This document shows positions 1 through 64,000 of a stretch of 64,000 nucleotides of DNA, piece by piece; within the stretch, counting starts at the first letter, position 1; each line of letters starts with the position of its first letter. Source of the stretch: Woeseiaceae bacterium (GTDB lineage: Bacteria > Pseudomonadota > Gammaproteobacteria > Steroidobacterales > Woeseiaceae); NCBI GenBank assembly GCA_041602775.1, contig JBFIFN010000002.1, forward strand, positions 64,200-128,199, read 5' to 3'. The notes under the pieces are model-generated. The model had not been told where the DNA came from, did no database searches, and saw nothing but the letters and a program-made list of their open reading frames with translations. The translations under genes were made by a program, and so were the position numbers.

Positions 1-377
1 TCGCATTACTCCTTATATTCTGGGCCATGCAGCTGCCTCGGACCTGGAGCGTCGGCACCGCCTGGGTCGTCGGCGTCGTGCTCGACGTGGCCTATGGCAC
101 CCTGCTCGGCCAGCATGCGCTCGCGCTGAGCGTGGTCGTGTTCGTCACGGTTCGCTTTCACCTGCTGATGCGCGTGTTCCCGCTATCACAGCTGACGGCG
201 ACGGTATTCGCCCTGCTGGCGCTCTACCAGTTCCTGCTGTTCTGGATCAACGGCGTCGCCGGCCAATCGGCACCACCGTCGAGCTACTGGGGACCGGTCA
301 TAACCGGCACCGTCCTGTGGCCTTTCATCTTTCTGTTCCTCTCCGGGGTTCGCTACCGCTCGCGGTCGGGGGCCTAG
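1..377 (+). CDS. mreD: Rod shape-determining protein MreD (3' part; start lies upstream of the window)
   Basis: Frame is open back to base 3. The hydrophobic multi-TM product (..LLIFWAMQLPRTWSVGTAWVVGVVLDVAYGTLLGQHAL..) resembles the MreD core. TAG at 375-377 lies 2 nt before the mrdA ATG. Confidence 0.8.
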   Translation, partial: ALLLIFWAMQLPRTWSVGTAWVVGVVLDVAYGTLLGQHALALSVVVFVTVRFHLLMRVFPLSQLTATVFALLALYQFLLFWINGVAGQSAPPSSYWGPVITGTVLWPFIFLFLSGVRYRSRSGA

Positions 378-379
378 GT

Positions 380-2278
380 ATGGCCGCGCTGCTCTCGCCG
401 ATCAAGGATGTACATTCGGAGCGCCGGCTGTTCCTGGCCCGGGTCATCCTCGCGTCGATTGTGTCGTTGCTGCTGCTCGGCCTCGTCGTGGCACGTCTCG
501 TCCAGCTGCAGGTCGTCGACCACGAACTGTTTGCCGAAAAGTCGCAGGGCAACCGCGTACGCATCGTGCCGGCACCGCCGATCCGCGGACTGATACTCGA
601 CCGCAAGGGCCGCGTCATCGCCGAAAACCTCCCCGCCTACCAGCTCGAGCTGATCCCGGAACAGGTAGGCGATCTCGACGATACCCTGAACCGGCTGGCC
701 GCAATCGAGCTGATCGATCCGGAGGATATTCCGCGCTACAAGGAGCTGAGCCGGAGCGGGCCCCGCTTCAAACCGGTGACGCTCAAGTTTCGCCTGAGCG
801 ACGAGGAGATCGCGAACTTCGCCATCCAGCGGCCGCGATTTCCCGGCGTCGACTTCCAGCCCCGCCTGGTGCGCCACTACCCGCACGGCCCCGAAGTCGC
901 GCACGCTGTCGGCTACGTCGGCGCGCTGAGTGCCGAGGACCTGCAACGGCTGGACGCCGCGAGCTACGCGGGCACTTCCCATACGGGCAAGACCGGTGTC
1001 GAAGCCCGCTACGAATACGCGCTGCACGGCGACCCCGGCTTCCGGCACGTGATCGCGAACGCGCGCGGACGCCAGATGCCGAGCGACACCAGCGACCTGC
1101 TCGACTCGCTGCCGACGGACCAGTCGCCAACCCCTGGCGCCAACGTCTACCTGAGCCTGGACCTCGACCTGCAGAAGCTCGCTTACCGCGCGTTCGACGG
1201 CCGCCGTGGCGCCCTCGTGGCGCTCGATCCGACCAGCGGCGAGATTCTCGCGCTCGTCAGCGCACCGTCGTTCGACCCCAACCTGTTCGCGGTGGGCATG
1301 ACGACGTCGCAGTTCCGTGAGTTGCAGGAAAATCCCGACAGGCCGCTGTTCAACCGGGCCGTCGGCGGCGCTTACCCGCCCGGCTCCACAATCAAGCCGA
1401 TGCTCGCGCTGGCCGCACTGGAGAGCGGGGCAACCAACAGGGCGCGTACCAGCTTCTGCCGCGGCTACTTCCAGCTGCCGGGCGACGAGCACCGCTACCG
1501 CGACTGGAAGCCCGAGGGGCACGGCCCCGTTGACCTGCACGAGGCGATTTCGCAATCCTGCGACGTCTACTTCTACGAAGTCAGTGTCGATCTCGGCATC
1601 GATGCCATACACGATTACCTGACCCGTTTCGGCATGGGGGACCGCACGGGTATCGATATCGGTGGCGAACACCGCGGCCTTGTGCCGTCGCGCGAGTGGA
1701 AGCGCACGTCTTTCCGCAACCGTGACGACCAGCGCTGGTACCACGGCGAGACCGTCATCGCGTCCATCGGCCAGGGCTACATGCTCGCAACACCGATGCA
1801 GCTGGCGGCTGCCGCCGGCGCGCTGGCGACGCGCGGCGAGCGCTACCGACCGTACCTCGTGGCGGCAGTCGAGGATGCGTTGACAGGCGAGCGCGAGCTG
1901 ATGCGCCCTGAACGCCTTCCCAACGCCGACATCGACAATACCTATCACTGGGATGAGGTCATCGGAGCAATGCACGACGTTCTGCAGGGTCCGCGCGGCA
2001 CGGCGCGTGCCGTAGGCGTGGGCGCGCCTTACCAGATGGCCGGCAAGAGCGGCACGGCGCAGGTGGTCTCGATCGCGCAGGACGAGGAGTACGACGATGC
2101 GGAACTCGAGGAGCGGCAACGAGACCATGCACTGTTTATTGCTTTCGCGCCGCTCGAGCAACCGCGCATTGCGGTAGCACTGATCGTCGAGAATGGCGAA
2201 AGCGGCAGCTCGGTGGCAGCGCCTATCGCAAAAGCCGTCATGGACCACTACCTGGGATACGACGACGATGCGCCTTAG
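380..2278 (+). CDS. mrdA: Penicillin-binding protein 2 (elongasome transpeptidase)
   Basis: ORF 317..2278, with the ATG at 380 preferred because a TM anchor follows. Motifs GSTIKP (SxxK) and KSGTA (KTG-type). Conserved mrdA-rodA pairing. Confidence 0.93.
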   Translation: MAALLSPIKDVHSERRLFLARVILASIVSLLLLGLVVARLVQLQVVDHELFAEKSQGNRVRIVPAPPIRGLILDRKGRVIAENLPAYQLELIPEQVGDLDDTLNRLAAIELIDPEDIPRYKELSRSGPRFKPVTLKFRLSDEEIANFAIQRPRFPGVDFQPRLVRHYPHGPEVAHAVGYVGALSAEDLQRLDAASYAGTSHTGKTGVEARYEYALHGDPGFRHVIANARGRQMPSDTSDLLDSLPTDQSPTPGANVYLSLDLDLQKLAYRAFDGRRGALVALDPTSGEILALVSAPSFDPNLFAVGMTTSQFRELQENPDRPLFNRAVGGAYPPGSTIKPMLALAALESGATNRARTSFCRGYFQLPGDEHRYRDWKPEGHGPVDLHEAISQSCDVYFYEVSVDLGIDAIHDYLTRFGMGDRTGIDIGGEHRGLVPSREWKRTSFRNRDDQRWYHGETVIASIGQGYMLATPMQLAAAAGALATRGERYRPYLVAAVEDALTGERELMRPERLPNADIDNTYHWDEVIGAMHDVLQGPRGTARAVGVGAPYQMAGKSGTAQVVSIAQDEEYDDAELEERQRDHALFIAFAPLEQPRIAVALIVENGESGSSVAAPIAKAVMDHYLGYDDDAP

Positions 2279-3407
2279 TGATACGCAGCGCCTGCTGACA
2301 CCGAAAGCGGCACCGCTGTCCAATTTTGCGTTGCTGATGCGCCGCCTGCATCTCGACGGTCCGCTGCTCGTCGGCCTCCTGCTCATCTGCTCGTTCGGAC
2401 TCTTCGTGCTGTATAGCGCTGTCGGCGAGAGTTCTCGCCTGCTCCTGAACCAGGTTATCCGGCTCGGCGTCGCGTTCGTCGCCATGTTCGTCGTGGCGCA
2501 ACTTCCCCCCGAGTTCCTGCGGCGCTGGACGCCTTGGGGCTATCTTGCCGGCCTCGTCCTGCTGGTTCTCGTGCTGGCGACCGGTGAAGTCGGCCAGGGC
2601 GCGAGGCGCTGGCTCGACATCGGCGTTCGATTCCAGCCGTCCGAGGCATTGAAACTCGGCGTACCGATGATGGCCGCCTGGTTCCTGCACGATCGGCCGA
2701 TTCCGCCCAAGGTCTCGCACATCGCTATCATCGCCATCATGATCGTCGTCCCGACGATCCTGATCGCCAAGCAACCCGACCTCGGCACGGCCTTGCTGAT
2801 CGCCGCGTCGGGCGTTATCGTCATCATTCTCGCGGGCATGTCGTTCCGCCTTATCGTCGGTCTCGGGCTCGCAGCCATACCCGGTGCGATGCTGTTGTGG
2901 CGCTTCATGCAGGACTACCAGAAACAGCGCGTCCTGACCCTGCTCGATCCCGACAGCGATCCGCTCGGCGCCGGCTACAACATCATCCAGTCCAAGATCG
3001 CGATCGGCTCGGGCGGCTTGTTCGGCAAAGGCTGGACCAATGGATCGCAGGCGCAACTCGAATTCCTGCCGGAGCGCGACACGGATTTCATCTTCGCCGT
3101 TCTCGGCGAGGAATTCGGCCTGCTCGGCGTGCTGGCACTGCTCGCCTTTTACGTGTTCGTTATCGGGCGAGGGCTTTATATTGCCGTCCAGGCGCAGGAC
3201 ACCTACTCGCGCCTGCTGGCAGGATCCATCAGCCTGACGTTCATGGTGTACGTGTTCGTGAACACGGCCATGGTGACCGGCCTGATCCCCGTCGTCGGCG
3301 TACCCCTGCCGCTGGTTTCGTTCGGCGGCACCTCGATGGTGACGCTCATGGCAGGTTTCGGTATTCTGATGTCCATCCACTCGAACCGGAAACTCTTGCC
3401 GCACTGA
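2268..3407 (+). CDS. rodA: SEDS-family peptidoglycan glycosyltransferase RodA
   Basis: ORF 2193..3407, with the internal ATG at 2268 overlapping the mrdA stop. Polytopic membrane protein with SEDS-like C-terminus (..PLPLVSFGGTSM..). Confidence 0.93.
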   Translation: MRLSDTQRLLTPKAAPLSNFALLMRRLHLDGPLLVGLLLICSFGLFVLYSAVGESSRLLLNQVIRLGVAFVAMFVVAQLPPEFLRRWTPWGYLAGLVLLVLVLATGEVGQGARRWLDIGVRFQPSEALKLGVPMMAAWFLHDRPIPPKVSHIAIIAIMIVVPTILIAKQPDLGTALLIAASGVIVIILAGMSFRLIVGLGLAAIPGAMLLWRFMQDYQKQRVLTLLDPDSDPLGAGYNIIQSKIAIGSGGLFGKGWTNGSQAQLEFLPERDTDFIFAVLGEEFGLLGVLALLAFYVFVIGRGLYIAVQAQDTYSRLLAGSISLTFMVYVFVNTAMVTGLIPVVGVPLPLVSFGGTSMVTLMAGFGILMSIHSNRKLLPH

Positions 3408-4417
3408 TGAAACACCGCCTTCTTGCAGTCGCGGCAATCTTCGCCGTTTCCGTTTCCTGCTCGCAAGCCGACGACGCCGTTTATCTCGACGTCGGCCGAC
3501 CGGATGTCGTTGCATTCATCGACGAAATGGTGGCGCAGCATGATTTCGATCGCGATGCCCTGACGGCGACGCTCTCCGAAGCCCGGACGAAGCGCTCGAT
3601 CATCAGGAAGATCTCCACGCCGGCCGAACGCGAACTGACCTGGGCGGAATACCGCAGGATCTTCATTACCCCGGAACGTATTGCCGCGGGCACGAGTTTC
3701 TGGCGCGAGAATAATGCGATGCTCGAGCGCATCCGGCGCGAAACAGGCGTATCCGTCGAGATGATCGTGGGCATCATCGGCGTAGAAACCTATTACGGCC
3801 GCATTACGGGCAGGGACCGCGTCATCGACGCACTCGTGACACTCGCTTTCGACTACCCGAGGCGCGCGACGTTTTTTCGCAAGGAACTCGTTGAATTCCT
3901 GATTCTCACTCGCGAGGAAGAACTCGACCCGATGCAGCCGCTCGGATCCTACGCGGGCGCCATGGGGCGGCCGCAGTTCATGCCGTCGAGTTTTCGCGCT
4001 TACGCCGTTGACGCAACGGGTGACGGGAAGCGCGACATCTGGAACGACTGGGCCGACGTTGCCGGCAGCGTCGCGAACTACTTTGTCGAGCACGGCTGGC
4101 GGCCCGACGAGGAAGTCGTCGCCCGGGCGACGCTGGGGCACGGCTGGGCAGGACCGAAACCCGAACCGGAAAACACGTTGACCGCGAGTGAAACGGTCGG
4201 CTCTCTGAGCGCAAGTGGCGTGATGTTCGCCACCGACCTGCCCGCGGACAGCAAGGGCGAATTGCTGGCCCTGGACGGTGACGATGGGCGCGAGCACTGG
4301 GTCGGCTTTCACAATTTCTTTGTCATCACGAAATACAATCGCAGCGTGATGTACGCGCTCGCGGCGCACCAGCTCGGCCAGGCCATCGCCGGCAAGGTAG
4401 CTGAGAGTGAGGGCTAG
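3407..4417 (+). CDS. mltB: Lytic murein transglycosylase B family (SltB/MltB)
   Basis: The ATG at 3407 overlaps the rodA TGA (TGATG). Signal peptide MKHRLLAVAAIFAVSVSCSQA. Motif GIIGVETYYGR (catalytic Glu region of the SLT_2 family). The long 2897 start is an out-of-context extension across rodA. Confidence 0.9.
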   Translation: MKHRLLAVAAIFAVSVSCSQADDAVYLDVGRPDVVAFIDEMVAQHDFDRDALTATLSEARTKRSIIRKISTPAERELTWAEYRRIFITPERIAAGTSFWRENNAMLERIRRETGVSVEMIVGIIGVETYYGRITGRDRVIDALVTLAFDYPRRATFFRKELVEFLILTREEELDPMQPLGSYAGAMGRPQFMPSSFRAYAVDATGDGKRDIWNDWADVAGSVANYFVEHGWRPDEEVVARATLGHGWAGPKPEPENTLTASETVGSLSASGVMFATDLPADSKGELLALDGDDGREHWVGFHNFFVITKYNRSVMYALAAHQLGQAIAGKVAESEG

Positions 4418-5234
4418 GCTCGCACTCCTCGTCGTCTGTCTCCTGGCACTGGCCGCCTGCGGGGGCAGCAGGACGCGTGGCGACGGTGCCCCGTCGGGCG
4501 GGGCGCGAATCGCTGACCTTCCCGGGGACGCGGTGCCGCGCCGCGAACCGCGCAGCAAGTACGGCAACGGGCCCGTCTACGAGGTGCTGGGCCGGCGCTA
4601 CACGGTCATGCCATCGAGTACGGGATTCCAGGAGCGCGGCGTCGCGTCCTGGTACGGAACGAAATTCCACGGCAACCTGACCTCGAACCGCGAGGTCTAT
4701 GACATGTACAAGATGACGGCCGCACACAAGACCCTGCCGCTGCCGACCTACGTGCGCGTTCGCAACCTGCGCAATGACAAGTCGGTGATCGTGCGCGTCA
4801 ACGACCGCGGCCCCTTCGTTCACAATCGCATCATCGATCTCTCTTACGCCGCTGCGCTGAAGCTGGACATGGTTACGGACGGTACGAGCCTGGTCGAAGT
4901 AACAGCGATCAACTTCGAGGAGCCGGTACGGGACCTCCCGGTGCGCAATACCACGCCGACCGCCCCGGGCGATGGCGCGGGGAGCGGCCCGGCGCATCCT
5001 CACGTTATCTTCGTGCAGGTCGGCGCGTTCAGTGACCGCGCCAACGCCGAACGGCGCCTCGGCGCCCTGTCGCTTGCGGGCATCGAGGGCGCCTTCATCC
5101 ATGAGGAGCCCGAACCCGGTCGCACGCTGTACCGCGTCCGAATCGGTCCTGTCGCGGACGTCGTACAGTACGACGTGCTCGTCGAGGAACTCGAGAACAT
5201 CGGGATCACCGATCCTTACCTTATAACCGACTAG
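4407..5234 (+). CDS. rlpA: Septal ring lytic transglycosylase RlpA (DPBB + SPOR domains), lipoprotein
   Basis: Lipobox LLALAAC. DPBB core ASWYGTKFHGNLTSNREVYDM..VRVNDRGPF. C-terminal SPOR-like FVQVGAFSDRANAE..YRVRIGP. Confidence 0.92.
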   Translation: MRARLALLVVCLLALAACGGSRTRGDGAPSGGARIADLPGDAVPRREPRSKYGNGPVYEVLGRRYTVMPSSTGFQERGVASWYGTKFHGNLTSNREVYDMYKMTAAHKTLPLPTYVRVRNLRNDKSVIVRVNDRGPFVHNRIIDLSYAAALKLDMVTDGTSLVEVTAINFEEPVRDLPVRNTTPTAPGDGAGSGPAHPHVIFVQVGAFSDRANAERRLGALSLAGIEGAFIHEEPEPGRTLYRVRIGPVADVVQYDVLVEELENIGITDPYLITD

Positions 5235-5282
5235 CCGCGTACAATACGCGCCCTGAAAATCCCGACTTTGCCCAGAGGTCTC

Positions 5283-6422
5283 ATGTCCAAACGTTTGTCC
5301 TGCGTCCTGTTTGTCCTGTTTTTTGTCGTTGCCACAAGCACTTATGCACAGATGCCGGCACCCGCCCCGCCGCTGATCGGTGCCCAGAGCTATCTCGTCA
5401 TCGACGCGACCACCGGGCACGAAATCGCGGCGCAGGACCCCGACGCGCCGCTGGCACCCGCCAGCCTGACCAAGATCATGACGACCTATGTCGTCTTCAA
5501 GGCCCTGCAGCAGGGACAGCTGTCGCTCGATGAAATGGTGACCATCAGCGAGAAAGCCTGGCGCACGCCCGGCTCCCGCATGTTCGTCGAGGTCAACAAG
5601 CAGGTCTCCGTGAAGGACCTGCTCCTCGGCCTGATCGTGCAGTCGGGTAACGATGCCGGCGTCGCCCTCGCCGAGCACATCGCGGGCACCGAGGACGTCT
5701 TCGCGCAAATGATGACACAGCATGCGCGGCAGCTCGGTATGCATGCCAGCAGTTTCATGAATGCAACGGGCCTGCCCGCCGAAGGCCATGAAACCACGGC
5801 ACGTGATCTCGCGATTCTCGCACGCGCCATGATCGCCGAGTTTCCCGAGTACTACGCATGGCACGCGGTCAAGGAATACACGTTCAACGACATTCGCCAG
5901 ACGAACCGCAACACGCTGCTGTGGCGCGACGCGTCAGTCGACGGCATCAAGACCGGCCATACCGAAGATGCGGGTTACTGCCTCGTCGCATCGGCCGAAC
6001 GCAACGGTATGCGCATCATCTCCGTCGTCCTCGGAACATCCAGCGAAAAGGCGCGCGCCGACGGCAGCCAGGCTCTGCTGAACTACGGCTTCCGCTTCTT
6101 TGAAACCCGCCTGCTGTTCAAGGCGGGCGAAGAAGTGACCAGCGCGCGCGTCTGGAAATCCCTCAACGAAACGTCCCGGCTCGGTGTCCTCGAGGACCTG
6201 TACATCACGGTGCGTCGCGGCGCCTACGACAAGCTGGAGTCCTCGGTCGATTTACCGGCCATCGTCGAGGCCCCTGTCGCGGCCGGCCAGCCGCTGGCCG
6301 AACTTCGTATCAGCCTGGATGGCGATGAGATCCTGCGCTCGTCGCTGCGCGCGCTCGACGACAACCCGTCAGGCTCATTGTGGCAGCGCACCCGCGACAG
6401 CATCAGCATGATGTTCGAATAA
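5283..6422 (+). CDS. dacA: D-alanyl-D-alanine carboxypeptidase (PBP5/6 class)
   Basis: ATG at 5283 with AGAGG upstream. Signal peptide. Motifs SLTK (SxxK), SGND (SxN), KTGHT (KTG). rlpA-dacA-ybeD-lipB synteny as in E. coli. Confidence 0.93.
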   Translation: MSKRLSCVLFVLFFVVATSTYAQMPAPAPPLIGAQSYLVIDATTGHEIAAQDPDAPLAPASLTKIMTTYVVFKALQQGQLSLDEMVTISEKAWRTPGSRMFVEVNKQVSVKDLLLGLIVQSGNDAGVALAEHIAGTEDVFAQMMTQHARQLGMHASSFMNATGLPAEGHETTARDLAILARAMIAEFPEYYAWHAVKEYTFNDIRQTNRNTLLWRDASVDGIKTGHTEDAGYCLVASAERNGMRIISVVLGTSSEKARADGSQALLNYGFRFFETRLLFKAGEEVTSARVWKSLNETSRLGVLEDLYITVRRGAYDKLESSVDLPAIVEAPVAAGQPLAELRISLDGDEILRSSLRALDDNPSGSLWQRTRDSISMMFE

Positions 6423-6424
6423 AC

Positions 6425-6688
6425 ATGAGCGACGAATCTGCCATACAGTTTCCCTGTTCGTTCCCGATCAAGATGATGGGGCGCGACACCGCGGAGTTCC
6501 GCGCAACGGCGCGCGCACTCGTCGAGAGACATGCCGGGGTCGTCGCCGACGAAGCCGTAAAGACCGCACTCAGCCGCAAAGGCAACTTCGTGTCGGTCAC
6601 TGTGACGATCATCGCGACCAGCCAGGACCAGCTCGACAGAATCTACCGCGACGCCACGGATCACGATGACGTCCTGATGGCGTTATGA
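6425..6688 (+). CDS. ybeD: YbeD/DUF493 family small protein
   Basis: 87-aa product [21 protein letters not shown].. is typical of the family. Positioned between dacA and lipB. Confidence 0.88.
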
Positions 6689-7293
6689 AGTCGCGCTGGC
6701 TCGGACGGCAGGATTACGTGCCCTGCTGGAGAGACATGCAGGCTTTTACGGACGGGCGCAACGACGCCACGGCCGATGAAGTCTGGTACTGCGAGCATCC
6801 GCCTGTATTTACGCTGGGGCTCAATGCCGCGAAAGAGCACCTCCTCGAACCCGGAGACATCGACGTCGTGCAGATCGACCGCGGCGGACAGGTGACCTAC
6901 CACGGTCCGGGCATCCTTATGGTGTATCCCCTCATCGATATCCGCCGCGCGAATATCGGCGTGCGACGCCTGGTCACTGCGCTGGAACAATCCGTCGTGG
7001 ACCTTGTCGCGGAACACGGCGTCGACGCGGCGGCAAAACCCGAAGCCCCGGGCGTTTACGTTGACGGCGCCAAGCTTGCCAGCGTTGGCCTGCGCATTCG
7101 CCGCGGCGCGAGTTTCCATGGCATGGCCCTGAACGTGGACGCCGATCTGGAACCCTTCTCGCGCATCAATCCCTGCGGGTACCAGGGACTGGAAATGACC
7201 GACCTGAGGCGTCTCGGCGTCGAGCTTTCGCTCGAAGACGCGGCCACGCGACTGCAGCCTCTCTTCCTGGAACGCCTCGAACTGCGCGATTAG
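6685..7293 (+). CDS. lipB: Octanoyltransferase (lipoyl(octanoyl) transferase)
   Basis: ATGA overlap with ybeD. Motifs [22 protein letters not shown] and NPCGY. Confidence 0.93.
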
Positions 7294-7300
7294 GCGCGTT

Positions 7301-7963
7301 TCACCCGGATAGCTCGTCACGCAGCTGCGCCAGGCGCTCCGGCGTTCCGACGTCGGCCCACCGGCCCTCGTACAGGGAACCGGACAGCTGCCCCCGATCC
7401 GCGGCGTCGCGCAGCATCGGCGCCAGGGGAAAACGCCCTGCCTCGCAGTCCGCAAAGAACTCGGGCCTGTAGATTGCGACGCCGCTGAATGTGAGGGCTT
7501 GCTCGCTCGTATTGCGAATCAAACCGTCGGCGATGTCGAAGTCGCCGCCGGTCCTGTATTCCGGCGAGGGCACCATGACGAGGTGCCCGAGGTGTTCATC
7601 GGCGAGCGCTATATCGGGCACCGGCATGTCCGTAAATATGTCGGCATTGATCACCACGAACGGCCGGTCGCCCAGCGTCGGCAGCGCCTTGAAGATTCCG
7701 CCGCCCGTTTCGAGGACGTTGTCGCCTTCCTGGCTGTAGACGACTTCGAGCCCGTACCGGCGACCCGAGCCGACGCGCTCGACTATCCTGTCGCCGAGCC
7801 ATCCCAGGTTGATGACGACCGTCCTGATACCGGCTGCTCGGACGTGGTCGAGGTGACGCTCGAGAAGGCTGCGCCCACCCACGTCGACGAGCGACTTCGG
7901 CGTCGCGTCGGTCAACGGTCGCAGGCGCTCGCCGCGACCGGCGGCCAGGATCATCGCCCTCAT
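7301..7963 (-). CDS. murU: N-acetylmuramate alpha-1-phosphate uridylyltransferase-type nucleotidyltransferase
   Basis: N-terminal ILAAGRGERLRPLTDATPK sugar-nucleotidyltransferase signature. Lies downstream of and overlapping amgK, the pairing seen next to lptD in pseudomonads. Confidence 0.8.
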   Translation of the reverse strand: MRAMILAAGRGERLRPLTDATPKSLVDVGGRSLLERHLDHVRAAGIRTVVINLGWLGDRIVERVGSGRRYGLEVVYSQEGDNVLETGGGIFKALPTLGDRPFVVINADIFTDMPVPDIALADEHLGHLVMVPSPEYRTGGDFDIADGLIRNTSEQALTFSGVAIYRPEFFADCEAGRFPLAPMLRDAADRGQLSGSLYEGRWADVGTPERLAQLRDELSG

Positions 7964-9006
7964 GCCGTCATTCCCGGAAGCACGCGCCTCTCGATCAGCG
8001 TGACGAGTTGCGCAAGTTCCGGGTATCGCGGCGCGACGTCGACGATGTATGACAGCGTGCGTGGCACATCGCCGAGATAAACGGACTTGCCGTCGCGATG
8101 GTTGAGCCTTGCGAATATGCCGGCAGCTTTGAGCTGACGCTGTACGCCCATCAAGTCGAAGTAGCGACGGAATTGCGCTTCGTCGACACTTCCGCGAAGC
8201 CCCGCATCGAGGCCGTTATAGAAGTCGAGCGCCCACTGCCACACTTGCGCAGCAGGCCACTTGATATAGCAGTCCTTGAGCAAGGACACGATATCGTAAG
8301 TGAGCGGGCCTTCGACCGCGTCCTGGAAATCGAGAATGCCGGGATTGTCGTTCTCGGTCAGCATGAGGTTGCGCGAGTGATAGTCACGATGCACAAAGAC
8401 CTGCGGCTGGTCCAGCGCGTTTGTCACGAGGAGATTGCAGAGCTGTTGCCAGTACGCTTCGTCGTCATCCCCAAACTCGATGCCGAGATGTTTGCCGCAC
8501 AACCAGTCATGGAACAGCGACAGCTCGAAGTGCAACAACTTCTCGTCGTATGGCGGCAGGTGATTCTGGAATGCCGTGCCGCTGCGCTGCATGCGCAGCA
8601 GGGCGCGGATCGCGTCGTCGTACAGTCGGGAAGCCGCAGCCGGATCCTCCTGCAGTGCGTCGAGGTACGGTCGCGAGCCGAGATCGCTGAGCAACAGGAA
8701 CCCGTCGTCGAGGTTGATTTCGAGAACACGCGGTGCATTCAGTTGCATCGACTCGAGATAGCCCGCAACCCGCAGGAACGGCAGGCAATCCTCGTTCTCG
8801 GGCGGTGCGTCCATCACAATGAAACTGCGCGCACTTTTCGCCATTCGAAAATAGCGCCGGAAGCTCGCGTCGCTGGATGCCGGCACCGGCTCGCTACCCG
8901 CGACGGCGTCGATATCGTCGGCCCATACCCTGAGGGCCGCGAGCCGGGCGTCGGCAGGATTGGGGGAACTGTCGATGGCGGGCCTCCGTCGCGCGCTATC
9001 CGCCAC
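7960..9006 (-). CDS. amgK: Anomeric MurNAc/GlcNAc kinase (aminoglycoside-phosphotransferase fold)
   Basis: APH-type motifs VHRDYHSRNLM and ILDFQDA. Divergent from lptD and overlaps murU by 4 nt. Confidence 0.8.
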   Translation of the reverse strand: MADSARRRPAIDSSPNPADARLAALRVWADDIDAVAGSEPVPASSDASFRRYFRMAKSARSFIVMDAPPENEDCLPFLRVAGYLESMQLNAPRVLEINLDDGFLLLSDLGSRPYLDALQEDPAAASRLYDDAIRALLRMQRSGTAFQNHLPPYDEKLLHFELSLFHDWLCGKHLGIEFGDDDEAYWQQLCNLLVTNALDQPQVFVHRDYHSRNLMLTENDNPGILDFQDAVEGPLTYDIVSLLKDCYIKWPAAQVWQWALDFYNGLDAGLRGSVDEAQFRRYFDLMGVQRQLKAAGIFARLNHRDGKSVYLGDVPRTLSYIVDVAPRYPELAQLVTLIERRVLPGMTA

Positions 9007-9081
9007 GCGAAGGTATCAAATACCAAACGCTGATAACATCCCGCACAATACGGCGAAACCATCAACGAACCGATCCCTGCC

Positions 9082-11280
9082 TTGTCCCCCAGACCACTGA
9101 TACTGTCCTGCTCACTGCTAGTCGCCACCGCGGCACACGCCGATGCGGACCCATCCTGCACGACGACGCTGGGCCGCGAGCTTGCCGCCGATTCGCCGCT
9201 GCGCGAAATCGTCTCCGACAACCCGGAGACAATCCAGCTGGAGGCTGGGACATTCGAGGCGCAGATGGGCGACAAACCGAGCGCCAGCATGACAGGGGGC
9301 GTGCTCCTGCGGCGCGACGACAAGTATGCGGGCGCCGACTCGGCACGCTACGACCCCGAGCAGCGCGCGCTCCTCCTGGAGGGAGGCGTTCGCTACGAAG
9401 ACCCGGGCACCCAGATTCTGAGCCGTTCGGCGGAATTCGGCTACGACGCGGGCCGAATACGCTTCGAAGGGGCGGAGTTTTCGCTCGGCAGCAGCAACGC
9501 CCGCGGTGCGGCCGAGGAACTCGAGATCAACCAGAACGGCACGCTGTCGCTTGGCGGCGTCGAGTACACGACCTGTCCACCCGGTTCGGAGGACTGGTTG
9601 CTCCAGGGCAAGTCGATCAGGCTCGACACGCGCGAGGGGATCGGTACAGCAAAGGGCATGAAGTTGCGATTCAAGGGTGTGCCTGTGCTCTACCTGCCAT
9701 ACATTTCCTTTCCGATCAGCGATGCGCGCAAATCCGGGCTGCTCACGCCGGAGATCGGCAGTTCGGGCCGCAGCGGCAACGAGCTACGGGTCCCCTATTA
9801 CTGGAACATCGCGCCTAACTACGACGCGACGATAACCCCGCGGCTGCTGACGAGCCGCGGGTTGCAGCTGGAAACCCGGTTCCGTTATCTGACCGAAAAA
9901 AACGAAGGCCAGATCACGGCCGACTACCTGCCGGACGACGACATCCTCGATCGCTCGCGTCACCAGGTCAACGTCACGCACCGCACCAACTTCGGTCGCG
10001 GCTGGCGCAACCGGGTGAATTTCCGCGAAGTATCGGACGGACAGTATTTCGAGGATCTCGGCGGCAGCCTCAGCGTCTCGAGTATTACGCACCTCGACCG
10101 GCACCTTCGTTTCGACTATTTCTCCGAGCGCCTGTCGCTGCTTGCGCAGGCGCAGGAGTACCAGACCATCGACGAGGCCATTCTTCCGTCCGACAGGCCG
10201 TATCGACGCGTTCCGCAGATCGCTCTCAGTGCGAACGTGCCGGCATCGGTATTTCGACTCGGCCTCGACAGCGAGCTCGTCAACTTTGACCGCGACGTCG
10301 GTGTCACCGGATGGCGTTTCAACGCGGCCCCGTCCCTGACGATTCCCGTGCGCAGGCCGGGCTGGTTCTTCGCGCCTGCAATAGAATTTGACTACACGCG
10401 TTACGAGCTCGAGAACACGCTGCCCGGTGAGCCGGCAGAACTTACGCGCTCGGTGCCCATATCGAGCGTGGACGCAGGGCTCGTACTGGAACGCACGATG
10501 GCGGGATCTAATCGCCTGCAGACGATCGAACCACGATTGCTGTACGTCAACATTCCCTTTCGGGATCAGGACGGCCTGCCCGTCTTCGATACGATCTCGC
10601 CCGATATCAACCTCGTGCAGCTGTATCGCAAGAATCGCTTCCTCGGCGTGGATCGCGTCGGCGACACCGAGCAAATCAGTCTCGGCGTGACGTCGCGCGT
10701 CCTCGACGTGTCGTCGGGACGCGAACTCATGACCGCAACCGTCGGGCAGACGCGTTACTTCAGCGACCGGCAGGTGGCGCTGCCCGGGATGCCGGTCGCC
10801 ACGTTCGAAACGTCGGACTACGTTGCCCAGCTGCGTTTCCTGCTGCTCGAAAACGTGAACTTCGGCTTCGGCCACCAGTGGGGCACGGGCGAAGATGGCG
10901 TCACCAAGTCGGAAGCGCGCATGCAATACCGGCCCGCCAGGAACAAGATTCTCAATCTCGCCTATCGCTATCGACGCGATTCACTCGAGCAAGGCGATCT
11001 GTCCTGGTCCTGGCCGCTGGCGAAAAGCTGGAACTTCGTCGGCCGCTACAATTTCTCGTTCCGTGACCAGGAGGTTCTCGAACAGTTCTTCGGACTCGAG
11101 TACGAGAGCTGCTGCTGGGGACTCAGGCTGGTGTCGCGGCGCCACATCTCCACGCGCGACGGAACTCGCGATTCGTCATTCGGTCTGCAACTGGTACTGA
11201 AAGGCATGACGAGCGTCGGCACCGCGGCTGACAAACTACTCGAACGTGGTATTCTTGGCTATTCTGCAGACCTCCAGTAG
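9082..11280 (+). CDS. lptD: LPS-assembly outer-membrane protein LptD
   Basis: 732-aa product with signal peptide, OstA-like N-terminus and large beta-barrel (..PYYWNIAPNYDATITPR..). Heads the canonical lptD-surA-pdxA-rsmA-apaG-apaH array. TTG start as given by the ORF track. Confidence 0.92.
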   Translation: MSPRPLILSCSLLVATAAHADADPSCTTTLGRELAADSPLREIVSDNPETIQLEAGTFEAQMGDKPSASMTGGVLLRRDDKYAGADSARYDPEQRALLLEGGVRYEDPGTQILSRSAEFGYDAGRIRFEGAEFSLGSSNARGAAEELEINQNGTLSLGGVEYTTCPPGSEDWLLQGKSIRLDTREGIGTAKGMKLRFKGVPVLYLPYISFPISDARKSGLLTPEIGSSGRSGNELRVPYYWNIAPNYDATITPRLLTSRGLQLETRFRYLTEKNEGQITADYLPDDDILDRSRHQVNVTHRTNFGRGWRNRVNFREVSDGQYFEDLGGSLSVSSITHLDRHLRFDYFSERLSLLAQAQEYQTIDEAILPSDRPYRRVPQIALSANVPASVFRLGLDSELVNFDRDVGVTGWRFNAAPSLTIPVRRPGWFFAPAIEFDYTRYELENTLPGEPAELTRSVPISSVDAGLVLERTMAGSNRLQTIEPRLLYVNIPFRDQDGLPVFDTISPDINLVQLYRKNRFLGVDRVGDTEQISLGVTSRVLDVSSGRELMTATVGQTRYFSDRQVALPGMPVATFETSDYVAQLRFLLLENVNFGFGHQWGTGEDGVTKSEARMQYRPARNKILNLAYRYRRDSLEQGDLSWSWPLAKSWNFVGRYNFSFRDQEVLEQFFGLEYESCCWGLRLVSRRHISTRDGTRDSSFGLQLVLKGMTSVGTAADKLLERGILGYSADLQ

Positions 11281-11286
11281 GAAAAA

Positions 11287-12585
11287 GTGTTGAAATTCAA
11301 TGCGTTATGCGCGTCCGCACTGTTGCTGGCCGCGCCCGCGGCTCTTGCCGACGAACTCTCGACCACCGGGAAATTCCTGGATGGCATCGCCGCCGTCGTC
11401 AACGAAGGCGTCGTCCTCAAGAGCCAGATGGCCGAGCAGCTGGAGACGATCCGCAGAAACGCGGTGGCCCAGGGTATGCAGCTGCCGCCTGAAGACGTGC
11501 TCGTCGAGCAGGTGCTCGAGCGGCTGATCCTGACGGAAATCCAGCTGCAGCGCGCGGAACGTATCGGCCTCAGAATCTCCGACGAGATGCTCAACCAGTC
11601 GATAGCTGCGATTGCCGCCCAGAACGGCGTGTCGTTCGACGAGATGCCGGCACTCCTGGCCAAAGACGGCCTCGAATACGCCAAGTTCCGTCGCTCGCTG
11701 CGCGATGAGATCACGGTCAGCCAGCTGCGTCGAATCGAGGTCAGCCAGAGCATCAACGTCAGCGAGCGCGAGATCGAGCAGTGCATCGCGGACCTCGAGG
11801 GCAATGTCGTCGCCAATTCCGAATACGAGCTGTCGCACATCCTGCTGCCTCTGCCTGAAGGTGCCTCCGCGAGTGAGATCGCCGAGGTCGAGGCGCTCGC
11901 TAACCAGATCCACGCGCAGATCAGCACCGGGGCGGATTTCCGCGAGATGGCCGTGCGCTATTCAAAGGGCCCGACGGCTTTCGAGGGTGGCTCGCTGGGC
12001 TGGTTGCAGGGTGCGCAGGTGCCGACGCTCTTCACGGACGTGCTCCAGGACATGGGAAAGGGTGAGGTGTCCCGGCCGCTGCGCGCCGCGAGCAGCTTTC
12101 ACATTGTCAAGGTCGACGATTTGCGCAGCGCGGTGCAGCGCAGTGAAGTACAGCAGGCCCGCGTGCGCCACATACTGATCCAGCCGAATGAGCTGATTGA
12201 CGATGCCACGGCGAGACAACAGCTCGAGGATGCGCTCAAGGCCATCCGCGGTGGCGCCGATTTCGGCGAGCAGGCCAAATTGCTGTCCGACGATCCCGGC
12301 TCCGCAAACCTCGGTGGCGATCTCGGCTGGGCCGGTCCGGACACTTACGCGCCGGAATTCGAGCAGGCGATCGCCGCATCCGACATTGGCGTGGTTTCGG
12401 AGCCTTTTCGCACGCAATTCGGATGGCACGTCCTGGAGGTCACGGATCGCCGCGTCTACGACAACACGGAAGATCTCAAGCGCAGCAACTGTGACCGGCG
12501 GATTCGTGCCGCAAAAGTCGAGGAAGAATCGATGCAGTGGATGCAGCGGCTACGCGACGAGGCGTTCGTCGAAAAACGCATCTAG
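11287..12585 (+). CDS. surA: Periplasmic chaperone/peptidyl-prolyl isomerase SurA
   Basis: Signal peptide and two parvulin-like repeats (..FHIVKV.., ..FGWHVLEV..). Synteny. Confidence 0.93.
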   Translation: MLKFNALCASALLLAAPAALADELSTTGKFLDGIAAVVNEGVVLKSQMAEQLETIRRNAVAQGMQLPPEDVLVEQVLERLILTEIQLQRAERIGLRISDEMLNQSIAAIAAQNGVSFDEMPALLAKDGLEYAKFRRSLRDEITVSQLRRIEVSQSINVSEREIEQCIADLEGNVVANSEYELSHILLPLPEGASASEIAEVEALANQIHAQISTGADFREMAVRYSKGPTAFEGGSLGWLQGAQVPTLFTDVLQDMGKGEVSRPLRAASSFHIVKVDDLRSAVQRSEVQQARVRHILIQPNELIDDATARQQLEDALKAIRGGADFGEQAKLLSDDPGSANLGGDLGWAGPDTYAPEFEQAIAASDIGVVSEPFRTQFGWHVLEVTDRRVYDNTEDLKRSNCDRRIRAAKVEEESMQWMQRLRDEAFVEKRI

Positions 12586-12590
12586 GTGTC

Positions 12591-13490
12591 GTGCAGGCTA
12601 AACCTCTCGTAGTCACGGCCGGCGAACCCGCCGGCGTCGGACCTGAGCTTTGCAACGCGCTGGTCGGCACGCGCTTCGAGCAGCGTGTCGTCGTCATCGG
12701 CGATCGCCGCCAGATCGACCCGCAGCTGGCCACGATCGACACTCCGTTTCCTGTCGCGGCCGAGCCGGGCCGACCGACCTCTGCCAATGCGGCGACGCTG
12801 CTGGACGGCCTCCGGCGCGCGGCCGAAGGCTGCCTCCGCGGCGAATTTGCCGGCATGGTGACCGCGCCAGTGGCGAAAAGCGTCATCGCCGACAGCGGCG
12901 TTCCGTTCGTCGGCCATACCGAGTTCCTCGCCGACATTACAGGGGCACGCAAGCCCGTCATGATGCTCGTCGCCGGTGAGCTGCGCGTCGCGCTTGCGAC
13001 GACTCACCTGCCATTGCGCGACGTCGCGGACGCCATCACGGCGGAAAATCTCGACACCATACTGCGCATATTGCACGCGGATCTGCGGACTCGCTTCGGC
13101 ATTGCGCAACCGGAAATCGTCGTGTGCGGCCTCAACCCGCACGCCGGTGAGGACGGCCACCTCGGCCGCGAGGAAATCGACTGCATCACACCGACACTGG
13201 ACGCGCTGCGGGCCGACGGCCTGCGGGTGCGCGGCCCTCTGCCTGCCGACACGGCGTTCACGCCCGCCGCGGGCCACAAGGATGCGGTGCTCGCGATGTA
13301 TCACGACCAGGGTCTGCCGGTCCTCAAGTACGCAGGCTTCGGCCATGCCGTCAACGTGACGCTGGGGCTGCCGATCATTCGAACCTCGGTCGATCACGGC
13401 ACCGCCTTCGACATTGCCGGCACCGGCAAAGCCGACCCCGGCAGCCTGCTCGCAGCCGTCGAACTCGCGCTGCACATGGCCCGCGGCTGA
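12591..13490 (+). CDS. pdxA: 4-hydroxythreonine-4-phosphate dehydrogenase
   Basis: Motifs GHTEFLA, NPHAGE, MYHDQGL and IRTSVDHGTAFDIAG. GTG at 12591 is preferred over the 12537 start, which overlaps surA. The exact start is uncertain. Confidence 0.9.
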   Translation: MQAKPLVVTAGEPAGVGPELCNALVGTRFEQRVVVIGDRRQIDPQLATIDTPFPVAAEPGRPTSANAATLLDGLRRAAEGCLRGEFAGMVTAPVAKSVIADSGVPFVGHTEFLADITGARKPVMMLVAGELRVALATTHLPLRDVADAITAENLDTILRILHADLRTRFGIAQPEIVVCGLNPHAGEDGHLGREEIDCITPTLDALRADGLRVRGPLPADTAFTPAAGHKDAVLAMYHDQGLPVLKYAGFGHAVNVTLGLPIIRTSVDHGTAFDIAGTGKADPGSLLAAVELALHMARG

Positions 13491-14272
13491 TGGGCAGACA
13501 TCGCGCACGCAAGCGGTTCGGACAGCATTTCCTGACGGACCCGGGCATCATCGACGCGATCATTCGTGCGATCAGCCCGGGCGGCGACGACGTGATCGTC
13601 GAGATCGGACCGGGTCGGGGCGCCATCACGGAGCCGCTCGCGCACAGTGCCGGTCACCTGCACCTCGTCGAACTCGACCGCGACCTTGCGGCGCGCCTGC
13701 GGTCGGAGTACGGCAGCCGCGACAACGTCACGGTCCACGAGGCTGACGCACTGCGCTTCGACTTCGGCGCCATCGGCAATCGCCTGCGCATCGTCGGCAA
13801 CCTCCCCTACAACATCTCGACGCCGCTGCTCTTTCACCTGTTGCGATTCCGCGAGCAAATCGTGGATATGCATTTCATGCTGCAAAAGGAAGTCGTCGAA
13901 CGCATGGCGGCGCGGCCCGGCAGCAAGGCTTACGGCCGGCTCGGCATCATGCTGGGCTGCCACCTCCGCGTCGAACCGCTGTTCGACGTGCCGCCCGGGG
14001 CGTTCGACCCGCCTCCCGAGGTCAACTCGGCCGTCGTGAGACTCGACCCCCTGCCGCCCGGCACATTTGCCATCGAGGACGAATCCGGGCTGTCTTCGCT
14101 GGTCGCCGCGGCATTCTCGCAGCGCCGCAAGACCCTTCGCAATGCACTGCGTTCCACCGCCGACGCCGAGGATATTGCTGCCGTCGGTATCGACCCGGGC
14201 CTGCGTCCCGAGCAGGTGTCGATCGACGAGTACGTCGCCCTCAGCAATTTTCTGCGAAACAAATCACGTTAG
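13490..14272 (+). CDS. rsmA: 16S rRNA (adenine1518/1519-N6)-dimethyltransferase
   Basis: Motifs RKRFGQHFL, VEIGPGRGAIT and GNLPYNISTP. ATGA overlap with pdxA. Confidence 0.94.
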   Translation: MGRHRARKRFGQHFLTDPGIIDAIIRAISPGGDDVIVEIGPGRGAITEPLAHSAGHLHLVELDRDLAARLRSEYGSRDNVTVHEADALRFDFGAIGNRLRIVGNLPYNISTPLLFHLLRFREQIVDMHFMLQKEVVERMAARPGSKAYGRLGIMLGCHLRVEPLFDVPPGAFDPPPEVNSAVVRLDPLPPGTFAIEDESGLSSLVAAAFSQRRKTLRNALRSTADAEDIAAVGIDPGLRPEQVSIDEYVALSNFLRNKSR

Positions 14273-14273
14273 A

Positions 14274-14663
14274 ATGGCGCCCATGGACGACAAAGACTGC
14301 GACATTCACATTCATGTGGCCACGAGCTACATCGATGACCAGTCCGAACCCGAGGCCGATCGTTACGTCTTCGGCTACACGATTACGATTTCCAACGAGG
14401 GCGACGTGCCGGCGACGTTGTTGAGCCGGCACTGGATCATCACGGACGCCAACGGCAAGGTGCAGGAAGTCAGTGGCGACGGCGTCGTCGGCGAACAGCC
14501 GCACCTGAATCCCGGCGAACGCTTCCGCTATTCGAGCGGGGCCGTCCTCGAGACCCCGGTGGGCGCTATGCAGGGCCTGTACCGCATGCGGACCGACGGG
14601 GGCCAGTCGTTCGATGCACCGATCAGGCCGTTCACGCTGGCCGTTCCGGGCCTGCTGCACTGA
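14274..14663 (+). CDS. apaG: ApaG (DUF525) protein
   Basis: The ATG at 14274 gives the typical ~129-aa ApaG (..YTITISNEG..SRHWIITDANGKVQEV..GEQP.L.PGE.F.Y.S). Confidence 0.9.
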   Translation: MAPMDDKDCDIHIHVATSYIDDQSEPEADRYVFGYTITISNEGDVPATLLSRHWIITDANGKVQEVSGDGVVGEQPHLNPGERFRYSSGAVLETPVGAMQGLYRMRTDGGQSFDAPIRPFTLAVPGLLH

Positions 14664-14676
14664 CCCGGGCTGCGAC

Positions 14677-15498
14677 GTGGCCATTTACGCGATCGGCGAT
14701 CTCCAGGGGTGCTACGACCCGTTCCGCCGGCTGCTCGACGCCATCGACTTCGACCCGGACAAGGACACCGTCTGGCTCACCGGTGATCTCGTGAACCGCG
14801 GTCCGAAGTCCCTGAAGACGCTTCGATTCGTGCGTGACCTCGGCGACTCGGCCATCACGGTTCTCGGCAACCACGACCTGCATCTGCTCGCGCTGCAATC
14901 CGGGGCACTGCATAACGGCAATCGCTTTCGCAGCCTGCGCAAAGTCCTGCGCGCCACGGACGCGAACGAACTCTGCGACTGGTTGCGCCATCGCCCGCTT
15001 GCGCATTACGACAAGAAACTGGAAACGCTGCTCGTGCACGCGGGCACGTATCCGCGCTGGACGGTCAAGAGGACACTCGCGCGGGCTGCCGAAGTGGAAA
15101 CGGCACTGCAGAGCGACGGCTATGTCAACCTGCTCGGCAAGATGTACGGCAATACGCCCGTAAAATGGTCGGGCAACCTGACCGGTCACAAGCGGTTGCG
15201 CTTCATCATCAACTGCCTGACACGCATGCGAATGGTGACGCCGGACGGCCGCCTGGACCTGAACTTCAGCGGTTCGCCGTTCCGGGCGCGTCGAGGCCTG
15301 CAGCCCTGGTATGCCGTCGACAAGCCGTCGTGGCGAGGCACTCGCATCGTCTTCGGACACTGGTCGGCGCTCGGACTCGTCGTGCTGCCGGAGGTCGTGA
15401 GCCTCGACACGGGCTGCGTCTGGGGCCGACAGCTCACGGCCGTGCGGATCGACAAGCGCGTACCGCGTGTCGTGCAGGTAAAAGGACAGCAGCGATGA
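14677..15498 (+). CDS. apaH: Bis(5'-nucleosyl)-tetraphosphatase, symmetrical
   Basis: GTG at 14677. Metallophosphatase motifs IGDLQGCYD, GDLVNRGP and GNHDLHLL. Confidence 0.92.
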   Translation: MAIYAIGDLQGCYDPFRRLLDAIDFDPDKDTVWLTGDLVNRGPKSLKTLRFVRDLGDSAITVLGNHDLHLLALQSGALHNGNRFRSLRKVLRATDANELCDWLRHRPLAHYDKKLETLLVHAGTYPRWTVKRTLARAAEVETALQSDGYVNLLGKMYGNTPVKWSGNLTGHKRLRFIINCLTRMRMVTPDGRLDLNFSGSPFRARRGLQPWYAVDKPSWRGTRIVFGHWSALGLVVLPEVVSLDTGCVWGRQLTAVRIDKRVPRVVQVKGQQR

Positions 15499-16010
15499 AA
15501 TCCCTGACCGCATTCAACCTGCAACGCTGGATAGACGAACACCGGGAGCAGCTCCAGCCGCCCGTCTGCAACCAGCAGGTTTTCGAGGAGAACGACTTCA
15601 TCGTCATGATCGTCGGTGGTCCCAACTCGCGGAAGGACTATCACGTCGATGATGGACCCGAACTTTTTTACATGATCGAGGGCCACATGCTGCTCAAGGT
15701 CGTCGTCGACGGCGAACAAAAGGACATCCCGATCGGCGAGGGAGAAATGCTGCTCCTGCCGCCGCGCGTTCCGCATTCGCCCCAACGCTTTGCCGATACG
15801 GTCGGGCTCGTCGTGGAGCGTGCCCGCCTGCCCCACGAGCTGGACGGTTTCATGTGGTTTTGCGACGAGTGCTCGAACAAGCTCTACGAAGAATTCGTCT
15901 ACATCGATGACATCGTCGGCCAGCTGCCGCCGATCTTCGAACGCTTCTGGGAGTCCGAAAACAACCGCACTTGTGGCGAATGCGGTGCCGTCATGTCCAG
16001 GCCGGCGTGA
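15495..16010 (+). CDS. nbaC: 3-hydroxyanthranilate 3,4-dioxygenase (cupin)
   Basis: The ATG at 15495 overlaps the apaH TGA (ATGA). Cupin core (..DYHVDDGPELFYMIEG..LLLPPRVPHSPQR..) plus C-terminal CDEC...CGEC rubredoxin-like site. Confidence 0.88.
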   Translation: MKSLTAFNLQRWIDEHREQLQPPVCNQQVFEENDFIVMIVGGPNSRKDYHVDDGPELFYMIEGHMLLKVVVDGEQKDIPIGEGEMLLLPPRVPHSPQRFADTVGLVVERARLPHELDGFMWFCDECSNKLYEEFVYIDDIVGQLPPIFERFWESENNRTCGECGAVMSRPA

Positions 16011-17281
16011 GCAAATACGAGGACAGTCGCGCATTCGCGACCCGCATGGACGGCATGGATCCGCTGGCTGGATTCCGCGCCGAGTTCAACTTCCCCCGGG
16101 AAAAGAACGGGCGAAAGCCCATCTATCTCTGCGGCAATTCGCTTGGCCTGCAGCCAAAGCGCGCCGTGGAGTATGTGGAGAAAGAGCTCGCCAACTGGCG
16201 GGACTATGCTGTCGATGGCCATTTCCACGCAGCGCGTCCATGGCTGACGTACCACAGGCGGGCGACAGCGGGCTTCGCCGCGCTGACCGGTTCGCTGGAA
16301 CACGAAGTCATCGCGATGAACACGCTGACCGTGAACCTGCACATCCTCATGGCCAGCTTCTACCGTCCGACGCAGGAGCGCCATAAGATCGTTATCGAAG
16401 ACGGCGCATTTCCGTCCGACAATTATGCGGCCGCGTCCCAGCTGCGGCTGCACGGTTTCGACCCCGATGTGAGCCTCCTCGAATGGGCGCCGCGCGCGGG
16501 CGAGGCCCATTTGCGCATGGCCGACCTCGCGGCGCTCCTGGAGCGTGAAGGCGACGCTGTCGCACTGCTTCTGCTACCCGGCATACAGTATTTCACGGGC
16601 CAGGTGCTCGACATGCAGGCGATTTGCGATCTCGGTCGCCGGCACGGTTGCCGCGTCGGCCTCGATCTCGCGCATGCTGTCGGCAACGTGCCGCTCGCAC
16701 TGCACGACTGGGCGCCTGATTTTGCGGCGTGGTGCACTTACAAGTACCTGAACGCCGGTCCCGGCGCGATCGCGGGCGCATTCATCCACGAGTGCCACAC
16801 GACAACCGACGACTTCCTGCACGGCTGGTGGGGAAACGAGGAGAAGACGCGATTCCTCATGGAAGCGCCGTTCCGGCCGGCCGCGGGCGCCGAGGCCTGG
16901 CAGATGAGCAACCCGCCCATACTCTCACTTGCGCCTGTCATCGCGTCGCTGCAGTTGTTCGAGCGGGCCGGGCTCGAGAGGCTTCGCGAGAAGTCGAAGG
17001 ATCTTACCGGTTACATGCGCTGGCTCATCGAGCAGCGGTTTCGGGGACGCATCGACATCCTCACACCGGCTGCCGCGCAGGGCTGCCAGCTGTCACTCGT
17101 CATCACCGACGAGTCGCAGAGCGCCCGTGCCGTGTTCGACAGGCTGTGCGAATTGAACGTGACGGGTGACTGGCGCCACCCGAACGTAATTCGCGTGGCC
17201 CCGGCGCCGATGTACAACAACTTCGCCGACGTCTTCGAGTTCGCGGAGCGACTCGATCTCGCACTGGAAAACGCTGCATGA
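16007..17281 (+). CDS. kynU: Kynureninase (PLP-dependent)
   Basis: The GTG at 16007 overlaps the nbaC stop. Motifs YLCGNSLGLQP and WCTYKYLNAGPGAIAG (PLP-Lys region). Confidence 0.9.
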   Translation: MSKYEDSRAFATRMDGMDPLAGFRAEFNFPREKNGRKPIYLCGNSLGLQPKRAVEYVEKELANWRDYAVDGHFHAARPWLTYHRRATAGFAALTGSLEHEVIAMNTLTVNLHILMASFYRPTQERHKIVIEDGAFPSDNYAAASQLRLHGFDPDVSLLEWAPRAGEAHLRMADLAALLEREGDAVALLLLPGIQYFTGQVLDMQAICDLGRRHGCRVGLDLAHAVGNVPLALHDWAPDFAAWCTYKYLNAGPGAIAGAFIHECHTTTDDFLHGWWGNEEKTRFLMEAPFRPAAGAEAWQMSNPPILSLAPVIASLQLFERAGLERLREKSKDLTGYMRWLIEQRFRGRIDILTPAAAQGCQLSLVITDESQSARAVFDRLCELNVTGDWRHPNVIRVAPAPMYNNFADVFEFAERLDLALENAA

Positions 17282-18669
17282 GCAAAGAGACGATCAACAT
17301 CATCGGTGCTGGCCAGTGTGGTGCGCTCATCGCGATCATGCTCGCGCGCCACGGCTACCAGGTGGAAGTCTACGAGCGGTTCCGCGATCCGCGTATCGAG
17401 GATGCCGAGGCCGGCCGTTCAATCAATCTTGCCCTGGCAGCGCGCGGCCTGAATGCGCTCGAAAAAGTCGGTATCGAACGGCTGATACAACCGTTGCTCG
17501 TGCCGATGCGCGGCCGCATGGTCCACCGGCAGGACGGGTCGACCGAGTTTCTGCGTTACGGACAGCACCGGGACGAGGAGATTTACTCGATCACGCGGCT
17601 CGGCCTCAACCAGGTATTGCTCGGTGCGGCCGAAGAAATCGACAACCTGAATCTCAATTTCCAGCAAAACGCGATCGGCTTTGATGCGCCGGATCGCACG
17701 GTGCACGTACGCGACGAGCGGGACGGCAGCCTCTACCAGATCGAAGCCGATCCCCTATTTGCCGCCGACGGTGCGGGGTCCATCATCCGTCGGTCTTTCG
17801 ACGGGACAGGCACTTTCGGCGGCGTCGAGAACATGTTGACGCACGGTTACAGGGAACTGGCGATTCCGACGGGGCCAGACGGCCGCTACCAGCTGGACCC
17901 GAACGCGCTGCACATATGGCCGCGCGGTGGGTTCATGCTGATTGCACTGCCCAATCCGGGCGGCGATTTCACATTGACACTGTTCCTGCCGAACGAGGGC
18001 CCGGGAAGCTTCGAGGAACTCGACAACGAAACGTCCATCATCGCGTTCTTCGACGAGCACTTCGCGGACGCGGCGCCGCTGATCCCGAATCTCGTCGAGG
18101 ACATGCTCAATCACCCGCTCGGCGTCCTCGGCACCGTGCGTTGCCGTCACTGGCACGATCGCGGAAACGTGCTGCTGCTCGGCGATGCGGCGCATGCCAT
18201 CGTGCCATTCCACGGCCAGGGCATGAACCTCGCGTTCGAGGACTGCGTGCTGCTCGACCAGATCGTTACCGACCTCGGCAGCGACTGGGCCAACGTCTTC
18301 GCCCGCTTCGAATCCGAACAGCTGGCGAACGCCAACGCCATCGCCGATATGGCGCTCGACAATTACATCGAGATGCGCGACACGGTCCGTGACCCGAAAT
18401 TCGCGCTGCGCAAGGAGTTGGCGTTCGAACTCGAGCGCCGGCTTCCCGAGCACTTCATACCGCGCTATTCGATGGTCATGTTCCACGAGGACATTCCCTA
18501 CCTGACGGCGCAGCGCCGCGGCGAGGTGCAAAAAGCGCTGCTCGAGGAGTTCACGGCCGACGCGACGACGCTCGGGGACGTCGATGTCGATGCGGCAGCA
18601 GCAGCGGCGGTCCGCCGTCTGCCGCCGATCGACTCGGTCAGGAACGACCTGTCCGTGCGTAAAGCCTGA
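17278..18669 (+). CDS. kmo: Kynurenine 3-monooxygenase (FAD)
   Basis: ATGA overlap with kynU. Motifs IIGAGQCGALIAIMLARHGYQVEVYER (GxGxxG) and LLGDAAHAIVPFHGQGMN. Confidence 0.9.
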   Translation: MSKETINIIGAGQCGALIAIMLARHGYQVEVYERFRDPRIEDAEAGRSINLALAARGLNALEKVGIERLIQPLLVPMRGRMVHRQDGSTEFLRYGQHRDEEIYSITRLGLNQVLLGAAEEIDNLNLNFQQNAIGFDAPDRTVHVRDERDGSLYQIEADPLFAADGAGSIIRRSFDGTGTFGGVENMLTHGYRELAIPTGPDGRYQLDPNALHIWPRGGFMLIALPNPGGDFTLTLFLPNEGPGSFEELDNETSIIAFFDEHFADAAPLIPNLVEDMLNHPLGVLGTVRCRHWHDRGNVLLLGDAAHAIVPFHGQGMNLAFEDCVLLDQIVTDLGSDWANVFARFESEQLANANAIADMALDNYIEMRDTVRDPKFALRKELAFELERRLPEHFIPRYSMVMFHEDIPYLTAQRRGEVQKALLEEFTADATTLGDVDVDAAAAAAVRRLPPIDSVRNDLSVRKA

Positions 18670-19126
18670 ATGACATGTCGTAGTCGTTGTTGTCGTCGGC
18701 TAAGTGCCGCTCGTCGCTGATCAGCTGCCAGTCGCTGCCGAGCGCAGGAAAGCGCGCATCGCCCTGCACCTCGGCGTGCACGCGCGTCAGGTAGACGCGA
18801 TCCGCGAGCGGCAGGAACAGCGCGTAGATCTCGCTGCCCCCGATAATCATGATCTCGTCGGCGCCGGCTGCCGCCGCGATGGCGGCTTCCGCGCTCGTAA
18901 CAACCTCGGCGCCCTCGAATTCCAGCCCGGGCCGCCGCGAAACCACGATGTTCTGCCTGCCCGGCAGCGGGCGGCCGATCGACTCCCGGGTCTTGCGTCC
19001 CATGACGATGGGCTTGCCCATGGTCAAGGCCTTGAAGCGCCGGAGATCGCCGGGCTGGCGCCACGGAAGGTCGCCATCGCGGCCGATGACGCCGTTCTCC
19101 GCGGCCGCAACAATCAGCGAGATCAT
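18638..19126 (-). CDS. folA: Dihydrofolate reductase
   Basis: Motifs ISLIVAAAENGVIGRDGDLPW and VMGRKT.ESIGRPLPGRQNIVVS. Its 3' end overlaps the kmo 3' end (convergent). Confidence 0.94.
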   Translation of the reverse strand: MISLIVAAAENGVIGRDGDLPWRQPGDLRRFKALTMGKPIVMGRKTRESIGRPLPGRQNIVVSRRPGLEFEGAEVVTSAEAAIAAAAGADEIMIIGGSEIYALFLPLADRVYLTRVHAEVQGDARFPALGSDWQLISDERHLADDNNDYDMSFRLYARTGRS

Positions 19127-19133
19127 TTGTCGG

Positions 19134-19928
19134 TCAGACGGCGACCGCCGCCCTGATGTGCGGATGGGCCTCGTAATTCAGGATTTCGAAGTCTTCGTAG
19201 CGGTAGTCGAAGATGCCCGGCGGGCGACGCTTGATCGCGAGCGTCGGCAAGGGCAGCGGCTTGCGCGACAGCTGTTCGTCGGCCTGGTCGAGATGATTCA
19301 GGTACAGGTGGCAGTCGCCACCCGTCCAGATGAAATCGCCGACACCGAGGTCGGCCTGCTGCGCCAGCATGTGCGTCAGCAGCGCGTACGAAGCGATGTT
19401 GAACGGCACGCCGAGGAAGATATCGCAGCTGCGTTGGTAGAGCTGGCAGCTGAGCTTGCCGTCCGCGACGTAGAACTGGAACAGGCAGTGACACGGCGGC
19501 AGCGCCATGTTGTCGATCTCGGCCACGTTCCAGGCGGACAGGATGATGCGACGCGAATCCGGGTTGTTGCGGAGCTGATCCATGACCTGCGACACCTGGT
19601 CGATCTTGCGGCCGTCCGGCGCCGGCCAGCTGCGCCACTGCACGCCGTAGACGGGGCCGAGATCGCCGTTTTCGTCGGCCCATTCGTCCCAGATCGATAC
19701 GCCGTTCTCCCTGAGATAGCGGATGTTGTTGTCGCCCGAGAGGAACCACAGCAGCTCGTGGATGATCGAGCGGATGTGCAGCTTCTTGGTCGTGACGAGC
19801 GGAAAGCCCTGCGACAGGTCGAAGCGCATCTGGTGGCCGAAAATACTCAGGGTCCCGGTGCCGGTGCGGTCCTCCTTGCGCGCTCCCTGAACGCGCACGA
19901 GCCGCATCATGTCGAGGTATTGCTGCAT
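19134..19928 (-). CDS. thyA: Thymidylate synthase
   Basis: Motifs MQQYLDMM..., [17 protein letters not shown] and [13 protein letters not shown]. Confidence 0.96.
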
Positions 19929-19929
19929 G

Positions 19930-20715
19930 TCAGGCCTTGCCCCCCGCGTGCGATCGGTAAGCCATGGCCAGCATGATAGCGCCCGCCACGATCATCGGCA
20001 CGGTCAGCACCTGGCCCATCGTGATCCAGCCCTGCGACAGGTAGCCGAGGTGGGCGTCGGGCACGCGGTAGAACTCGATCAAGAAGCGAAACACGCCGTA
20101 GAGGAGCAGGAAGAGCCCCGACAGGGCCATGTAGGGCCGGGGACTTGCCGAGTACCACCACAGGATGGCAAACAGCACGAAGCCCTCGAGGGCCGACTCA
20201 TACAGCTGCGAGGGATGCAGGACCTGCCCGTCAACGAGGAATCCCCAGGGGACATCGGTCGGCTTGCCCCACAGCTCGCCGTTGATGAAATTGCCGATAC
20301 GGCCGAAACCGAGGCCCAGCGGCACGAGCGGCGCGACGAAGTCGGTCATGCGCCACATCGTGTGGCCCAGCTTGCGGCCATACAGCCACATGGCGATCAG
20401 CACGCCCGCAAGTCCGCCGTGAAAGGACATGCCGCCCTCGGTGATCCGGAACAGGTAAAACGGGTCCGAGAACAGCTGGTCCGTGCCGTAGAAGAGCGCG
20501 TAGCCGATGCGCCCGCCCAGGATGACGCCCAGCATCGAGTAGAATACGAGGTCGTCGACCTGGTCCGGTGTCACCGGCGAGTCCGTCCGCCTGCAGCGGC
20601 GCCTGGCGAGCCACCACGCTAGCACGAAACCGACCACGTACATCAGCCCGTACCAGCGAATCTTGAGGAACCCGATCGAAAAGATTACCGGATCGATCTC
20701 CGGGTATGTCAGCAT
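19930..20715 (-). CDS. lgt: Prolipoprotein diacylglyceryl transferase
   Basis: The internal ATG (complement of 20713-20715) gives [26 protein letters not shown].. Also [13 protein letters not shown]. lgt-thyA linkage. Confidence 0.92.
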
Positions 20716-20761
20716 GGCGTCCCGCTTAGCATCCAGGAAGACCGGTATCATAGAGCAATCC

Positions 20762-22801
20762 ATGTCGAATCGCCTCGCCAAAGAATCCAGCCCCTATTTG
20801 CTGCAACACGCCGACAATCCCGTCGACTGGTACCCGTGGGGTGACGAGGCCTTCGCGCTGGCCGCGGCGTCCGGCAAACCCGTGTTGCTGTCGATCGGCT
20901 ACTCCGCGTGCCACTGGTGCCACGTCATGGCGCACGAGTCCTTCGAGGACGATGCGACAGCGGCGCTCATGAACACACTGTTTGTCAACGTCAAGGTCGA
21001 CCGCGAAGAGCGCCCGGACATCGACAAGATCTACCAGACAGCGCACCAGTTGATTACCCAGCGCCCGGGGGGCTGGCCGCTGACGATGTTTCTCGACGGC
21101 GACGATCGCAGACCGTTCTTCGGCGGCACCTATTTTCCCCGGGACGCGCGTTACGGCATGCCCGCATTCGGCGACCTGCTGCAGAAGATCGCCGACCACT
21201 ACGCACAGAATCGAGACGACGTCCGCGCCCAGGGCGAGCGCATGCTCGAGGTCTTCGCGCAGCTCGATCCGGCGCCCGCGGACGACATCGCTTTTTCCGC
21301 GGAGCCGCTGGCCAAGGCGCGCGCCACGCTGGCGCAGAATTTCGACCGTGAGTACGGCGGCTTCGGCGGCGCACCGAAGTTTCCCCACCCGACGACCATC
21401 GATCGCATGCTGCGCCACTGGCGCAGCACGGTCGCCGATGCCGAACCCGACGTCGAGGCCCTGTACATGGCCGCGCTGACGCTCGCGCGCATGGCCGAAG
21501 GCGGCCTGTTCGACCACCTGGGCGGCGGCTTCTACCGCTACTCGGTCGACCGCTACTGGCAGATTCCGCATTTCGAGAAAATGCTCTATGACAACGGACC
21601 GCTGCTCGCCGTGTACGCGCAAGCGGCCATAGCGACGGGGGAAAGGCTGTTCGCCGACACGGCCAACGCGACGGCCGACTGGATGCTCGCCGACATGCAG
21701 GATGCCAACGGCGGGTTCTACGCGACCCTCGATGCCGACTCCGAAGGCCATGAGGGCCTCTACTACCTGTGGGAGCCCGACGAGGTTCGCACGATCCTCG
21801 GCGACGACTACGCGGTATTCGCGCGCCGCTTCGGGCTCGACCAGGCTGCGAATTTCGAAGGCCGATGGCACCTCACCGTGCGGCAGGAAATCAGCGACGA
21901 CGAGATAGCGGCGATCGGCAGGGCGAAAACAGCGCTCCTCGAGCGTCGCGCGATACGCGTCCCGCCCGGGCGCGATGAAAAACAGCTGACGTCGTGGAAC
22001 GCGCTGGCCATTCGCGGCCTTGCCATCGCAGGACGCACGCTCGGCCGGCCCGAACTCGTCGACGCGGCCGCGAGCGCCGTCGACTTCCTCGGCGCCAGGA
22101 TGTTCCGCGACGGACGTCTTTTCGCCAGCTTCAAGGACGGCGAGGCGAAGTTCATGGCCTACCTCGACGACCACGCGTTCCTGCTCGACGCCCTGCTCGA
22201 ATTACTGCAGGCGCGCTGGAATTCAGCGCATCTTGCGCTCGCGGAACAGGTGGCCGGGATAATGTTGCGGCATTTCCAGGACCGCGATAGCGGCGGCTTC
22301 TGGTTCACGGCCGATGACCACGAGCAGCTCATTCATCGCAGCAAGCCCTTCGCTGACGAAGCGGTGCCCTCCGGCAATGGCGTCGCCGCGTTTGCGCTGC
22401 AGCGCCTCGGCTTCCTGCTCGGCGAAACTCGCTACCTGGACGCGGCCGAGTCGGCGCTGAGCGCCGCCTGGCGCGCCATGGACGAGTATCCGCACGGCCA
22501 CGTGAGCCTGCTCGCAGCGCTCGAGGAATACCTCGAGCACCCCGAAATTGTCGTCATCCGCGGACCGCAGGACGAGATCGACAGCTGGCGGGATTCAGCG
22601 GCAAAAGTGTATGCGCCGAGGCGCCTCGTATATGCCATCCCCGCCGATGAAACCGGGCTGCCCGGCGCGTTGGCCGACCGCGCCCCGCTCGACGGCCAGA
22701 CCGTGGCCTATCGCTGCCTGGGTACGCACTGCGAAATGCCGGTAACGACGTGGGAAGCGCTCGCGGCGCAGCTCGCGAGCAGCGAGACGCCTCAGGGATA
22801 G
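20762..22801 (+). CDS. Thioredoxin-domain protein, DUF255/YyaL family (N-terminal Trx fold + alpha/alpha-toroid)
   Basis: ATG at 20762. Motifs [18 protein letters not shown] and [13 protein letters not shown], typical of the family. Confidence 0.85.
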
Positions 22802-23736
22802 GCTCTCAGCGTTGCACCCATCGTCGGCTGGACGCTGTTGCCGCGCGACGTGCGGAACCGTACCGGCAGGGACTCGACCCCCATCCCGAGGTTGCGCAGC
22901 ACCGCGAAATGCAGATGCGGGCCGCTCGTAAACCCCGTGTTGCCCGAATCGGCAAGGTACTCGCCGGCGACGACGCGGTCCCCTGGCGCGACACGGATGG
23001 TATTCCAGTTGAGGTGCGCATAGACGGCATAGGTGCCATCGTCGTGCAGGATTCGTACGAGATTGGCGAGGTCCGCGTAGCGCGCCTCGTCCGGGCCGCC
23101 ACTGAAGTTCGTCGTTGCGACGTCGAAGACGATACCGTCGCGTGCCGCAACGACATCCGTGCCGACGGGCATTGCGAAATCGACGGCGTGCATGCTGTCC
23201 CGGGTGCGGTGCGTCGTCGAGACCGGATACGCCTGCGTCACGTCATAGGCCGCGCCGACCGCGTATGGCAGGCGGTAGGTCGCGTCGTCGTCGGGCTGTG
23301 CGGCCGGGTCGCCGGGGACCAATTCGAAGCGATAGCGGACGAACGGCGCTGCGACGTTGCCCATCACCGGCAGTTCCAGCAGCACGAGATCCGAGCGAGC
23401 GGGCACGAGCCAGCGCAGGTCGTCATCCGGATGGGGATAGTCGACGCCCTCGATACTGTCGAAAACGAGACCGACCTCGATGGGCGCGTGGAAGCGATTG
23501 CTCGCCACGATGCGAACGCCCGAACCCGTGAACGAGTCCGCCACGCTCAGCCCTCCGGGTTCCGCGCGCCGCCCCAGGGGTTGCGCCTCGGCACGGCTGC
23601 GGTCGGCCGGCGGACGGTCGGAGTAAATCCACTCACCGTCATCGCCACGATACTTGTACAGCGTCTGGGCGGACGCGAGGCCGCACAGCAACAGCGTCGA
23701 TACGATCGTCAGAACCAGCGTGCGGTCAGGAACCAA
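22792..23736 (-). CDS. Secreted M23-family metallopeptidase with N-terminal DUF4124-like segment
   Basis: Signal peptide. [18 protein letters not shown] (DUF4124-like). M23 metal ligands [11 protein letters not shown] and [15 protein letters not shown]. Its start overlaps the upstream protease gene by 11 nt. Confidence 0.85.
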
Positions 23737-26524
23737 GGTCCACGCGCCTCCAGCCGCTTGCAGTGCGCTGAATCTCGTAGGCCGGCCAGTACTGCGTATC
23801 CAGCTTCAGCGTTATGACCTCGGCCGTATCGTTCCAGGATACGGTCTTGAGCCGCACCGAATCACGATGATCGAGATCCTTGACGGCGTCGATGAAAGCC
23901 TGCAGATCGGGAGTCGGCTGTTCATTGACCTCAACCACCCGCCGGCCTGCCCAGAGCCCATAACGCGTGGCCGGGGAGCCGTAGCTGAAGTAAGCAACGT
24001 AGACGCCTTCGGTCGAGACGCCGCGCTGCGCCGCCATGGCGCGGTGAGGCTCCTGGATCAGGGCGCCGGCCCAGGAAATCGCGCGCGCGATGCCGCCGCC
24101 ATCCAGCGCGGCCGTCCTGACGGGAATCTCGAGGACCTCGCCGTTACGCCAGACGGTCACCCTGACCTCCGGTTTCTGCACGGCATGTTCGAGTTCTCTG
24201 AAGGACGTTACGACGTCGCCGTCGATGGCGAGGACCATGTCGCCGTTCTCGAGCAGTTCGGATGCCGCCGAGCCCGCGACGAGCCGAGTCACGGAGAGCG
24301 CGCGACGGCGCACCGGGTTGTTCTCCTCCAGTCGCCTGACCCAGTCCTCGTCGACGCCCATCTTGCGGGCGGCAAACAGGGGCGCATAGACGAACTCGGC
24401 CTCGAGCGAATAGAACGGTCTGCCTTCGCGGACCGTGTTCACGAATTGCTGCGCCACCTCGGAGCCGACACCGCGGTTGAATTGCGCGGACTCCCCGCCG
24501 CTCTGCGTGGCAAAACTCGACCACGTGGCCAGCACTTCGCCGCGCTTGTTCACGATGACGCCATCGACGTCACCGGGCGCGTTGACGAGCGAAATGCCTT
24601 CGATGTTGCTGTCGCGAAAGCGCAGCGTGCGCGACAGCGGCAGGACAAGGGGATCGACCGATGCCACCGTGCTCTCCTGGTGGACGAGCTGATGGTCACC
24701 CTTGATGCCAACGACCCAGACCTTCTCTCCGGGGCGCAGCGTTGCGGTATTGAACGTGGCAGCGCGCACCGGCGTGCTGCCGATGCTGGCGGGATCGTAG
24801 GAAACGATCGCGTAATTGTGCAGCGGGTGCAGCTGCTCGATCTTTCCTTTCACCTCCAGTGATCCGGCAAAGGTAATCGACACGTCGCCAATCGCGATGG
24901 GCACCGTATTACGGTCCACGAGCACGTAGCCGCGCTCCCTGTCGACAACCAGGCCCGTGCCGTAGTAATGGCGATCGGCCACGCCCGACAGCGTGTACGG
25001 AAGGTCGAATGTGACGACGACCAGCGACGGCGCGATCGCGTTGACGATGGGATCCTTGTACTTCGTCAGCCGCGTGCTGCCTTGTTCGGGCGCCGCCGCC
25101 GCAGGGCCCTCGGCGAGTTCGCGGCATGGCCAGACGCCCAGCGCATCGTCGCGCGAGCAGCGGCGCGACGGAAACCAGGTACGGTCCATTTCCAGGAGGC
25201 GAACCACGGGGTTTTGCGGGTTCTCCATCGTCACGTACCGCAGTAGCGCGCGCTCACCGTTCGCCAGGCCCGCCAGCGCCGCCTCGAAATCGTCCAGCGT
25301 GGCTGTCGGCTCACCGCCCACCTCGATGATGACAGCGCCCCTCGGTACGGCTGCCCGCGACAGCAGGTAACCCGGGTTGGCGACGTAGATACCGCTGGCC
25401 GGCCGGTTGTAATGCCGCGCCTGCTGGTAGGAGAGCTGGTTGACGACGGCGTCGCCGAACTCGAGATACTCGTCGGGCGTAATGGCATGCAGGTCCGCGA
25501 CCTCGATACGGGCCTCGATGCGGCGACCGCCCCGCTCGACCGTCACGTCGATCTCCTGGCCGACGTGGTTGTCCAGGATGGCAGCCAGCGGCACGAATTC
25601 GGTCACGAGTTCGTCGTTGACGCGGATCAGGATATCGCCCGGCGAGAGCACGCCGGCGGCCGGCGACTCCGGAATGACCTGCTCCACGGTCAGCATGCCA
25701 GTCTGGTCCGGGTAGCGGCGTCGCGCAAGCGTCTCCGACGCCTCGGTCAGCCCCAGGCGGCGCAGTTCGTCAAAGGGCTCGCTGCGGAACGTCGTCTGCA
25801 GGGTACCGCGCGTGACCGGCTCCCCGTTCTGCAATTTGCGCAACGCGCGCTCGACGCGGTCGAGCGGCAGGAAGAAGCTGCTGGCCGCCGAGCTGTTGGC
25901 GCCGGCGTTGAGCGCCACGACCTCGCCGTCGATATTGACCACCGGCGATCCCGACGATCCGCCAGAGGTGCCGGAGGCAGCCTGCAGGTAGAAGGTATTG
26001 AAGTCGTTGTACTTCCCGCGACCGTATTCCGGGGCCTTGCGATCGAGGCGCGCGATGGTGCCGGCGAGAATCGACAGCTGCTCGCCGGCATCGTTGCCGA
26101 TGACGCGGATCTCCTTGCCGATCCCGGCGCCGCCGGGTGCGAGCGGCAGCTCGACGGGCTCGATGTACCTCAGCGCCGCAGGGTCGTAGCGAAAGAAACC
26201 GAAGTCGTGCACCGGGTCGCGATACACAGGCGTGAGTTCGACTTCCTCGTTGTTGCGGAACACGGCTTCGGCGATGACCGGACCGGGGGTGACGACGTGT
26301 CGATTCGTCAGAATGAGGCCGCGCTCGGCGTCGACGACAAAACCCGTCGCCTGGCTCGAGGTGTTCCATTCGGTGTCGAACGCGCGCGTGGAATCGACGC
26401 GAATGGACACTACACCGGACGAAATCCGCTCGAGCGTCTGGGTCCACGCCGGCTCTTCTGCCGCCGATGTCGGTGAGGCAACGATGAGCGCAACGAGCGC
26501 CGCGATAATCCTGCTCTGAATCAT
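23726..26524 (-). CDS. Nma111-like duplicated HtrA-type serine protease with multiple PDZ-like domains (932 aa)
   Basis: Signal peptide. The first half carries the trypsin-fold triad contexts TNRHVV, VHDFGFF and GTSGGSSGSPVV. PDZ-like segments are present (..VIPESPAAGVLSPGDILIRVN.., ..AAVPRGAVIIEVGG..). The second half repeats the architecture with substituted catalytic positions. Confidence 0.8.
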   Translation of the reverse strand: MIQSRIIAALVALIVASPTSAAEEPAWTQTLERISSGVVSIRVDSTRAFDTEWNTSSQATGFVVDAERGLILTNRHVVTPGPVIAEAVFRNNEEVELTPVYRDPVHDFGFFRYDPAALRYIEPVELPLAPGGAGIGKEIRVIGNDAGEQLSILAGTIARLDRKAPEYGRGKYNDFNTFYLQAASGTSGGSSGSPVVNIDGEVVALNAGANSSAASSFFLPLDRVERALRKLQNGEPVTRGTLQTTFRSEPFDELRRLGLTEASETLARRRYPDQTGMLTVEQVIPESPAAGVLSPGDILIRVNDELVTEFVPLAAILDNHVGQEIDVTVERGGRRIEARIEVADLHAITPDEYLEFGDAVVNQLSYQQARHYNRPASGIYVANPGYLLSRAAVPRGAVIIEVGGEPTATLDDFEAALAGLANGERALLRYVTMENPQNPVVRLLEMDRTWFPSRRCSRDDALGVWPCRELAEGPAAAAPEQGSTRLTKYKDPIVNAIAPSLVVVTFDLPYTLSGVADRHYYGTGLVVDRERGYVLVDRNTVPIAIGDVSITFAGSLEVKGKIEQLHPLHNYAIVSYDPASIGSTPVRAATFNTATLRPGEKVWVVGIKGDHQLVHQESTVASVDPLVLPLSRTLRFRDSNIEGISLVNAPGDVDGVIVNKRGEVLATWSSFATQSGGESAQFNRGVGSEVAQQFVNTVREGRPFYSLEAEFVYAPLFAARKMGVDEDWVRRLEENNPVRRRALSVTRLVAGSAASELLENGDMVLAIDGDVVTSFRELEHAVQKPEVRVTVWRNGEVLEIPVRTAALDGGGIARAISWAGALIQEPHRAMAAQRGVSTEGVYVAYFSYGSPATRYGLWAGRRVVEVNEQPTPDLQAFIDAVKDLDHRDSVRLKTVSWNDTAEVITLKLDTQYWPAYEIQRTASGWRRVDLGS

Positions 26525-26645
26525 AAATGTCCTGGATGCTGCGAGGCCCCGAATACTCTCGACTGCTGCGGGCCGCAGCGGTTCCCCATTTCAGCAGAAT
26601 CGGGCGCCGCGCGCGACCTCACGGGTCACACCGCCGGGTGCGGAA

Positions 26646-28109
26646 TCAGTCCGGGACGTAGCGCAGGTCGAGTTCGCGCGCCGCCTTGACGTCGTCGAGA
26701 CGCCGCACGGGCATCGTGTACGGTGCTTCCTTGTACTGCACGCCTTCTTCCCGCGCAGCTCGGGCGATGTCGATCATCGCTGCGACGAAATTATCGAGCG
26801 TCTCCTTGCTCTCGGTCTCCGTCGGCTCGATCAGCAGGCACTCCGGCACGAGCAGCGGGAAGTAAGTCGTCGGCGCATGGAAATTCCGATCCAGCAGCGC
26901 CTTGGCCATGTCCATGGCCGTCAGGTGCAGTTCCTTCGCCTCGCGCTTCAGCGTCACGATGAACTCGTGGCTGGCACGACGTTCCGGGAACGCGAGTTCG
27001 AAGCCGGCATCGCGCAGCTTCGCCATCAGGTAGTTGGCATTCAGCGTCGCGTACTCGGCGACACGCTCCATGCCGTCCCGGCCCAGCATGCGCATGTAGA
27101 CGTAGGCGCGCAGCAGCACGCCGGCGTTGCCCATGAACCCCGACAGGCGCCCTATGGACTGCGGAATGTCGTTCTCTGCAGCCCAGTCATAGAAGTCCGA
27201 GCCATCGACTTCGGTCTTCTTGACGACCGGGATGGGCAGGAAGGGCAGCAGGCGGTCATTGACGCCTACGGCACCGGAACCCGGCCCGCCACCGCCGTGC
27301 GGCGTGGAGAATGTCTTGTGGAGATTCATGTGGATGACGTCGAAGTCCATGTCACCCGGTCGAACCTTGCCGAGAATCGCGTTCAGGTTGGCCCCGTCGT
27401 AGTAGAGCAAGCCGCCCGCGTCGTGAACACGATCGGCGATTTCCTTGATATGCCGCTCGAATACGCCCAGCGTCGAGGGGTTGGTCAGCATGATGCCCGC
27501 CGTCTGCGGCCCGAGCGCGGCCTCCAGGGCATCCATATCGACGTCGCCGTCGGGCCCGGTCGGAATCTCCCTGACGGCGCAGCCGCACATCGTCGCCGTC
27601 GCCGGGTTGGTACCGTGGGCGGCGTCCGGCACGATGATCTCCGTGCGTTCCGTATCGCCGCGCGAACGATGATAGGCCATGATCATCGCGACACCGGCGA
27701 GTTCGCCCTGTGCCCCCGCCATCGGCGTCAGCGAGACGCCCTGCATGCCCGTTACTTCCTTGAGCATCTGCTGCAGCTCGTACATGCAGGAGAGAAATCC
27801 CTGGCCGTGCGTTACCGGTCCCAGCGGATGGCGGCCGGCGAATTCGGGCAACAGGGCGAGCGCGTTGCAGGCCCGCGGGTTGTATTTCATCGTGCACGAG
27901 CCGAGCGGATAGAACTGCGTATCGATCGAGAAGTTCTTCCGCGACAGGCGCGTGAAGTGCCTCACCGCCTGCAGTTCCGACACCTCGGGCAGACGCGGCC
28001 TGTCCGTCCGCAAAAACTGCGCGGGGATCGACGTTTCGCCAGCCTCGGCCGGAGCCTGTGCGAATGCGCGACGGCCGTTGCGCGATTTTTCGAATATCAG
28101 TTCGCTCAT
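26646..28109 (-). CDS. gcvPB: Glycine dehydrogenase (decarboxylating) subunit 2
   Basis: PLP-Lys context [16 protein letters not shown]. Two-subunit P-protein arrangement. Confidence 0.95.
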
Positions 28110-28136
28110 GTGTTCTTCCCGGGCCAGTCGGCCCTC

Positions 28137-28667
28137 CTACGTATCGATGTCTATGCCCAGCGCACGGAAAGCGGCCTTGTAGTCAGGCTCGGCGCCGATG
28201 TCCTCGATGTGCTCGCGATGCACGATCGAATTGTTCTCGTCGATGACCATGACGGCCGGCGAATACATGCCCGCCAGCGGACCGTCGAGGATCAATACGC
28301 CGTAGTTTTCGCCGAAACCGGCATGACGAATCGCGGAAAGCCCTTCGACGCATTGCAGGTCGTGCGCCTTGCGAAAGCGGCTGTGCGCGAACGGCAGGTC
28401 GTAGGTCACGACCAGCATGGCCAGGTCCTTGCATCCCGCGGCATACTCGTCGAAACGAATCACGCTGCGCGCAAAAACTTCGGTATCCACGCTCACGCCG
28501 ATGAACATGATCTTTCGCAGTCCGGCAAAATTGGCGAGCGACACGTTCTGCAGCTTGGTGTTCACCAGGGATACATCCGGCGCATACGTGCCGATACGCG
28601 GCAGCTCACCGTACGTCTGGTAGCTCGTGTTGTCGTAGCGAATCTTCGCAACAATCGTGCCCGACAT
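28137..28667 (-). CDS. Thiol peroxidase (Tpx)-like protein lacking both catalytic cysteines
   Basis: Start ATG (complement of 28665-28667) overlaps the gcvPA TGA (ATGA). Tpx-like throughout (..DLPFAHSRF.., ..DGPLAG..AVMVIDENN.., ..EPDYKAAF..). However it has SVDTEVF where Tpx has SIDTGVC, and SRFRK where Tpx has SRFCG. Confidence 0.8.
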   Translation of the reverse strand: MSGTIVAKIRYDNTSYQTYGELPRIGTYAPDVSLVNTKLQNVSLANFAGLRKIMFIGVSVDTEVFARSVIRFDEYAAGCKDLAMLVVTYDLPFAHSRFRKAHDLQCVEGLSAIRHAGFGENYGVLILDGPLAGMYSPAVMVIDENNSIVHREHIEDIGAEPDYKAAFRALGIDIDT

Positions 28668-30013
28668 CAGACCATGGCCTCCCGGAAGGCCGCAACGCAT
28701 CGGTCGATGTCGTCATCGGTCTTCGTTTCCGTTGCGCAAACGAGCAGTGCATCGGTCCCGGCGTATTCGGTCAGGTCGAAGCCGCCGAGGATGTTCTTCC
28801 CCGCGAGTGCCGCGAGGACAGGCGCCACCGGGCGATCGAACCTGAGCGCCACCTCGTGGAAAAACGGCCCGCCGTACAGGCGCTCGATGCCGTCGATCGC
28901 GCACAGGCCATCGACGAGGCGCGTCGTGTTGGCGTGCGACCGCCGGGCCACGCGTGCAATACCATCGAAGCCGAGCAGCGACATGTAGATCGTCGCTGCG
29001 GTCACCATGAGGCCCTGGTTGGTGCAGATATTGGACGTTGCTTTGGTGCGGCGAATGTGCTGTTCGCGCGCCTGCAGTGTGAGTGCAAAACCGGGATTGC
29101 CGTCGAGATCGGTCGTGCGGCCGACGATGCGTCCCGGCATCTGTCGCACGTGCTGTTGCTTGCACGTCATGTAGCCGAAGTACGGCCCGCCCGACGACAG
29201 GGGCACACCCAACGGCTGTCCCTCACCGCAGGCGATATCGACGCCGTCGGCGCCCCAGTGTCCCGGCGCTTTCATGAGGGCGAGTGACGTCGGGTTGGCG
29301 ATACCGATCGCCAGCGCGCCTTGCGCGTGGGCCCAGTCGGTCAGGCGGTCGACGTCCTCGAGCGTACCCGGGAAAGCAGGCTGCTGCATAACGACACCGA
29401 CGGGTTTGCGGCCGTCAGGCAGCTCGTCGAACGCCACGTTGCCGGAGGCGGGGTCCTGTGGCAGCCATTCGAAGGTCAGTCCCTGCCCCCCGGCGATGGC
29501 CTCGGCTACCTTTTCGTAGACAGGATTCACGCCCGGAGCCAGCAGGATGAGGTTCGTCTTGACCTTGCGATTGGCGCGCACGGCCATGAGCGCGGCTTCG
29601 GCGAGACCCGAAGCGCCGTCGTACAGCGACGCGTTGCTGACATCGAGCCCGGTCAGCTCCGTGATCATCGTCTGGTATTCATAGATCGTCTGCAGCGTGC
29701 CCTGGCTTGCCTCCGCCTGGTACGGCGTGTAGGCGCTGTAATACTCGCCACGCGTCGCTATATCCCAGACAGCCGTCGGGATGTGGTGCTCGTAGGCGCC
29801 GGCCCCGATGAAGGAGAGGGGTGCGCCGTCCCTGGCGGCACGCTCGCGCATCAGGCGCGAGATTTCCATCTCGCCGAGCGCCTCGGGGATGGCATCGAGG
29901 TGTTCGATACGAAGTTCTTTCGGAATTTCGTCGAACAGGTCCTCGATGGACTCGGCGCCAATGGCATCGAGCATCTCCCGGGTGTCTTTCTCCGTGTGCG
30001 GAATAAATGGCAT
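28667..30013 (-). CDS. gcvPA: Glycine dehydrogenase (decarboxylating) subunit 1
   Basis: Typical GcvPA N-terminus [19 protein letters not shown].. 448 aa. Adjacent to gcvH. Confidence 0.95.
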
Positions 30014-30023
30014 CAGATCGTTC

Positions 30024-30416
30024 TCAGTCGTCCAGCTCGTCGAGCATTTCCTGGTAGGCGTCCGGCGTCATGAGATCGCCTTCGTCGAAGTCGCTGGCGT
30101 CGATGCGCACGATCCAGCCATCGCCGTAGGGATCGGCATTGATCTTCTCGGGATCGTCGGCCAGCTCCTCGTTGACGGCCGTGACGCTGCCCGCAACCGG
30201 TGCATACACGTCGGATGCGGCCTTGACCGACTCGACGACGGCCATCTCGCCGCCCGCGTCCACGTCCTGGCCCACTTCGGGCAGCTCGACGTACACGAGG
30301 TCGCCCAGCGAATTGGCGGCGTGCTCGGTGATGCCCACCGTCACGCTGCCGTCAGACTCGCGGCGCAGCCACTCATGATCGTTGGTGTAGAGGAGATCCC
30401 CCGGCAATTCACTCAT
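30024..30416 (-). CDS. gcvH: Glycine cleavage system H protein
   Basis: Lipoyl-lysine motif [13 protein letters not shown]. 130 aa. Confidence 0.96.
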
Positions 30417-30451
30417 TGTGTTACTCCCTTGACGTTTTCTCTCGCCCGACG

Positions 30452-31543
30452 TCAGACGTCGATGCGAACCTGCCCATTGCGGACGAACGGCGTCTTGACG
30501 ATGCGCGCGTTCAGCAACTTGCCCCTGACATCGACCTGGACGCGGTCGTAGTCGCCGGCCGGCACCCGTGCAAGCGCAATCGAGCGGCCGATCGTCGGCG
30601 AAAAACCGCCGCTCGTGATTTCACCCTCGCCGACGCCGTCGACAACGACTTTCATATGGTTGCGCAGGACGCCCTTGTCTTCCAGCAAGAGACCGACGAA
30701 GCGGCGCCGGTCGGTGCGTTCGCGCTGGGCCTCGAGCGATGCCCGGCCGACGAAATCGCGCTCCGCTGGCTCCCATGCGACGGTCCAGGCGAGGCCCGCC
30801 TCGAGCGGCGAAATCGTCTCGTCCATGTCCGTCCCGTAGAGGTTCATGGCCGCCTCGAGGCGCAACGTGTCGCGTGCGCCGAGCCCGCAAGGCGCGACGC
30901 CGGCCGCCAGCAGGCGATCCCACGTAGCCGGTGCGTCGGCGGCCGGCAGGACGATTTCCCAGCCGTCCTCGCCCGTGTAGCCCGTGCGCGCGACGAACCA
31001 GCCGCCCGCAAACATGCCGGTGAACGGCTTGAGCGCGATGGCCGCGTCACGATACGCGGCGTCGATGCAGGGCGCCGCCAGTTCCCGCGCCGCAGGACCC
31101 TGTACGGCGATCATCGCGAGATCGGCGCGTTCGGTCACCTTCACGCCGAACGCCCCGCTTTGCCCGCGGATCCACGCGAGGTCTTTTTCGCGGGTCGCCG
31201 CGTTGACGACGAGGCGGTAGTCGGTGTCGCCGACGAAATAGATGATCAGGTCGTCGATGACGCCGCCATCCTCGTTGAGCATGCACGTATACAGCGCCTT
31301 GCCGTGGCTCTCGAGTTTGGCAACATCGTTGGCGACGAGGTGCTGCAGGAAGTCGCGCACGCGCTCGCCCGACAGATCGACTATGGTCATGTGGGACACG
31401 TCGAACACGCCCGCGCGCTCACGCACGGCGAAGTGCTCTTCCTTTTGCGACCCGTAGTGCAGCGGCATGTCCCAGCCGCCGAAATCGACGATGCGCGCGC
31501 CGGCTTCGACGTGCTTGTCGTATAGCGGAGTTTTCGAACCCAT
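30452..31543 (-). CDS. gcvT: Aminomethyltransferase (glycine cleavage T protein)
   Basis: The internal ATG (complement of 31541-31543) gives [32 protein letters not shown].. The longer 31807 start would run through the riboswitch. Confidence 0.94.
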
Positions 31544-31563
31544 AAATGCGGACCTGGTTAACC

Positions 31564-31596
31564 AAAAAAAGGCGGCAGGCACGAGCGCCTGCCGCC
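31564..31596 (-). terminator. Intrinsic terminator forming the expression platform of the glycine riboswitch
   Basis: The minus strand reads GGCGGCAGGC-GCTCGT-GCCTGCCGCC followed by TTTTTTT, about 20 nt upstream of the gcvT ATG. Confidence 0.8.
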
Positions 31597-31785
31597 CCTC
31601 TGTCCCTTGGTACCTGAGAGATGAGCAGCGCGTGCCTGGAGCGACGGCCGCTTTCCCCTTCGGTGGGCCTCGCGGCCTCTCTCCAGAGCTGATCAGCGTA
31701 CACGGTCCCTTTGCCTGAGCGTTTCCGAGCGAGTTGCGCCTTCGGCGCCCCGATTGAACGGGGTCTCTTCCAGGCACGCTATAGA
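31597..31785 (-). promoter_or_regulatory. Tandem glycine riboswitch (two aptamers)
   Basis: The minus strand carries two aptamers. Aptamer 1: CTGGAAGAG..CGCCGAAGGCGCAA..CTCAGGCAAAGGGAC. Aptamer 2: CTCTGGAGAG..CACCGAAGGGGAAA..CTCAGGTACCAAGGGACAGAG. Both match the conserved glycine-aptamer cores, in the leader of gcvT. Confidence 0.88.
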
Positions 31786-31875
31786 TCAGTGGCGTCATGA
31801 TAGCCAATGCCCCTGCCGGTTGCCAGCCGCGGGCCGGCTGGCGACAATGCCGCCACGACGGATCAGGGAGTTGGA

Positions 31876-33618
31876 ATGAAAACGACGGGAATTGCTTTCA
31901 CTTTGCTGTTGCTGGGCGCGACGGGGTTCGCGCGGGCGGACGCCGGCGAGGCGTTCCACGCACTGCTCGAGGAGCACTGGGAATGGCGCCTCAAGAGCGC
32001 CCCGCTCATGGCATCGATGATGGGTGACCGACGCTACAACCGCGAGTGGACCGATTCCGGCGTCGCCGCGATCGAGCAGCGCCACCGCGACACGCGCGAA
32101 TTCCTGCGGCGCGCCTATGCCATCGACCGGGACGCCCTGTCCACGGAAGACCAGCTCAATCATGAGCTGTTCCGGCGCCTGCTGCAGGACAACGTCGACG
32201 AGTTCCAGTTCAACGGCCATCTCCTGCCCTTCGGGCAACGCGGTGGCGTACAGAATCTCGACAACATTACCGACCGGCTGCGCCTCGTCACGGTCGCGGA
32301 CTTCGACGACTGGCTGGCACGCCTCGGCAAGATCGACGACGTCATCGACCAGACAATCGCGCTCGCCGAGCGCGGCCGCAAAACCGGAATGATGCCGCCG
32401 CGTATTATCATGGAGCGCCTGCCCGACCAGATCGCGGCCCAGATCGTCGAGTCGCCGGCCGACAGCCCGTTCTTCAAGCCGTTCGCGAATCTGCCCGAGG
32501 ACTTCACCGCAGCCGATCGCGAGCGGCTGCGCGCCGCGGCGATCGACGTCATCGAGAAGACGGTTCTGCCGGCCTACCGCAAGCTCGGTCGCTATTTCGA
32601 TGATGACTACTTGCCGCATGCGCGGGAGAGCATCGGCCTGTCCTCGCTGCCCAACGGCGCCGCGTGGTACGAATTTCGCGCGCGCTCGTACACGACGACC
32701 CGCATGACCCCCGACGAAATTCACCGCATCGGCCTCGACGAGGTCAAGCGCATTCGCGGCGAGATGATGACGATCATCGAGGAGGTCGGCTTCGGCGGCA
32801 CGTTTGGCGAGTTCCTGGAGCACCTGCGCACCGATCCGCAGTTCTACTTCGACGACCCGGAGGAGCTCTACCGCGAGTATCTCGCAACGAGCAAGCGCAT
32901 CGATCCCGAACTCGTCAAACTGTTTGGCAAGCTACCGCGCATGCCTTACGGCGTGAAGCCGATTCCCGAAGCGATCGCGCCGGACACGACCACGGCTTAC
33001 TACTCGCGCCCGGCCGCCGACGGCAGCCGCGCCGGCATCTACTACGTGAACCTGTACAAGCCCGAGGTCCGGCCGAAATACGAGATCGAGGTTCTCAGCG
33101 TGCACGAGGCCATGCCGGGCCATCACCTTCAGATCGCGCTGCAGCAGGAACTCGGGGACGTACCGATGTTCCGTCGATTCATGGGCTTCACGGCTTTCGT
33201 CGAGGGCTGGGGGCTCTACAGCGAGCGCCTCGGCTACGACCTCGGACTTTACGAGGATCCGTATTCACGCTTCGGGCAGCTGACGTACGACATGTGGCGA
33301 GCCGTGCGGCTCGTGGTCGACACCGGTATGCACTACAAGGGCTGGACACGCCAGCAGGCCATCGACTTTTTCAAGGACAACGCGGCCAAGACCGAACACG
33401 ACATCGTCAACGAGATCGACCGCTACATCCTGTGGCCCGGACAGGCGCTCGCGTACAAGATCGGGCAACTCAAGATCCTGCAGCTGCGCGGCCGCGCCGA
33501 AGTGCAACTCGGCCCGCGCTTCGATATCCGCGCCTTCCACGACGAACTGCTCGGCGCCGGCGCCTTGCCGCTCGACCTGCTCGAGCAGCGCATGGACCGC
33601 TGGATGGCGAAGCAATAA
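31876..33618 (+). CDS. DUF885-family secreted protein (putative zincin-like metalloprotein)
   Basis: ATG at 31876 with GGGAG upstream. Signal peptide [31 protein letters not shown] motif and overall DUF885-like sequence. Confidence 0.8.
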
Positions 33619-33667
33619 ACGATGCAGACCCGCGGGCTGCGTGCCCGCTGCCCGCGGCGACGCGCAG

Positions 33668-36600
33668 CTAGTCGGCCGACCAGTCCGGGATTCGACCCGG
33701 TGTCCAGGGTGCGCCCTTCAGTTCGAGGGCGTTCTCGAGCGCCTCGATGTCGGCCGCGAGGGTGCGCAGCGCTTGCAGCGCCACGGTAAATTCCTGCGCG
33801 GCAACGCCGTAAGATCCCCGGATATTGCCACCTGCGGGCGACTGCGAGTAAACCAGCGTCCAGTACAGGCTCTGTACGCGCGAGGCGATGGGCATCGGTA
33901 CCGGTTCGTTACGACCGGCGACCGTGGCGTCGCCGTGCAGTGCCACGCTGATGTCGGCAAGGCGCGTGGTCAACTGGTGCAGAACGTCGCGCTCGGCATC
34001 GCCGGCCGTTGGCGTGACGACGAGGGCCGCACGCACGTGTTGCAAGCGGTTGTCGAGCTCGGTCATGGCGTTGCCCGCGCCGGCGACGGCCCGCTGCAGG
34101 TTGGCCACCTTTATCTGGAAGTCCTGCAGCGCCTTGCGGTCCGGCGTAATTTCCGGGCTTCCGTCCAGCGCCTTCACGGTGAAGGTCTGCGCGTCGCCGG
34201 TCTCCGCCAGGACACCGTTGCGCATGACGGCGAGCCGGGCGGTATAGGTGCCGGGAATCACGAGCGGCCCTGCCGGGTCGGGCAACCAGTATGGCCGATC
34301 TTCGGGTGGCGCGATGCTGACGGGATCGGGTGGCGGCAATCGCAGGTCCCACGCGCTGCGATGCAGGCCCGCGCCGGCTTCGCCGGGGACCTGCCTGACC
34401 AGCTCGCCGGCGGCGTCGCGGATCATGATGTAGAGCGCGGGGGCCACTTCGCGGTCCTCGGCGCGCAACGCGCCCCACGACGGGTACGGCGTGTCGCCTC
34501 CTTCTTTCTCGATCTCGTTCTCCGCCGCGCGACGCTCGGCCTTGCGGGATTTGAGTCCGTCCCTCAGGTAGTACGTGAACACCGCGCCGAACGGCGGGTT
34601 CGGTGCCGCGAAGAACTCGTGCCCGAGCGACCCTTTTTCCTGCCCGCCCCACAGGTCCCCCTCGATGTACAGCCACGGGTCGCGCGGATCGAACAGTTCG
34701 AATTCGCCAAGCGCGGCCGCTTTCGTTCGCAGCGGCGTGTAATCGTCGAGGATGTAAATGCCGCGACCGAAGGTGCCCACGACGAGGTCGTTCTCGCGGG
34801 CCTGGATCTCGACGTCACGCACCGCGATCGTCGGGAAGTTGCTCTTCAATCGGCTCCACGAGAGGCCGCCGTCCTGCGTGACGAACAGGCCGAACTCGGT
34901 ACCGACAAACAGCAGGTTCGGATCGACGTGATCCTCGACGATCGTATGCGCCGAGCCTCGCACCGGGAGGTCGCTCGCGATCGACCGCCACTTGCGGCCC
35001 CGGTCTTCCGACCTCAGCACGTAGGGCTTGTAGTCGCCGCGCTTGTGATTGTCGATCACCATGTAGACGACGTCGGCGTCGTGTTGCGACGCGAGGACGT
35101 CCTCGATGAGCGACATGTCGGGGACGTTCGCAAATTTCGTCGTGCGCCGCCACGTGGCGCCGCCGTCCTCGGTCACATTGAGGACGCCATCATCGGTGCC
35201 CACGTAAATGAGGCCTTCCTGCAGCGTGCTCTCGCTCAGACCGATGGCGCTGCCGTAGATCGACGTCGAGTCGTTCTTTGCAATCGTATCGACGCCCCAG
35301 ACGCGCCCCATGACATCGAGCTTGTTGCGGTCGAGTTGCCGCGTGAGGTCCGGGCTGACCTTGCGCCAGCTGTCACCGCGATCGTCCGACCGAAACAGGT
35401 ACTCGGCCGCGTAATACAGCCGCCTCGAATCGTGCGGGCTGACGATGAGTGGTGTGTTCCAGTTCCACTTGTAATTGTTCTCGCCGCTCTCGGGATGCGG
35501 CGCGATGTAGACGCGCTCCTGCGTGCTGCGATCGTAACGCGCGAGCCCACCGTACTGGTACTGGGCGTACACGATATTCGGGTCGTTCGGGTCGAACTGC
35601 GGCTCGTAGCCGTCGCCGCCGAGAATCAGGTTCCAGTCCGAATTCGTGATGCCGTGGATGTTCGTCGTGCGCGACGGTGCACACAACGAATTGTTGTCCT
35701 GCGTACCGCCGCAGACATTGTAGAAGGGTTGCACGTAGTCGGGCTGGATGCGATAGAACTGGGTAATCGACAGGTTCGGCACCATGCGCCAGGTGCTGCC
35801 GCGGTCCCAGGACTCGTAGACGCCGCCATCGCCGCCAATGTAGAGGTGCGCGGTGTTTTCGGGGTCGATCCACAACGCGTGGTCGTCGACGTGGCGCCAC
35901 TCGTTCGAGAGCGGCGCGAACGTAACGCCGCCGTCTTCCGACTTCATCGTGAAGGTGTTCAGCGCGTACAGGCGTTCCGCGTTCTGCGGATCGACGACGA
36001 TCTCGTTGTAGTACTGCGGGCTCGTCGTCATGTACGAGGAACGCTTCTCCCAGTTGCTGCCAAAATCGATGGAGCGGTACACGCCCTTCTCGTCATCGTT
36101 CGCTTCGATGATGGCGTAGATGACGTCCGGCTTGCTGGGCGCGCCGGCCAGGCCGATGCGGCCCATGTGGTCGGTGGGCAGGCCTGCCGTGACCCTGGTC
36201 CAGGTCTTGCCGCGGTCGGTCGACCTGTGGATGCCGCTGCCCGGGCCGCCGTTGATCAGCACCCAGACGTGCCGCCGCCGCTGGTAGCTCGAAGCGACGA
36301 TGATGTCGGGATTGCGCGGATCCACGACGAACTCGTTGACCCCGGTGTGCGCGTCGATATCGAGAATGCGCGTCCAGTTGTCGCCGCCGTCCGTCGTGCG
36401 GTACAGGCCGCGATCGCCCCCGTCGCTCCACAAGGGTCCCTGCGCCGCGACGAGGACTTCGTCCGAGTCCTCCGGGTTGATCCAGATCTGGCTGATGTGG
36501 CCGGAGTCCTGCAGGCCGACTTTCTTCCAGGACTTGCCGCCGTCGATCGACTTGTACACGCCATCGCCGTACGCCACGCTGCGCTGCGCATTATTCTCGC

Positions 36601-36934
36601 CCGTGCCGACCCAGATCGTCTTGCTGTCGTTCGGATCGATTTCGACGACGCCGATCGCGTACGAGCCTTCGTTGTCGAACAGCGGTTCCCACGTCGTGCC
36701 GCCGTTGGTCGTGCGAAACAGGTTGCCGGACGCGACGCCAACGAGGAATGCGTGATCCCCGCCTGGGTAGAACGCGAAGTCGGAAATGCGTCCCGAGGTG
36801 ATGGCCGGCCCGATGTGCCGTAGCGGCAACGCGGCCAGCGGGTTGCCGTTCTCGTCGTCTTCGGCGGCCCCCGCCGTCGCGGCAAGCGCCAGTGCCAACA
36901 GCACGATGGCTGGCGAGCGAACTGATCGAATCAT
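33668..36934 (-). CDS. Secreted BNR/Asp-box repeat protein, sortilin/VPS10-like double propeller (1088 aa)
   Basis: Signal peptide. Eleven Asp-box-like motifs: TTNGGTTW, SIDGGKSW, TTDGGDNW, STDRGKTW, SIDFGSNW, SEDGGVTF, SWDRGSTW, SDDRGDSW, TEDGGATW, SEDRGRKW, TQDGGLSW. Its ATG overlaps the stop of the upstream ATP-grasp gene (ATGA). Confidence 0.85.
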   Translation of the reverse strand: MIRSVRSPAIVLLALALAATAGAAEDDENGNPLAALPLRHIGPAITSGRISDFAFYPGGDHAFLVGVASGNLFRTTNGGTTWEPLFDNEGSYAIGVVEIDPNDSKTIWVGTGENNAQRSVAYGDGVYKSIDGGKSWKKVGLQDSGHISQIWINPEDSDEVLVAAQGPLWSDGGDRGLYRTTDGGDNWTRILDIDAHTGVNEFVVDPRNPDIIVASSYQRRRHVWVLINGGPGSGIHRSTDRGKTWTRVTAGLPTDHMGRIGLAGAPSKPDVIYAIIEANDDEKGVYRSIDFGSNWEKRSSYMTTSPQYYNEIVVDPQNAERLYALNTFTMKSEDGGVTFAPLSNEWRHVDDHALWIDPENTAHLYIGGDGGVYESWDRGSTWRMVPNLSITQFYRIQPDYVQPFYNVCGGTQDNNSLCAPSRTTNIHGITNSDWNLILGGDGYEPQFDPNDPNIVYAQYQYGGLARYDRSTQERVYIAPHPESGENNYKWNWNTPLIVSPHDSRRLYYAAEYLFRSDDRGDSWRKVSPDLTRQLDRNKLDVMGRVWGVDTIAKNDSTSIYGSAIGLSESTLQEGLIYVGTDDGVLNVTEDGGATWRRTTKFANVPDMSLIEDVLASQHDADVVYMVIDNHKRGDYKPYVLRSEDRGRKWRSIASDLPVRGSAHTIVEDHVDPNLLFVGTEFGLFVTQDGGLSWSRLKSNFPTIAVRDVEIQARENDLVVGTFGRGIYILDDYTPLRTKAAALGEFELFDPRDPWLYIEGDLWGGQEKGSLGHEFFAAPNPPFGAVFTYYLRDGLKSRKAERRAAENEIEKEGGDTPYPSWGALRAEDREVAPALYIMIRDAAGELVRQVPGEAGAGLHRSAWDLRLPPPDPVSIAPPEDRPYWLPDPAGPLVIPGTYTARLAVMRNGVLAETGDAQTFTVKALDGSPEITPDRKALQDFQIKVANLQRAVAGAGNAMTELDNRLQHVRAALVVTPTAGDAERDVLHQLTTRLADISVALHGDATVAGRNEPVPMPIASRVQSLYWTLVYSQSPAGGNIRGSYGVAAQEFTVALQALRTLAADIEALENALELKGAPWTPGRIPDWSAD

Positions 36935-37896
36935 GAGTCTCCCCGTTGGGTTGAGAATTCCCGCCGCGAGGCGGCGGCCCTTGCTTCCGGCGATGCGGAA
37001 GGATCGAAAATGTCATCAATACGCGTGATGCGGCCAGCGAGTCCGATGCCGTTCGCAATCTGGATATTGAGCCCCGGTCGTGCATTCATCTCGAGAATCA
37101 GCGGTCCGTACTGGCGATCAATGACCATGTCCACGCCGAGGTACCCGAGTTCGGTGACCTCGTAGCCGCGGGCTGACGTCTCGAGAATCGACGGCCAGTG
37201 CGGGATCTGCAGGCCGGCAATCAATGCCCCCGTGTCCGGGTGCTCGTCCACGATCTTGTTGTCGAGTACGCCGTTTTGCGTCAGCCCGGCTGCCATGTCG
37301 ATACCGGCGCCGACGGCGCCCTGGTGGAGGTTGGCCTTACCGTCGGACGCGCGTGTCGGCAGGCGGACCATCGCCATGGCGGGATAGCCGCGGTACACGA
37401 TGACGCGCACATCGGGCACGCCCTGGAAGCTGACCTCGGAGAACACCGGGTCGAATTGCACGCAATACTCGATAAGCGCCTTGTCTCGACCCCCACTGAG
37501 ACTGAACTGGCCGCTGATGATGTTCGAGATGTGGTGCTCGATCTCCTCCTCGCTGACGAGCGCGCCACTGGCCAGGCGAAACGAGTCTCGCTTGCGCTTG
37601 CTGCGGCTCGTGACCACGACGATGCCGTCACCGCCGCTGCCCTGTGCGGGCTTCACCACGAAACTCTCGCGGTCTTCGACAATGCTCGGAAAGTCGCGAA
37701 CCTGCCCCTGGTGCTCGATCAGGCCGTACAGCTCCGGAACGGCCATGCCGGCCTCGAGCGCGAGTTTCTTGGTCAGCGCCTTGTCATCCACGCGCGGATA
37801 GAAACGGCGCGGATTGAGCCGCATGATGTAGTCGGCGTTGCGCTCGTTGAGGCCCAGAAGGCCGATGTTACGCAGCTTGCGAGCCGTGCTCTGCAT
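36931..37896 (-). CDS. Alpha-L-glutamate ligase-like (RimK-related) ATP-grasp protein
   Basis: The internal ATG (complement of 37894-37896) gives MQSTARKLRNIGLLGLNERNADYIMRLNPRRFYPRVDDK.. ATP-grasp motifs FVVKPAQGSGGDGIVVV and GVDMVIDRQYGPLILEMNARPGL. The longer 38352 start overlaps the upstream gene. Confidence 0.85.
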   Translation of the reverse strand: MQSTARKLRNIGLLGLNERNADYIMRLNPRRFYPRVDDKALTKKLALEAGMAVPELYGLIEHQGQVRDFPSIVEDRESFVVKPAQGSGGDGIVVVTSRSKRKRDSFRLASGALVSEEEIEHHISNIISGQFSLSGGRDKALIEYCVQFDPVFSEVSFQGVPDVRVIVYRGYPAMAMVRLPTRASDGKANLHQGAVGAGIDMAAGLTQNGVLDNKIVDEHPDTGALIAGLQIPHWPSILETSARGYEVTELGYLGVDMVIDRQYGPLILEMNARPGLNIQIANGIGLAGRITRIDDIFDPSASPEARAAASRREFSTQRGDS

Positions 37897-37898
37897 CC

Positions 37899-39416
37899 TT
37901 ACTTCACCAAGGGCGCGAACCGCCTGAGTTCGGTCAGGCGATAGCCGGTATAACGCCCGGCCAGCAGAACGAGCGCGAGTATCACGAGCAAGAGCTCGGG
38001 AAACGTGAATACCAGGTGATTCAGCCAGCCCATGCCCATCGCAAGATAAGCGAATATGGCGACGACCATGCTCCCGACGCCCGCGCGAATGGCGTCGGCC
38101 GCGCCGCGCTCTTCCCAAACGACCGACATGCGCTCGATGGTCATCGCGATGATGACCATCGGGAACAGCGCAACCGACAGGCCGGTCTCGAGACCGAGCC
38201 GGTGTGAAATCAGGCTGATGAACAACATGAGCAACACGACGACGATCAGGACCGCGCTGAGCCGCGGCACGAGCAGCAGTCGCAGGCGCTCCAGCAGGAA
38301 GCGAATCGTCAGGCCGGCCGCGATCAGCAGCGTAAAGAGGATGATGCCCCACAACAGCTTGGTCTCGCGAAACGCGAGCGCAATCAGCACGGGCATGAAC
38401 GTACCGAAAGCGTCGATGCCGACGATGTTGCGCATCACGACCATGACGAGCGCGCCGATGGGGATCATGAGAAGTACCGCGTACACGGCCTGTGTCTGTA
38501 TTGGCAGCCCGTACAGCGAGAAATCGAAGGCGCTGCCTTCGGTCGCAGCGGCCTGGGTTTCGGCAATGGCGATAGCGTCGAGGTAATTCTCCTGCACGGC
38601 GAAATCAACCTGGACGTTGCTGCCGCCCTGGACGCTGACGAGGGGTTCGCTGCCGCGCCACCACACGAAGAAGCGGTCGGGCAGGTTCTGCTCACCCGTC
38701 GCCGGGTTGAAGAACAGCCATCGGTCTCCGTCGTGCACTTCGAGCCACGGCGTCAGTTCCGCGTGGCGCTGGCGCCCGGACAGTGCGAAGCCCTGCACGA
38801 CGCGTGCGGGAATCCTGGCCGCGGCCAGAATCATCGTGGCGGTACCGACGAATTCGGCCCGCGTACCGACCTCCGAGAGCAATAGCTCGACATTGGGATC
38901 CGGCGACGGGTCGTTGAGGCGACGTAACAGCTCCGTCGTGAAAGACGCCGTGTCGGCAGAACGGTCGCGAACGTCAGAGACCAGGACGTCCACAGCGGTG
39001 TTCAGCGGTTCGTCGATGACGGGGCGCGGCGGGAACGGTGGCACGGTGTCGGACTGGTCGACCCTGTCGTCCTCGTAAACCGAGATGCGGTAGTAGATCG
39101 TCTGCGGTCCGTCGGCGCGGCGGATCGTCCACTGTGCCTCGCGGCCACCGCTGCCGTAGTTGATGCTGAACCCGTAGCCGCGCGATACCGAATTCTCGTT
39201 GAGCATCCGGAATCCGGGTGTCAGCGTCGGGATATGCAACTGCACCTTGATCGTCCCGGGCCCGCTGTCGAACTGGATCGACGACTCGATGGTCCAGACC
39301 GGCTGTTCCTGGTCCTCGGTCAGCGGAAACCCGAGGGCTTGCCATTTGTAGGTAAAGATGGACAGACCAACGGCAGTCATCAACGCGGCAAGCACGTAGA
39401 CATATCTCTGCTTCAT
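37899..39416 (-). CDS. Inactive-transglutaminase-like domain fused to a 7-TM module
   Basis: N-terminal anchor, a ~270-aa soluble domain, then seven hydrophobic helices in the C-terminal half. This is the usual genomic partner of the RimK-like ligase above. The stop lies 2 nt before the ligase ATG. Confidence 0.78.
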   Translation of the reverse strand: MKQRYVYVLAALMTAVGLSIFTYKWQALGFPLTEDQEQPVWTIESSIQFDSGPGTIKVQLHIPTLTPGFRMLNENSVSRGYGFSINYGSGGREAQWTIRRADGPQTIYYRISVYEDDRVDQSDTVPPFPPRPVIDEPLNTAVDVLVSDVRDRSADTASFTTELLRRLNDPSPDPNVELLLSEVGTRAEFVGTATMILAAARIPARVVQGFALSGRQRHAELTPWLEVHDGDRWLFFNPATGEQNLPDRFFVWWRGSEPLVSVQGGSNVQVDFAVQENYLDAIAIAETQAAATEGSAFDFSLYGLPIQTQAVYAVLLMIPIGALVMVVMRNIVGIDAFGTFMPVLIALAFRETKLLWGIILFTLLIAAGLTIRFLLERLRLLLVPRLSAVLIVVVLLMLFISLISHRLGLETGLSVALFPMVIIAMTIERMSVVWEERGAADAIRAGVGSMVVAIFAYLAMGMGWLNHLVFTFPELLLVILALVLLAGRYTGYRLTELRRFAPLVK

Positions 39417-39434
39417 GGTCCCCCCAATGAGGCG

Positions 39435-40637
39435 TCAGTCAACGCCCAGCGCTACCTTGACGGCACGTTCTTTTATAGGGCCGCTGCGATTGAACATGCG
39501 CATACCGGCCGCTCTTAGTTCTGCAATGATACGGGAGTCTGTCGCAAACAGACGGTTCAAGCCAGTCATAAAGTGCAGCATTGTCGCATTTGCGCCCTTG
39601 CGCGCCCGCTCGTAGCGGCGCAGGACCGGGCGATCGCCCGGGTGCAGCCCGGCGGCGATGGCGTCGGAGACCTGCCTTGCAAGTTCGGCCGCGTCCTGCA
39701 AGCCGAGATTCGCGCCCTGGCCCGCCAGCGGATGGATGGCGTGGGCCGCATCGCCGATGAGCGCAAGATTCGGCAGTACGTAATTGGCCGCGTGGCGCGC
39801 GCACAGCGGAAATGCCCCCTTCGGCCCCGCCGGGACGAGGTCGCCGAGGACGTGGTCCGATGCTTCGCTCAGCATGCGGCCGGTTGCCGCGTCATCGGCC
39901 TCGAGCGCTGCGCGCGCCTTCTCCGGCGTCGTCGACCACACGACAGACACGCGTCCGTCCTCGAGCGGCAGGATGCCCAGCGGGCCCTCGCGCAGGAAGC
40001 GCTGCCGCGCCGTCGCGCGATGCGGCTGTTCAGGTCGCAGGTGGGTCACGAACGCAGTCTGCTCATAGGGCCATTCGTGCGTCCCGATGCCCGCCGCCGA
40101 GCGCACGAATGAGCGAGCGCCGTCGGCGGCGACAACGAGATCTGCCGTCAGCGTCTCGTCGGTCTGCAGGTCGATCTTGTACTGCTCGTCGACACGTCTC
40201 AGGGCCTGCAGGGGACTGTCGAAACGCAGTTTCACGGCACTCGCATCGAGCTGCCGCAAAAGCGCGTCCTGGAGCAGGACGTTCTCGACGATGAAGCCCA
40301 GCTGCGGCACCGCGAACTCTTCGGCGTCGAAACGCAGGGTTGCGGGCCCGTCGGGCGACGCGTCCTCGTCCCACACGCGCATGCGCTCGTACGCACTGGC
40401 GCGCGTCGCAACGACGGACTGCCAGGCGTCAGCCTGGTCGAGCAGCGCGGCCGTGCCGTTCGCTATCGCCGAGACGCGCAGGTCGACGTCGTTCTCCGGG
40501 TGAAAATGCGGGCGCGGGGCCGCGTCCACGAGCGTGATGTCGAGACTCTCTCCGTGCTCGGTTTTCGCCAGCAGCGTCGCCGCCAGCAGGCCGGTGACAC
40601 CGCCGCCGACGACCACGATGTCGTAGCGCCTGTTCAC
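39435..40637 (-). CDS. ubiI: FAD-dependent ubiquinone-biosynthesis hydroxylase (UbiI/VisC type)
   Basis: Motifs VVVGGGVTG and IGDAAHAIHPLAGQGANLG. E. coli-like ygfB-pepP-ubiH-visC order. Confidence 0.8.
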   Translation of the reverse strand: MNRRYDIVVVGGGVTGLLAATLLAKTEHGESLDITLVDAAPRPHFHPENDVDLRVSAIANGTAALLDQADAWQSVVATRASAYERMRVWDEDASPDGPATLRFDAEEFAVPQLGFIVENVLLQDALLRQLDASAVKLRFDSPLQALRRVDEQYKIDLQTDETLTADLVVAADGARSFVRSAAGIGTHEWPYEQTAFVTHLRPEQPHRATARQRFLREGPLGILPLEDGRVSVVWSTTPEKARAALEADDAATGRMLSEASDHVLGDLVPAGPKGAFPLCARHAANYVLPNLALIGDAAHAIHPLAGQGANLGLQDAAELARQVSDAIAAGLHPGDRPVLRRYERARKGANATMLHFMTGLNRLFATDSRIIAELRAAGMRMFNRSGPIKERAVKVALGVD

Positions 40638-41902
40638 TTGACGGGCACTCCGCGTGACAGCCGCGGCAATCGGCCGGCGAGCCCCATCGTGTGTTTCGCG
40701 AACAGGGTCCGGACACCCGGCACGAGGTCGAAGCCGAGCATGCCGATGTTGCGCAGTGCGCGCAGCGGCGGCCGTTCGCTGCCGAACAGCCTCACGAGAC
40801 CGTCAGTGAAGCGCACGAGCTTTTTCTGATCGGCGCGACGCCACTCCGCGTAACGCTCCAGCAAGTCCGTCGGATCGAGGACGGGGCCGGAGCACGATTC
40901 CATACCCGAAGCAGCGCTCCGACCCCCATTGGCGGTCTCATCGGCGATGCAGTCGACGATCGCGGCGACGTCGCGCATGCCGAGATTGAAGCCCTGTGCA
41001 GACACGGGGTGTAATCCATGGGCGGCGTTGCCGATGAGTACGCTGCGCGTGGCCGTGAGTCGCAGCGCCCGCGTCAGTGCCAGGGGGTACGCGGCACGTT
41101 TGCCGACGCGCGAGAAAGTGCCGAGACGGTGACCGAATTCGCGCTGCAGCTCCCCGAGGAATGCCACATCGTCGAGCGCCATCACGCGATCGGCGTCGTC
41201 CTCTGACACCGTCCACACGAAACCGGCGCGTCCGTCGGCGACGGGCAGAATCGCGAGGGGGCCTTGCGGCGTAAAGCGCTCGTATGCCACGTTGTTCAGG
41301 GGCTTTTCCGGCAACAGGTTGCCGATCACGGCCCTCTGTCCATAGTCTTTCCGTTCCGCCGTGATGCCCATCATCGAACGCACCGACGACTGCGCGCCGT
41401 CCGCAGCGACGAGCAGGGCACAGTCGAGCTGCTCGCGCTTGTCGTTGCCGAGCTCGATCGTGGCCGTCGCAAGCTCCGTGCCCAGCTCGACCTCCGCGAT
41501 ACGCGCCGGGCAAAAAACCTCGACGCCGTCGACGCGCTCGAGCGCCGTTTGCAATACCTCGCCCAGGACCCGATTGATGACGACGTAGCCAAGCGCTTCG
41601 ACGCCCTGCTCCTCTGCATCGATGTGCGAGAACCCGAAGCGGCCCTGGTCCGATACATGGATGGCGCGTATCGGTGTCGACGCCTCGGCAACTTCGGCCC
41701 ACAGCCCCATGGCCTCGAACATGCGCTGCGTACTCCGCGACAAGGCAGTGGACCGGTCGTCGAAACTGGGTTGCGTCGTGGCCTTGCGGGCTACGGCCTC
41801 GACGACCGCTACACGCAGCCCGAGCGGCGCCAGTGCCAGCGCCAGGCTCGTGCCGATCATGCCGCCACCGGCAATTAGAACGTCGTACTGCCGTTTGTTC
41901 AT
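40634..41902 (-). CDS. ubiH: 2-octaprenyl-6-methoxyphenol hydroxylase
   Basis: Motifs LIAGGGMIG and IGNAAHGLHPVSAQGFNLG. 4-nt overlaps with both neighbours. Confidence 0.85.
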   Translation of the reverse strand: MNKRQYDVLIAGGGMIGTSLALALAPLGLRVAVVEAVARKATTQPSFDDRSTALSRSTQRMFEAMGLWAEVAEASTPIRAIHVSDQGRFGFSHIDAEEQGVEALGYVVINRVLGEVLQTALERVDGVEVFCPARIAEVELGTELATATIELGNDKREQLDCALLVAADGAQSSVRSMMGITAERKDYGQRAVIGNLLPEKPLNNVAYERFTPQGPLAILPVADGRAGFVWTVSEDDADRVMALDDVAFLGELQREFGHRLGTFSRVGKRAAYPLALTRALRLTATRSVLIGNAAHGLHPVSAQGFNLGMRDVAAIVDCIADETANGGRSAASGMESCSGPVLDPTDLLERYAEWRRADQKKLVRFTDGLVRLFGSERPPLRALRNIGMLGFDLVPGVRTLFAKHTMGLAGRLPRLSRGVPVK

Positions 41903-43203
41903 GCGCTGTCCATCAGTGCCTCGATATCGTCCGGATCCCGGGCGAGCCCCTTGCTCAGTATGTCCGGTCCCTTGCTGGTCACGGCTACGTCATCTTCGAT
42001 ACGCACACCGATATTGCGGAATGCCTTCGGTATCTTGCGGAGGTTCGGCAGGTAGATGCCGGGCTCCACGGTCATGACCATGCCCGTCTCCAGCACACGC
42101 CACTCGTCGCCGACCTTGTAGTCGCCGACGTCGTGCACGTCCATGCCGAGCCAGTGGCCCGTGCGGTGCATATAGTACTCCCGGTACGCGCCCTCGCGGA
42201 TGAGTTTTGCCGGCGCACCGTCGAGAAGTCCGAGCTTTTTCAGTCCCCTGGTGATGATGCGTACCGCGGCATCGTGCGGGTCGTTCCAGTGATTCCCCTT
42301 GACGGCCTTCGCGATGGCCGCGGTCTGCGCCTCGAGAACGATCTCGTACACGGCACGCTGCTCCGGGCTGAAGCGCCCATTCACCGGGAAGGTGCGCGAG
42401 ATGTCCGAGGCGTAGTAGTCGAGTTCGCAACCGGCGTCGATCAGCAGCAGGTCGCCGTCCTTGAGCTCGGCGTTGTTGTCCACGTAGTGCAGCGTGCAGG
42501 CATTGGAGCCACCGCCGACGATCGGGTTGTACGACGCCCACGCACCATGGCGCCGGAATTCGTGGCGAAACTCGGCCTCGACCTCGTATTCGTAAAGTCC
42601 GGGCCGCGTCATCCTCATGGCGCGCTGGTGGGCGGCAACGGCAATTCTCGCCGACTTGCGCATGGCCGAAATCTCGGCACGGCTCTTGTAGAGGCGCATG
42701 TCGTGCAACAGGTGATCGAGGGCGACGAATTCCTGCGGCGTATGCAGGCCGCGCGACGAACCCGACCGCAGGGAATTCAACCAGTCGGCAATATGGGCAT
42801 CGAAGTCCGTGTACATGCCCATCGTGTAATACACGCGACTGCAACCCTCGATGAGTCCGGGAATGATGTCGTCGATATCGTCGATCGGGAACGCGTCGTC
42901 GGCGCCGAAACGATCTACGGCCCCCTCCTGCCCGGCGCGGGACCCGTCCCACAGCTCCTTGTCGCGGTTGCGCTCGCGGCAGAACAGCAGGTACTCGCCC
43001 TGCGGCCTGCCGGGCACGATTACGGCGACCGACTCCGGTTCGGTAAACCCCGTCAGGTAATAAAAGTCGCTGTCCTGGCGGTACCGGTACTCGACGTCGC
43101 GACTGCGATTGCGCACCGGCGCGGCCGGCAGGATTGCAATACCGCCGGCCCCGACCATGCGCATCAGCTGTCTGCGTCGGCGTTCGAATTCTGTTGATTT
43201 CAT
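41899..43203 (-). CDS. pepP: Xaa-Pro aminopeptidase
   Basis: Metal-ligand contexts DGDLLLIDAG, HRTGHWLGMDVHD, EPGIY and IRIEDD. Confidence 0.93.
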   Translation of the reverse strand: MKSTEFERRRRQLMRMVGAGGIAILPAAPVRNRSRDVEYRYRQDSDFYYLTGFTEPESVAVIVPGRPQGEYLLFCRERNRDKELWDGSRAGQEGAVDRFGADDAFPIDDIDDIIPGLIEGCSRVYYTMGMYTDFDAHIADWLNSLRSGSSRGLHTPQEFVALDHLLHDMRLYKSRAEISAMRKSARIAVAAHQRAMRMTRPGLYEYEVEAEFRHEFRRHGAWASYNPIVGGGSNACTLHYVDNNAELKDGDLLLIDAGCELDYYASDISRTFPVNGRFSPEQRAVYEIVLEAQTAAIAKAVKGNHWNDPHDAAVRIITRGLKKLGLLDGAPAKLIREGAYREYYMHRTGHWLGMDVHDVGDYKVGDEWRVLETGMVMTVEPGIYLPNLRKIPKAFRNIGVRIEDDVAVTSKGPDILSKGLARDPDDIEALMDSA

Positions 43204-43763
43204 TGGTCTTCTGCGTGCCGAATCTCGGCGAGTTCCTCGTAGGCGAGCTGCGCGGCCACGCGCATGTATTCGACGATCTCAGCATACGCTGCTTCGTTGG
43301 TTTCAGTATCGCTTTCCTCGTCCACCGCGGCACGCGTGATCTGCAGCATGTCACCGATGATATCGGCGAGCGGTTCGGCCGCAAGACGCTCCTTCAGTGC
43401 CGCCTCGTGCCTGGCGGAGACGAGCCCGTGCAGGAATCCTTCGCACCAGTGTGCCATCGCCCGGGTGCGCTGCCTGGCGCCCTCGGCGTCATCGGGCAGC
43501 AGGGGAGAAAAGTCGGACAGACGCTCCGACAATTGCCAATAGGTGCCCTGGTACAGCGCGTCAAGCTTCTTGCGGCACTCGAGCTGCAGGGCATCGTCGT
43601 CGTTTGTACCTTCGAGCACCTGCAACAGCCAGTCCGGCCCTGCCGGAACGCCGGCCACGGCGAGGCGGCCGGTCAGCAGTCCATGTGCCTGCGCGGCGTC
43701 CCAGCTCGCGCCGCAGCGCCGTAACGCCTCATCGACGTCGTCGAAGGCGACTTTTTCATCCAT
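43200..43763 (-). CDS. ygfB: UPF0149/YgfB family protein
   Basis: 187-aa acidic protein with family-typical ..AHGLLTG.. and ..HWCEGFLHG.. Lies upstream of pepP. Confidence 0.85.
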   Translation of the reverse strand: MDEKVAFDDVDEALRRCGASWDAAQAHGLLTGRLAVAGVPAGPDWLLQVLEGTNDDDALQLECRKKLDALYQGTYWQLSERLSDFSPLLPDDAEGARQRTRAMAHWCEGFLHGLVSARHEAALKERLAAEPLADIIGDMLQITRAAVDEESDTETNEAAYAEIVEYMRVAAQLAYEELAEIRHAEDQ

Positions 43764-43813
43764 TCAATTGCCCATGCTTTTCAATTTCGCGAAACCCTAC
43801 TATATTTGCCCGT

Positions 43814-44044
43814 ATGGCTGAGAACATCAATGCGACCTTCGAGCACGAATTAAAGCGCCTCGAGAAACGCGTGGACGCCCTGGTTCGCGTGTGCGACCAG
43901 TTGCAGGATGAGAATCGTTCCCTCAAGCAACGGCAGGATGCGCTAACCTCGGAGCGCGCGAGCCTGCTGCAGAAGAACGAGCAGGTGCGCGCCCGGGTCG
44001 AAGCCATGATCGGTCGCCTCAAGGCGATGGAACAGGGCTCCTGA
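43814..44044 (+). CDS. Small coiled-coil protein (ZapB-like/TIGR02449-type) preceding zapA
   Basis: The ATG at 43814 gives a 76-aa heptad-rich product (..LEKRVDALVRVCDQLQDENRSLKQRQDALTSERASLLQKNEQVRARVEAMIGRLK..). The long 43397 start overlaps ygfB antisense and is rejected. Confidence 0.75.
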   Translation: MAENINATFEHELKRLEKRVDALVRVCDQLQDENRSLKQRQDALTSERASLLQKNEQVRARVEAMIGRLKAMEQGS

Positions 44045-44088
44045 CGGTAGCCCGGATGTAACCCGACCAGGCAAACGGAGAAGGCCGT

Positions 44089-44403
44089 ATGAGTCAACAA
44101 ATTGCGCAGGTGAGCGTCCGCATTCTCGACAAGGAATACCAGGTTGCCTGCCCAGCCGGCGAACGAACCGACCTTCTCGACTCCGCGGAAGTCCTCAATG
44201 CGAAGATGCGCGAAATCCGCGATTCGGGGCGCATCGTCGGCCTGGACCGCATTGCCGTCATGGCGGCGCTCAACATGGCGAATGACCTGATTCACGCCAA
44301 GGCGCGTGACCAGCAGCTCGAAGGCGACATCAGCGCACGACTCAAGTCTATTTCTGACCGGGTGGACAGCGTTCTCAGCAGCACGCAAGCCCTCGACTTG
44401 TAA
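44089..44403 (+). CDS. zapA: Cell division protein ZapA
   Basis: 104 aa. Motifs VSVRILDKEYQVACPAGE and IAVMAALNMANDL. Confidence 0.9.
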   Translation: MSQQIAQVSVRILDKEYQVACPAGERTDLLDSAEVLNAKMREIRDSGRIVGLDRIAVMAALNMANDLIHAKARDQQLEGDISARLKSISDRVDSVLSSTQALDL

Positions 44404-44427
44404 TACCTACATCAGGCACGATATCCA

Positions 44428-44625
44428 CATTGGCGCTTCCTGCGGTGTTCGATACCGACCTGGATACCTTTCGACCCTAAATCATTACCTCGGGGTCGTG
44501 TTCTGTCGGCAGCATTTGAGCAGGGCCGTTTCGACGGTAAGCCTGTTGCGGCCACGGCTGACCCCACCTGTTGCTCTGGTTCGAGAGCGACGGCTCGGTA
44601 ACGGCACAGGCGGGAAGCGCCTCCT
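44428..44625 (+). ncRNA. ssrS: 6S RNA (candidate)
   Basis: Canonical zapA-ssrS-ygfA position. A ~190-nt non-coding segment whose ends form a 12-bp closing stem (GGCGCTTCCTGC at 44432-44443 pairs with GCGGGAAGCGCC at 44610-44621). Further imperfect pairing follows (TACCGA/TCGGTA, GGGGTC/GACCCC), giving a long interrupted duplex. Confidence 0.6.
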
Positions 44626-44642
44626 TCCCCGGCAACCGCTGC

Positions 44643-45206
44643 ATGGTTGAGTCGATCCGTTCGCAGCGCGAGTACGCCCTCAGCGCCCGTCGCAACATGA
44701 CCGCCGGAGCGCGTGCGCGGGCTTCCGAAATTATCTGCGATCGCGTTTGCTCGACCCGCGCCTGGTATGCGAGCGACTCACTGGCGTGCTTCCTGCCCAT
44801 GCAGGACGAGGTCGATACACGAGAAATCATCGAAAGAAGTTGGCGCGCAAACAAGCGCGTTTTCGTCCCGGTTTTGCGCGCCAGTGCCGAAATGGCGTTT
44901 TGCGAGATGGCGCCCGACACGGAACTCGAACGCAACCAGTTCGGAATCTGGGAGCCCGTGCGCGGCTTCTTGATCAATGCGCGACTTCTCGATTTGGTCG
45001 TGACGCCGACGGTCGCTTACGACAGCTCTTGCAATCGTATCGGCATGGGGAGCGGCTACTACGATCGTTGTTTTGCCCATCTTCGCTATCGCCGCCATTG
45101 GGTTCGGCCGAAACTGATAGGCGTAGCGTTCCAATGTCAGGAAGTCGAGAAAATCGAGCCAAATCCTTGGGATATACGGCTTTATCGGGTTATTTCAGAC
45201 GCGTGA
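44643..45206 (+). CDS. ygfA: 5-formyltetrahydrofolate cyclo-ligase
   Basis: ATG at 44643. Motifs VFVPVL and GMGSGYYDR. Synteny downstream of zapA/6S RNA. Confidence 0.88.
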   Translation: MVESIRSQREYALSARRNMTAGARARASEIICDRVCSTRAWYASDSLACFLPMQDEVDTREIIERSWRANKRVFVPVLRASAEMAFCEMAPDTELERNQFGIWEPVRGFLINARLLDLVVTPTVAYDSSCNRIGMGSGYYDRCFAHLRYRRHWVRPKLIGVAFQCQEVEKIEPNPWDIRLYRVISDA

Positions 45207-45521
45207 TCGGATCGTTTTTCCTCCAAAAAGAACCCGACCTTCCGTCCCGCGTGGCATTCGAAAAGCGTGTCTCGAGTCATCTCGACATTCCGTTTGGAAG
45301 GTGACTTTCCTGGCAAGACGGATTCATTTTTCGATGCAATTCCGGCTCGTCAAAGTGACGTTGCAACTCGCATGAGGACTTCGCGTATCGCAATCGCAAA
45401 GTGCGCAGTGAAACGTCGCAATGCAGAGACAGTTTCATGCGAGTTTTATGCGCGCTAACTTGCTGGATTTTTTGAGATTGATGCGTATACTCAAGCGCGG
45501 GTACCCGACACGGAGAAAACT

Positions 45522-46052
45522 ATGGCTACCAAAAAGAAGTCTCGTAAAAAAGCTTCGAAGCGCAAAGTCGCCAAGAAGCGTAAAGTAGTACGCAAGAAAG
45601 CAACGAAGCGGCCGGCTAAGAAGAGGGTCGCTAAACGCAAGACCAAGAAGAAAGCTGCTAAGAAAAAGGCGAAGAAGAAAGTCGCCAAGCGCAAGACTAA
45701 GAAGAAAGCGTCCAAGAGGAAGGCGAAGAAGAAAGTCGCCAAGCGCAAGACCAAGAAGAAAGCCAAGAAGAAGGCTAAGAAAAAGGTAGCCAAGCGCAAG
45801 ACCAAGAAGAAAGCTAAGAAGAAGGTAGCCAAGCGCAAGACCAAGAAAAAGGCGAAAAAGAAAGCAGCTAAACGGAAAACGAAGAAGAAGGCGAAAAAGA
45901 AAGTAGCCAAACGCAAGACCAAGAAGAAAGCTACTAAGAAGAAAGCTACGAAGCGCAAGGCGAAGAAGAGACCCGCCAAGCGCAAGACGAAAAAGAAGGC
46001 TACCAAGCGGAAGGCCACGAGGAAGAAGTCGTCCCGCAGAAAGAGACGGTAG
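45522..46052 (+). CDS. Lys/Ala-rich histone-H1-like repeat protein
   Basis: 176 aa, 93 of which are Lys by my count, with no Asp/Glu. Reiterated VAKRKTKKKA(K/S/T)K(K/R)KAKKK units. GGAGAA upstream of the ATG. A terminator array lies downstream. Confidence 0.8.
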   Translation: MATKKKSRKKASKRKVAKKRKVVRKKATKRPAKKRVAKRKTKKKAAKKKAKKKVAKRKTKKKASKRKAKKKVAKRKTKKKAKKKAKKKVAKRKTKKKAKKKVAKRKTKKKAKKKAAKRKTKKKAKKKVAKRKTKKKATKKKATKRKAKKRPAKRKTKKKATKRKATRKKSSRRKRR

Positions 46053-46097
46053 CTGGACCGTAGCTTGAGGAAGAAGCCTTCTTCCCAAGCCAGCAAA

Positions 46098-46222
46098 GGG
46101 CCCGTCTCGACGGGCCCTTTCTGTTGTGAGGGGGCCCGTCTCGACGGGCCCTTTCTGTTGTGAGGGGGCCCGTCTCGACGGGCCCTTTTTCTTGTAAGGG
46201 GCCTGCCTCGGCGGGCCCTTAC
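46098..46222 (+). terminator. Tandem array of four GC-rich hairpins (34-nt period) downstream of the H1-like gene
   Basis: GGGCCCGTCTCGACGGGCCCTTTCTGTTGTGAGG occurs three times (C of GCCC at 46101, 46135, 46169). A degenerate fourth copy GGGGCCTGCCTCGGCGGGCCCTT follows. Each stem is followed by a T-run. Confidence 0.75.
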
Positions 46223-46290
46223 CGTTGCGGCGACCGGACTGAGTACTGGCTCACGTGCAATTCGGCGCAATTTGACTATAGTACGCATCT

Positions 46291-46950
46291 ATGGACGCCA
46301 CCGAGAAGAAACGCGCCGCCGCGAAAGCTGCGCTAGAATTCATCCAGCCCGGCACCAAGCTCGGAATCGGCACCGGCTCTACGGTCAACTGCCTGATCGA
46401 CATACTCCCCCAGGTCCGCGATTACATCGACTGCATCGTGTCGAGTTCCAAAGCGTCGACCACGTTGCTCGAGGAATCGGGATTCGAGGTGTCGACGCTG
46501 AACGAAACCGGTGACCTGGACCTGTATATCGACGGTGCGGATGAAAGCAACAAGCGCCTGGAACTCATCAAGGGCGGCGGTGGCGCGCTGACTCGCGAGA
46601 AAGTGCTTGCCGGTGCGTCGCGGCGATTCATCTGCATCATTGACGATTCCAAGCTCGTCGGCATGCTCGGCACTTTTCCGCTGCCGATCGAGGTGCTCCC
46701 CATGGCCCAGGAGTTCGTATCGCGGCGCATGCTGAAAATGCGAGGCCAGCCGCTCTGGCGTGAAGGATTCGTCACCGACAATGGGAATCACATTCTCGAC
46801 GTCCACGACCTGCAGATCGCCAACCCGATCGACATGGAAGCGCGCATCAATCGCATCCCCGGGGTGGTCACGGTGGGTATTTTCGCCCATCGGCCCGCCG
46901 ACATCCTGCTGATAGCCGGCGACGCAGGCGTGCGGGAAATGCGAACCTGA
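46291..46950 (+). CDS. rpiA: Ribose-5-phosphate isomerase A
   Basis: Motifs GIGTGST, DGADE and KGGGGALTREK. Confidence 0.95.
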   Translation: MDATEKKRAAAKAALEFIQPGTKLGIGTGSTVNCLIDILPQVRDYIDCIVSSSKASTTLLEESGFEVSTLNETGDLDLYIDGADESNKRLELIKGGGGALTREKVLAGASRRFICIIDDSKLVGMLGTFPLPIEVLPMAQEFVSRRMLKMRGQPLWREGFVTDNGNHILDVHDLQIANPIDMEARINRIPGVVTVGIFAHRPADILLIAGDAGVREMRT

Positions 46951-46954
46951 CACC

Positions 46955-48658
46955 GTGAGCCGGGTCTTTCTTGTCGCGGCCCTGCTTGGGGCCGTAGCCT
47001 GTTCGCCCTCGTCGGAGATGCCAAAGGGCGATCTCGCCTTCGTCAATGGGCGCGTCTACACCGTGGACGAATCGAGGCCCTGGGCCGAAGCCGTCGTGGT
47101 GCGCAATGATACGATCATCTATGTCGGTGACGAGGCCGGCGCGATGCCGTACACGGGGCCGGATACCCTGGTGCGAGACGTCGGCGGCAGGCTGATGCTG
47201 CCGGGCTTCGTCGAAGCCCACATGCATTTCGTTTCTTCGGGGTCGATCGCCGACGTCCTCGAGCTCAACATAGGACAGTCCGTCGACGAGTGGATAGCGG
47301 CGATTGCCGCCTATGCGGCGGCGAATCCCACCCTTCCAGTGTTGTTCGGTTACGGGTTCATCGCGTCGGCATTTGGCGATGCCGGGCCGCACCGCAACCT
47401 CATCGATGCAGTGGTGCCGGACCGTCCCGTCATTATCATGGATGAGGGCTGGCACACCGCATGGCTCAATTCCGCTGCCCTCGAGGTCCTGAACGTCACG
47501 CAGGATACGCAGGACCCCGTTCCCGGATATGCGTACTACGCGCGCGATGAAAACGGTGACGCCACCGGATTTCTTCTCGAGGACGTCGCCGCGCACGCCG
47601 CCGAGGTCCTGTACCCCGTCACCGAGGAACGGGTCGTCGACGGGCTCGGCGTGATGACGGACATCATGAATAGCATGGGGATTACGACTGCATTCGACGC
47701 CTCGGCGATGGAATTCGACAAGGATTTCGTCAAGCAGGTGCTCGATCGAGTGGCGCAGCGGGGCGAGTTGACTGTGCGGGTCTTCGGCGCTGCGGCCACC
47801 TACTCGGTCGACGAAGTCGATCTGGCTGTCGAGCGTGCCGTCGAATGGGGTGAGCACGTCCGGGGAAACGGCTTTCACTACAACGCGCTGAAGATCTTCA
47901 GTGATGGAACCCTGGAAGCCAGGACAGCGGCCATGTTCGAGGACTACCAGGGCGACCCGGGCAACTCGGGGCATACCGTGTTTTCGGAGGCCCAGCTTAC
48001 GGCCATGATCACCGACGCCGCTTCGCGGAACATCGACGTACACGTGCATGCGCTCGGCGAGCGCGCGGTCCACGAAGCGCTGAACGCCATCAGCGTCGCT
48101 CGCACCGGCCACGCAGGGAGCACGACGAATTACGTGCTGATCCATATCGAGGTGATTGCCGACGAGGATATCCCGCGGTTTGCCGAGCTCGGTGTCTTTG
48201 CCCAGACATCGCCGCTCTGGTTTGCCTACGATAACCACGGTCAGCAATTCGTCAGCGACGACCAGTTCCAGCGCTACTGGCCGGTCCGCAGCCTCGAGCG
48301 CGAGGGCGCCCGCCTCGCATTCGGTAGCGATTTTCCTGCAACGGGTCTAGGCATTGCGGGGCTGAGCCCGCTACTGAACATCGAGATCGGGCACACGCGG
48401 CAGAATCCGGGTGAACCTGGCGCCCCTGTTCAACCGCGCGCCAGCGAGCGCCTGAGCCTGGAGTCATTGATACGGGGCTACACGCTCGGTCCGGCGCAGA
48501 TGCTGCACATGGAAGACCGGATCGGCTCGATCGAGGTCGGCAAGAAGGCCGACCTCGTCGTGCTGGACCAGGACATCTTCGCCATCGACGCTTACTCGAT
48601 TCACGAGACCGAGGTCGTGCTGACCGTCATGGACGGCAAAATCGTGCACGAGCGGTAA
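46955..48658 (+). CDS. Amidohydrolase-family (YtcJ-like) lipoprotein
   Basis: GTG start 4 nt after rpiA. Lipobox LLGAVAC. Metal motif VEAHMHF. Large amidohydrolase_3-like body. Confidence 0.82.
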   Translation: MSRVFLVAALLGAVACSPSSEMPKGDLAFVNGRVYTVDESRPWAEAVVVRNDTIIYVGDEAGAMPYTGPDTLVRDVGGRLMLPGFVEAHMHFVSSGSIADVLELNIGQSVDEWIAAIAAYAAANPTLPVLFGYGFIASAFGDAGPHRNLIDAVVPDRPVIIMDEGWHTAWLNSAALEVLNVTQDTQDPVPGYAYYARDENGDATGFLLEDVAAHAAEVLYPVTEERVVDGLGVMTDIMNSMGITTAFDASAMEFDKDFVKQVLDRVAQRGELTVRVFGAAATYSVDEVDLAVERAVEWGEHVRGNGFHYNALKIFSDGTLEARTAAMFEDYQGDPGNSGHTVFSEAQLTAMITDAASRNIDVHVHALGERAVHEALNAISVARTGHAGSTTNYVLIHIEVIADEDIPRFAELGVFAQTSPLWFAYDNHGQQFVSDDQFQRYWPVRSLEREGARLAFGSDFPATGLGIAGLSPLLNIEIGHTRQNPGEPGAPVQPRASERLSLESLIRGYTLGPAQMLHMEDRIGSIEVGKKADLVVLDQDIFAIDAYSIHETEVVLTVMDGKIVHER

Positions 48659-48681
48659 GCCTGCGACCCGGCGCGGCCGCT

Positions 48682-49356
48682 CTAGTCGATGACGCGCCGA
48701 TAATCTTTGAACTCGATGGTCTGCTCCTCGTCCAGTCTCATGACGAGCATCGCCCTGCCCTTCACTTTCGTGTGGACGACCGCCGGCAGCACGGCGCTGC
48801 CGTCAGGCGATGGCGCGAACTCGAGACGTGTATTGAAGGCGTCGAGCTTTACGCCTTTTCCCGGCTTGATCGTCCTGACGTTGCGAAGCTCGATCTTGCG
48901 GACGTAATGACCGTCCTTGGCGACTTCGAGTTGCCCCTCGACGGCTTCCATGAATTCTCGTTCATCATCTGTATCCGCCCGGGGACGGAATTTGAATAGC
49001 CACCGCTCACCTGTTTCGTCGATCAGCTCAAGGCTGCCGGGTGACACCATCGACCGATCTTCATCGTCGTCGTCATCGTCTTCCTGCCGTTCGTCGCGCT
49101 CGGACAGGAAGGCTTCGCGCTCTTTAGGGCCCGGCTCTCGCGCGTCGACTGTCAATAACTCCCAGGGCTGCTGCCTTCGCGGGTCGTGGGTCGCAACGTA
49201 GATTCCTTCTGCGCTAGTCTCGGTTCTCGTAAATGCCCAGTGCTGCCGAACCCCGGTCTCGACCGCGTCGAATGCGCGCTCAACCAGTTCCTCGTGGGTC
49301 TCTGCATGAGAGGCGCTCGAGGCGAGAACAAGCATTGCAGCAACTAGTCGTTTCAT
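48682..49356 (-). CDS. Hypothetical secreted protein with central poly-acidic tract
   Basis: Signal peptide MKRLVAAMLVLASSASHA. DERQEDDDDDDEDRS tract. No family recognised. Confidence 0.65.
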   Translation of the reverse strand: MKRLVAAMLVLASSASHAETHEELVERAFDAVETGVRQHWAFTRTETSAEGIYVATHDPRRQQPWELLTVDAREPGPKEREAFLSERDERQEDDDDDDEDRSMVSPGSLELIDETGERWLFKFRPRADTDDEREFMEAVEGQLEVAKDGHYVRKIELRNVRTIKPGKGVKLDAFNTRLEFAPSPDGSAVLPAVVHTKVKGRAMLVMRLDEEQTIEFKDYRRVID

Positions 49357-49679
49357 GGGCCTTTAGAGCTTGCGAGCTGGTGCGAGTTCCTCCGGCGACA
49401 GCCTGGATTAGCTTGAATGGCTCGTAATGGCTATTGCAGCGGCTGGACAATCAGCGAGGGGTGACGCAACGATCTTGGATAATCGTTTTGCGCGATTCGG
49501 GAGGACCGGAAATGTACAGATTCATCGTTGCCCGCCTGCGCACCTGAGAGGTCGGGTTTAGATAGTGTTGGGGCCGATCGGCCGCTTTATGTCTCGACGT
49601 CGCCAGTCGCCGAAATTGAGGTAACATTTCTGTTTCAGACCCTTTCCAGTCATCCGCTTTCTTGACGAGTTCGAACTCT

Positions 49680-50303
49680 ATGTCTGACTGCGATTGCAGA
49701 TTTGAAGTGGAATCGCAACGGCAGGGCCGTGTTCTCGTTGCCTTGCTTGTCATCAACGCTGCTATGTTCGTCGTAGAGGTGGTAACCGGCATACTTGCGG
49801 AATCGACCGGCCTCATCGCAGACTCGCTGGATATGCTGGCGGATGCCGTGGTGTACGGGATCGGGCTATATGCTGTTAGCCGAGCCGCAAGCGCCAAGAT
49901 TCGTGCGGCGTTGGTCAGCGGCTACTTTCAGATTGCGTTGGCACTGATTGTGGCCCTTGATGTCGGTCGCAGAGCCCTTTTCGGCAGCGAGCCGGAACCT
50001 GCATACATGGTTCTGATCGGGTTGATCGCTTTGGCTGCAAATGTCGTGTGCCTGAAATTGATCGCCAAGCACCGCGATGGCGGCGTTCACATGCGAGCAA
50101 GTTGGATATTCTCCAAGAATGACGTGATCGCAAACATTGGCATTGTTGTTAGTGGTGGCATCGTCTTCGCAACGGAAACACGTTGGCCGGACTTGGTCGT
50201 TGGATTCGGAATCGCCTACGTGGTCTTCCGCGGTGCGCTAGCGATCATCGAGGATGCTCGAAACGAATATCGATTAGGCATGGCATCGCGCTCAGCCGAG
50301 TGA
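49680..50303 (+). CDS. Cation diffusion facilitator (CDF) transporter, membrane domain only
   Basis: Six hydrophobic helices. TM2 ADSLDMLADA and TM5 SKNDVIANIG metal-site contexts. N-terminal MSDCDC. The product ends soon after TM6, so the usual cytoplasmic C-terminal domain is absent. Start could be ATG 49680 or TTG 49662. Confidence 0.8.
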   Translation: MSDCDCRFEVESQRQGRVLVALLVINAAMFVVEVVTGILAESTGLIADSLDMLADAVVYGIGLYAVSRAASAKIRAALVSGYFQIALALIVALDVGRRALFGSEPEPAYMVLIGLIALAANVVCLKLIAKHRDGGVHMRASWIFSKNDVIANIGIVVSGGIVFATETRWPDLVVGFGIAYVVFRGALAIIEDARNEYRLGMASRSAE

Positions 50304-50306
50304 CTA

Positions 50307-50364
50307 CTTCTGGCCGCGAGGCGACGTTCGCTGCGCCTGAGCTATAATTTCTGCTTCTGACCCA
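50307..50364 (+). repeat. 58-nt direct repeat, copy A
   Basis: CTTCTGGCCG-N24-GCTATAATTTCTGCTTCTGACCCA, starting 4 nt after the CDF stop. Confidence 0.85.
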
Positions 50365-50450
50365 CAGCAGCCAATCGCAGTGATTCACCTGTATTCCGAA
50401 TGTTATTCTCCATTTTTCACACCAAGCAAAGATAAGCGCGAGTAAAAGCA

Positions 50451-50822
50451 ATGTCATACGATCTGACCATCTTCAAAAAGGACAATTATTTGCATGCAAG
50501 AGTCATGGGGCAAAACAGCAAGGAGATTATTGAGCAGTATTTGGGTGAGGTTGTTCAGAAGTCCAAAGATGCTAAATGTCCTTATCTGCTGATCGAAGAA
50601 GCGCTCGAAGGACGTCGCTTGGATACACTGAGTGTCTTCGATATCGCATCGGAAGGAAGTGCCAAATCCCGCGGACTATTCAAAGCAGTCGCATATGTGG
50701 ATTTATGCGCTGAAGGCGAATTGATGAATTTTGCCGAAACTGTCGCTGTCAATCGTGGTTTGCCGGTAAGAGTCTTCCCGACAGTAGCTGAAGCCAAAGA
50801 ATGGCTCATTGATCAAGGTTAG
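50451..50822 (+). CDS. Hypothetical 123-aa protein (possibly STAS/SpoIIAA-like fold)
   Basis: Clean ORF in the lowest-GC part of the window. The family assignment is only an impression from length and alternating pattern (..YLLIEEALEGRRLD..VAYVDL..AEAKEWL). Confidence 0.55.
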   Translation: MSYDLTIFKKDNYLHARVMGQNSKEIIEQYLGEVVQKSKDAKCPYLLIEEALEGRRLDTLSVFDIASEGSAKSRGLFKAVAYVDLCAEGELMNFAETVAVNRGLPVRVFPTVAEAKEWLIDQG

Positions 50823-50866
50823 TGCTGCGCACTAATAGAGCGTCTCATTGATGCCTGAAATGAACG

Positions 50867-50924
50867 CTTCTGGCCGGATCCAGCCGACCATGCTATCTAC
50901 GCTATAATTTCTCCTACTGACCCA
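50867..50924 (+). repeat. 58-nt direct repeat, copy B
   Basis: CTTCTGGCCG-N24-GCTATAATTTCTCCTACTGACCCA. It matches copy A at 10/10 + 22/24 positions with identical spacing. It starts 45 nt after the STAS-like ORF stop. Confidence 0.85.
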
Positions 50925-51410
50925 AGCGACGCTAAGAACCCTAGCCTTGAACGTCCGCTTTTGCGGAGAGATGTGAGTCATGAGCTTCCGAACCGGAGTC
51001 GCTGAGTTGGGCACTCATATAACCGCTTGATTTCCGTGGTCGTGTGACCACCGGTTTTCAAGAGTTGGATCACCTTTAAGTAAGCAACTGAGTCCTTTGG
51101 GTTTTCCGAGTATGCTCGGTTCTAGCCGCACTTTCCTGTCCTGCAGTGCGGTAATCTTCCCGCCGCGTACTGCTATCTATATCCGCTAAAATCATCACAC
51201 TACAGATACTTTTTAACGAGTTCCTATCTATCCCTGTGAGCGCTGCGTATTCCACGCGATTCCTGCCGCGGATTCCAGACCCAGCCTGCCACCGATGTCA
51301 CGGCAACGACAATTCAATGGCAGCAGAGTTGATTATGATCACAGTCGCTTGTTAGGTAAGGAACTTGCGTCTATTCTCCCTGTATACCGTAGGTCACTGC
51401 GGAGAACATC

Positions 51411-51611
51411 ATGCACCGCTCGCTCTTGCTTCGCCAGCGAATGATCGGTCTTTTTCTGCTCGGCGTGCTTTTGCTCTACTCGCCATTGTTGTCAGTGTTT
51501 GATACAAACGAAGAGCTGCTCGGCTTACCGGTCATTTATATCTATCTATTTAGCACATGGGTAGCGCTGATCGCACTGATTGCCTGGTTCGTCGAGCGCG
51601 GAAGGACCTGA
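51411..51611 (+). CDS. Two-TM micro-protein preceding the symporter-kinase (cbrX/small-subunit-like)
   Basis: GGAGA lies 6 nt upstream of the ATG. 66 aa with two hydrophobic helices. Its stop is 18 nt before the kinase ATG. Confidence 0.65.
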   Translation: MHRSLLLRQRMIGLFLLGVLLLYSPLLSVFDTNEELLGLPVIYIYLFSTWVALIALIAWFVERGRT

Positions 51612-51629
51612 CCCGAGAGTCTCGCCAAG

Positions 51630-54353
51630 ATGCTAGGTCCCCGCCTAATCGTCGTCTACTCTCTTCTCTACCTCGCTGTGTTGTTCGCAATCGCCTATTG
51701 GGCTGACAAACGCGCCGATCAGGGCAGGTCGGTGATCGCCAGTCCCTTGGTGTACGCTCTGTCCATGGCAGTTTACTGCACGGCCTGGACCTACTATGGC
51801 AGTGTCGGCCGCGCAGCCGGGACCGGCGTGGGATTTCTGCCGATCTACCTCGGTCCAACGCTGATCGCAATGCTTTGGGGAACCTTGCTGCTGAAGATGG
51901 TGCGGGTAAGTAAGACCCAACGCATCACCTCGATCGCCGATTTTATCGCTTCCCGTTATGGCAAGAGCCAGGTGCTTGGCGGGGTGGTGACTGTGATCGC
52001 AGTTCTAGGTGTGGTGCCCTATATCGCCCTGCAGCTCAAAGCCATATCGCGCAGCTACACTATTCTCCAGCATTATCCGGACATTCCGTCTCGCGAGTCG
52101 CTGCAGAATCTGCCAATCATGCAGGATACGACATTGTACGTTGCGCTCGCCCTGGCGGCGTTCACCATCCTGTTCGGCACCCGTCATCTCGATGCCAGCG
52201 AGCGCCACGAGGGCATGGTAGCGGCGATCGCGTTCGAATCCATCGTCAAGCTGCTGGCCTTTCTCTCGGTGGGAATCTTCGTTACCTATCACATACACGA
52301 TGGCTTCGCCGATCTGTTCGACAAGGCTTCCGTCGCCGGTGTGCTCACCACACACATCAACTTCCAGACAAGCGACTACGAAACCTGGTACTCGTTGACC
52401 ATACTGGCTGCGCTTGCGGTGATGCTGCTACCGAGGCAGTTTCAGGTGGCGGTGGTCGAGAACAGTAACGAGCGTCAGATACGCCGCGCGATGTGGGTAT
52501 TTCCACTCTACCTGTTACTGATCAATCTGTTCGTCATTCCCATCGCCATTGCCGGGCAAATTCAATTCGCTGGCACCGGAGTGGATGCCGATACCTTTGT
52601 GCTTACCCTGCCGATGGCGCATGCACAAGAGGGACTATCGCTGTTCGCGTTCATCGGTGGTCTGTCGGCCGCCACCGGCATGGTAATCGTGGAAACCATC
52701 GCGCTTTCCACCATGGTGTGCAACGACCTGATAATGCCCGGACTGCTGCGCCGCTGGACTCGGCTGCCCCCGCATGTTGATTTTAGCCGGGTACTGCTGG
52801 CCATACGCCGTAGCGCCATCGTGGTGATCCTGCTGCTGGGTTACCTGTACTTCCGTGTCGCCGGTGAGGCCTATGCACTGGTGAGCATAGGTCTGATCAG
52901 CTTTTCGGCGGTTGCACAATTCGCACCCGCAATGATCATCGGCCTGTACTGGAGAGGAGGCACGTACCAGGGAGCGCTTGCCGGTTTGCTGGCGGGCTTT
53001 GCGATCTGGATATACACATTACTTCTGCCATCATTTGCCAAGTCAGGATGGTTATCTGCGGATTTTCTGCAGCATGGTCCGTTCGGTATCGAACTACTGC
53101 GTCCACAGTCTCTGTTCGGGCTGTCGGATTTGCACGAGATCACCCACTGTCTGTTCTGGAGCATGGTTTTCAACATCGGGGCCTACCTGCTGTTCTCGTT
53201 ACGTCGCGAGTCGACCATCAACGAAGCCACCCAGGCGACGTTGTTTGTGGACGTACTAAAACGTGAGGCCCCGAGCGGCGTACCCTTGTGGCGTGGCAAG
53301 GCGGAGGTAAAGGAATTGATCTCCCTGGCTGAGCGTTTTCTTGGCGCTCAGAGTGCGCGCAAGGCATTTGAACTCTACGCGGCCAGCCGTGGGGCGCCGA
53401 ACGTCGAACAATTGCCCGCCGATGCCGCTACGGTGCATTTTGCCGAGACCCTGCTGGCGGGCGCGATAGGCAGCGCCTCTGCGCGGGTCATGGTGGCCTC
53501 GACCACGGCGGAGGAACCATTGGGCCTGGACGAGGTGCTGAATATACTCGACGAGGCCTCGCAGATACGCGCCTATAGCCGTGAGCTGGAACGCAAATCG
53601 AGCGAACTCGAGGCAGCGGGTCGCGAACTCAAGGTGGCTAACGAACAACTCAAGGAACTGGACCGGATCAAGGATGATTTCATGTCCTCGGTTACGCACG
53701 AGCTGCGTACGCCACTTGCATCCATTCGTGCCTTCTCGGAGATACTGGCCGACGATCCGGAGATTGAACTGCAGCAGCGTAAAAAATTTCTCGACATTAT
53801 CGTCACTGAAACCGAACGTTTGACGCGTCTGGTCAACCAGGTTCTGGATCTGGCCAAGATAGAATCCGGACATGCGAACTGGCGTATCGAACAGGTGGAT
53901 CTTGGGGAGTTGATTGGCGTCGGATGCGAAGTGAACGCACGGTTGTTCAGTGAGCGAGGTGTGCGGCTGATTGTCGAGCTGCCGGAGGTAACCTGCACCG
54001 TCAGCGCCGATCGCGACCGCCTGATGCAGGTGCTGGTCAATCTGCTTTCCAACGCAGCCAAGTTCGCCCCCGAGAATACGGGAGAGGTGCGGGTACGCCT
54101 GCGCCGTGATGGTGAAATACTCCGGGTCAGCGTGCGAGACAATGGTCCGGGTGTTCCCTTCGAGGATCAACAGGATATTTTCGAAAAATTCCGCCAGGGA
54201 AGCAGTAGCAGCGAAAGACCCGTGGGGACGGGCCTGGGTCTGCCCATCAGTCGCCGCATCATTGAGTATTTCGGTGGGCGCATCCAGGTCCAGAGCCGCC
54301 CCGGACATGGCGCAGTCTTCACCTTTGAATTACCTGCCATGGACGGTGGCTGA
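51630..54353 (+). CDS. Sensor histidine kinase with N-terminal sodium:solute symporter (SLC5/SSS) domain and STAC-like linker (CbrA/CrbS class, no PAS, no receiver)
   Basis: About 500 aa of SSS-like polytopic domain. Then AERFLGAQSARKAFELY..AETLLAGAIGSASARVMV, a coiled coil, H-box SSVTHELRTPL, N-box LLSNAAKF, and G-boxes DNGPGV/GTGLGLPI. Confidence 0.88.
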   Translation: MLGPRLIVVYSLLYLAVLFAIAYWADKRADQGRSVIASPLVYALSMAVYCTAWTYYGSVGRAAGTGVGFLPIYLGPTLIAMLWGTLLLKMVRVSKTQRITSIADFIASRYGKSQVLGGVVTVIAVLGVVPYIALQLKAISRSYTILQHYPDIPSRESLQNLPIMQDTTLYVALALAAFTILFGTRHLDASERHEGMVAAIAFESIVKLLAFLSVGIFVTYHIHDGFADLFDKASVAGVLTTHINFQTSDYETWYSLTILAALAVMLLPRQFQVAVVENSNERQIRRAMWVFPLYLLLINLFVIPIAIAGQIQFAGTGVDADTFVLTLPMAHAQEGLSLFAFIGGLSAATGMVIVETIALSTMVCNDLIMPGLLRRWTRLPPHVDFSRVLLAIRRSAIVVILLLGYLYFRVAGEAYALVSIGLISFSAVAQFAPAMIIGLYWRGGTYQGALAGLLAGFAIWIYTLLLPSFAKSGWLSADFLQHGPFGIELLRPQSLFGLSDLHEITHCLFWSMVFNIGAYLLFSLRRESTINEATQATLFVDVLKREAPSGVPLWRGKAEVKELISLAERFLGAQSARKAFELYAASRGAPNVEQLPADAATVHFAETLLAGAIGSASARVMVASTTAEEPLGLDEVLNILDEASQIRAYSRELERKSSELEAAGRELKVANEQLKELDRIKDDFMSSVTHELRTPLASIRAFSEILADDPEIELQQRKKFLDIIVTETERLTRLVNQVLDLAKIESGHANWRIEQVDLGELIGVGCEVNARLFSERGVRLIVELPEVTCTVSADRDRLMQVLVNLLSNAAKFAPENTGEVRVRLRRDGEILRVSVRDNGPGVPFEDQQDIFEKFRQGSSSSERPVGTGLGLPISRRIIEYFGGRIQVQSRPGHGAVFTFELPAMDGG

Positions 54354-54372
54354 ACACTCACCGGAGAAGCGC

Positions 54373-54738
54373 ATGAGCAACACCATTCTAATCGTCGATG
54401 ACGAACCGAATATCGTACTGTCGGTCGAGTTTCTTCTGAAGCGCGAAGGTTTCGAGGTGCAGACCGCGGCCGACGGTCAGGCTGCAATCGAGATGCTGGC
54501 CGCGAGTCGCCCGGATCTGATGATCCTGGATGTGATGATGCCGCGCAAGAACGGATTCGAGGTGTGCAAGGAGGTGCGCGCCGACCCGGCGCTGAGCGGT
54601 CTGCCTATCATCCTTCTTTCCGCCAAGGGCCGGGAAGTCGAAATTGCCAAGGGGTTATCCCTGGGCGCTGATGCATATATCACCAAACCGTTTTCCACAC
54701 ACGAACTGGTGGCCCAGGTAAAGGAAATGCTGAAATGA
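54373..54738 (+). CDS. Stand-alone CheY-like response-regulator receiver
   Basis: The ATG at 54373 gives 121 aa with ILIVDDE, DLMILDVMMP (phospho-Asp context), LSAKG and KPF. No output domain. Confidence 0.9.
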   Translation: MSNTILIVDDEPNIVLSVEFLLKREGFEVQTAADGQAAIEMLAASRPDLMILDVMMPRKNGFEVCKEVRADPALSGLPIILLSAKGREVEIAKGLSLGADAYITKPFSTHELVAQVKEMLK

Positions 54739-56207
54739 TGCGGAAGGACGAGATCGAACAGCGCGATACCTTTTTCCCCAGCATGAACGCTGACACCTGG
54801 GTGGGCGGGGCGCCGGCGCGGCTCCTCGTGCGTGGCAAGCCACGGGTTATCAAGCCGGACAGCAGCATTCGTGAGGCGCTGTTTCAATTCGGATCGGGTC
54901 GCGCAACCGCCAGCGTGGTCGCTGAACAGAAAGATCGTCCATTGGGCATCGTCGTCCTGAGCGATCTGCTTCGCGCCATAACCTTGCATCGTGTCGACCT
55001 CGAGGAGCCTGTTTACGCTCACATGATCGCCGCGCCCGCGACACTGCCGGCGGATGCCTCGGTACATCGCGCCCGCGTGACGTTCACCCGAGGCCATCTC
55101 GATCATTTGCTGCTGGTGGAAGCGGATGGGCGCATGCTAGGTCTGCTGTCTCCTTCCGATCTACCGGGTTATCGCGAAGGCGGCGCCGAGGACCTGGTGT
55201 ACCGCGTCATGTGCGCAAATGACGTCGAGAGCATGGCGGCTGCCGCCTACGCCGTACGTGAGCGTGCGAGCGAATTGTTCAATAATGGCATGGGGGTCGA
55301 TTTCCTGTTCGGCTGGATGTCCGGTCTGAACGATCTGATCAACATTCGCGCGATCGAACTGGTCGCCAACGAATTTGACTTGCCCCCGGTGTCCTGGTGC
55401 TGGATGGTGTTCGGATCCGAGGGACGTGTCGAGCAAGGTTTCGCCACAGATCAGGACAATGGCCTGATTTTCCAACCAGACCGCGAAGAAGATACCGACG
55501 AGATACGCCGGGCTTTTCTTCCGTTCACACGAGCGGTAAATCTGGGCTTGGACCAGTGTGGATTCAAGCTGTGCCCGGGCAACATCATGGCCGGAAATCC
55601 CGAGTGGTGCCTGTCGTCGCGCGAATGGCATGAACGCTTTTCCAACTGGATGGCGATGCCGGAACCCGAGGCAATCCTCAAAGCCACGATTTTTTTCGAT
55701 TTTCGCCCATTGTACGGGCAAGACGAACTAGCCGACGACTTACGCCAATGGCTGATGCCCCAGCCGGCCCAATACCCGCGATTTCTGCATTTGCTGGCCG
55801 AGCAGTCGCGCACCGCCAGCCCTGCATTGAACTGGCTGGGACAGATAGTCTGCGACAATGACGGCTCCCCGCATGGTGTTGATCTTAAGAAACGCGGCAC
55901 CCGGATATTCGTCGATGCCGCACGGATATGGGCCCTGCAACTGGGCTTGTTCACCACCAGCACGGTGGAGCGCCTGCGACTTTCCGGACCGGCCGTACAT
56001 CGTTCCACCAGTGACACCAACGCCTCCGTCGAGGCGCTAGATATCCTGCATCGACTGCGTCTGCAACGTCAGCTCTCCGGAGGAGATGCCGCTAGCATCA
56101 ACCGTGTTGATCCTCGTGAACTGACGAAGCCGCAGCGGATGCTGCTGAAAGAGGCCTTCAAACAGGCGCGCCAATTACAGTGGACACTGCAGCAGACCTT
56201 CCTATAA
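54735..56207 (+). CDS. CBS-pair + DUF294-type (GlnD-like, Pol-beta fold) putative nucleotidyltransferase
   Basis: ATGA overlap with the receiver gene. Two CBS-like repeats, an NTase signature GSEGRVEQGFATDQDNGLIF, and a C-terminal helical DUF294_C-like region. Confidence 0.8.
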   Translation: MMRKDEIEQRDTFFPSMNADTWVGGAPARLLVRGKPRVIKPDSSIREALFQFGSGRATASVVAEQKDRPLGIVVLSDLLRAITLHRVDLEEPVYAHMIAAPATLPADASVHRARVTFTRGHLDHLLLVEADGRMLGLLSPSDLPGYREGGAEDLVYRVMCANDVESMAAAAYAVRERASELFNNGMGVDFLFGWMSGLNDLINIRAIELVANEFDLPPVSWCWMVFGSEGRVEQGFATDQDNGLIFQPDREEDTDEIRRAFLPFTRAVNLGLDQCGFKLCPGNIMAGNPEWCLSSREWHERFSNWMAMPEPEAILKATIFFDFRPLYGQDELADDLRQWLMPQPAQYPRFLHLLAEQSRTASPALNWLGQIVCDNDGSPHGVDLKKRGTRIFVDAARIWALQLGLFTTSTVERLRLSGPAVHRSTSDTNASVEALDILHRLRLQRQLSGGDAASINRVDPRELTKPQRMLLKEAFKQARQLQWTLQQTFL

Positions 56208-56440
56208 CCAACTGACTGCCAGGCGCCACTGAAAATTGTTTATTTACCGCGATAGCGGCGCCAGCTCCGACCTCTCCGCAGAGCGGTCGTTCAATCGGCC
56301 ACTATTGGTGGAAGCAGCCATTCGCGACCAACTGGGGGAGAAGCATTGTCGCTCCGCGCCTCCGGCGCTTCGCGACATCACTGGCCTCAGTGCGGCTGCG
56401 TGAGTCGAACAGCGGTTCTCATCTCCACCTCCCCGACGCA

Positions 56441-56485
56441 AGAAAAGAAAAGAAAAGGGCCCCGCGAGGGGGCCCTTTCTATTTT
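56441..56485. terminator. Bidirectional intrinsic terminator between the DUF294 operon and tRNA-Gln
   Basis: Hairpin GGGCCCC-GCGAG-GGGGCCC (56457-56475). It is flanked by an A-rich run (AGAAAAGAAAAGAAAA, which is the U-tract for the minus strand) and by TTTCTATTTT on the plus strand. Confidence 0.75.
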
Positions 56486-56558
56486 GGCTGGGGGAGAGGG
56501 ATTCGAACCCCCGTTGGCGGAGTCAGAGTCCGCAGTCCTACCACTAGACGATCCCCCA
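56485..56558 (-). tRNA. tRNA-Gln (anticodon CUG)
   Basis: The minus strand reads TGGGGGA-TC-GTCT-AGTGGTA-GGAC-T-GCGGA-CTCTGAC-TCCGC-CAAC-GGGGG-TTCGAAT-CCCTC-TCCCCCA-G-CCA. This is a complete cloverleaf with a 7-bp acceptor stem and encoded CCA. Confidence 0.9.
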
Positions 56559-56583
56559 AATAAAGGATCGCTCGTCGAAGTGC

Positions 56584-56976
56584 CTAGCGCTTCGAGTACT
56601 GCGTTGCCCGACGCGCTTTGCGCAGGCCGACCTTCTTGCGCTCGACCTCGCGGGCATCGCGGGTCACGAATCCGGCTTTGCGCAGGTCCGGACGCAGCGC
56701 ATCGTCGTACTGCATCAGCGCGCGCGTCAGGCCGTGGCGAATAGCGCCGGCCTGGCCCGTCGTACCGCCACCGGTGACTGTGACGTTCACATTGAACTTG
56801 TCGCCCAGCTTCGTCAGTTCGAGCGGCTGGCGAACGATCATCTGGGCCGTCTTGCGGCCGAAGAACACGTCCAGGGGTTTCTTGTTCACGGTGATGTCGC
56901 CCTTGCCCGCCGTCAGGAAGACACGGGCAGTCGAGGTCTTGCGACGACCGGTACCGTAATAAAACGATTCACTCAT
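56584..56976 (-). CDS. rpsI: 30S ribosomal protein S9
   Basis: 130 aa, with ..[14 protein letters not shown].. and C-terminal ..[10 protein letters not shown]. Confidence 0.97.
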
Positions 56977-57014
56977 AATTCTCTACTCGGCTCTCTTCTG
57001 GTTCCAGGCCGCTG

Positions 57015-57449
57015 TCAGGCGTTGATTTCCAGCGGAATTGGCTGCTGGGCCGTGTGCTTGTGCTCGGGACCGGCAAATACGCGCAGCTTGGACAGCATCT
57101 TGCGGCCCAGCGGACCCTTCGGCAGCATGCCCTTGACGGCGTACTCCAGGGCGCGTTCCGGGTGCGTCGCGAGCAGCTTCTCGAGCGGCATGGACTTCAG
57201 GTTGCCGATGTAGCCCGTGTGGTGGTGATACATCTTGTCCTTGAGCTTGTTACCCGTAACGCGAATCCTCTCGGCGTTGACGACAACGATGTAATCGCCC
57301 GTATCGACGTGCGGGGTGTATTCCGGCTTGTGCTTGCCACGCAGGCGGCTCGCGATCTCGGTCGACAGGCGACCCAGGGTCTTGTTCGTGGCGTCGACCA
57401 CGTACCAGTCGCGGCGAACCTCTGCCGGTTTCGCTGAAAACGTCTTCAT
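57015..57449 (-). CDS. rplM: 50S ribosomal protein L13
   Basis: Start at [20 protein letters not shown] (complement of 57447-57449), matching the E. coli L13 N-terminus. Confidence 0.97.
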
Positions 57450-57584
57450 CATCTCAAGATTTCCAAAATCTGGTCTTCCGACCGGGCGCACAAAGGCGTC
57501 GCCCGGATCGGCGAAAGGCGCGAAATTCTACTGTAGGCCCCTCCCTAATGCAAACCGGAACGGGCCGATTCCCGGGCGCGGGGC

Positions 57585-58295
57585 CTAGAACTTGTACTCC
57601 AGCGACAGCGCCGTGTAAGTGTCTGTTTTTTCAGTCAGTGGCGGCACGTCCGTATTGTGCTTGACCGTGTACGAGGCCACCAGCGCGAAGCCACCGAGGA
57701 CCTTGGCCGACAATGCGGTCACCGACTCGACGTAGGTATTGGCATCACCGCTCTCGACCGAGACGTCCTGACGGAACTCGGCCGTTTCGCTCAGAATCCA
57801 CTTGTAGTCGAGACCGCCGCGGAATACCGTTTCTTCTTCCTCGTTGCCGAGCTGGTCTTCCGACTGCCGCGCACCCGCGCCGATTTCAGCATTCAGCTTG
57901 TGCCTGTCCGTGTCGATCAGCCGGCGGCCGTAACCAACGGTCTGCGAAAACTGGGTATCGAAGCCACCGAAGCGGTCCTTGCGCCAGTTCAGCCGACCGA
58001 ACAGGAAGTCTCGTTCCGTGAGGTTGCGCTCCGTTTTCCAGCTAAGGTCATAGGCCTCGGCCGTCGTGACCTCGTTCTCCATGGCGTTGATAGCCGCCGC
58101 GTGAACCTTGTGCTCCCACTTGCCCGTCTTGAAACTGACGTCGACGCCCGTGTTCAGCGTCGCGTTCTCGGTGTTGCCAGACGTCGCAAGGTATCCGAGC
58201 GTCGCCTTGCCGGACCAGGGGCTCTCGGCCTCCTGTGCCATGAGCGAAAATGGCGCGACCAGGGTCGCTGCCATGACCAGCATTCGCAGATTCAT
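57585..58295 (-). CDS. DUF481-family outer-membrane beta-barrel protein (YdiY-like)
   Basis: The internal ATG (complement of 58293-58295) has AAGGAG upstream. Signal peptide MNLRMLVMAATLVAPFSLMAQ. C-terminal ..ALSLEYKF beta-signal. Confidence 0.82.
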   Translation of the reverse strand: MNLRMLVMAATLVAPFSLMAQEAESPWSGKATLGYLATSGNTENATLNTGVDVSFKTGKWEHKVHAAAINAMENEVTTAEAYDLSWKTERNLTERDFLFGRLNWRKDRFGGFDTQFSQTVGYGRRLIDTDRHKLNAEIGAGARQSEDQLGNEEEETVFRGGLDYKWILSETAEFRQDVSVESGDANTYVESVTALSAKVLGGFALVASYTVKHNTDVPPLTEKTDTYTALSLEYKF

Positions 58296-58383
58296 GCGAA
58301 ATCTCCTTGTAAGTTGGGGGTTGCTGCCGCGAAAAGTCGCGGAGTATACCTGTTGAAGGCGGGGTTTCGCTATAATTCTGCGC

Positions 58384-59028
58384 ATGCAAGAACGCCAGCT
58401 AACGCCGCTGGACCGCCTGCTGGCCAGCGCCAACAATGCCCTGCGCACGGTGGCAGCGCCGGCCGGACGCAGTGCTCGGCCCAATCCGGCCGAACATATC
58501 ATCGACGCCGAACTCGACGCTCGCCAGAAGGCTCACGCTGCCGGCCTCATGCGCGTCAATCACGCCGGCGAGGTTTGCGCACAAGCGCTTTACCAGGGCC
58601 ACGCAGCCATCGCGCGAGACGACACGGTAAAGGCGCAGATCCGGCGCGCTGCCGACGAAGAGTTCGATCATCTCGCCTGGTGCGAGCAGCGTATCCACGA
58701 ACTTGGCGAAGACGTCAGCAAGCTCAGTCCCCTCTGGTACGCCGGCGCTTTCGCCATCGGCGCGGCCAGCGGCATCCTCGGTGACAAGTGGAGCCTGGGG
58801 TTTATCGCCGAAACCGAGAAACAGGTCTGTGCGCACCTCGACAGCCATCTCGAGGCCCTGCCAGCAGAGGACGCAAAAAGCCGCGCTATCGTGGAACAGA
58901 TGCGCGACGAGGAAGAAGAACACGGCGGGAACGCCATCGAGGCGGGGGCCGCCGAACTGCCGGCGCCCGTCAAACGCCTTATGCAAATGACCGCGAAAGT
59001 TTTGACAAAAACGGCCTATTGGGTCTGA
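58384..59028 (+). CDS. coq7: Demethoxyubiquinone hydroxylase Coq7 (di-iron)
   Basis: Four carboxylate/His motifs: NHAGEVCAQALY, ADEEFDHLAW, ETEKQVCAHL and RDEEEEHG. Confidence 0.9.
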   Translation: MQERQLTPLDRLLASANNALRTVAAPAGRSARPNPAEHIIDAELDARQKAHAAGLMRVNHAGEVCAQALYQGHAAIARDDTVKAQIRRAADEEFDHLAWCEQRIHELGEDVSKLSPLWYAGAFAIGAASGILGDKWSLGFIAETEKQVCAHLDSHLEALPAEDAKSRAIVEQMRDEEEEHGGNAIEAGAAELPAPVKRLMQMTAKVLTKTAYWV

Positions 59029-59121
59029 TTTGTAATAATTTTCCGCTAAAACACGGACTTAGCTTGCCCTTAAAGGCAATCTGTATTAATAAGGGAAGCG
59101 CAATCGGGCGAGGGTTAATCA

Positions 59122-59775
59122 ATGCAGACTACAGCCAAGAATCTGAGCGATGTACCGGCAATCAATCGTTTCCTGAGTTATTGCCGCGTACGGACGGTGC
59201 CGCAAAAGACTGTGATGATTCATGCCGGCGACCTGCCGGATGTTCTCTACTACATCGTCGACGGCTCGGTCGAGGTCATGATCGAAGACGAAGACGGTAA
59301 CGAGATGGTGCTCGCCTACCTGAACAAGGGGCAGTTCTTCGGAGAGATGGGGCTCTTCTACGAGCAGCCGACGCGCAGCGCCTGGGTGCGGACCCGGACC
59401 GAGTGCGAGATCGCCGAGATGACCTATCCGCGCTTTCGCCAGATTGCGTCCGAAAGCCCGGGCCTCGTTTTTGAACTGGCAACACAGCTGGCCACGCGAC
59501 TCGACCGCACCAACCGCAAGCTCGGCGACCTTGCGTTCGTCGACGTAACGGGGCGGGTCGCCCACGCCATCATGGATCTCTGCAACGAACCCGACGCCAT
59601 GACGCATCCGGACGGCATGCAGATCAAGGTCAGCCGGCAGGAGCTCAGTCGTCTCGTGGGCTGCTCACGTGAGATGGCGGGCCGGGTTCTCAAGGTTCTC
59701 GAGGAGCAGGGCCTCGTCTCGGCCAGCGGCAAGACGATCGTCGTATACGGGGCGCGCCCGAACCGCAAACTGTAG
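59122..59775 (+). CDS. crp: CRP/Vfr-type cyclic-nucleotide receptor transcription factor
   Basis: cNMP-binding motif FGEMGLF..RSAWVRTRTECEIAE retains the Glu and Arg-Ser cAMP contacts of CRP. C-terminal HTH VSRQELSRLVGCSREMAGRVLK. Confidence 0.88.
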   Translation: MQTTAKNLSDVPAINRFLSYCRVRTVPQKTVMIHAGDLPDVLYYIVDGSVEVMIEDEDGNEMVLAYLNKGQFFGEMGLFYEQPTRSAWVRTRTECEIAEMTYPRFRQIASESPGLVFELATQLATRLDRTNRKLGDLAFVDVTGRVAHAIMDLCNEPDAMTHPDGMQIKVSRQELSRLVGCSREMAGRVLKVLEEQGLVSASGKTIVVYGARPNRKL

Positions 59776-59812
59776 GAGGGCCAGCCCGATTCGCGGCTGA
59801 AGCCGCTCCTAC
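59772..59812. repeat. REP-like nested palindrome between convergent crp and rpe (probable terminator)
   Basis: GTAGGAG...GCGGCTGAAGCCGC..CTCCTAC. The reverse strand reads GTAGGAGCGGCTTCAGCCGCGAATCGGG, reminiscent of REP elements of pseudomonads/xanthomonads. Only one copy is present in this window. Confidence 0.4.
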
Positions 59813-59848
59813 GCCCGAATCGCCCCTGCGTCTATGGAAAGGTCGGCG

Positions 59849-60517
59849 TCAGCCGGCCTTTGCTATGTTCGCTTTCATCGCGGCGATCGTGGCCGCGTAG
59901 TCGTCGCTGCCGAAAATGGCCGAGCCGGCGACAAAGGTGTCGGCGCCCGCCGCGGCGATCTCTCCGATATTGTCCACCTTGACGCCACCGTCGATCTCGA
60001 GGCGAATGTCCAGGCCGCTCTCGTCGATGATCCTGCGCGCCTCGCGCAGCTTGTCGAGCGCCGAAGGGATGAACTTCTGGCCGCCGAAGCCCGGATTGAC
60101 CGACATCAGCAGCACCATGTCGACTTTATCCATGACGTAGGCCAGGCAGTCGAGCGGCGTCGCCGGGTTGAATACGAGTCCGGACTTGCAGCCCTGCTCG
60201 CGGACCAGCGCCAGCGAGCGATCGATATGGCGGGTCGCCTCGGGATGGAATGTGATGTAAGTGGCTCCGGCCTTCGCAAAGTCGGGAATGATGCGATCGA
60301 CCGGCTCGACCATCAGGTGCACGTCGATCGGCGCCTCGATCCCGTAGTTCCTGAGCGCATCGCAGATCAGGGGGCCGATCGTCAGGTTGGGGACGAAATG
60401 ATTGTCCATGACATCGAAGTGCACGATGTCGGCGCCGGCATCGAGCACGGCCTGCACATCGTCGCCCAGCCGGGCGAAGTCGGCGGACAGAATCGAAGGG
60501 GCAATTAGCGGATTCAC
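59849..60517 (-). CDS. rpe: Ribulose-phosphate 3-epimerase
   Basis: Motifs [20 protein letters not shown] and [12 protein letters not shown]. Confidence 0.96.
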
Positions 60518-60550
60518 GGTCGTTCCTCTGTCTGGCTCTGCAAATTTACC

Positions 60551-61321
60551 TTACCTTATCGAACGCCGGGCTTTCAGCATTTCGTAGGCACTGCGCACCT
60601 CGCGCGTGCGCCGCTCGGCCTCCGCCACCACCGACGCTTCCGGGTTGCTGCCGGCAATCTTGTCCGGGTGGTTGCGGTTCATGAGTCGCCGGTAGGCCCG
60701 CTTGATCTCGTCGTTGCTGGCATCGGGATCCACGCCCAGGGTCACGTACGCTTTGCGGACGCGCGCCGCATCTGCGTCGCCGGCCGGCGAGCGCTGGAAA
60801 CCCTTTTGCGCCCGGATCATGGCCTCCAGCTGGGCTAGCTCCACGCGGCCAATGTCGAGCTCGGAACAGACGGTCCAGATCATGGCGCGCTCTTCCCTGC
60901 GCAACGAGGGCTTGGCCAGTACGACTTCGAGAAGCAGTCGCAGGAACATCGTTCGCTTCCCGGCGCTGCGCGCACTGACCCGGCGCAGCTCTCGCACGGT
61001 CTGCACGAGCGGATATCCCGGGCGCTTGCCCTCCTCGAACCAGCCGATGGCGCGACGAACTCCTGCCGGGCTCAGACCGAGTCGATGCATGATCAGTCGG
61101 GCCGCACGGATTTCATCCTCGCTGACGCGTCCGTCCGACTTGGCGAGATGCCCCATGCAGCCAAAAAGGGCGCGCACGTATTCGTCCGAAACCCGACCGA
61201 GCTTCTCGCCCTCGCGTTCGAACGACCGCACGCTGTGCCTGAATCCCCGGTAGAACTGGTAGCCCACCAGCAGCAAGACGATCAGGACAATGGCCTTTCC
61301 GAGGTACATATGGGACCGCAT
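60551..61321 (-). CDS. djlA: Co-chaperone DjlA (N-terminal TM, TerB-like middle, C-terminal J domain)
   Basis: J domain ..[18 protein letters not shown].. TM helix [12 protein letters not shown]. The start is ambiguous (ATG at complement 61321 or 61309). The 61468 start is unlikely. Confidence 0.85.
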
Positions 61322-61391
61322 CGTAGCGCGACTCGGTCCGCATTCCCATCGGGACCTTGCGGGCGCGCAGCTTTGCGGCGATGATCGCTGC

Positions 61392-62285
61392 ATGACATCC
61401 AGCGACGCCCTGTTCGAATCCTCAATTCCCGGATTGCCGCTGATCGGGCGCGGTAAGGTCCGCGACATCTACAGCATAGACGACGACCATCTGCTGCTTG
61501 TCACGACGGACCGCCTGTCCGCCTATGACGTGGTCATGCCCGACCCCGTTCCGGGCAAGGGCGAGGTCCTGACGCAGATCTCGCTGTTCTGGTTTCGCAT
61601 GATGGCGGATATCATCGACAACCAACTGACCGACCTGACCGTTGCGGACGTGGTCCAGGACCCGTCAATGCAGGCACAGCTGAAGACTCGCGCGCTCGTC
61701 GTCAAACGCCTCAAGCCGCTCCCCGTCGAAGCCGTCGTGCGCGGCTACCTCATCGGTTCGGGATGGAACGATTACCAGGCCACGGGGCAGGTGTGCGGCA
61801 TCCCCTTGCCCGAAGGCCTGCAGCAGGCAGACAAACTGCCGCAAACCCTGTTCACGCCTGCTTACAAGGCCGAGGCGGGGGAACACGACGAGAACATCAG
61901 TTTCGACAAGGTCATCGAACTGGTCGGCGAAAAACTCGCCGGGCGCGTTCGCGACCTCTCGATTCGGATCTACGAGCGCGCAGCAGCCTATGCCCTCGAG
62001 CGCGGCATCATCATTGCAGATACCAAGTTCGAGTTCGGCACCGACGAGCAGGGCAAACTCTACATCATTGACGAAATGCTGACGCCCGACTCGTCACGTT
62101 TCTGGCCCGTCGACGGCTACGCGGTCGGCGCTAGCCCGGCGAGTTTCGACAAACAGTTCGTGCGCGACTACCTCGAAACGCTCGACTGGGACAAGACTGC
62201 GCCGGGCCCGGACCTGCCGCCAGCGATCATCGAAAATACCGCTGCAAAATACAGGGAAGCCTACAAACGCCTGACCGCCGCCTGA
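61392..62285 (+). CDS. purC: Phosphoribosylaminoimidazole-succinocarboxamide synthase (long form)
   Basis: ATG at 61392. Motifs [16 protein letters not shown] and ADTKFEFG. Confidence 0.93.
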
Positions 62286-62352
62286 GCCGCCAGGCCGTGG
62301 GCAAGCGGCCTGCATCACACTCAAGTCGCCCGCGTGGCGGTACAATACGCGC

Positions 62353-63666
62353 ATGATCGCCAGCCTCAACAAGAAGCTCAACATGTACGTCTGGGGCGAC
62401 GGACTGACGCGTTTCGGCGCGCCAGGCCGCTTTGTTGCCGGTATCTTGAGGAACCTCTGGGCCGTGCTTCGCGACATCATGTCCGGCCAGCTCACGCTGC
62501 GCGCAATGAGCCTGGTCTATACGACGCTGCTGTCGGTCGTGCCGCTGATGGCCGTCAGCTTTTCGGTGCTCAAGGGCTTTGGCGTTCACAAGGAACTCGA
62601 GAAGTACCTCTACGGCGTGCTCGAGCCGCTCGGCCAGAAAGGGATCGAGATCACCGACCAGGTGATGAACCTGGTCAATAACGTCAACGGCAGCGTGCTC
62701 GGCGGCATCGGCCTCGCTTTCTTCGTCTACACAGCGATTTCCATGGTTCAGAAGATCGAGGAGTCCTTCAACTACGTCTGGTACGTCAACAAGCCGCGCA
62801 GCTTCGCGACGCGAGTCGTCGAGTACAGCACCGTGCTGATCGTCGGCACACTCGCCGTCGGCATCGCCGTCCGCACGATCGCGTCCTTCGGCAAGGAAGA
62901 CCTCGTCGTCTCGATGCAGGAAAGCTCGGTACTGGCGCCTGTCTTCGACTTCGTCGGCACATTGACGCCCTACGCGGCGATCATCGCCATCTTCTCGTTC
63001 CTGTACAAGTTCATGCCGAACACCAACGTCAACCTCCGCTCGGCCCTGGTCGGAGGCGCCGCCGGTGGCTTCCTGTGGGTGTCGACCAGCAAGATCTTCG
63101 GCCTGTTCCTGTCAATGTCGACCAATCGCCAGGCGATTTACGCAAGCTTCGCGATCGCCATCACGACGCTCCTCTGGCTCTACCTGAACTGGCTCATACT
63201 CCTGATCGGGTCACAGATCGCCTTCTATTTCCAGAACCCGGCATATCTCAGGATCGGGCGGCGTGAACCGCGCCTCTCGAACGAAATGCGCGAGCGACTG
63301 GCGCTGAATATCATGTACCTCGTGGCCAAGGAGTTTCGTAATCCAGTGCTCGGCATCGACTTGCGCAGCATCGGCCGCTCGCTGCGCATTCCCACGCTGA
63401 CACTCGAACCGATCGTGCTCGGTCTCGAAAACGGCGGCTTGCTGACGAGCAACGAGAAAGACCAGCTGCTGCCCGGCAGGGAAATAGCGCGTATCCGGCT
63501 GTCGGACATCCTGGCCGTCGTCAGGCACGAGGGAGAAACGGGGTCGCACAACCCGCCGAAATGGAGCGACGCCATCAGCACCATCGGCGAAGCCATCGAC
63601 GCGTCGGTCGGCGGCACGCTGGGTGACAAGACCCTCGCGGAGCTGCTCGACGACGACGAGGCCTGA
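62353..63666 (+). CDS. yihY: YihY/BrkB-family inner-membrane protein with ~130-aa C-terminal soluble extension
   Basis: Motif LRAMSLVYTTLLSVVPLMAVSFSVLKGFG, six hydrophobic helices, then a non-membrane tail. Confidence 0.82.
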   Translation: MIASLNKKLNMYVWGDGLTRFGAPGRFVAGILRNLWAVLRDIMSGQLTLRAMSLVYTTLLSVVPLMAVSFSVLKGFGVHKELEKYLYGVLEPLGQKGIEITDQVMNLVNNVNGSVLGGIGLAFFVYTAISMVQKIEESFNYVWYVNKPRSFATRVVEYSTVLIVGTLAVGIAVRTIASFGKEDLVVSMQESSVLAPVFDFVGTLTPYAAIIAIFSFLYKFMPNTNVNLRSALVGGAAGGFLWVSTSKIFGLFLSMSTNRQAIYASFAIAITTLLWLYLNWLILLIGSQIAFYFQNPAYLRIGRREPRLSNEMRERLALNIMYLVAKEFRNPVLGIDLRSIGRSLRIPTLTLEPIVLGLENGGLLTSNEKDQLLPGREIARIRLSDILAVVRHEGETGSHNPPKWSDAISTIGEAIDASVGGTLGDKTLAELLDDDEA

Positions 63667-63673
63667 CGGGCAA

Positions 63674-64000
63674 TCAGGCGCCGGCGATCGTCATTTCTTC
63701 AACGAGAATCGACCCGCAGCGAATGCCGCTGCGCAGGTCCTGGTCGTCACCGATCGCGGCGATGCGCATGTACAGGTCTCTCAGGTTGCCCGCGATGGTC
63801 ACCTCGTGCACAGGGTAGGCGATTTCCCCGTTCTCGACCCAGTGTCCGACCGCGCCGCGCGAATAATCACCGGTTACTCCATTGACACCCTGCCCGATGA
63901 GTTCTTCGACGACCAGGCCCGTACCCATCTCGCGAATCAAGGCGTCCTTGTCTTTCGCGTTACCCGGCACCACCAGGTTCTGCGCGCCGCCGGCGTTCGC
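63674..64000 (-). CDS. pmbA: PmbA/TldD-family protein, C-terminal part (5' end beyond window)
   Basis: Frame open to the window edge. C-terminus ..GVTGDYSRGAVGHWVENGEIAYPVHEVTIAGNLRDLY.. is typical of PmbA. Confidence 0.85.
   Translation of the reverse strand, partial: ANAGGAQNLVVPGNAKDKDALIREMGTGLVVEELIGQGVNGVTGDYSRGAVGHWVENGEIAYPVHEVTIAGNLRDLYMRIAAIGDDQDLRSGIRCGSILVEEMTIAGA

Follow-up and report, generated by a model that had tools for sequence, protein, structure and literature searches.

A predicted exported tandem HtrA protease of the Nma111/DEG7 type in Woeseiaceae and its lineage-specific M23 peptidase neighbour

Background

The tandem architecture in which an active HtrA module is followed by an inactive one has so far been regarded as characteristic of fungi and plants, where it is attributed to a duplication in their ancestor. 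Nma111p of yeast is nuclear according to the literature quoted in passages of PMC3194040, and Arabidopsis DEG7 trimerises through its degenerate protease domain (Schuhmann et al. 2011, PMC3194040). In our literature search we found no paper on bacterial members; the papers found treat the family from eukaryotes only. Here we analysed a window of 64,000 nucleotides from a marine-sediment bacterium of the family Woeseiaceae, which encodes a double-length HtrA protease with an N-terminal signal peptide. A first-pass annotation of this DNA had proposed an Nma111-type protein acting together with the product of an adjoining M23 peptidase gene.

Results

The protease gene (P0001) extends from 23726 to 26524 on the minus strand, on which all features described below are also located, and its assignment is based on the open reading frame and translation (932 aa), the Pfam architecture and homology. 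Domain borders were obtained by scanning pieces of the protein separately with Pfam, which recovered two Trypsin_2 stretches, two PDZ_1 and four PDZ_6 matches; the resulting order is signal peptide, active HtrA protease, PDZ, PDZ_1, a second protease fold lacking the triad, PDZ and PDZ_1. The Sec-type signal peptide (residues 1-21; 26462..26524), read by eye from the translation, has a hydrophobic core, and TSA followed by AEE marks the probable cleavage site; residues 1-22 have low pLDDT in the structural model. The active Trypsin_2 domain (residues 59-205; 25910..26350; E 8e-25) is followed by PDZ domain 1 (residues 274-342; 25499..25705; PDZ_6/PDZ_2 matches) and by PDZ domain 2, which is of the PDZ_1 type (PF12812; residues 347-419; 25268..25486; E 2e-15). 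The linker between the halves contains the only two cysteines of the protein, C456 and C467 (25124..25159). The second half comprises the degenerate protease domain (residues 522-666; 24527..24961; Trypsin_2 E 3e-5, internal repeat), PDZ domain 3 (residues 737-802; 24119..24316; PDZ/PDZ_2/PDZ_6 matches) and PDZ domain 4, again of the PDZ_1 type (residues 816-886; 23867..24079; E 3e-9). An AlphaFold model of the monomer, calculated from a 39-sequence alignment, reached a pLDDT of 91.8 and a pTM of 0.87, with both halves folded. Open reading frames antisense to the locus had no match in Pfam, and an Rfam search of the region matched no family.

Residues 60-458 and 523-920 can be aligned internally with 24% identity (E 2e-20); this similarity is far beyond chance, and the two halves are homologous. 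All 42 aligned relatives (23 from bacteria, 19 from eukaryotes) retain the triad of the first domain (H76, D107, S191), and among 122 full-length relatives the His is present in 119 and the Asp in 120. The second Trypsin_2 match spans the full length of the model but scores just below the cut-off (25.1 versus 27.6 bits), and the domain is modelled with high confidence as a beta-rich fold. Here N539 replaces the His, N570 replaces the Asp, and the Ser loop is shortened and lacks any Ser, Thr or Cys. In the 122 full-length relatives, the His of the second domain is found in only three proteins, and the Asp position is occupied by Asn in 99. The dead domain carries an HPxHN motif common to bacteria and eukaryotes, and Asn takes the place of the Asp in 20 of 23 bacterial and 16 of 19 eukaryotic sequences. 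In a tree of the halves, every N-terminal half is separated from every C-terminal half with a support of 100. Duplication and inactivation are common to the bacterial and eukaryotic members and thus each took place a single time, before these branches parted. The earlier description of a 932-aa double HtrA protein with a degenerate second repeat and four PDZ domains is therefore supported by Pfam, the internal repeat and the model, and HMM parsing did not give a single protease domain with an unrelated C-terminus. The first triad is intact as described, and on alignment the second is not, its catalytic residues being replaced or lost; the reported His to Asn exchange corresponds to N539. For the reported Ser to Val exchange, loss of the nucleophile is certain, but the assignment of Val hinges on gap placement.

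By its sequence, the 932-aa protein is related to yeast Nma111 and to DEG7 of plants over its full length. Named Nma111/DEG7 proteins of fungi, oomycetes, choanoflagellates and plants match it over residues ~25-925 with 37-48% identity (E 1e-145 to 1e-228), among them S. pombe SPBC1685.05 (P0253; 37%, query 26-924), Martiniozyma Nma111 (P0264; 37%), homologues from Aphanomyces (41%) and Diaphanoeca (42%), and a DEG7-type protein of Stephania (P0156; 48%). The active protease domain is 59-66% identical to its eukaryotic counterparts. In a structure-based atlas, the model of a bacterial cluster and an Ascomycota Nma111 cluster superimpose with TM scores of 0.95/0.90. Tandem HtrA proteins of this type (MEROPS S1C) comprise about 900-1100 aa in two homologous modules, and the window protein agrees with this in size and build. 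The proposed Nma111-type identity is thus confirmed by full-length homology, architecture and a dead second domain with the same substitutions.

The bacterial branch comprises 974 clusters at 50% identity with E<=1e-30, and automatic annotation has already named several bacterial clusters "NMA111 family". The view of this architecture as poorly studied in bacteria agrees with our literature search, but it can hardly be called unusual, as the branch is very large and already automatically named; within this large and unstudied branch of bacterial proteins, the protease of the window is a genuine but unremarkable representative. Nearly all bacterial relatives possess a signal peptide, which the eukaryotic relatives lack, and cysteines at both sites of the pair are present in 22 of 23 bacterial and 0 of 19 eukaryotic relatives; C456 and C467 may thus form a disulfide bond. 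The intracellular site (nucleus or chloroplast) of described Nma111/DEG7 members is not matched by the protease of the window, with its signal peptide and bacteria-only Cys pair. As this site characterises the members described so far and not the fold, the protease marks a distinct exported bacterial branch. The gene is present in 60 of 61 Woeseiaceae genomes, representing 16 of 16 genera, and identity (49-85%) tracks relatedness. The same genome also carries two ordinary HtrA genes.

The adjoining gene (P0002; 22792..23736), recognized from its open reading frame, Pfam and a structural model, encodes a DUF4124/beta-sandwich/M23 metallopeptidase of 314 aa. Sequence reading places its TTG start at 23736, 11 nt inside the 3' end of the protease gene (overlap in the stop region, 23726..23736), with GGAGG 10 nt upstream. 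The overlap described in the first-pass annotation thus holds, given this TTG, which is the sole start giving a signal peptide. The DUF4124 segment (residues 15-52; 23581..23694; E 1.8e-6, 28.5 bits versus a cut-off of 22) and the M23 catalytic region (residues 176-282; 22891..23211; E 5e-20, 71.9 bits versus 28.7) flank a middle beta-sandwich domain with no Pfam match. The model (pLDDT 82) shows a confident N-terminal beta domain preceding the catalytic domain, and Foldseek matches to ShyA, LytM, lysostaphin and LasA place the protein in the M23 fold. H176, D186, H241, H274 and H276 are invariant, as judged from alignment columns in 62 orthologues and alignment to LytM. The canonical HxxxD histidine position (182) is unconserved (R/Y/Q/M in orthologues), and H176, ten residues before the Asp, is found in 62 of 62 orthologues.

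The M23 gene is tightly packed against the protease gene and probably co-transcribed with it. Contigs from RNA libraries (sediment, marine) at 80-90% likeness cover both genes, though not necessarily on one transcript; these contigs derive from relatives, may include DNA carry-over, and hint at expression there. In two surveys of Woeseiaceae, an M23 gene was located immediately downstream of the protease in 27 of 29 and 39 of 45 loci, and the same arrangement was found in L131, one more family-level relative. Such linkage was seen in only two of 32 sister-group loci with adequate flank and in none of 18 further loci from Gammaproteobacteria. The gene order at this site in Steroidobacteraceae is gcvPB-(dgkA)-protease-sua5. 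At the class level, the protease and the M23 gene were detected in 20 and 25 of 400 genomes, respectively, but only four contain both, and of these, one has them unlinked and one has a weak partial M23 match. The M23 gene is thus a partner of the protease only within Woeseiaceae and not of the family in general. The suggested pair of protease and peptidoglycan hydrolase is accordingly supported only in part: the check for co-occurrence revealed conserved linkage in most Woeseiaceae loci, but no conserved linkage outside the family.

Discussion

With a probability of roughly 80%, we consider 23726-26524 to encode an exported, ATP-independent serine protease of the Nma111/DEG7 branch, next to which the M23 gene is a Woeseiaceae-specific addition to the slot rather than a general partner. 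In this protein, an active N-terminal HtrA module (protease, PDZ and PDZ_1-type PDZ) is fused to a homologous module lacking the three catalytic residues. It would be exported, presumably to the periplasm, although it might also be secreted, and by analogy with other HtrA proteins it could act as an oligomer in protein quality control, either degrading unfolded proteins of the envelope or assisting them as a chaperone. The PDZ domains may recognise peptides of substrates or activators, trimerisation might be scaffolded by the dead protease domain as in Arabidopsis DEG7, and the bacteria-specific signal peptide and Cys pair may adapt the protease to an oxidising periplasm.

It is unlikely, though conceivable, that in Woeseiaceae both proteins form a two-enzyme envelope module, in which the co-transcribed M23 enzyme is a target of the tandem HtrA, to be processed, activated or degraded by it, and both jointly remodel the cell's own peptidoglycan. 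The protease might, for example, remove a DUF4124/beta-sandwich region by which the M23 enzyme is held latent, in the manner of LytM- or ShyA-type autoinhibition. The 11-nt overlap, with the Shine-Dalgarno sequence of the M23 gene located within the protease gene, the frequent downstream position of the M23 gene in Woeseiaceae and L131, the confident beta domain ahead of the catalytic domain, and the multi-domain autoinhibited ShyA, Csd3 and latent LytM as best full-length fold matches would fit such a module. As the linkage is kept in about 16 genera of Woeseiaceae and the junctions are very short or overlap, a real functional coupling is conceivable there. However, related genomes are non-independent and conservation within the family is also expected from simple inherited synteny; moreover, six Woeseiaceae loci lack a downstream M23 gene, the genes are unlinked outside the family, M23 homologues occur alone without an HtrA neighbour, and the phyletic patterns are nearly independent. 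Any functional coupling would thus be lineage-specific.

Still less probable is a role of both proteins as nutritional exoenzymes, which the cell would release into the sediment to break down protein from detritus and peptides of bacterial cell walls instead of acting on its own envelope. Both proteins carry signal peptides, and the M23 model also matches the secreted lytic enzymes LasA, lysostaphin and pseudoalterin; the long His-to-Asp spacing (H176-x9-D186) would likewise be in keeping with LasA-type enzymes. Such a role would also fit the proteolytic lifestyle proposed for Woeseiales by Hoffmann et al. 2020 (PMC7082342), who suggest growth on proteinaceous matter of detrital membranes and cell walls and report S1 peptidases in all genomes. 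Yet HtrA enzymes, among them those of eukaryotes in this branch, have unfolded proteins within a compartment as their substrates and do not serve in bulk digestion, no secretion-system signal or gene was found near the locus, and conservation of the protease is just as high in soil Steroidobacteraceae, where the M23 neighbour is absent; a regulated enzyme of the periplasm would accord better with the conserved Cys pair and the four regulatory PDZ domains. Eukaryotic DNA contaminating the metagenome bin, or a gene transferred from a eukaryote very recently, might be suspected from the high similarity to eukaryotic proteins, but is refuted: the gene is flanked by gcvPB and bacterial genes, the contig is long and of even GC content (~65%), nearly all Woeseiaceae genomes carry the gene with an identity that follows relatedness, synteny is conserved with Steroidobacteraceae, distant members reside in bacterial gene context, and the same DNA was recovered in several independent marine and sediment studies.

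For the origin of the exported tandem protease, we tentatively suggest, at somewhat less than even odds, that the active-plus-dead architecture originated in a bacterial protease exported to the periplasm and that eukaryotes acquired it later; an AU test on transfer between bacteria and eukaryotes did not settle the direction. If this is true, the branch with signal peptide and disulfide would be the ancestral form, and Nma111 and DEG7 would be intracellular derivatives.

Among known systems, DegP and DegQ (Do family, TIGR02037) share the periplasmic HtrA logic, and their single protease with two PDZ domains corresponds to one half of the window protein; their cages are its best PDB fold matches, each over one half (target-normalised TM 0.53-0.57). 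In contrast to these single modules, which oligomerise via the active protease domain, the window protein is doubled, and it shows a GSSGSP serine motif and PDZ_1-type PDZ domains; with 147.5 bits against TIGR02037 (cut-off 416.2) it falls outside the Do family. The M23 protein shares with LytM, ShyA and LasA the fold, the HxH motif (H274, H276), the catalytic His (H241) and the zinc-ligand Asp (D186), and with latent LytM and ShyA the possession of extra N-terminal domains. It differs in the unconserved HxxxD histidine, with an invariant His located ten residues before the Asp, and in its DUF4124 N-terminus and beta-sandwich middle domain. The closest counterparts of the protease are eukaryotic. 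Fungal Nma111p/Ynm3 (S. cerevisiae), compared via the Martiniozyma, Candida boidinii (P0243) and S. pombe proteins, agrees in length class, six-domain order, intact first triad, dead second domain with the same HPxHN-type substitutions and the PDZ_1 type of the second and fourth PDZ domains (identity of 37% over the entire length and of 59-63% in the active domain). Unlike the window protease, eukaryotic Nma111 proteins lack a Sec signal peptide and the conserved Cys pair and have long hydrophilic N-terminal extensions, and the apoptosis-related role of Nma111p cannot apply to a bacterial protein. Plant DEG7 (Arabidopsis At3g03380), compared via the Stephania protein, has the same architecture, and the latter's per-domain identity (38 to 66%) is the highest among the eukaryotes compared. 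DEG7 is reported from the chloroplast stroma with photodamaged PSII proteins as substrates, whereas the window protein is predicted to be exported and has no such substrates; by analogy, the trimerisation of DEG7 nevertheless offers the best available model of what its dead domain may do.

Architecture of the protease

The gene at 23726-26524 on the minus strand is an open reading frame whose translation, P0001, comprises 932 aa. Pfam scans of the entire protein and of separate pieces placed, after a predicted Sec-type signal peptide (residues 1-21), an active Trypsin_2 domain (59-205, E 8e-25), a PDZ domain (274-342) and a PDZ_1 domain (PF12812; 347-419), followed by a second Trypsin_2 domain matched over the full model length (522-666, E 3e-5) and by another PDZ (737-802) and PDZ_1 domain (816-886). 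The two halves of the protein are homologous to each other (60-458 versus 523-920, 24% identity, E 2e-20). This confirms the first-pass annotation, which had described an intact first protease, a degenerate second repeat and PDZ segments. The first catalytic triad is H76/D107/S191; in the second protease domain His is replaced by N539 and Asp by N570, and the serine loop, which lacks four residues in the BLAST alignment, is devoid of Ser, Thr and Cys. The earlier reading of a Ser to Val replacement thus stands as far as the loss of the serine is concerned, but the assignment of Val hinges on gap placement. AlphaFold2, run with a 39-sequence alignment, predicted two folded modules (pLDDT 91.8, pTM 0.87). 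Together, these features show P0001 to be a predicted exported protein with one putatively catalytically competent HtrA module and one dead module.

Relationship to eukaryotic Nma111/DEG7 proteins

An exhaustive HMMER search against 1.84 billion cluster representatives returned 974 clusters with E<=1e-30, including many full-length ones. Named eukaryotic members include S. pombe SPBC1685.05 (37% identity to P0001, query residues 26-924), a Martiniozyma 'Nma111 protein' (37%), proteins of Aphanomyces (41%) and the choanoflagellate Diaphanoeca (42%), and a plant DEG7-type protein of Stephania (48%); Candida boidinii, Albugo, the choanoflagellate Salpingoeca and chytrids are represented as well. 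The active protease domain of P0001 is 59-66% identical to these eukaryotic proteins, the dead one 27-38%. The Asn at the Asp position of the dead domain, which lies within a conserved HPxHN motif, occurs in 20 of 23 bacterial and 16 of 19 eukaryotic sequences, and judging from the alignments the dead-domain substitutions are common to both groups. The end-to-end homology to named eukaryotic proteins and these shared substitutions bear out the proposed Nma111-like nature of the protein; by homology, P0001 is genuinely part of the Nma111/DEG7 branch.

In a tree of the separated halves, all N-halves (active modules) were set apart from all C-halves (dead modules) with full support. Together with the shared dead-domain substitutions this indicates that duplication and inactivation were single events predating the split between the bacterial and the eukaryotic branch, and that, as far as phylogeny can tell, the tandem architecture has a single origin. 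When N- and C-halves, as paralogues, were used to root each other in a quick tree, the eukaryotes fell within bacterial diversity for both halves. In the AU test, however, a tree in which the bacterial N-halves are monophyletic was better by 21.7 log-likelihood units (p-AU 0.79), and we therefore dropped the nested placement and claim no direction of transfer, only the single origin of an architecture shared with eukaryotes. In a FastTree phylogeny of full-length proteins, which was not clean in its topology, 60 putatively bacterial rows formed one starred clade; outside of it fell a choanoflagellate/Albugo group and P0159/P0288, a distant homologue. The latter, a 920-aa protein encoded on a 29-kb metagenome contig and bacterial by its gene context, adjoins the choanoflagellate/Albugo group, a placement that hints at either more than one bacterium-eukaryote transition or an error in the tree.

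Distribution in bacteria

Source names attached to near-identical proteins and contigs point to a Woeseiaceae gammaproteobacterium as the organism. A full-length copy of the protease gene is present in 60 of 61 Woeseiaceae genomes covering all 16 genera. It was found in 20 of 400 gammaproteobacterial genomes sampled evenly across families; the counts of this class survey are minimum values, because one protease gene, cut at the contig start of locus L131, was missed. In a species-weighted sample of Pseudomonadota that left out the window's own genome, one of 400 genomes carried such a copy. The protease is thus a core gene in Woeseiaceae and patchy elsewhere. Bacterial clusters with a name derive from 'Deltaproteobacteria' MAGs, Alphaproteobacteria and Marinobacter, and the neighbour genes of distant family members are unrelated to those in the window and form ordinary bacterial gene contexts. 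The bacterial branch to which P0001 belongs is large, with many hundreds of sequence clusters, and unstudied; the literature searched contained no experiments on a bacterial Nma111/DEG7-type member. As the genome analyzed here also retains two ordinary HtrA genes, P0001 is an additional protease and not a replacement.

Gene order and transcription

The protease gene is directly preceded, on its own strand, by gcvPA, a redoxin/Tpx-like gene and gcvPB (26646-30013, minus strand), with a gap of 121 nt between gcvPB and the protease gene. A gcvP cluster precedes the protease in 72 of 98 loci, and the gcvPB-protease synteny is common to Steroidobacteraceae; it represents conserved gene order with no obvious functional link. 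A search for another conserved partner gene yielded only housekeeping synteny (gcvPB upstream, sua5 or a DUF255 gene downstream). Downstream of the protease follows the gene for P0002 (22792-23736, minus strand), an open reading frame translated into 314 aa. As the first-pass annotation had stated, this is an M23/DUF4124 gene starting 11 nt within the 3' end of the protease gene. Its start codon is TTG, preceded by GGAGG 10 nt on the 5' side, and the sole alternative in-frame start would lead to loss of the signal peptide. At 22792-22801 the 3' end of the M23 gene overlaps by 10 nt with that of a convergent DUF255/thioredoxin-domain gene (20663-22801, plus strand, 712 aa). The GC content is uniform at about 65%. 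Large antisense ORFs had no family match, Rfam gave none in the region, and a promoter/terminator scan found nothing exceeding the shuffled background.

None of the RNA runs contains the exact DNA of the window. Both genes are covered by contigs of relatives, 80-90% alike, in RNA libraries from sediment and marine sources, and one sediment contig of 2.7 kb (X19 record 1, window 22601-24416, about 80-85% alike) runs collinearly from within the DUF255 gene across the M23 gene to within the protease gene. This contig is unusable as operon evidence, because its extension over genes that converge points to carried-over DNA or to read-through; the RNA-library contigs show neither a single transcript nor freedom from DNA carry-over.

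The M23 neighbour and possible functions

P0002 combines a predicted signal peptide, a DUF4124 segment, a confidently predicted beta-sandwich (residues ~63-141) and an M23 domain (22891-23211, minus strand) in which H176, D186, H241, H274 and H276 are invariant in 62 orthologues. The position of the canonical HxxxD histidine (182) is occupied by R, Y, Q or M in this group; an invariant His is found ten residues before the invariant Asp, and both the HxH motif and the catalytic His are preserved. P0002 is probably a functional enzyme whose first histidine is non-canonical.

The proposal that both proteins act as a pair on the envelope was followed through gene neighbourhood and co-occurrence. 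The M23 gene is located immediately downstream of the protease in 27 of 29 Woeseiaceae loci of a first set and in 39 of 45 loci with sufficient flank and a protease at least 65% identical, but in only 2 of 32 loci of the sister group outside Woeseiaceae (mostly Steroidobacteraceae), where the slot reads gcvPB-(dgkA)-protease-sua5, and in none of 18 other gammaproteobacterial loci. Of the 400 genomes in the class survey, 25 carry the M23 type and 20 the protease; both are present in only four, of which one has them unlinked and another shows a weak partial M23 match. M23 homologues that stand alone are not flanked by any HtrA gene. A general M23 partnership is ruled out by these observations, and what stands is a stable, tightly packed pairing that is specific for Woeseiaceae rather than a general trait of the protease family. 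Locus L131 (L131:1-1106, contig start) comes from a genome, G074, that is coded as another family; there, the final 51 codons of an Nma111-type gene are followed directly by an M23 orthologue (56% identical).

Within Woeseiaceae the protease might control or activate the M23 hydrolase, as their adjacency would suggest; since relatives are not independent observations, inherited synteny accounts for the pairing as well as function does, and we consider such control unlikely. Less likely still is that both proteins are nutritional exoenzymes digesting detrital protein and cell walls, although such a role would suit the way of life that has been proposed for Woeseiales (Hoffmann et al. 2020, PMC7082342). 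By analogy with the HtrA family and Arabidopsis DEG7 (Schuhmann et al. 2011, PMC3194040), P0001 itself probably degrades or chaperones unfolded envelope proteins, gated by its PDZ domains and without requiring ATP, and the dead protease domain may, as suggested by DEG7, serve as an oligomerisation scaffold.

Comparison with known double and single HtrA proteases

Searches of a PDB copy by sequence and by fold found no full-length solved structure of the family, and P0001 matched single-module HtrAs only, each spanning one half; a 2017 cryo-EM paper on Nma111p reportedly exists. Against the DegP/DegQ model P0001 fails, scoring 147 bits with a cut-off of 416.

The Nma111/DEG7 double HtrA has been taken as a fungal and plant invention (PMC3194040, PMC3473262), and a plant Deg review restates the same architecture. 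Klim et al. 2018 remarked in passing that some bacterial proteins are nearer to yeast Nma111 than to human HtrA2, and a microbial PDZ-domain survey gave PDZ_1 as found in a few fungi and archaea. Bacterial clusters already bear the automatic annotation 'Pro-apoptotic serine protease NMA111 family', a label that misleads on the function of these genes. Here the double HtrA is a core gene, its product predicted to be exported, in a sediment family of global abundance. The roles of a dead protease domain and four PDZ domains would be easy to study in a bacterial member, which would also help to settle the source of the eukaryotic 'pro-apoptotic' protease; the M23 pairing is relevant to Woeseiaceae biology only.

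The bacterial branch is set apart by its predicted export and its cysteines. C456 and C467 (25124-25159, minus strand), the only cysteines of P0001, are located in the linker after PDZ2 and are kept in 22 of 23 bacterial relatives and in 0 of 19 eukaryotic ones; a disulfide specific to the periplasm, and diagnostic of the bacterial branch, probably links them. A Sec-type signal peptide is found at the N-terminus of almost every bacterial relative, whereas the eukaryotic Nma111/DEG7 relatives carry hydrophilic or transit-like extensions in its place.

What the first reader, a model, noticed from the sequence alone, without database searches (positions are those of the whole stretch)
28137..28667. 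Redox-dead Tpx homologue (both catalytic Cys replaced) inserted between gcvPA and gcvPB
Seen: a 176-aa ORF overlaps the gcvPA stop (ATGA) and ends 27 nt before gcvPB. By-eye alignment to the E. coli Tpx pattern is collinear (FAG.RK.., DLPFA.SRF, DGPL.G..A.AV.VIDEN, EPDY.AA). Two substitutions stand out. The peroxidatic motif SIDTGVC reads SVDTEVF (Cys to Phe). The resolving SRFCG reads SRFRK (Cys to Arg). Two other Cys residues remain (AAGCKD, LQCVEG) at non-canonical positions.
Established: Tpx activity requires the peroxidatic Cys, and split P-protein genes gcvPA/gcvPB are normally adjacent.
Inference: a pseudo-peroxiredoxin has been recruited into the riboswitch-controlled glycine-cleavage operon. 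It might act as a structural, chaperone or ligand-binding accessory of the P-protein or of lipoyl-H. I am not aware of any description of this.
Basis: partly seen in the sequence, partly recalled or inferred. Interest (0 to 1): 0.7.

Follow-up and report, generated by a model that had tools for sequence, protein, structure and literature searches.

The report
Dead thiol peroxidase inside glycine-cleavage operon
A gene sitting between the two subunit genes of glycine decarboxylase encodes a thiol-peroxidase look-alike that has lost every catalytic residue yet is still strongly conserved. Relatives in the same genomic slot run from a fully normal peroxidase to this dead form, so an enzyme appears to have become a non-catalytic part of the glycine-cleavage operon.

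Summary
Window 28137-28667 (-) encodes a 176-aa Tpx-subfamily peroxiredoxin homologue between gcvPA and gcvPB, in a glycine-riboswitch operon.

An ungapped alignment to solved Tpx structures shows these replacements:
- Peroxidatic Cys to Phe.
- Resolving Cys to Arg.
- Active-site Arg to Pro.
- Motif Pro to Val.

The interpretation needs revising. This is a lineage-wide feature of Woeseiaceae-like Gammaproteobacteria. All 80 genome loci had the arrangement wherever the contig reached. So did 70 of 80 metagenome loci, with the other 10 cut or truncated, and so did every other locus fetched for a family member.

What entered the slot was an ordinary active Tpx. One occupant is 60% identical to E. 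coli Tpx with all catalytic residues. Others lack only the resolving Cys, then the Pro, then the Arg. The peroxidatic Cys was then lost at least 11 times, almost only after the Arg was lost.

The dead forms remain under strong purifying selection (dN/dS 0.04-0.09), similar to gcvPA. Only the active-site pocket relaxes, and Tpx dimer-interface residues stay invariant. The gene is tightly coupled to both P-protein genes.

My best inference, unproven, is a catalysis-independent dimeric accessory of the glycine-cleavage P-protein. No description was found in the literature.

The parts
28137..28667 (-). Tpx-derived pseudo-peroxidase ('X'), 176 aa. Catalytic positions: V58 (28496-28494), T62, F65 (28475-28473, peroxidatic Cys position), R99 (28373-28371, resolving Cys position), P137 (28259-28257, active-site Arg position).
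   Evidence: Searches give the ORF, the family assignment and the fold. Codons were read. dN/dS is 0.04-0.09 within the Phe clade.
28667..30013 (-). gcvPA (P-protein alpha subunit, 448 aa). Its stop overlaps the start of X by 1 nt.
   Evidence: Pfam GDC-P E 4e-119. Collinear with T. thermophilus 1WYT chain A, E 5e-99.
26646..28109 (-). gcvPB (P-protein beta subunit, 487 aa). It starts 27 nt after the stop of X.
   Evidence: Pfam GcvP2_C and GDC-P. Collinear with 1WYT chain B, E 5e-148.
30024..30416 (-). gcvH (lipoyl carrier H-protein, 130 aa).
   Evidence: Pfam GCV_H E 1e-43.
30452..31543 (-). gcvT (aminomethyltransferase, 363 aa from ATG 31543).
   Evidence: ORF, start read. Homologues are 363 aa with GCV_T and GCV_T_C domains.
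31693..31782 (-). Glycine riboswitch, single aptamer.
   Evidence: Rfam RF00504, 60 bits against a gathering score of 32.
31564..31596 (-). GC-rich hairpin followed by seven U, between the aptamer and gcvT. Probably the terminator-type expression platform (inferred).
   Evidence: Read from the sequence.
31797..31826 (-). Sigma-70-like -35/-10 pair just upstream of the riboswitch. This is a consensus match only.
   Evidence: No promoter-like site was found inside the operon.

Best explanation
X descends from an ordinary thiol peroxidase (Tpx). That gene was inserted between gcvPA and gcvPB in an ancestor of the Woeseiaceae-like Gammaproteobacteria and has stayed in the slot ever since.

In the lineage of this window it has become a pseudoenzyme. 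It keeps the Tpx fold and the residues of the Tpx homodimer interface. It has lost the peroxidatic Cys, the resolving Cys, the active-site Arg and the motif Pro, so it cannot reduce peroxides by thiol chemistry.

It is translated together with the two P-protein subunits and remains under strong purifying selection, so it still does something that does not need catalysis.

The most likely role (inferred, not shown) is a dimeric accessory or structural partner of the split glycine decarboxylase (GcvPA/GcvPB), or of the glycine-cleavage complex more broadly. I suggest the dependency arose while the protein was still an operon-linked peroxidase and persisted after the chemistry was lost.

Confidence by step:
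- Dead as a thiol peroxidase: about 0.95.
- Ancient, lineage-wide operon component derived from an active Tpx: about 0.9.
- Still functional independently of catalysis: about 0.85.
- Partner is the P-protein or the glycine-cleavage complex: about 0.35-0.4.
For: Identity and loss of catalytic residues:
- The alignment to solved Tpx chains is ungapped.
- The fold match has TM 0.88-0.92.
- L087 and L089, in the same Phe clade, have no cysteine at all.

Conserved position:
- All 80 GTDB species loci show gcvT-gcvH-gcvPA-X-gcvPB wherever the contig reaches.
- 70 of 80 metagenome loci have both flanks. Nine are cut by contig ends and one has a truncated gcvPA.
- The same holds for L001, L087-L089, L091, L093, L095-L099 and L180.

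Coupling:
- The gcvPA stop and the X start overlap or abut (-4, -1 or +1 nt) in most loci.
- The X stop overlaps the gcvPB start by 8 nt in 50 of 79 loci.
- No internal promoter-like site was found in the window.

Series of forms in one slot:
- P0399 is fully canonical (P-T-C-C-R) and 60% identical to E. coli Tpx.
- Forms lacking only the resolving Cys.
- The V-T-C-x-R majority.
- Arg-less and peroxidatic-Cys-less forms.
- Cys-free forms only 32-37% identical to X.

Order of losses:
- 37 of 38 sequences lacking the peroxidatic Cys also lack the Arg.
- Parsimony gives at least 11 transitions at the peroxidatic Cys position.

Selection:
- dN/dS is 0.13 across 81 species, against 0.08-0.11 for the gcv genes.
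- It is 0.04-0.09 inside the Phe clade at dS of about 0.9-1.0, against 0.06-0.07 for gcvPA.
- It is 0.120 in Arg-less species against 0.124 in species with the triad intact.

What relaxes and what stays:
- Only the active-site loop and pocket relax after Arg loss: E. coli positions 51-53, 58, 60, 61, 64, 82, 84, 133 and 153.
- D61, R97, R114, G129 and P130 stay invariant. They correspond to E. coli D57, R93, R110, G125 and P126, the Tpx dimer-interface contacts described in PMC3288085.
- The block LSAIRHAGFGENYGV also stays invariant.
Against: - No physical or co-evolutionary evidence links X to GcvPA, GcvPB or GcvH. No cysteine column in GcvH, PA, PB or T tracks the presence of the peroxidatic Cys.
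- GcvPA and GcvPB are collinear with the Thermus subunits and carry no extra docking domain. The Thermus alpha2beta2 enzyme is known to assemble without a third protein (my own knowledge of PDB 1WYT).
- In the deep Cys-free lineages X evolves 2-4 times faster than its neighbours: pN 0.40-0.45, against 0.18-0.21 for PA. A tight obligate subunit would not be expected to do that.
- There is no expression or proteomic evidence.
- I could not check whether these genomes carry a second, canonical tpx.
Confidence: 0.45

Rival explanations
1. H-protein-linked role. The family works on the lipoyl arm of GcvH. Members that keep the peroxidatic Cys but lack a resolving Cys would use dihydrolipoyl-GcvH as the resolving and reducing thiol. 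That would make them H-protein-dependent peroxidases, coupling glycine cleavage to peroxide removal or re-oxidising H-protein without the L-protein. The dead window form would keep only the H-protein-binding part of this role, for example shielding or handing over the arm.
For: - Nearly all family members lack the resolving Cys, while most keep Thr, the peroxidatic Cys and the Arg. These are absolutely invariant in 216 sequences with the triad intact. They therefore need an external thiol, and the operon supplies a dithiol carrier.
- Precedents: Ohr/OsmC are lipoyl-dependent peroxidases, and the authors of PMC5384416 suggest, without having tested it, that T. vaginalis OsmC may need the lipoylated H and L proteins to support its activity.
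- S. aureus GcvH-L acts in oxidative-stress defence (PMC12440151).
Against: - For the window protein there is no thiol to react.
- The former substrate pocket, where a lipoyl arm would enter, is exactly what relaxes after Arg loss.
- There is no direct evidence of H-protein binding.
- P0399-type members still have the resolving Cys and could simply use thioredoxin.
Confidence: 0.2
2. Regulatory heterodimer. The dead protein keeps the Tpx dimer interface so that it can pair with an active Tpx encoded elsewhere in the genome. It would modulate that enzyme when glycine is catabolised.
For: - The most conserved parts of the dead forms are the Tpx dimer-interface residues.
- In Tpx, each active-site pocket includes residues from the partner subunit: F89' and L35' (PMC3288085).
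Against: - No second Tpx lies in the 64-kb window (the weak hit is thyA).
- I could not survey whole genomes.
- This does not explain the fixed position between the P-protein genes or the tight translational coupling to them.
Confidence: 0.1
3. Translational spacer. The ORF persists only because gcvPB translation is coupled to ribosomes that terminate at the stop of X. The protein itself would be dispensable.
For: - Start and stop overlaps on both sides occur in most loci.
- X evolves very fast in the deep Cys-free lineages, at 32-39% identity while GcvPA is 62-75% identical.
Against: - The amino-acid sequence is strongly constrained in the core family and in the Phe clade (dN/dS 0.04-0.13).
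- Dozens of invariant residues and a confident Tpx fold are retained.
- In the window itself gcvPB is 27 nt downstream rather than overlapping.
Confidence: 0.07
4. Still a peroxidase or other redox enzyme, using non-canonical residues such as C79 or C106.
For: Two cysteines remain in the window protein.
Against: - Neither Cys is conserved in the closest relatives, and L087 and L089 have none.
- The active-site Arg and the motif Pro are also gone.
Confidence: 0.02

Closest known systems
Tpx (thiol peroxidase, atypical 2-Cys peroxiredoxin; E. coli and Yersinia pseudotuberculosis, PDB 3HVV, 1QXH, 2XPD)
   Same: - Same fold, length and N-terminal hairpin.
- 38-40% identity, collinear without gaps.
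- The dimer-interface residues D57, R93, R110, G125 and P126 are conserved.
- The protein scores above the NCBIfam equivalog cut-off.
   Different: - It lacks the peroxidatic Cys, the resolving Cys, the active-site Arg and the motif Pro.
- It carries family-specific invariant residues: Y16, Y89, H95, H115, G117, N121, M134 and D156.
- It has a short C-terminal extension ending ...RALGIDIDT.
- It is encoded inside the glycine-cleavage operon rather than as a stand-alone gene (for the nearest stand-alone relatives outside the slot).
Canonical Tpx in the same slot (P0399, locus L180/L181)
   Same: It occupies the same position between gcvPA and gcvPB, with the same wider neighbourhood of DUF885, gcvT, gcvH and a Trypsin_2/PDZ protease.
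   Different: - It is fully canonical (P-T-C-C-R) and 60% identical to E. coli Tpx.
- It lacks the C-terminal extension.
- It is presumably an active enzyme.
- The neighbour-joining tree places it with ordinary gammaproteobacterial Tpx, so an independent insertion is not excluded.
1-Cys peroxiredoxins without a resolving Cys (for example M. tuberculosis AhpE)
   Same: Most members of this family, though not the window copy, keep the peroxidatic Cys, Thr and Arg but have no resolving Cys.
   Different: - They belong to a different peroxiredoxin subfamily.
- The window copy has no peroxidatic Cys at all.
Lipoyl-dependent peroxidases (Ohr/OsmC; T. vaginalis OsmC, proposed to use the H and L proteins)
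   Same: They provide a conceptual link between a Cys peroxidase and lipoyl carrier proteins, including the H-protein (PMC5384416).
   Different: - The fold is unrelated.
- The link is only hypothetical here and cannot apply to the Cys-less window protein.
Pseudoenzymes in general (catalytically dead homologues kept as scaffolds or regulators; review PMC10211241, seen but not read)
   Same: X is a homologue of an enzyme that lacks its catalytic residues yet is under purifying selection.
   Different: The searched literature gave no example from the Tpx subfamily or within a glycine-cleavage operon.

Membership tests
Tpx subfamily of peroxiredoxins (NCBIfam NF001808, Pfam PF08534) | Sequence and fold of the subfamily: a thioredoxin fold with an N-terminal beta-hairpin. 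| tested here: met
   - NF001808 scores 146.8 bits against a cut-off of 123.
- PDB Tpx chains match at E 5e-33.
- Foldseek gives TM 0.88-0.92 to 2XPD and 3HVV.
Tpx subfamily of peroxiredoxins (NCBIfam NF001808, Pfam PF08534) | Peroxidatic Cys within the P-x-x-x-T-x-x-C motif. | tested here: not met
   The motif reads V58-x-x-x-T62-x-x-F65.
Tpx subfamily of peroxiredoxins (NCBIfam NF001808, Pfam PF08534) | Conserved active-site Arg (E. coli R133). | tested here: not met
   Pro137 stands at this position.
Tpx subfamily of peroxiredoxins (NCBIfam NF001808, Pfam PF08534) | Resolving Cys (E. coli C95). | tested here: not met
   - Arg99 stands at this position.
- It is never Cys in the 120 closest relatives or in the 81 species loci.
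Tpx subfamily of peroxiredoxins (NCBIfam NF001808, Pfam PF08534) | Homodimer through the R110 / G125-P126 and D57 / R93 contacts. | tested here: inconclusive
   The contact residues are invariant (R114, G129, P130, D61, R97). Dimer formation itself could not be tested.
Tpx subfamily of peroxiredoxins (NCBIfam NF001808, Pfam PF08534) | Thiol-dependent peroxidase activity. | not testable with these tools
   This needs an enzyme assay. Activity is predicted to be absent, because close relatives have no cysteine.
Pseudoenzyme (dead homologue retained by selection) | Catalytic residues are lost while the coding sequence stays under purifying selection. | tested here: met
   - dN/dS is 0.04-0.09 within the Phe clade at dS of about 0.9-1.0.
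- dN/dS is 0.12 in Arg-less species.
- The ORF is intact in every locus.
Glycine-cleavage operon component | Co-oriented and tightly spaced with the gcv genes under one riboswitch and promoter, with the arrangement conserved across species. | tested here: met
   - Junctions.
- Riboswitch.
- Synteny in about 170 loci.
Glycine-cleavage operon component | Physical or functional association with the P-, H- or T-protein. | not testable with these tools
   - Multimer structure prediction and biochemistry were not available.
- The cysteine covariation test was null.
Lipoyl-dependent peroxidase systems (considered for the wider family) | A Cys peroxidase reduced by a lipoylated protein. | not tested
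   - Only circumstantial: no resolving Cys, and a co-encoded GcvH.
- It cannot apply to the Cys-less window protein.

The most novel reading that the evidence does not exclude
The split glycine decarboxylase of Woeseiaceae is a three-component enzyme. A Tpx-derived dimer would have become an obligate third (gamma) subunit or assembly factor of GcvPA/GcvPB. It would have been recruited first as an operon-linked peroxidase and then locked in by dependency, so that it is kept even after all redox chemistry is lost. That would be a natural, stepwise enzyme-to-scaffold conversion, with all intermediate grades still living in the same genomic slot.
Probability: 0.25. Interest if true: 0.8.

Novelty: new variant of a known kind. 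Interest (0 to 1): 0.6.

Why it matters
- Woeseiaceae are recalled to be among the most abundant bacteria of marine sediments (my own knowledge, not checked here). Their glycine-cleavage operon carries an extra, universally retained gene that automatic annotation calls "thiol peroxidase", even when the protein has no cysteine.
- Canonical, resolving-Cys-less, Arg-less and Cys-less forms all sit in one fixed slot. This is an unusually clean natural series for studying how an enzyme becomes a pseudoenzyme, and which residues are released when catalysis goes.
- If the protein proves to be a partner of the P-protein or the H-protein, it would add a new component to a textbook enzyme system. It would also link one-carbon and glycine metabolism to peroxide defence.
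- If not, it is still a caution for homology-based counts of antioxidant genes in sediment metagenomes.

Tried and rejected
1. A second Tpx in the window. tblastn with E. coli Tpx found only X. The weak hit at 19557-19742 lies in thyA.
2. A partner cysteine in GcvH, PA, PB or T that co-varies with the peroxidatic Cys. None was found. GcvPA C67 and C284 vary without tracking it.
3. An extra docking domain in GcvPA or GcvPB. Both are collinear with T. thermophilus 1WYT.
4. Non-canonical catalytic Cys (C79, C106). Neither is conserved.
5. Decaying pseudogene. Rejected by the dN/dS values and by intact ORFs everywhere.
6. The nearest full-length relatives outside the slot (P0128, P0130; 44-45% identical). 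They are stand-alone genes, not in gcv operons.
7. A metagenome scan meant to enlarge the deep Cys-free clade. It returned only core-family loci. These were useful for synteny but not for that clade.
8. Whether P0399 shares the insertion event with the rest. The neighbour-joining tree could not resolve this. Synteny suggests that it does.
9. Literature searches for a Tpx or peroxiredoxin in gcv operons, for Woeseiaceae glycine cleavage, and for Cys-less peroxiredoxins. Nothing relevant was found.
10. Model coordinates are not exposed by the tools, so I could not map conserved residues in three dimensions. I relied on published Tpx interface residues instead.

Full report
**What is in the window**

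On the minus strand lies an operon of gcvT (30452-31543), gcvH (30024-30416), gcvPA (28667-30013), a 176-aa ORF here called X (28137-28667) and gcvPB (26646-28109).
- The ATG of X shares one base with the gcvPA stop, so the junction reads TGATG.
- X ends 27 nt before the gcvPB start.
- A single glycine riboswitch aptamer (RF00504, 60 bits) sits upstream of gcvT. A promoter-like site precedes it, and a GC hairpin with a U-run follows it.
- No promoter-like site lies inside the operon.

**What X is**

X is a member of the Tpx subfamily by sequence and fold.
- Pfam Redoxin matches at E 4e-15.
- NCBIfam "thiol peroxidase" scores 146.8 bits against a cut-off of 123.
- Solved Tpx chains match at E down to 5e-33 without any gap.
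- The AlphaFold2 model has pLDDT 90.8, and its best structural matches are Tpx structures at TM 0.88-0.92.

The ungapped alignment fixes the residue correspondence (E. coli numbering to X):

| E. coli residue | Role | X residue |
|---|---|---|
| P54 | motif Pro | V58 |
| T58 | motif Thr | T62 (retained) |
| C61 | peroxidatic Cys | F65 |
| C95 | resolving Cys | R99 |
| R133 | active-site Arg | P137 |

The two leftover cysteines are not conserved. Two relatives at 93% and 86% identity have no cysteine at all. Thiol peroxidase chemistry is excluded.

**How widespread it is**

- A search of 5.8 billion proteins gave 1,772 hits at E <= 1e-10. The best 120 (69-93% identical) were almost all 176 aa long.
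- At 50% clustering the core family collapses to one full-length cluster. The next full-length relatives outside the slot, at 44-45% identity, are stand-alone Tpx genes.
- A scan of one genome per species found 201 species with a relative. The best 80 are all labelled Woeseiaceae, Chromatiales, Gammaproteobacteria, Proteobacteria or uncultured bacterium. All show gcvT-gcvH-gcvPA-X-gcvPB wherever the contig reaches.
- Among 80 further metagenome loci, 70 have both flanks, nine are cut by contig ends and one has a truncated gcvPA.
- In 50 of 79 loci the X stop overlaps the gcvPB start by 8 nt. The gcvPA stop and the X start mostly overlap or abut.

This is a stable, translationally coupled operon component and not a local accident.

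**The same slot holds a graded series**

- **Fully canonical.** P0399 carries P-T-C-C-R, is 60% identical to E. coli Tpx, and sits between gcvPA and gcvPB in a related lineage.
- **Only the resolving Cys lost.** A large clade keeps the Pro, Thr, peroxidatic Cys and Arg.
- **Pro also lost.** Most Woeseiaceae species have V-T-C-x-R.
- **Arg lost.** A subclade has replaced the Arg, usually with Pro.
- **Peroxidatic Cys lost.** Within the Arg-less subclade it was replaced by F, S, N, Y or G.
- **Deep Cys-free forms.** Very divergent proteins, 32-37% identical to X, occupy the same slot in a sister lineage.

Among 319 non-redundant sequences, 37 of the 38 forms without the peroxidatic Cys also lack the Arg. 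Parsimony on a neighbour-joining tree needs at least 11 changes at the peroxidatic Cys position.

The window copy (V-T-F-R-P) is an end state. An active Tpx was recruited, and catalysis was lost later and repeatedly.

**Selection**

| Comparison | X | gcv genes |
|---|---|---|
| 81 species, pairwise dN/dS | 0.13 | 0.08-0.11 |
| Within the Phe clade (dS about 0.9-1.0) | 0.04-0.09 | gcvPA 0.06-0.07 |
| Arg-less species | 0.120 | gcvPA 0.081, gcvPB 0.073 |
| Species with the triad intact | 0.124 | gcvPA 0.106, gcvPB 0.086 |

Loss of catalysis did not relax the protein as a whole.

Site by site, the picture is sharper.
- In the 216 sequences with the triad intact, the active-site loop and pocket are invariant or nearly so. 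These are E. coli positions 51-53, 58, 61, 64, 84 and 133. The absolute conservation argues that those forms are working peroxidases.
- In Arg-less sequences, exactly these positions relax.
- The Tpx dimer-interface residues stay invariant in all core-family forms. These are D57, R93, R110, G125 and P126 in E. coli numbering, taken from PMC3288085.
- The blocks DLPFAHxRF, LSAIRHAGFGENYGV and DENN also stay invariant in all core-family forms.
- Family-specific invariant residues that canonical Tpx lacks (Y16, Y89, H95, H115, G117, N121, M134, D156) are all present in the window copy.

In the deep Cys-free lineages X evolves 2-4 times faster than its neighbours but is not saturated.

**Mechanism**

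Shown:
- X is a folded, dimer-competent Tpx derivative that cannot perform thiol peroxidase chemistry.
- It is translated together with the P-protein subunits.
- It is retained by selection on surfaces other than the old active site.

Inferred: it acts as a non-catalytic partner of the glycine-cleavage machinery, most simply the split P-protein whose two genes flank it. The dependency would have arisen while it was an operon-linked peroxidase. I put this at about 0.35-0.4.

Rivals:
- **H-protein model.** It is attractive for the many members that keep the peroxidatic Cys but lack a resolving Cys. It has precedents in lipoyl-dependent Ohr/OsmC peroxidases (PMC5384416). That paper also suggests, without testing it, that T. 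vaginalis OsmC may need the lipoylated H and L proteins. It fits the window copy poorly, because the pocket decays.
- **Heterodimer with a second Tpx.** This fits the conserved interface but not the gene position, and I could not check for a second Tpx in these genomes.
- **Pure translational spacer.** This is contradicted by amino-acid-level constraint.
- **Residual catalysis or pseudogene decay.** Both are effectively excluded.

**Null results**

- No cysteine in the gcv proteins co-varies with the peroxidatic Cys.
- GcvPA and GcvPB carry no extra domain.
- The tree cannot say whether P0399 shares the original insertion.

**Novelty**

Full-text searches found no description of a Tpx or peroxiredoxin gene in a gcv operon, nor of a Cys-less Tpx family. 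Databases name these proteins "thiol peroxidase".

I classify this as a new variant of a known kind. It is a Tpx lineage fixed inside the glycine-cleavage operon that has repeatedly turned into a pseudoenzyme.

Interest is 0.6. The evolutionary series and the operon position are surprising and testable, but the function is not established.

Noticed in passing
window 31693-31782 (-), 31564-31596 (-): The glycine riboswitch here has a single aptamer. No second aptamer was found at E <= 0.1. It is followed by a GC hairpin and seven U, which looks like a terminator-type expression platform.
   Followed up: partly
window 30452-31543 (-): The real gcvT start is probably ATG 31543 ([11 protein letters not shown]..., 363 aa, like its homologues). 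The mechanical ORF list extends it to TTG 31807, across the riboswitch.
   Followed up: partly
window 22792-26524 (-): A 932-aa Trypsin_2 plus PDZ protease lies directly downstream of gcvPB in nearly every related locus examined, separated from it by a DAGK gene in L180/L181. In the core Woeseiaceae loci an overlapping M23 peptidase, often with a DUF4124 domain, follows it; the deep lineage has a cpYpsA-domain gene there instead. A DUF885 gene is divergent upstream in the core loci (31807-33618, +). Any link to the operon is unknown.
   Followed up: no
window 44434-44620 (+) and 56488-56558 (-): 6S RNA (RF00013, 64 bits) and a tRNA gene.
   Followed up: no
window 26877-28988 (+): A 703-aa antisense ORF spans gcvPB, X and gcvPA. 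It is the kind of long spurious ORF expected in high-GC DNA and is not a gene.
   Followed up: no
window 28137-28667 (-) and relatives: The NCBIfam equivalog model for thiol peroxidase scores the catalytically dead protein above its curated cut-off (146.8 against 123). NCBI and JGI records name family members "thiol peroxidase". Peroxidase gene counts from Woeseiaceae-rich metagenomes are probably inflated as a result.
   Followed up: partly
L167:1-668: Only the last 48 residues of gcvPA precede X. Upstream of that is an unrelated membrane-protein ORF. This is either a chimeric assembly or a rearrangement.
   Followed up: partly
L180:2834-3385: In the lineage with the canonical Tpx in the slot, GcvH is called as 183 aa, against 130 aa here. 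This suggests an N-terminal extension or an over-long gene call.
   Followed up: no
window residues 55-65 of X (28505-28473, -): In the Phe clade the former active-site loop NIFPSIDTxVC reads FIGVSVDTEVF. N51 becomes F, F53 becomes G and C61 becomes F together, as if the pocket had been repacked with aromatic side chains rather than simply decaying.
   Followed up: no
window 19134-20781 (-): thyA (19134-19928) and lgt (19930-20781). The weak tblastn hit of E. coli Tpx at 19557-19742 lies inside thyA and is spurious.
   Followed up: yes

What the first reader, a model, noticed from the sequence alone, without database searches (positions are those of the whole stretch)
33668..39416. 7TM pseudo-transglutaminase + RimK-like ATP-grasp ligase translationally coupled to a 1088-aa secreted BNR/sortilin-like protein; the usual retropepsin partner is missing
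Seen, on the minus strand:
- A 505-aa protein with an N-terminal soluble domain and 7 TM helices.
- 2 nt later, a 321-aa ATP-grasp with FVVKPAQGSGGDG and ILEMNARPG motifs.
- An ATGA overlap into a signal-peptide-bearing 1088-aa protein with eleven Asp-box motifs.
Established: the 7TM inactive-transglutaminase and alpha-L-glutamate-ligase-like pair is a computationally described, experimentally uncharacterised peptide-ligase system. It is typically accompanied by a RimB-like retropepsin/Zn-protease gene.
Inference: no protease gene is present here. Instead, a giant periplasmic or extracellular double-propeller protein is coupled to the ligase. It may be a target, a sensor partner or a functional substitute. 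This suggests an envelope-linked peptide-tagging or signalling system.
Basis: partly seen in the sequence, partly recalled or inferred. Interest (0 to 1): 0.7.

Follow-up and report, generated by a model that had tools for sequence, protein, structure and literature searches.

The report
RloBC envelope module, passenger propeller gene
The membrane protein and ligase are relatives of the Pseudomonas RloB/RloC envelope-stress pair that have lost their neighbouring protease gene across a whole bacterial clade, and the giant propeller gene behind them is a recent, lineage-limited insertion, not a conserved partner.

Summary
On the minus strand lie a 505-aa inactive-transglutaminase/7TM protein, a 321-aa TIGR02291 ATP-grasp 2 nt later, and a signal-peptide 1088-aa protein with 11 Asp boxes joined by an ATGA overlap. 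No retropepsin is detectable anywhere in the 64 kb.

The interpretation needs two corrections.

1. The pair is no longer uncharacterised. It is homologous to P. aeruginosa RloB/RloC (Lormand 2025), whose partner RloA is a secreted retropepsin that cleaves polyglutamate.

2. The propeller gene is not a conserved partner.
- It follows rloC in 13 of 49 informative metagenome loci, all in the window's own subclade.
- It follows rloC in 2 of 80 species genomes.
- Its orthologues (66-79% identity) lie in unrelated places in 6 of 8 contexts sampled.
- The slot between rloC and a convergent DUF885 gene is variable: usually empty, and in one sister clade filled by rimB-astE-rimK.

The real novelty is smaller. 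In a monophyletic Woeseiaceae/Steroidobacter clade (35 species genomes), rloBC has no adjacent rloA (0/35, against 38/45 in the other genomes). There it is appended to the ygfB-pepP-ubiH-ubiI operon. Whether an unlinked protease exists could not be tested.

The parts
43200..43763 (-). ygfB (UPF0149), first gene of the conserved backbone operon
   Evidence: PF03695, 97 bits. Same position in 60+ related loci.
41899..43203 (-). pepP (Xaa-Pro aminopeptidase, M24)
   Evidence: PF05195 and PF00557. Overlaps ygfB and ubiH by 4 nt each.
40634..41902 (-). ubiH (2-octaprenyl-6-methoxyphenol hydroxylase)
   Evidence: NF004356 scores 443 bits against a cutoff of 384; TIGR01984 scores 406 bits.
39435..40637 (-). 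ubiI/visC-like UbiH/UbiF-family hydroxylase
   Evidence: TIGR01988 scores 395 bits. Its stop lies 18 nt before the rloB start. The median gap is 19 nt in 79 related loci.
37899..39416 (-). rloB-like gene: N-terminal anchor helix, periplasmic inactive transglutaminase-like domain and a C-terminal 7TM block
   Evidence: PF14400 scores 170 bits and PF14402 scores 344 bits. NF052267 'RloB' scores 504 bits, below its 900-bit exception cutoff. The AF2 model has pLDDT 89; its soluble part matches 3ISR at E = 1e-9, and its 7TM part has no PDB neighbour. dN/dS is about 0.09.
36931..37896 (-). rloC-like gene: cytoplasmic ATP-grasp, alpha-L-glutamate ligase-like
   Evidence: TIGR02291 scores 426 bits against a cutoff of 314; PF14397 scores 292 bits. 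The closest solved structure is RimK, but only weakly at 25 bits. A 2-nt spacer after rloB is kept in 71 of 72 related loci.
33668..36934 (-). Secreted 1088-aa Asp-box protein: two beta-propellers (about residues 35-760), a beta-sandwich (about 780-920) and a helical bundle (about 930-1075). Lineage-specific insert.
   Evidence: Eleven Asp boxes. PF15902 and BNR families. The AF2 model has pLDDT 75, and its best PDB matches are GH74 two-propeller xyloglucanases (E = 1e-24, TM about 0.5, 15-16% identity), while sortilin reaches only TM 0.22. Present in this slot only in the window's subclade.
33619..33667 (.). 49-nt convergent intergenic spacer with a GC-rich inverted repeat (CCCGCGGGC...GCCCGCGG); a possible bidirectional terminator
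   Evidence: Read from the sequence. The terminator scan did not list it because no T-run follows.
31807..33618 (+). Convergent DUF885 gene marking the far edge of the variable slot
   Evidence: PF05960, 613 bits. It abuts rloC directly in 26 related loci.

Best explanation
**What it is.** Genes 1 and 2 are the Woeseiaceae versions of the RloB/RloC envelope module.
- RloC is a cytoplasmic ATP-grasp of the RimK-related alpha-L-glutamate-ligase-like family. It most likely builds an oligo- or polyglutamate chain on a still unknown acceptor (inferred).
- RloB is an inner-membrane protein with a catalytically dead transglutaminase-like domain in the periplasm and a 7TM block. It most likely couples that product to the envelope, by binding, presenting or passing it across the membrane (inferred).

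**What is different here.** In the common ancestor of a Woeseiaceae/Steroidobacter clade the pair was separated from its secreted retropepsin gene rloA. It was attached to the 3' end of the housekeeping ygfB-pepP-ubiH-ubiI operon. It is now probably co-transcribed with that operon (shown by gene order and spacing, not by RNA data).

**The propeller gene.** The 1088-aa gene encodes a secreted GH74-like double beta-propeller protein. It belongs to a large, highly conserved marine family that normally stands alone. It landed in the variable slot between rloC and the convergent DUF885 gene only in the window's subclade. There it became packed against rloC. It is co-expressed by position, not by a demonstrable shared function.
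For: - **Family scores.**
- **Experimental background.** The genetics of rloABC and RloA cleavage of stretches of 8 or more Glu come from PMC11957051.
- **Backbone synteny.** ygfB-pepP-ubiH-ubiI-rloB-rloC followed by convergent DUF885 is seen in about 80 metagenome loci and 35 species genomes.
- **Gene spacing.** The median ubiI-to-rloB gap is 19 nt. The rloB-to-rloC gap is 2 nt.
- **Protease linkage.** A retropepsin is adjacent in 0/35 genomes of this clade and in 38/45 of the other genomes. The clade is monophyletic in the RloB tree.
- **Propeller gene distribution.**
  - It follows rloC in 13 loci that form one clade, with secondary losses.
  - 26 loci have an empty slot and 10 carry other content.
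  - It is adjacent in 2/80 species genomes.
  - Its orthologues lie elsewhere in L002-L005, L167 and L168.
- **Same slot, different cargo.** A sister clade carries rimB-astE-rimK-marR there.
- **Selection.** All three genes are under purifying selection, with dN/dS about 0.1.
- **Fold.** The propeller model matches GH74 two-propeller enzymes.
Against: - Within the propeller-positive subclade, packing against rloC is maintained. Six loci keep the ATGA overlap, four have a 5-nt gap, and only one has a 59-nt gap. The adjacency has survived synonymous divergence above 1. Some selective value of co-expression therefore cannot be excluded.
- No RNA data show the transcript structure.
- The biochemical activity of RloC and the role of RloB are unknown even in Pseudomonas.
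- The P. aeruginosa genetics suggest that RloBC activity without RloA is harmful in low osmolarity. A protease-less module thus needs either an unlinked protease or a different physiology, and I could test neither.
Confidence: 0.72

Rival explanations
1. The propeller protein is a true functional partner of RloBC in this lineage. It could be a substrate tagged by RloC before export, a periplasmic ligand or sensor docking on the RloB transglutaminase-like domain, or a replacement for RloA in handling the product.
For: - Translational coupling by an ATGA overlap or a 5-nt gap occurs in 10 of 13 positive loci.
- The adjacency is retained over dS > 1.
- Both the propeller protein and the RloB soluble domain are predicted to be periplasmic or extracellular.
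Against: - The adjacency is limited to one subclade and was lost at least twice inside it.
- It occurs in 2/80 species genomes.
- 6 of 8 orthologue contexts are unrelated, two of them beside TonB-dependent receptors.
- 26 protease-less loci have no propeller gene, so it cannot be the general substitute.
- The last residues of the protein are not conserved, and there is no acidic C-terminal acceptor like the Glu-Glu end of RpsF (consensus).
- The fold is glycoside-hydrolase-like, not protease-like.
Confidence: 0.1
2. The module works as in Pseudomonas, because a secreted RloA-type or RimB-type retropepsin is encoded elsewhere in the genome. P. aeruginosa has unlinked rloA2 and rloA3. Only the gene linkage has been lost.
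For: - P. aeruginosa has two unlinked, redundant rloA paralogues.
- PF05618 RimB-like genes are abundant in Woeseiaceae-type metagenomes.
- In one MAG (GCA_041601995.1), rimB (L170) and rloBC (L094) sit on different contigs.
- In a sister clade, rimB lies directly after rloC.
Against: - All Woeseiaceae retropepsins seen here lack a signal peptide and sit with rimK. They are the cytoplasmic RimB type, which is not interchangeable with RloA in P. aeruginosa.
- No retropepsin lies within 8-10 kb of rloBC in any of 35 clade genomes, nor in the 64-kb window.
- The search that could have placed a RimB on the closest complete genome was saturated by closer hits, so it was uninformative.
Confidence: 0.5
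3. The module works with no retropepsin at all in this clade. The RloBC product is the functional end point, and trimming by RloA is dispensable in permanently saline sediment habitats.
For: - Linkage was lost across the whole clade, yet rloB and rloC remain under strong purifying selection.
- In P. aeruginosa the harm from lacking RloA shows under hypo-osmotic stress. The marine-sediment sources of the related contigs suggest such stress is rare for these organisms (contig sources; inference).
Against: - No whole-genome absence has been shown.
- The P. aeruginosa protease-null mutant also has shape, biofilm and antibiotic defects without any stress.
Confidence: 0.3

Closest known systems
P. 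aeruginosa rloABC operon (RloA secreted retropepsin, RloB 7TM inactive transglutaminase, RloC ATP-grasp; Lormand et al. 2025, PMC11957051)
   Same: - RloB has the same two-domain architecture, with full-length matches to PF14400 and PF14402.
- RloC belongs to the same TIGR02291 family.
- The order is rloB then rloC, with a 2-4 nt spacing.
- RloB is 44% identical to that of Stutzerimonas, which has the canonical three-gene operon.
   Different: - There is no rloA upstream; ubiI takes that place.
- The pair is appended to ygfB-pepP-ubiH-ubiI.
- The RloB score of 504 bits is far below the NCBIfam exception cutoff of 900, so this is a distant family member and not the named protein.
- An extra secreted propeller gene follows rloC.
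RimK/RimB system (ribosomal protein S6 polyglutamylation and trimming)
   Same: It pairs an ATP-grasp of the RimK-related superfamily with a PF05618 retropepsin. A true rimB-astE-rimK cluster occupies the same genomic slot in a sister clade.
   Different: - RloC matches the RimK models only weakly: TIGR00768 at 44 bits against a cutoff of 143, and PDB RimK at 25 bits.
- It has a membrane partner.
- No rimB or rimK is present in the window.
GH74 xyloglucanases / oligoxyloglucan cellobiohydrolase (two tandem 7-bladed Asp-box propellers)
   Same: These are the best structural matches to the 1088-aa protein over about 800 aligned columns (E = 1e-24, TM about 0.5). They share Asp-box repeats and are secreted.
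   Different: - Identity is only 15-16% and rmsd is about 9 A.
- The catalytic Asp pair was not checked.
- There is an extra beta-sandwich plus helical-bundle C-terminal region of about 300 aa.
- NCBI annotates relatives only generically as 'glycosyl hydrolase' or 'WD40/YVTN/BNR-like'.
Sortilin / Vps10 domain
   Same: PF15902 matches above its cutoff in four stretches.
   Different: The fold match to sortilin's 10-bladed propeller is poor (TM 0.22). The Pfam match reflects shared Asp-box blades, not the Vps10 architecture.

Membership tests
7TM inactive transglutaminase (RloB family, PF14400 + PF14402) | N-terminal Transglut_i_TM domain followed by a 7TM_transglut domain, both full length | tested here: met
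   PF14400 scores 170 bits (profile positions 1-160 of 161). PF14402 scores 344 bits (positions 2-247 of 248). The AF2 model shows an anchor helix, a beta/alpha soluble domain and a helical membrane block.
7TM inactive transglutaminase (RloB family, PF14400 + PF14402) | Transglutaminase catalytic Cys-His-Asp triad not intact | tested here: inconclusive
   By eye, against the canonical PF01841 motif recalled from memory, the Cys, His and Asp positions read Ala (GTA), Thr (TPW) and Asn (FNP) in residues about 190-240 (print-out). No alignment to an active enzyme was computed.
NCBIfam NF052267 'osmotic stress tolerance membrane protein RloB' (exception-level model) | Score at or above the curated cutoff of 900 bits | tested here: not met
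   504.5 bits. This is a homologue of the named Pseudomonas protein, not the same protein.
[quoted passage not shown] | Score above the curated cutoff, full-length match, and ATP-grasp glycine-rich loop and Mg-binding E-x-N motifs | tested here: met
   426 bits against a cutoff of 314, over positions 3-309 of 317. FVVKPAQGSGGDG and ILEMNARPG are present.
[quoted passage not shown] | Glutamate-ligating activity | not testable with these tools
   No biochemical assay has been reported, even for P. aeruginosa RloC.
rloABC operon | A signal-peptide retropepsin (PF05618) gene immediately upstream of rloB | tested here: not met
   ubiI lies upstream at 18 nt. No PF05618-like ORF occurs in the window. 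The count is 0/35 in the clade against 38/45 elsewhere.
rloABC operon | A retropepsin present somewhere in the genome | not testable with these tools
   Only 64 kb of this genome is available. The RimB search was saturated by hits of 79% identity or more from other contigs.
GH74 glycoside hydrolase | Two tandem seven-bladed Asp-box propellers forming a cleft | tested here: inconclusive
   The fold search ranks GH74 first (E = 1e-24), but with TM about 0.5 and rmsd about 9 A on a model of pLDDT 75. Blades were not counted.
GH74 glycoside hydrolase | The catalytic pair of aspartates | not tested
   At 15-16% identity, no residue-level alignment was inspected.
Sortilin/Vps10 domain | A ten-bladed propeller followed by the 10CC module | tested here: not met
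   PF15902 matches only as four partial stretches. The structural match to sortilin ectodomains is TM 0.22. The C-terminal region is a beta-sandwich plus helices.

The most novel reading that the evidence does not exclude
An entire order-level clade of marine and soil Gammaproteobacteria (Woeseiaceae, Steroidobacter and relatives) runs the RloBC module with no retropepsin at all. The module is hard-wired into the ygfB-pepP-ubiH-ubiI housekeeping operon. If so, the RloBC product, presumably an envelope-directed polyglutamate species, would be the functional output, and RloA only an accessory trimmer. The clade would then be a natural 'protease-null' background in which to identify that product.
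Probability: 0.25. Interest if true: 0.55.

Novelty: new variant of a known kind. Interest (0 to 1): 0.3.

Why it matters
The substrate and product of RloBC are the open question left by the 2025 Pseudomonas work. Removing the proteases there is harmful unless RloB or RloC is also removed.

This clade keeps RloBC under strong selection, has shed the linked protease, and ties the pair to a housekeeping operon. That makes it a useful comparative handle. Either an unlinked protease will be found, which is ordinary, or the product is tolerated untrimmed, which would say something about what the product does.

The headline idea of the finding does not hold up, so it should not drive experiments. 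That idea was a giant propeller protein as a new partner of a peptide-tagging system.

Tried and rejected
1. **Propeller gene as a conserved partner: rejected.** The evidence is the neighbourhood counts and the orthologue contexts.
2. **Search for a retropepsin in the window: nothing found.** tblastn with Woeseiaceae RimB, AstE-like and RimK sequences gave no RimB or AstE hit. RimK matched only rloC, weakly. An iterated HMM over all ORFs of 80 aa or more also found nothing.
3. **Attempt to show a RimB or RloA elsewhere in the closest complete genome (OZ245053.1, 3.70 Mb): uninformative.** I searched the big protein database with a Woeseiaceae RimB and looked for that contig length. The 120 listed hits were all at least 79% identical and came from other contigs.
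4. **Other genes in the ubiI-to-rloB or pepP-to-rloB gaps of clade members.** I looked for a non-homologous protease there. I found only a diverged UbiH-like hydroxylase, or a 553-aa unrelated gene in Steroidobacter.
5. **Sortilin/Vps10 identity for the propeller protein: rejected on fold grounds**.
6. **Promoter and terminator scans: no weight given.** No minus-strand promoter-like site was found in 33-45 kb. Terminator-like sites numbered 12, against 7.1 +/- 3.0 expected by chance.
7. **The Iyer 2009 paper (PMC3268129) is not held in the library**.
Full report
**1. Observation**

The minus strand of 33668-39416 carries three tightly packed ORFs.

- *Gene 1 (39416..37899, 505 aa).* It matches PF14400 (170 bits) and PF14402 (344 bits) end to end.
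- *Gene 2 (37896..36931, 321 aa).* It starts 2 nt after the stop of gene 1. [quoted passage not shown] Both quoted motifs are there.
- *Gene 3 (36934..33668, 1088 aa).* It starts in an ATGA overlap behind a GGGGAG Shine-Dalgarno sequence. It has a Sec-type signal peptide and exactly eleven Asp-box motifs. It matches PF15902 and BNR families.

No retropepsin-like ORF exists anywhere in the 64-kb window, by tblastn and by a purpose-built HMM.

**2. What the pair is**

NCBIfam now holds a model called 'osmotic stress tolerance membrane protein RloB'. Gene 1 matches it over its full length at 504 bits, well below the 900-bit exception cutoff.

The name comes from Lormand et al. 2025 (PMC11957051). 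In P. aeruginosa:
- rloA encodes a secreted retropepsin.
- rloB encodes the 7TM inactive transglutaminase.
- rloC encodes the ATP-grasp.
- RloA cleaves runs of eight or more glutamates.
- Loss of all three RloA paralogues causes hypo-osmotic death, shape defects, biofilm defects and antibiotic sensitivity.
- These defects are suppressed by deleting rloB or rloC.

The pair is therefore no longer 'experimentally uncharacterised'. The ligase's product and the membrane protein's role are still unknown.

The AF2 model of gene 1 is confident (pLDDT 89). Its soluble domain resembles a transglutaminase-like putative cysteine protease (3ISR, E = 1e-9). Its membrane block has no neighbour in the PDB. 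RimK is the nearest solved relative of gene 2, but only weakly at 25 bits.

**3. Surroundings**

Upstream on the same strand, with 4-nt overlaps or an 18-nt gap, lie ygfB, pepP, ubiH and a ubiI-like hydroxylase. Downstream is a convergent DUF885 gene, then a glycine riboswitch and the gcv genes. Names on close database relatives place the organism in the Woeseiaceae, which are marine-sediment Gammaproteobacteria.

**4. Is the propeller gene a conserved partner?**

*From the rloB side.* A metagenome scan gave 80 loci with RloB 72-85% identical to the window's. The backbone ygfB-pepP-ubiH-ubiI-rloB-rloC followed by convergent DUF885 is nearly universal. Of 49 loci informative for the slot after rloC:

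| Slot content | Loci |
|---|---|
| Empty (rloC abuts DUF885) | 26 |
| Propeller gene | 13 |
| Other genes | 10 |

(All counts.)

On an RloB+RloC tree, the 13 propeller-positive loci form the single clade that contains the window. Inside that clade there are at least two secondary absences.

In one sister clade the slot holds rimB (153 aa, no signal peptide), an AstE/AspA-like gene, rimK, a small very acidic ORF and marR. One locus keeps only a deletion remnant of this cluster.

Among 80 species-representative genomes, found with a diverse RloB profile, only 2 have the propeller gene after rloC.

*From the propeller side.* The protein has thousands of relatives. The top 120 are 66-100% identical. 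Of eight genomic contexts sampled:
- Two (83% and 79% identity) repeat the window's arrangement.
- Six (79%, 75%, 74%, 71%, 68% and 67% identity) are in unrelated neighbourhoods. Two of these lie beside TonB-dependent receptors, and one has a tandem paralogue.

*Conclusion.* The adjacency is a single, shallow, lineage-specific event in a variable slot.

Inside the positive clade the packing is kept. Six loci have the ATGA overlap, four have a 5-nt gap, and one each has -1, -11 and +59 nt. All three genes are under purifying selection, with dN/dS about 0.1 and dS about 1. Co-expression is therefore likely there, and some local benefit cannot be ruled out. There is no comparative support for a shared function.

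**5. The missing protease**

I built a retropepsin HMM starting from the Woeseiaceae RimB sequences. It converged on 44 ORFs in the fetched loci, 39 of them beside rloB in non-clade genomes (38 of the 45 counted plus L163) and 5 rimB-type ORFs in metagenome loci.

| Group of species genomes | RloB identity to window | Retropepsin immediately upstream of rloB |
|---|---|---|
| Other genomes (Oceanococcus, Guyparkeria, Methylococcaceae, Thioalkalivibrio, Nitrosomonas, Nitrospirales, Stutzerimonas and others) | 44-51% | 38 of 45, each with a hydrophobic signal-peptide-like N-terminus |
| Window's clade (Woeseiaceae, Steroidobacter and related MAGs) | 54-85% | 0 of 35 |

In the 35 clade genomes no retropepsin lies anywhere within 8 kb. 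There rloBC always follows ygfB-pepP, usually with ubiH-ubiI in between. These 35 form one clade in the RloB tree.

The loss of linkage is therefore old, clade-wide, and coincides with capture of rloBC by the housekeeping operon. It is not a peculiarity of this window, and the propeller gene has nothing to do with it. As far as I could find, this configuration is not described in the Pseudomonas paper.

Whether these genomes carry an unlinked secreted RloA remains open:
- P. aeruginosa has two unlinked paralogues.
- Woeseiaceae-type metagenomes are rich in PF05618 genes of the rimK-linked, signal-less type.
- My one remaining database search was saturated by close hits and could not place any on the closest complete genome.

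**6. What the propeller protein is**

The AF2 model (pLDDT 75) shows:
- beta-propeller sheets from about residue 35 to 760,
- a beta-sandwich at about 780-920,
- a long helical bundle at about 930-1075.

The best PDB matches are all GH74 xyloglucanases, which are two-propeller enzymes (E = 1e-24, TM about 0.5, 15-16% identity). Sortilin ectodomains score far lower (TM 0.22). By sequence, only fragments of BNR proteins match solved structures.

'Double propeller' is thus reasonable and 'sortilin-like' is not. A glycan-binding or glycan-cleaving role is the best guess for a secreted protein of this fold that sometimes sits beside TonB-dependent receptors. Catalytic residues were not checked.

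**7. Mechanism proposed**

*Shown:*
- family membership,
- topology, from the model and hydropathy,
- operon-like packing,
- clade-wide absence of a linked protease,
- lineage-limited presence of the propeller gene.

*Inferred from the Pseudomonas genetics and the RimK paradigm:*
- RloC ligates glutamates onto an acceptor in the cytoplasm.
- RloB links that product to the periplasmic side.
- In canonical systems RloA trims it.
- In this clade trimming is either done by an unlinked enzyme (about 0.5) or not done (about 0.3).
- The propeller protein acts independently (about 0.7-0.8), probably on a polysaccharide.

**8. Verdict**

- The pair is a new variant of a known system: protease-unlinked and fused to a housekeeping operon.
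- The propeller gene is a passenger.
- Interest is modest.

Noticed in passing
L058, L060, L067, L070, L171, L172 (e.g. L067:7760-11214); remnant in L051:11454-11906: In a sister Woeseiaceae clade, the slot that holds the propeller gene in the window carries rimB (PF05618, no signal peptide), an AstE/AspA-like gene, rimK, a small ORF and marR. All lie directly after rloC. L051 keeps only a fused rimB/rimK deletion remnant. The rlo and rim systems are physically adjacent there, which fits the published idea that rlo arose from rim.
   Followed up: partly
L067:10236-10478 (-); also L060, L051, and the 69-87-aa genes without a family hit in L169-L172: A conserved 70-87-aa ORF lies between rimK and marR. 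Its C-terminal half is extremely acidic and rich in D, E and Y (…DEDGDFDDLDGDYDEYDDDFEDYDDYDD…). It could be a RimK/RimB-related substrate or regulator.
   Followed up: no
L170 and L094 (both from MAG GCA_041601995.1): In this Woeseiaceae MAG the rimB-astE-rimK-marR-DUF885 block is preceded by ECF sigma, FecR and a TonB receptor, not by rloC. rloBC sits on another contig. Linkage of the two modules therefore varies even within the family.
   Followed up: no
window 44434-44620 (+): A 6S RNA (RF00013, 64 bits) lies between the zapB/zapA region and a 5-formyltetrahydrofolate cyclo-ligase gene (44571-45206). This is the classic zapA-ssrS-ygfA arrangement. The 210-aa minus-strand ORF at 43756-44388 has no family hit and is probably spurious.
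   Followed up: partly
window 31693-31782 (-): A glycine riboswitch aptamer (RF00504, 60 bits) lies directly upstream of gcvT (30452-31807), followed by gcvH, gcvP1, a redoxin gene and gcvP2.
   Followed up: partly
window 49400-51600: G+C drops to about 0.52, against about 0.64 elsewhere. There is no convincing ORF over about 2.2 kb. A 907-aa histidine kinase (51630-54353) follows. This may be foreign or regulatory DNA.
   Followed up: no
L003:8001-14606; L168:6001-12371: Stand-alone orthologues of the propeller protein lie next to TonB-dependent receptor genes in two of six unrelated contexts. In L003 one is followed by a tandem paralogue of 44% identity. This hints at a role in polymer capture or uptake.
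   Followed up: no
window 37899-38490 (RloB residues about 300-505): The 7TM block of the RloB family is modelled with high confidence but has no structural neighbour in the PDB (best E > 0.04). Its fold appears undescribed among solved structures.
   Followed up: partly
L001:13326-15799: The closest complete genome has MipA, Ysc84 and a 174-aa gene between the propeller gene and DUF885. The window has only a 49-nt spacer there. The slot keeps changing even among the nearest relatives.
   Followed up: no
L123, L138, L142, L154: In some genomes with canonical rloABC operons (Guyparkeria, Halothiobacillaceae, Methylococcales), pepP and ygfB lie within 4-8 kb of the rlo genes on the opposite strand. 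Proximity of the two loci may therefore predate their fusion into one operon in the Woeseiaceae/Steroidobacter clade.
   Followed up: no
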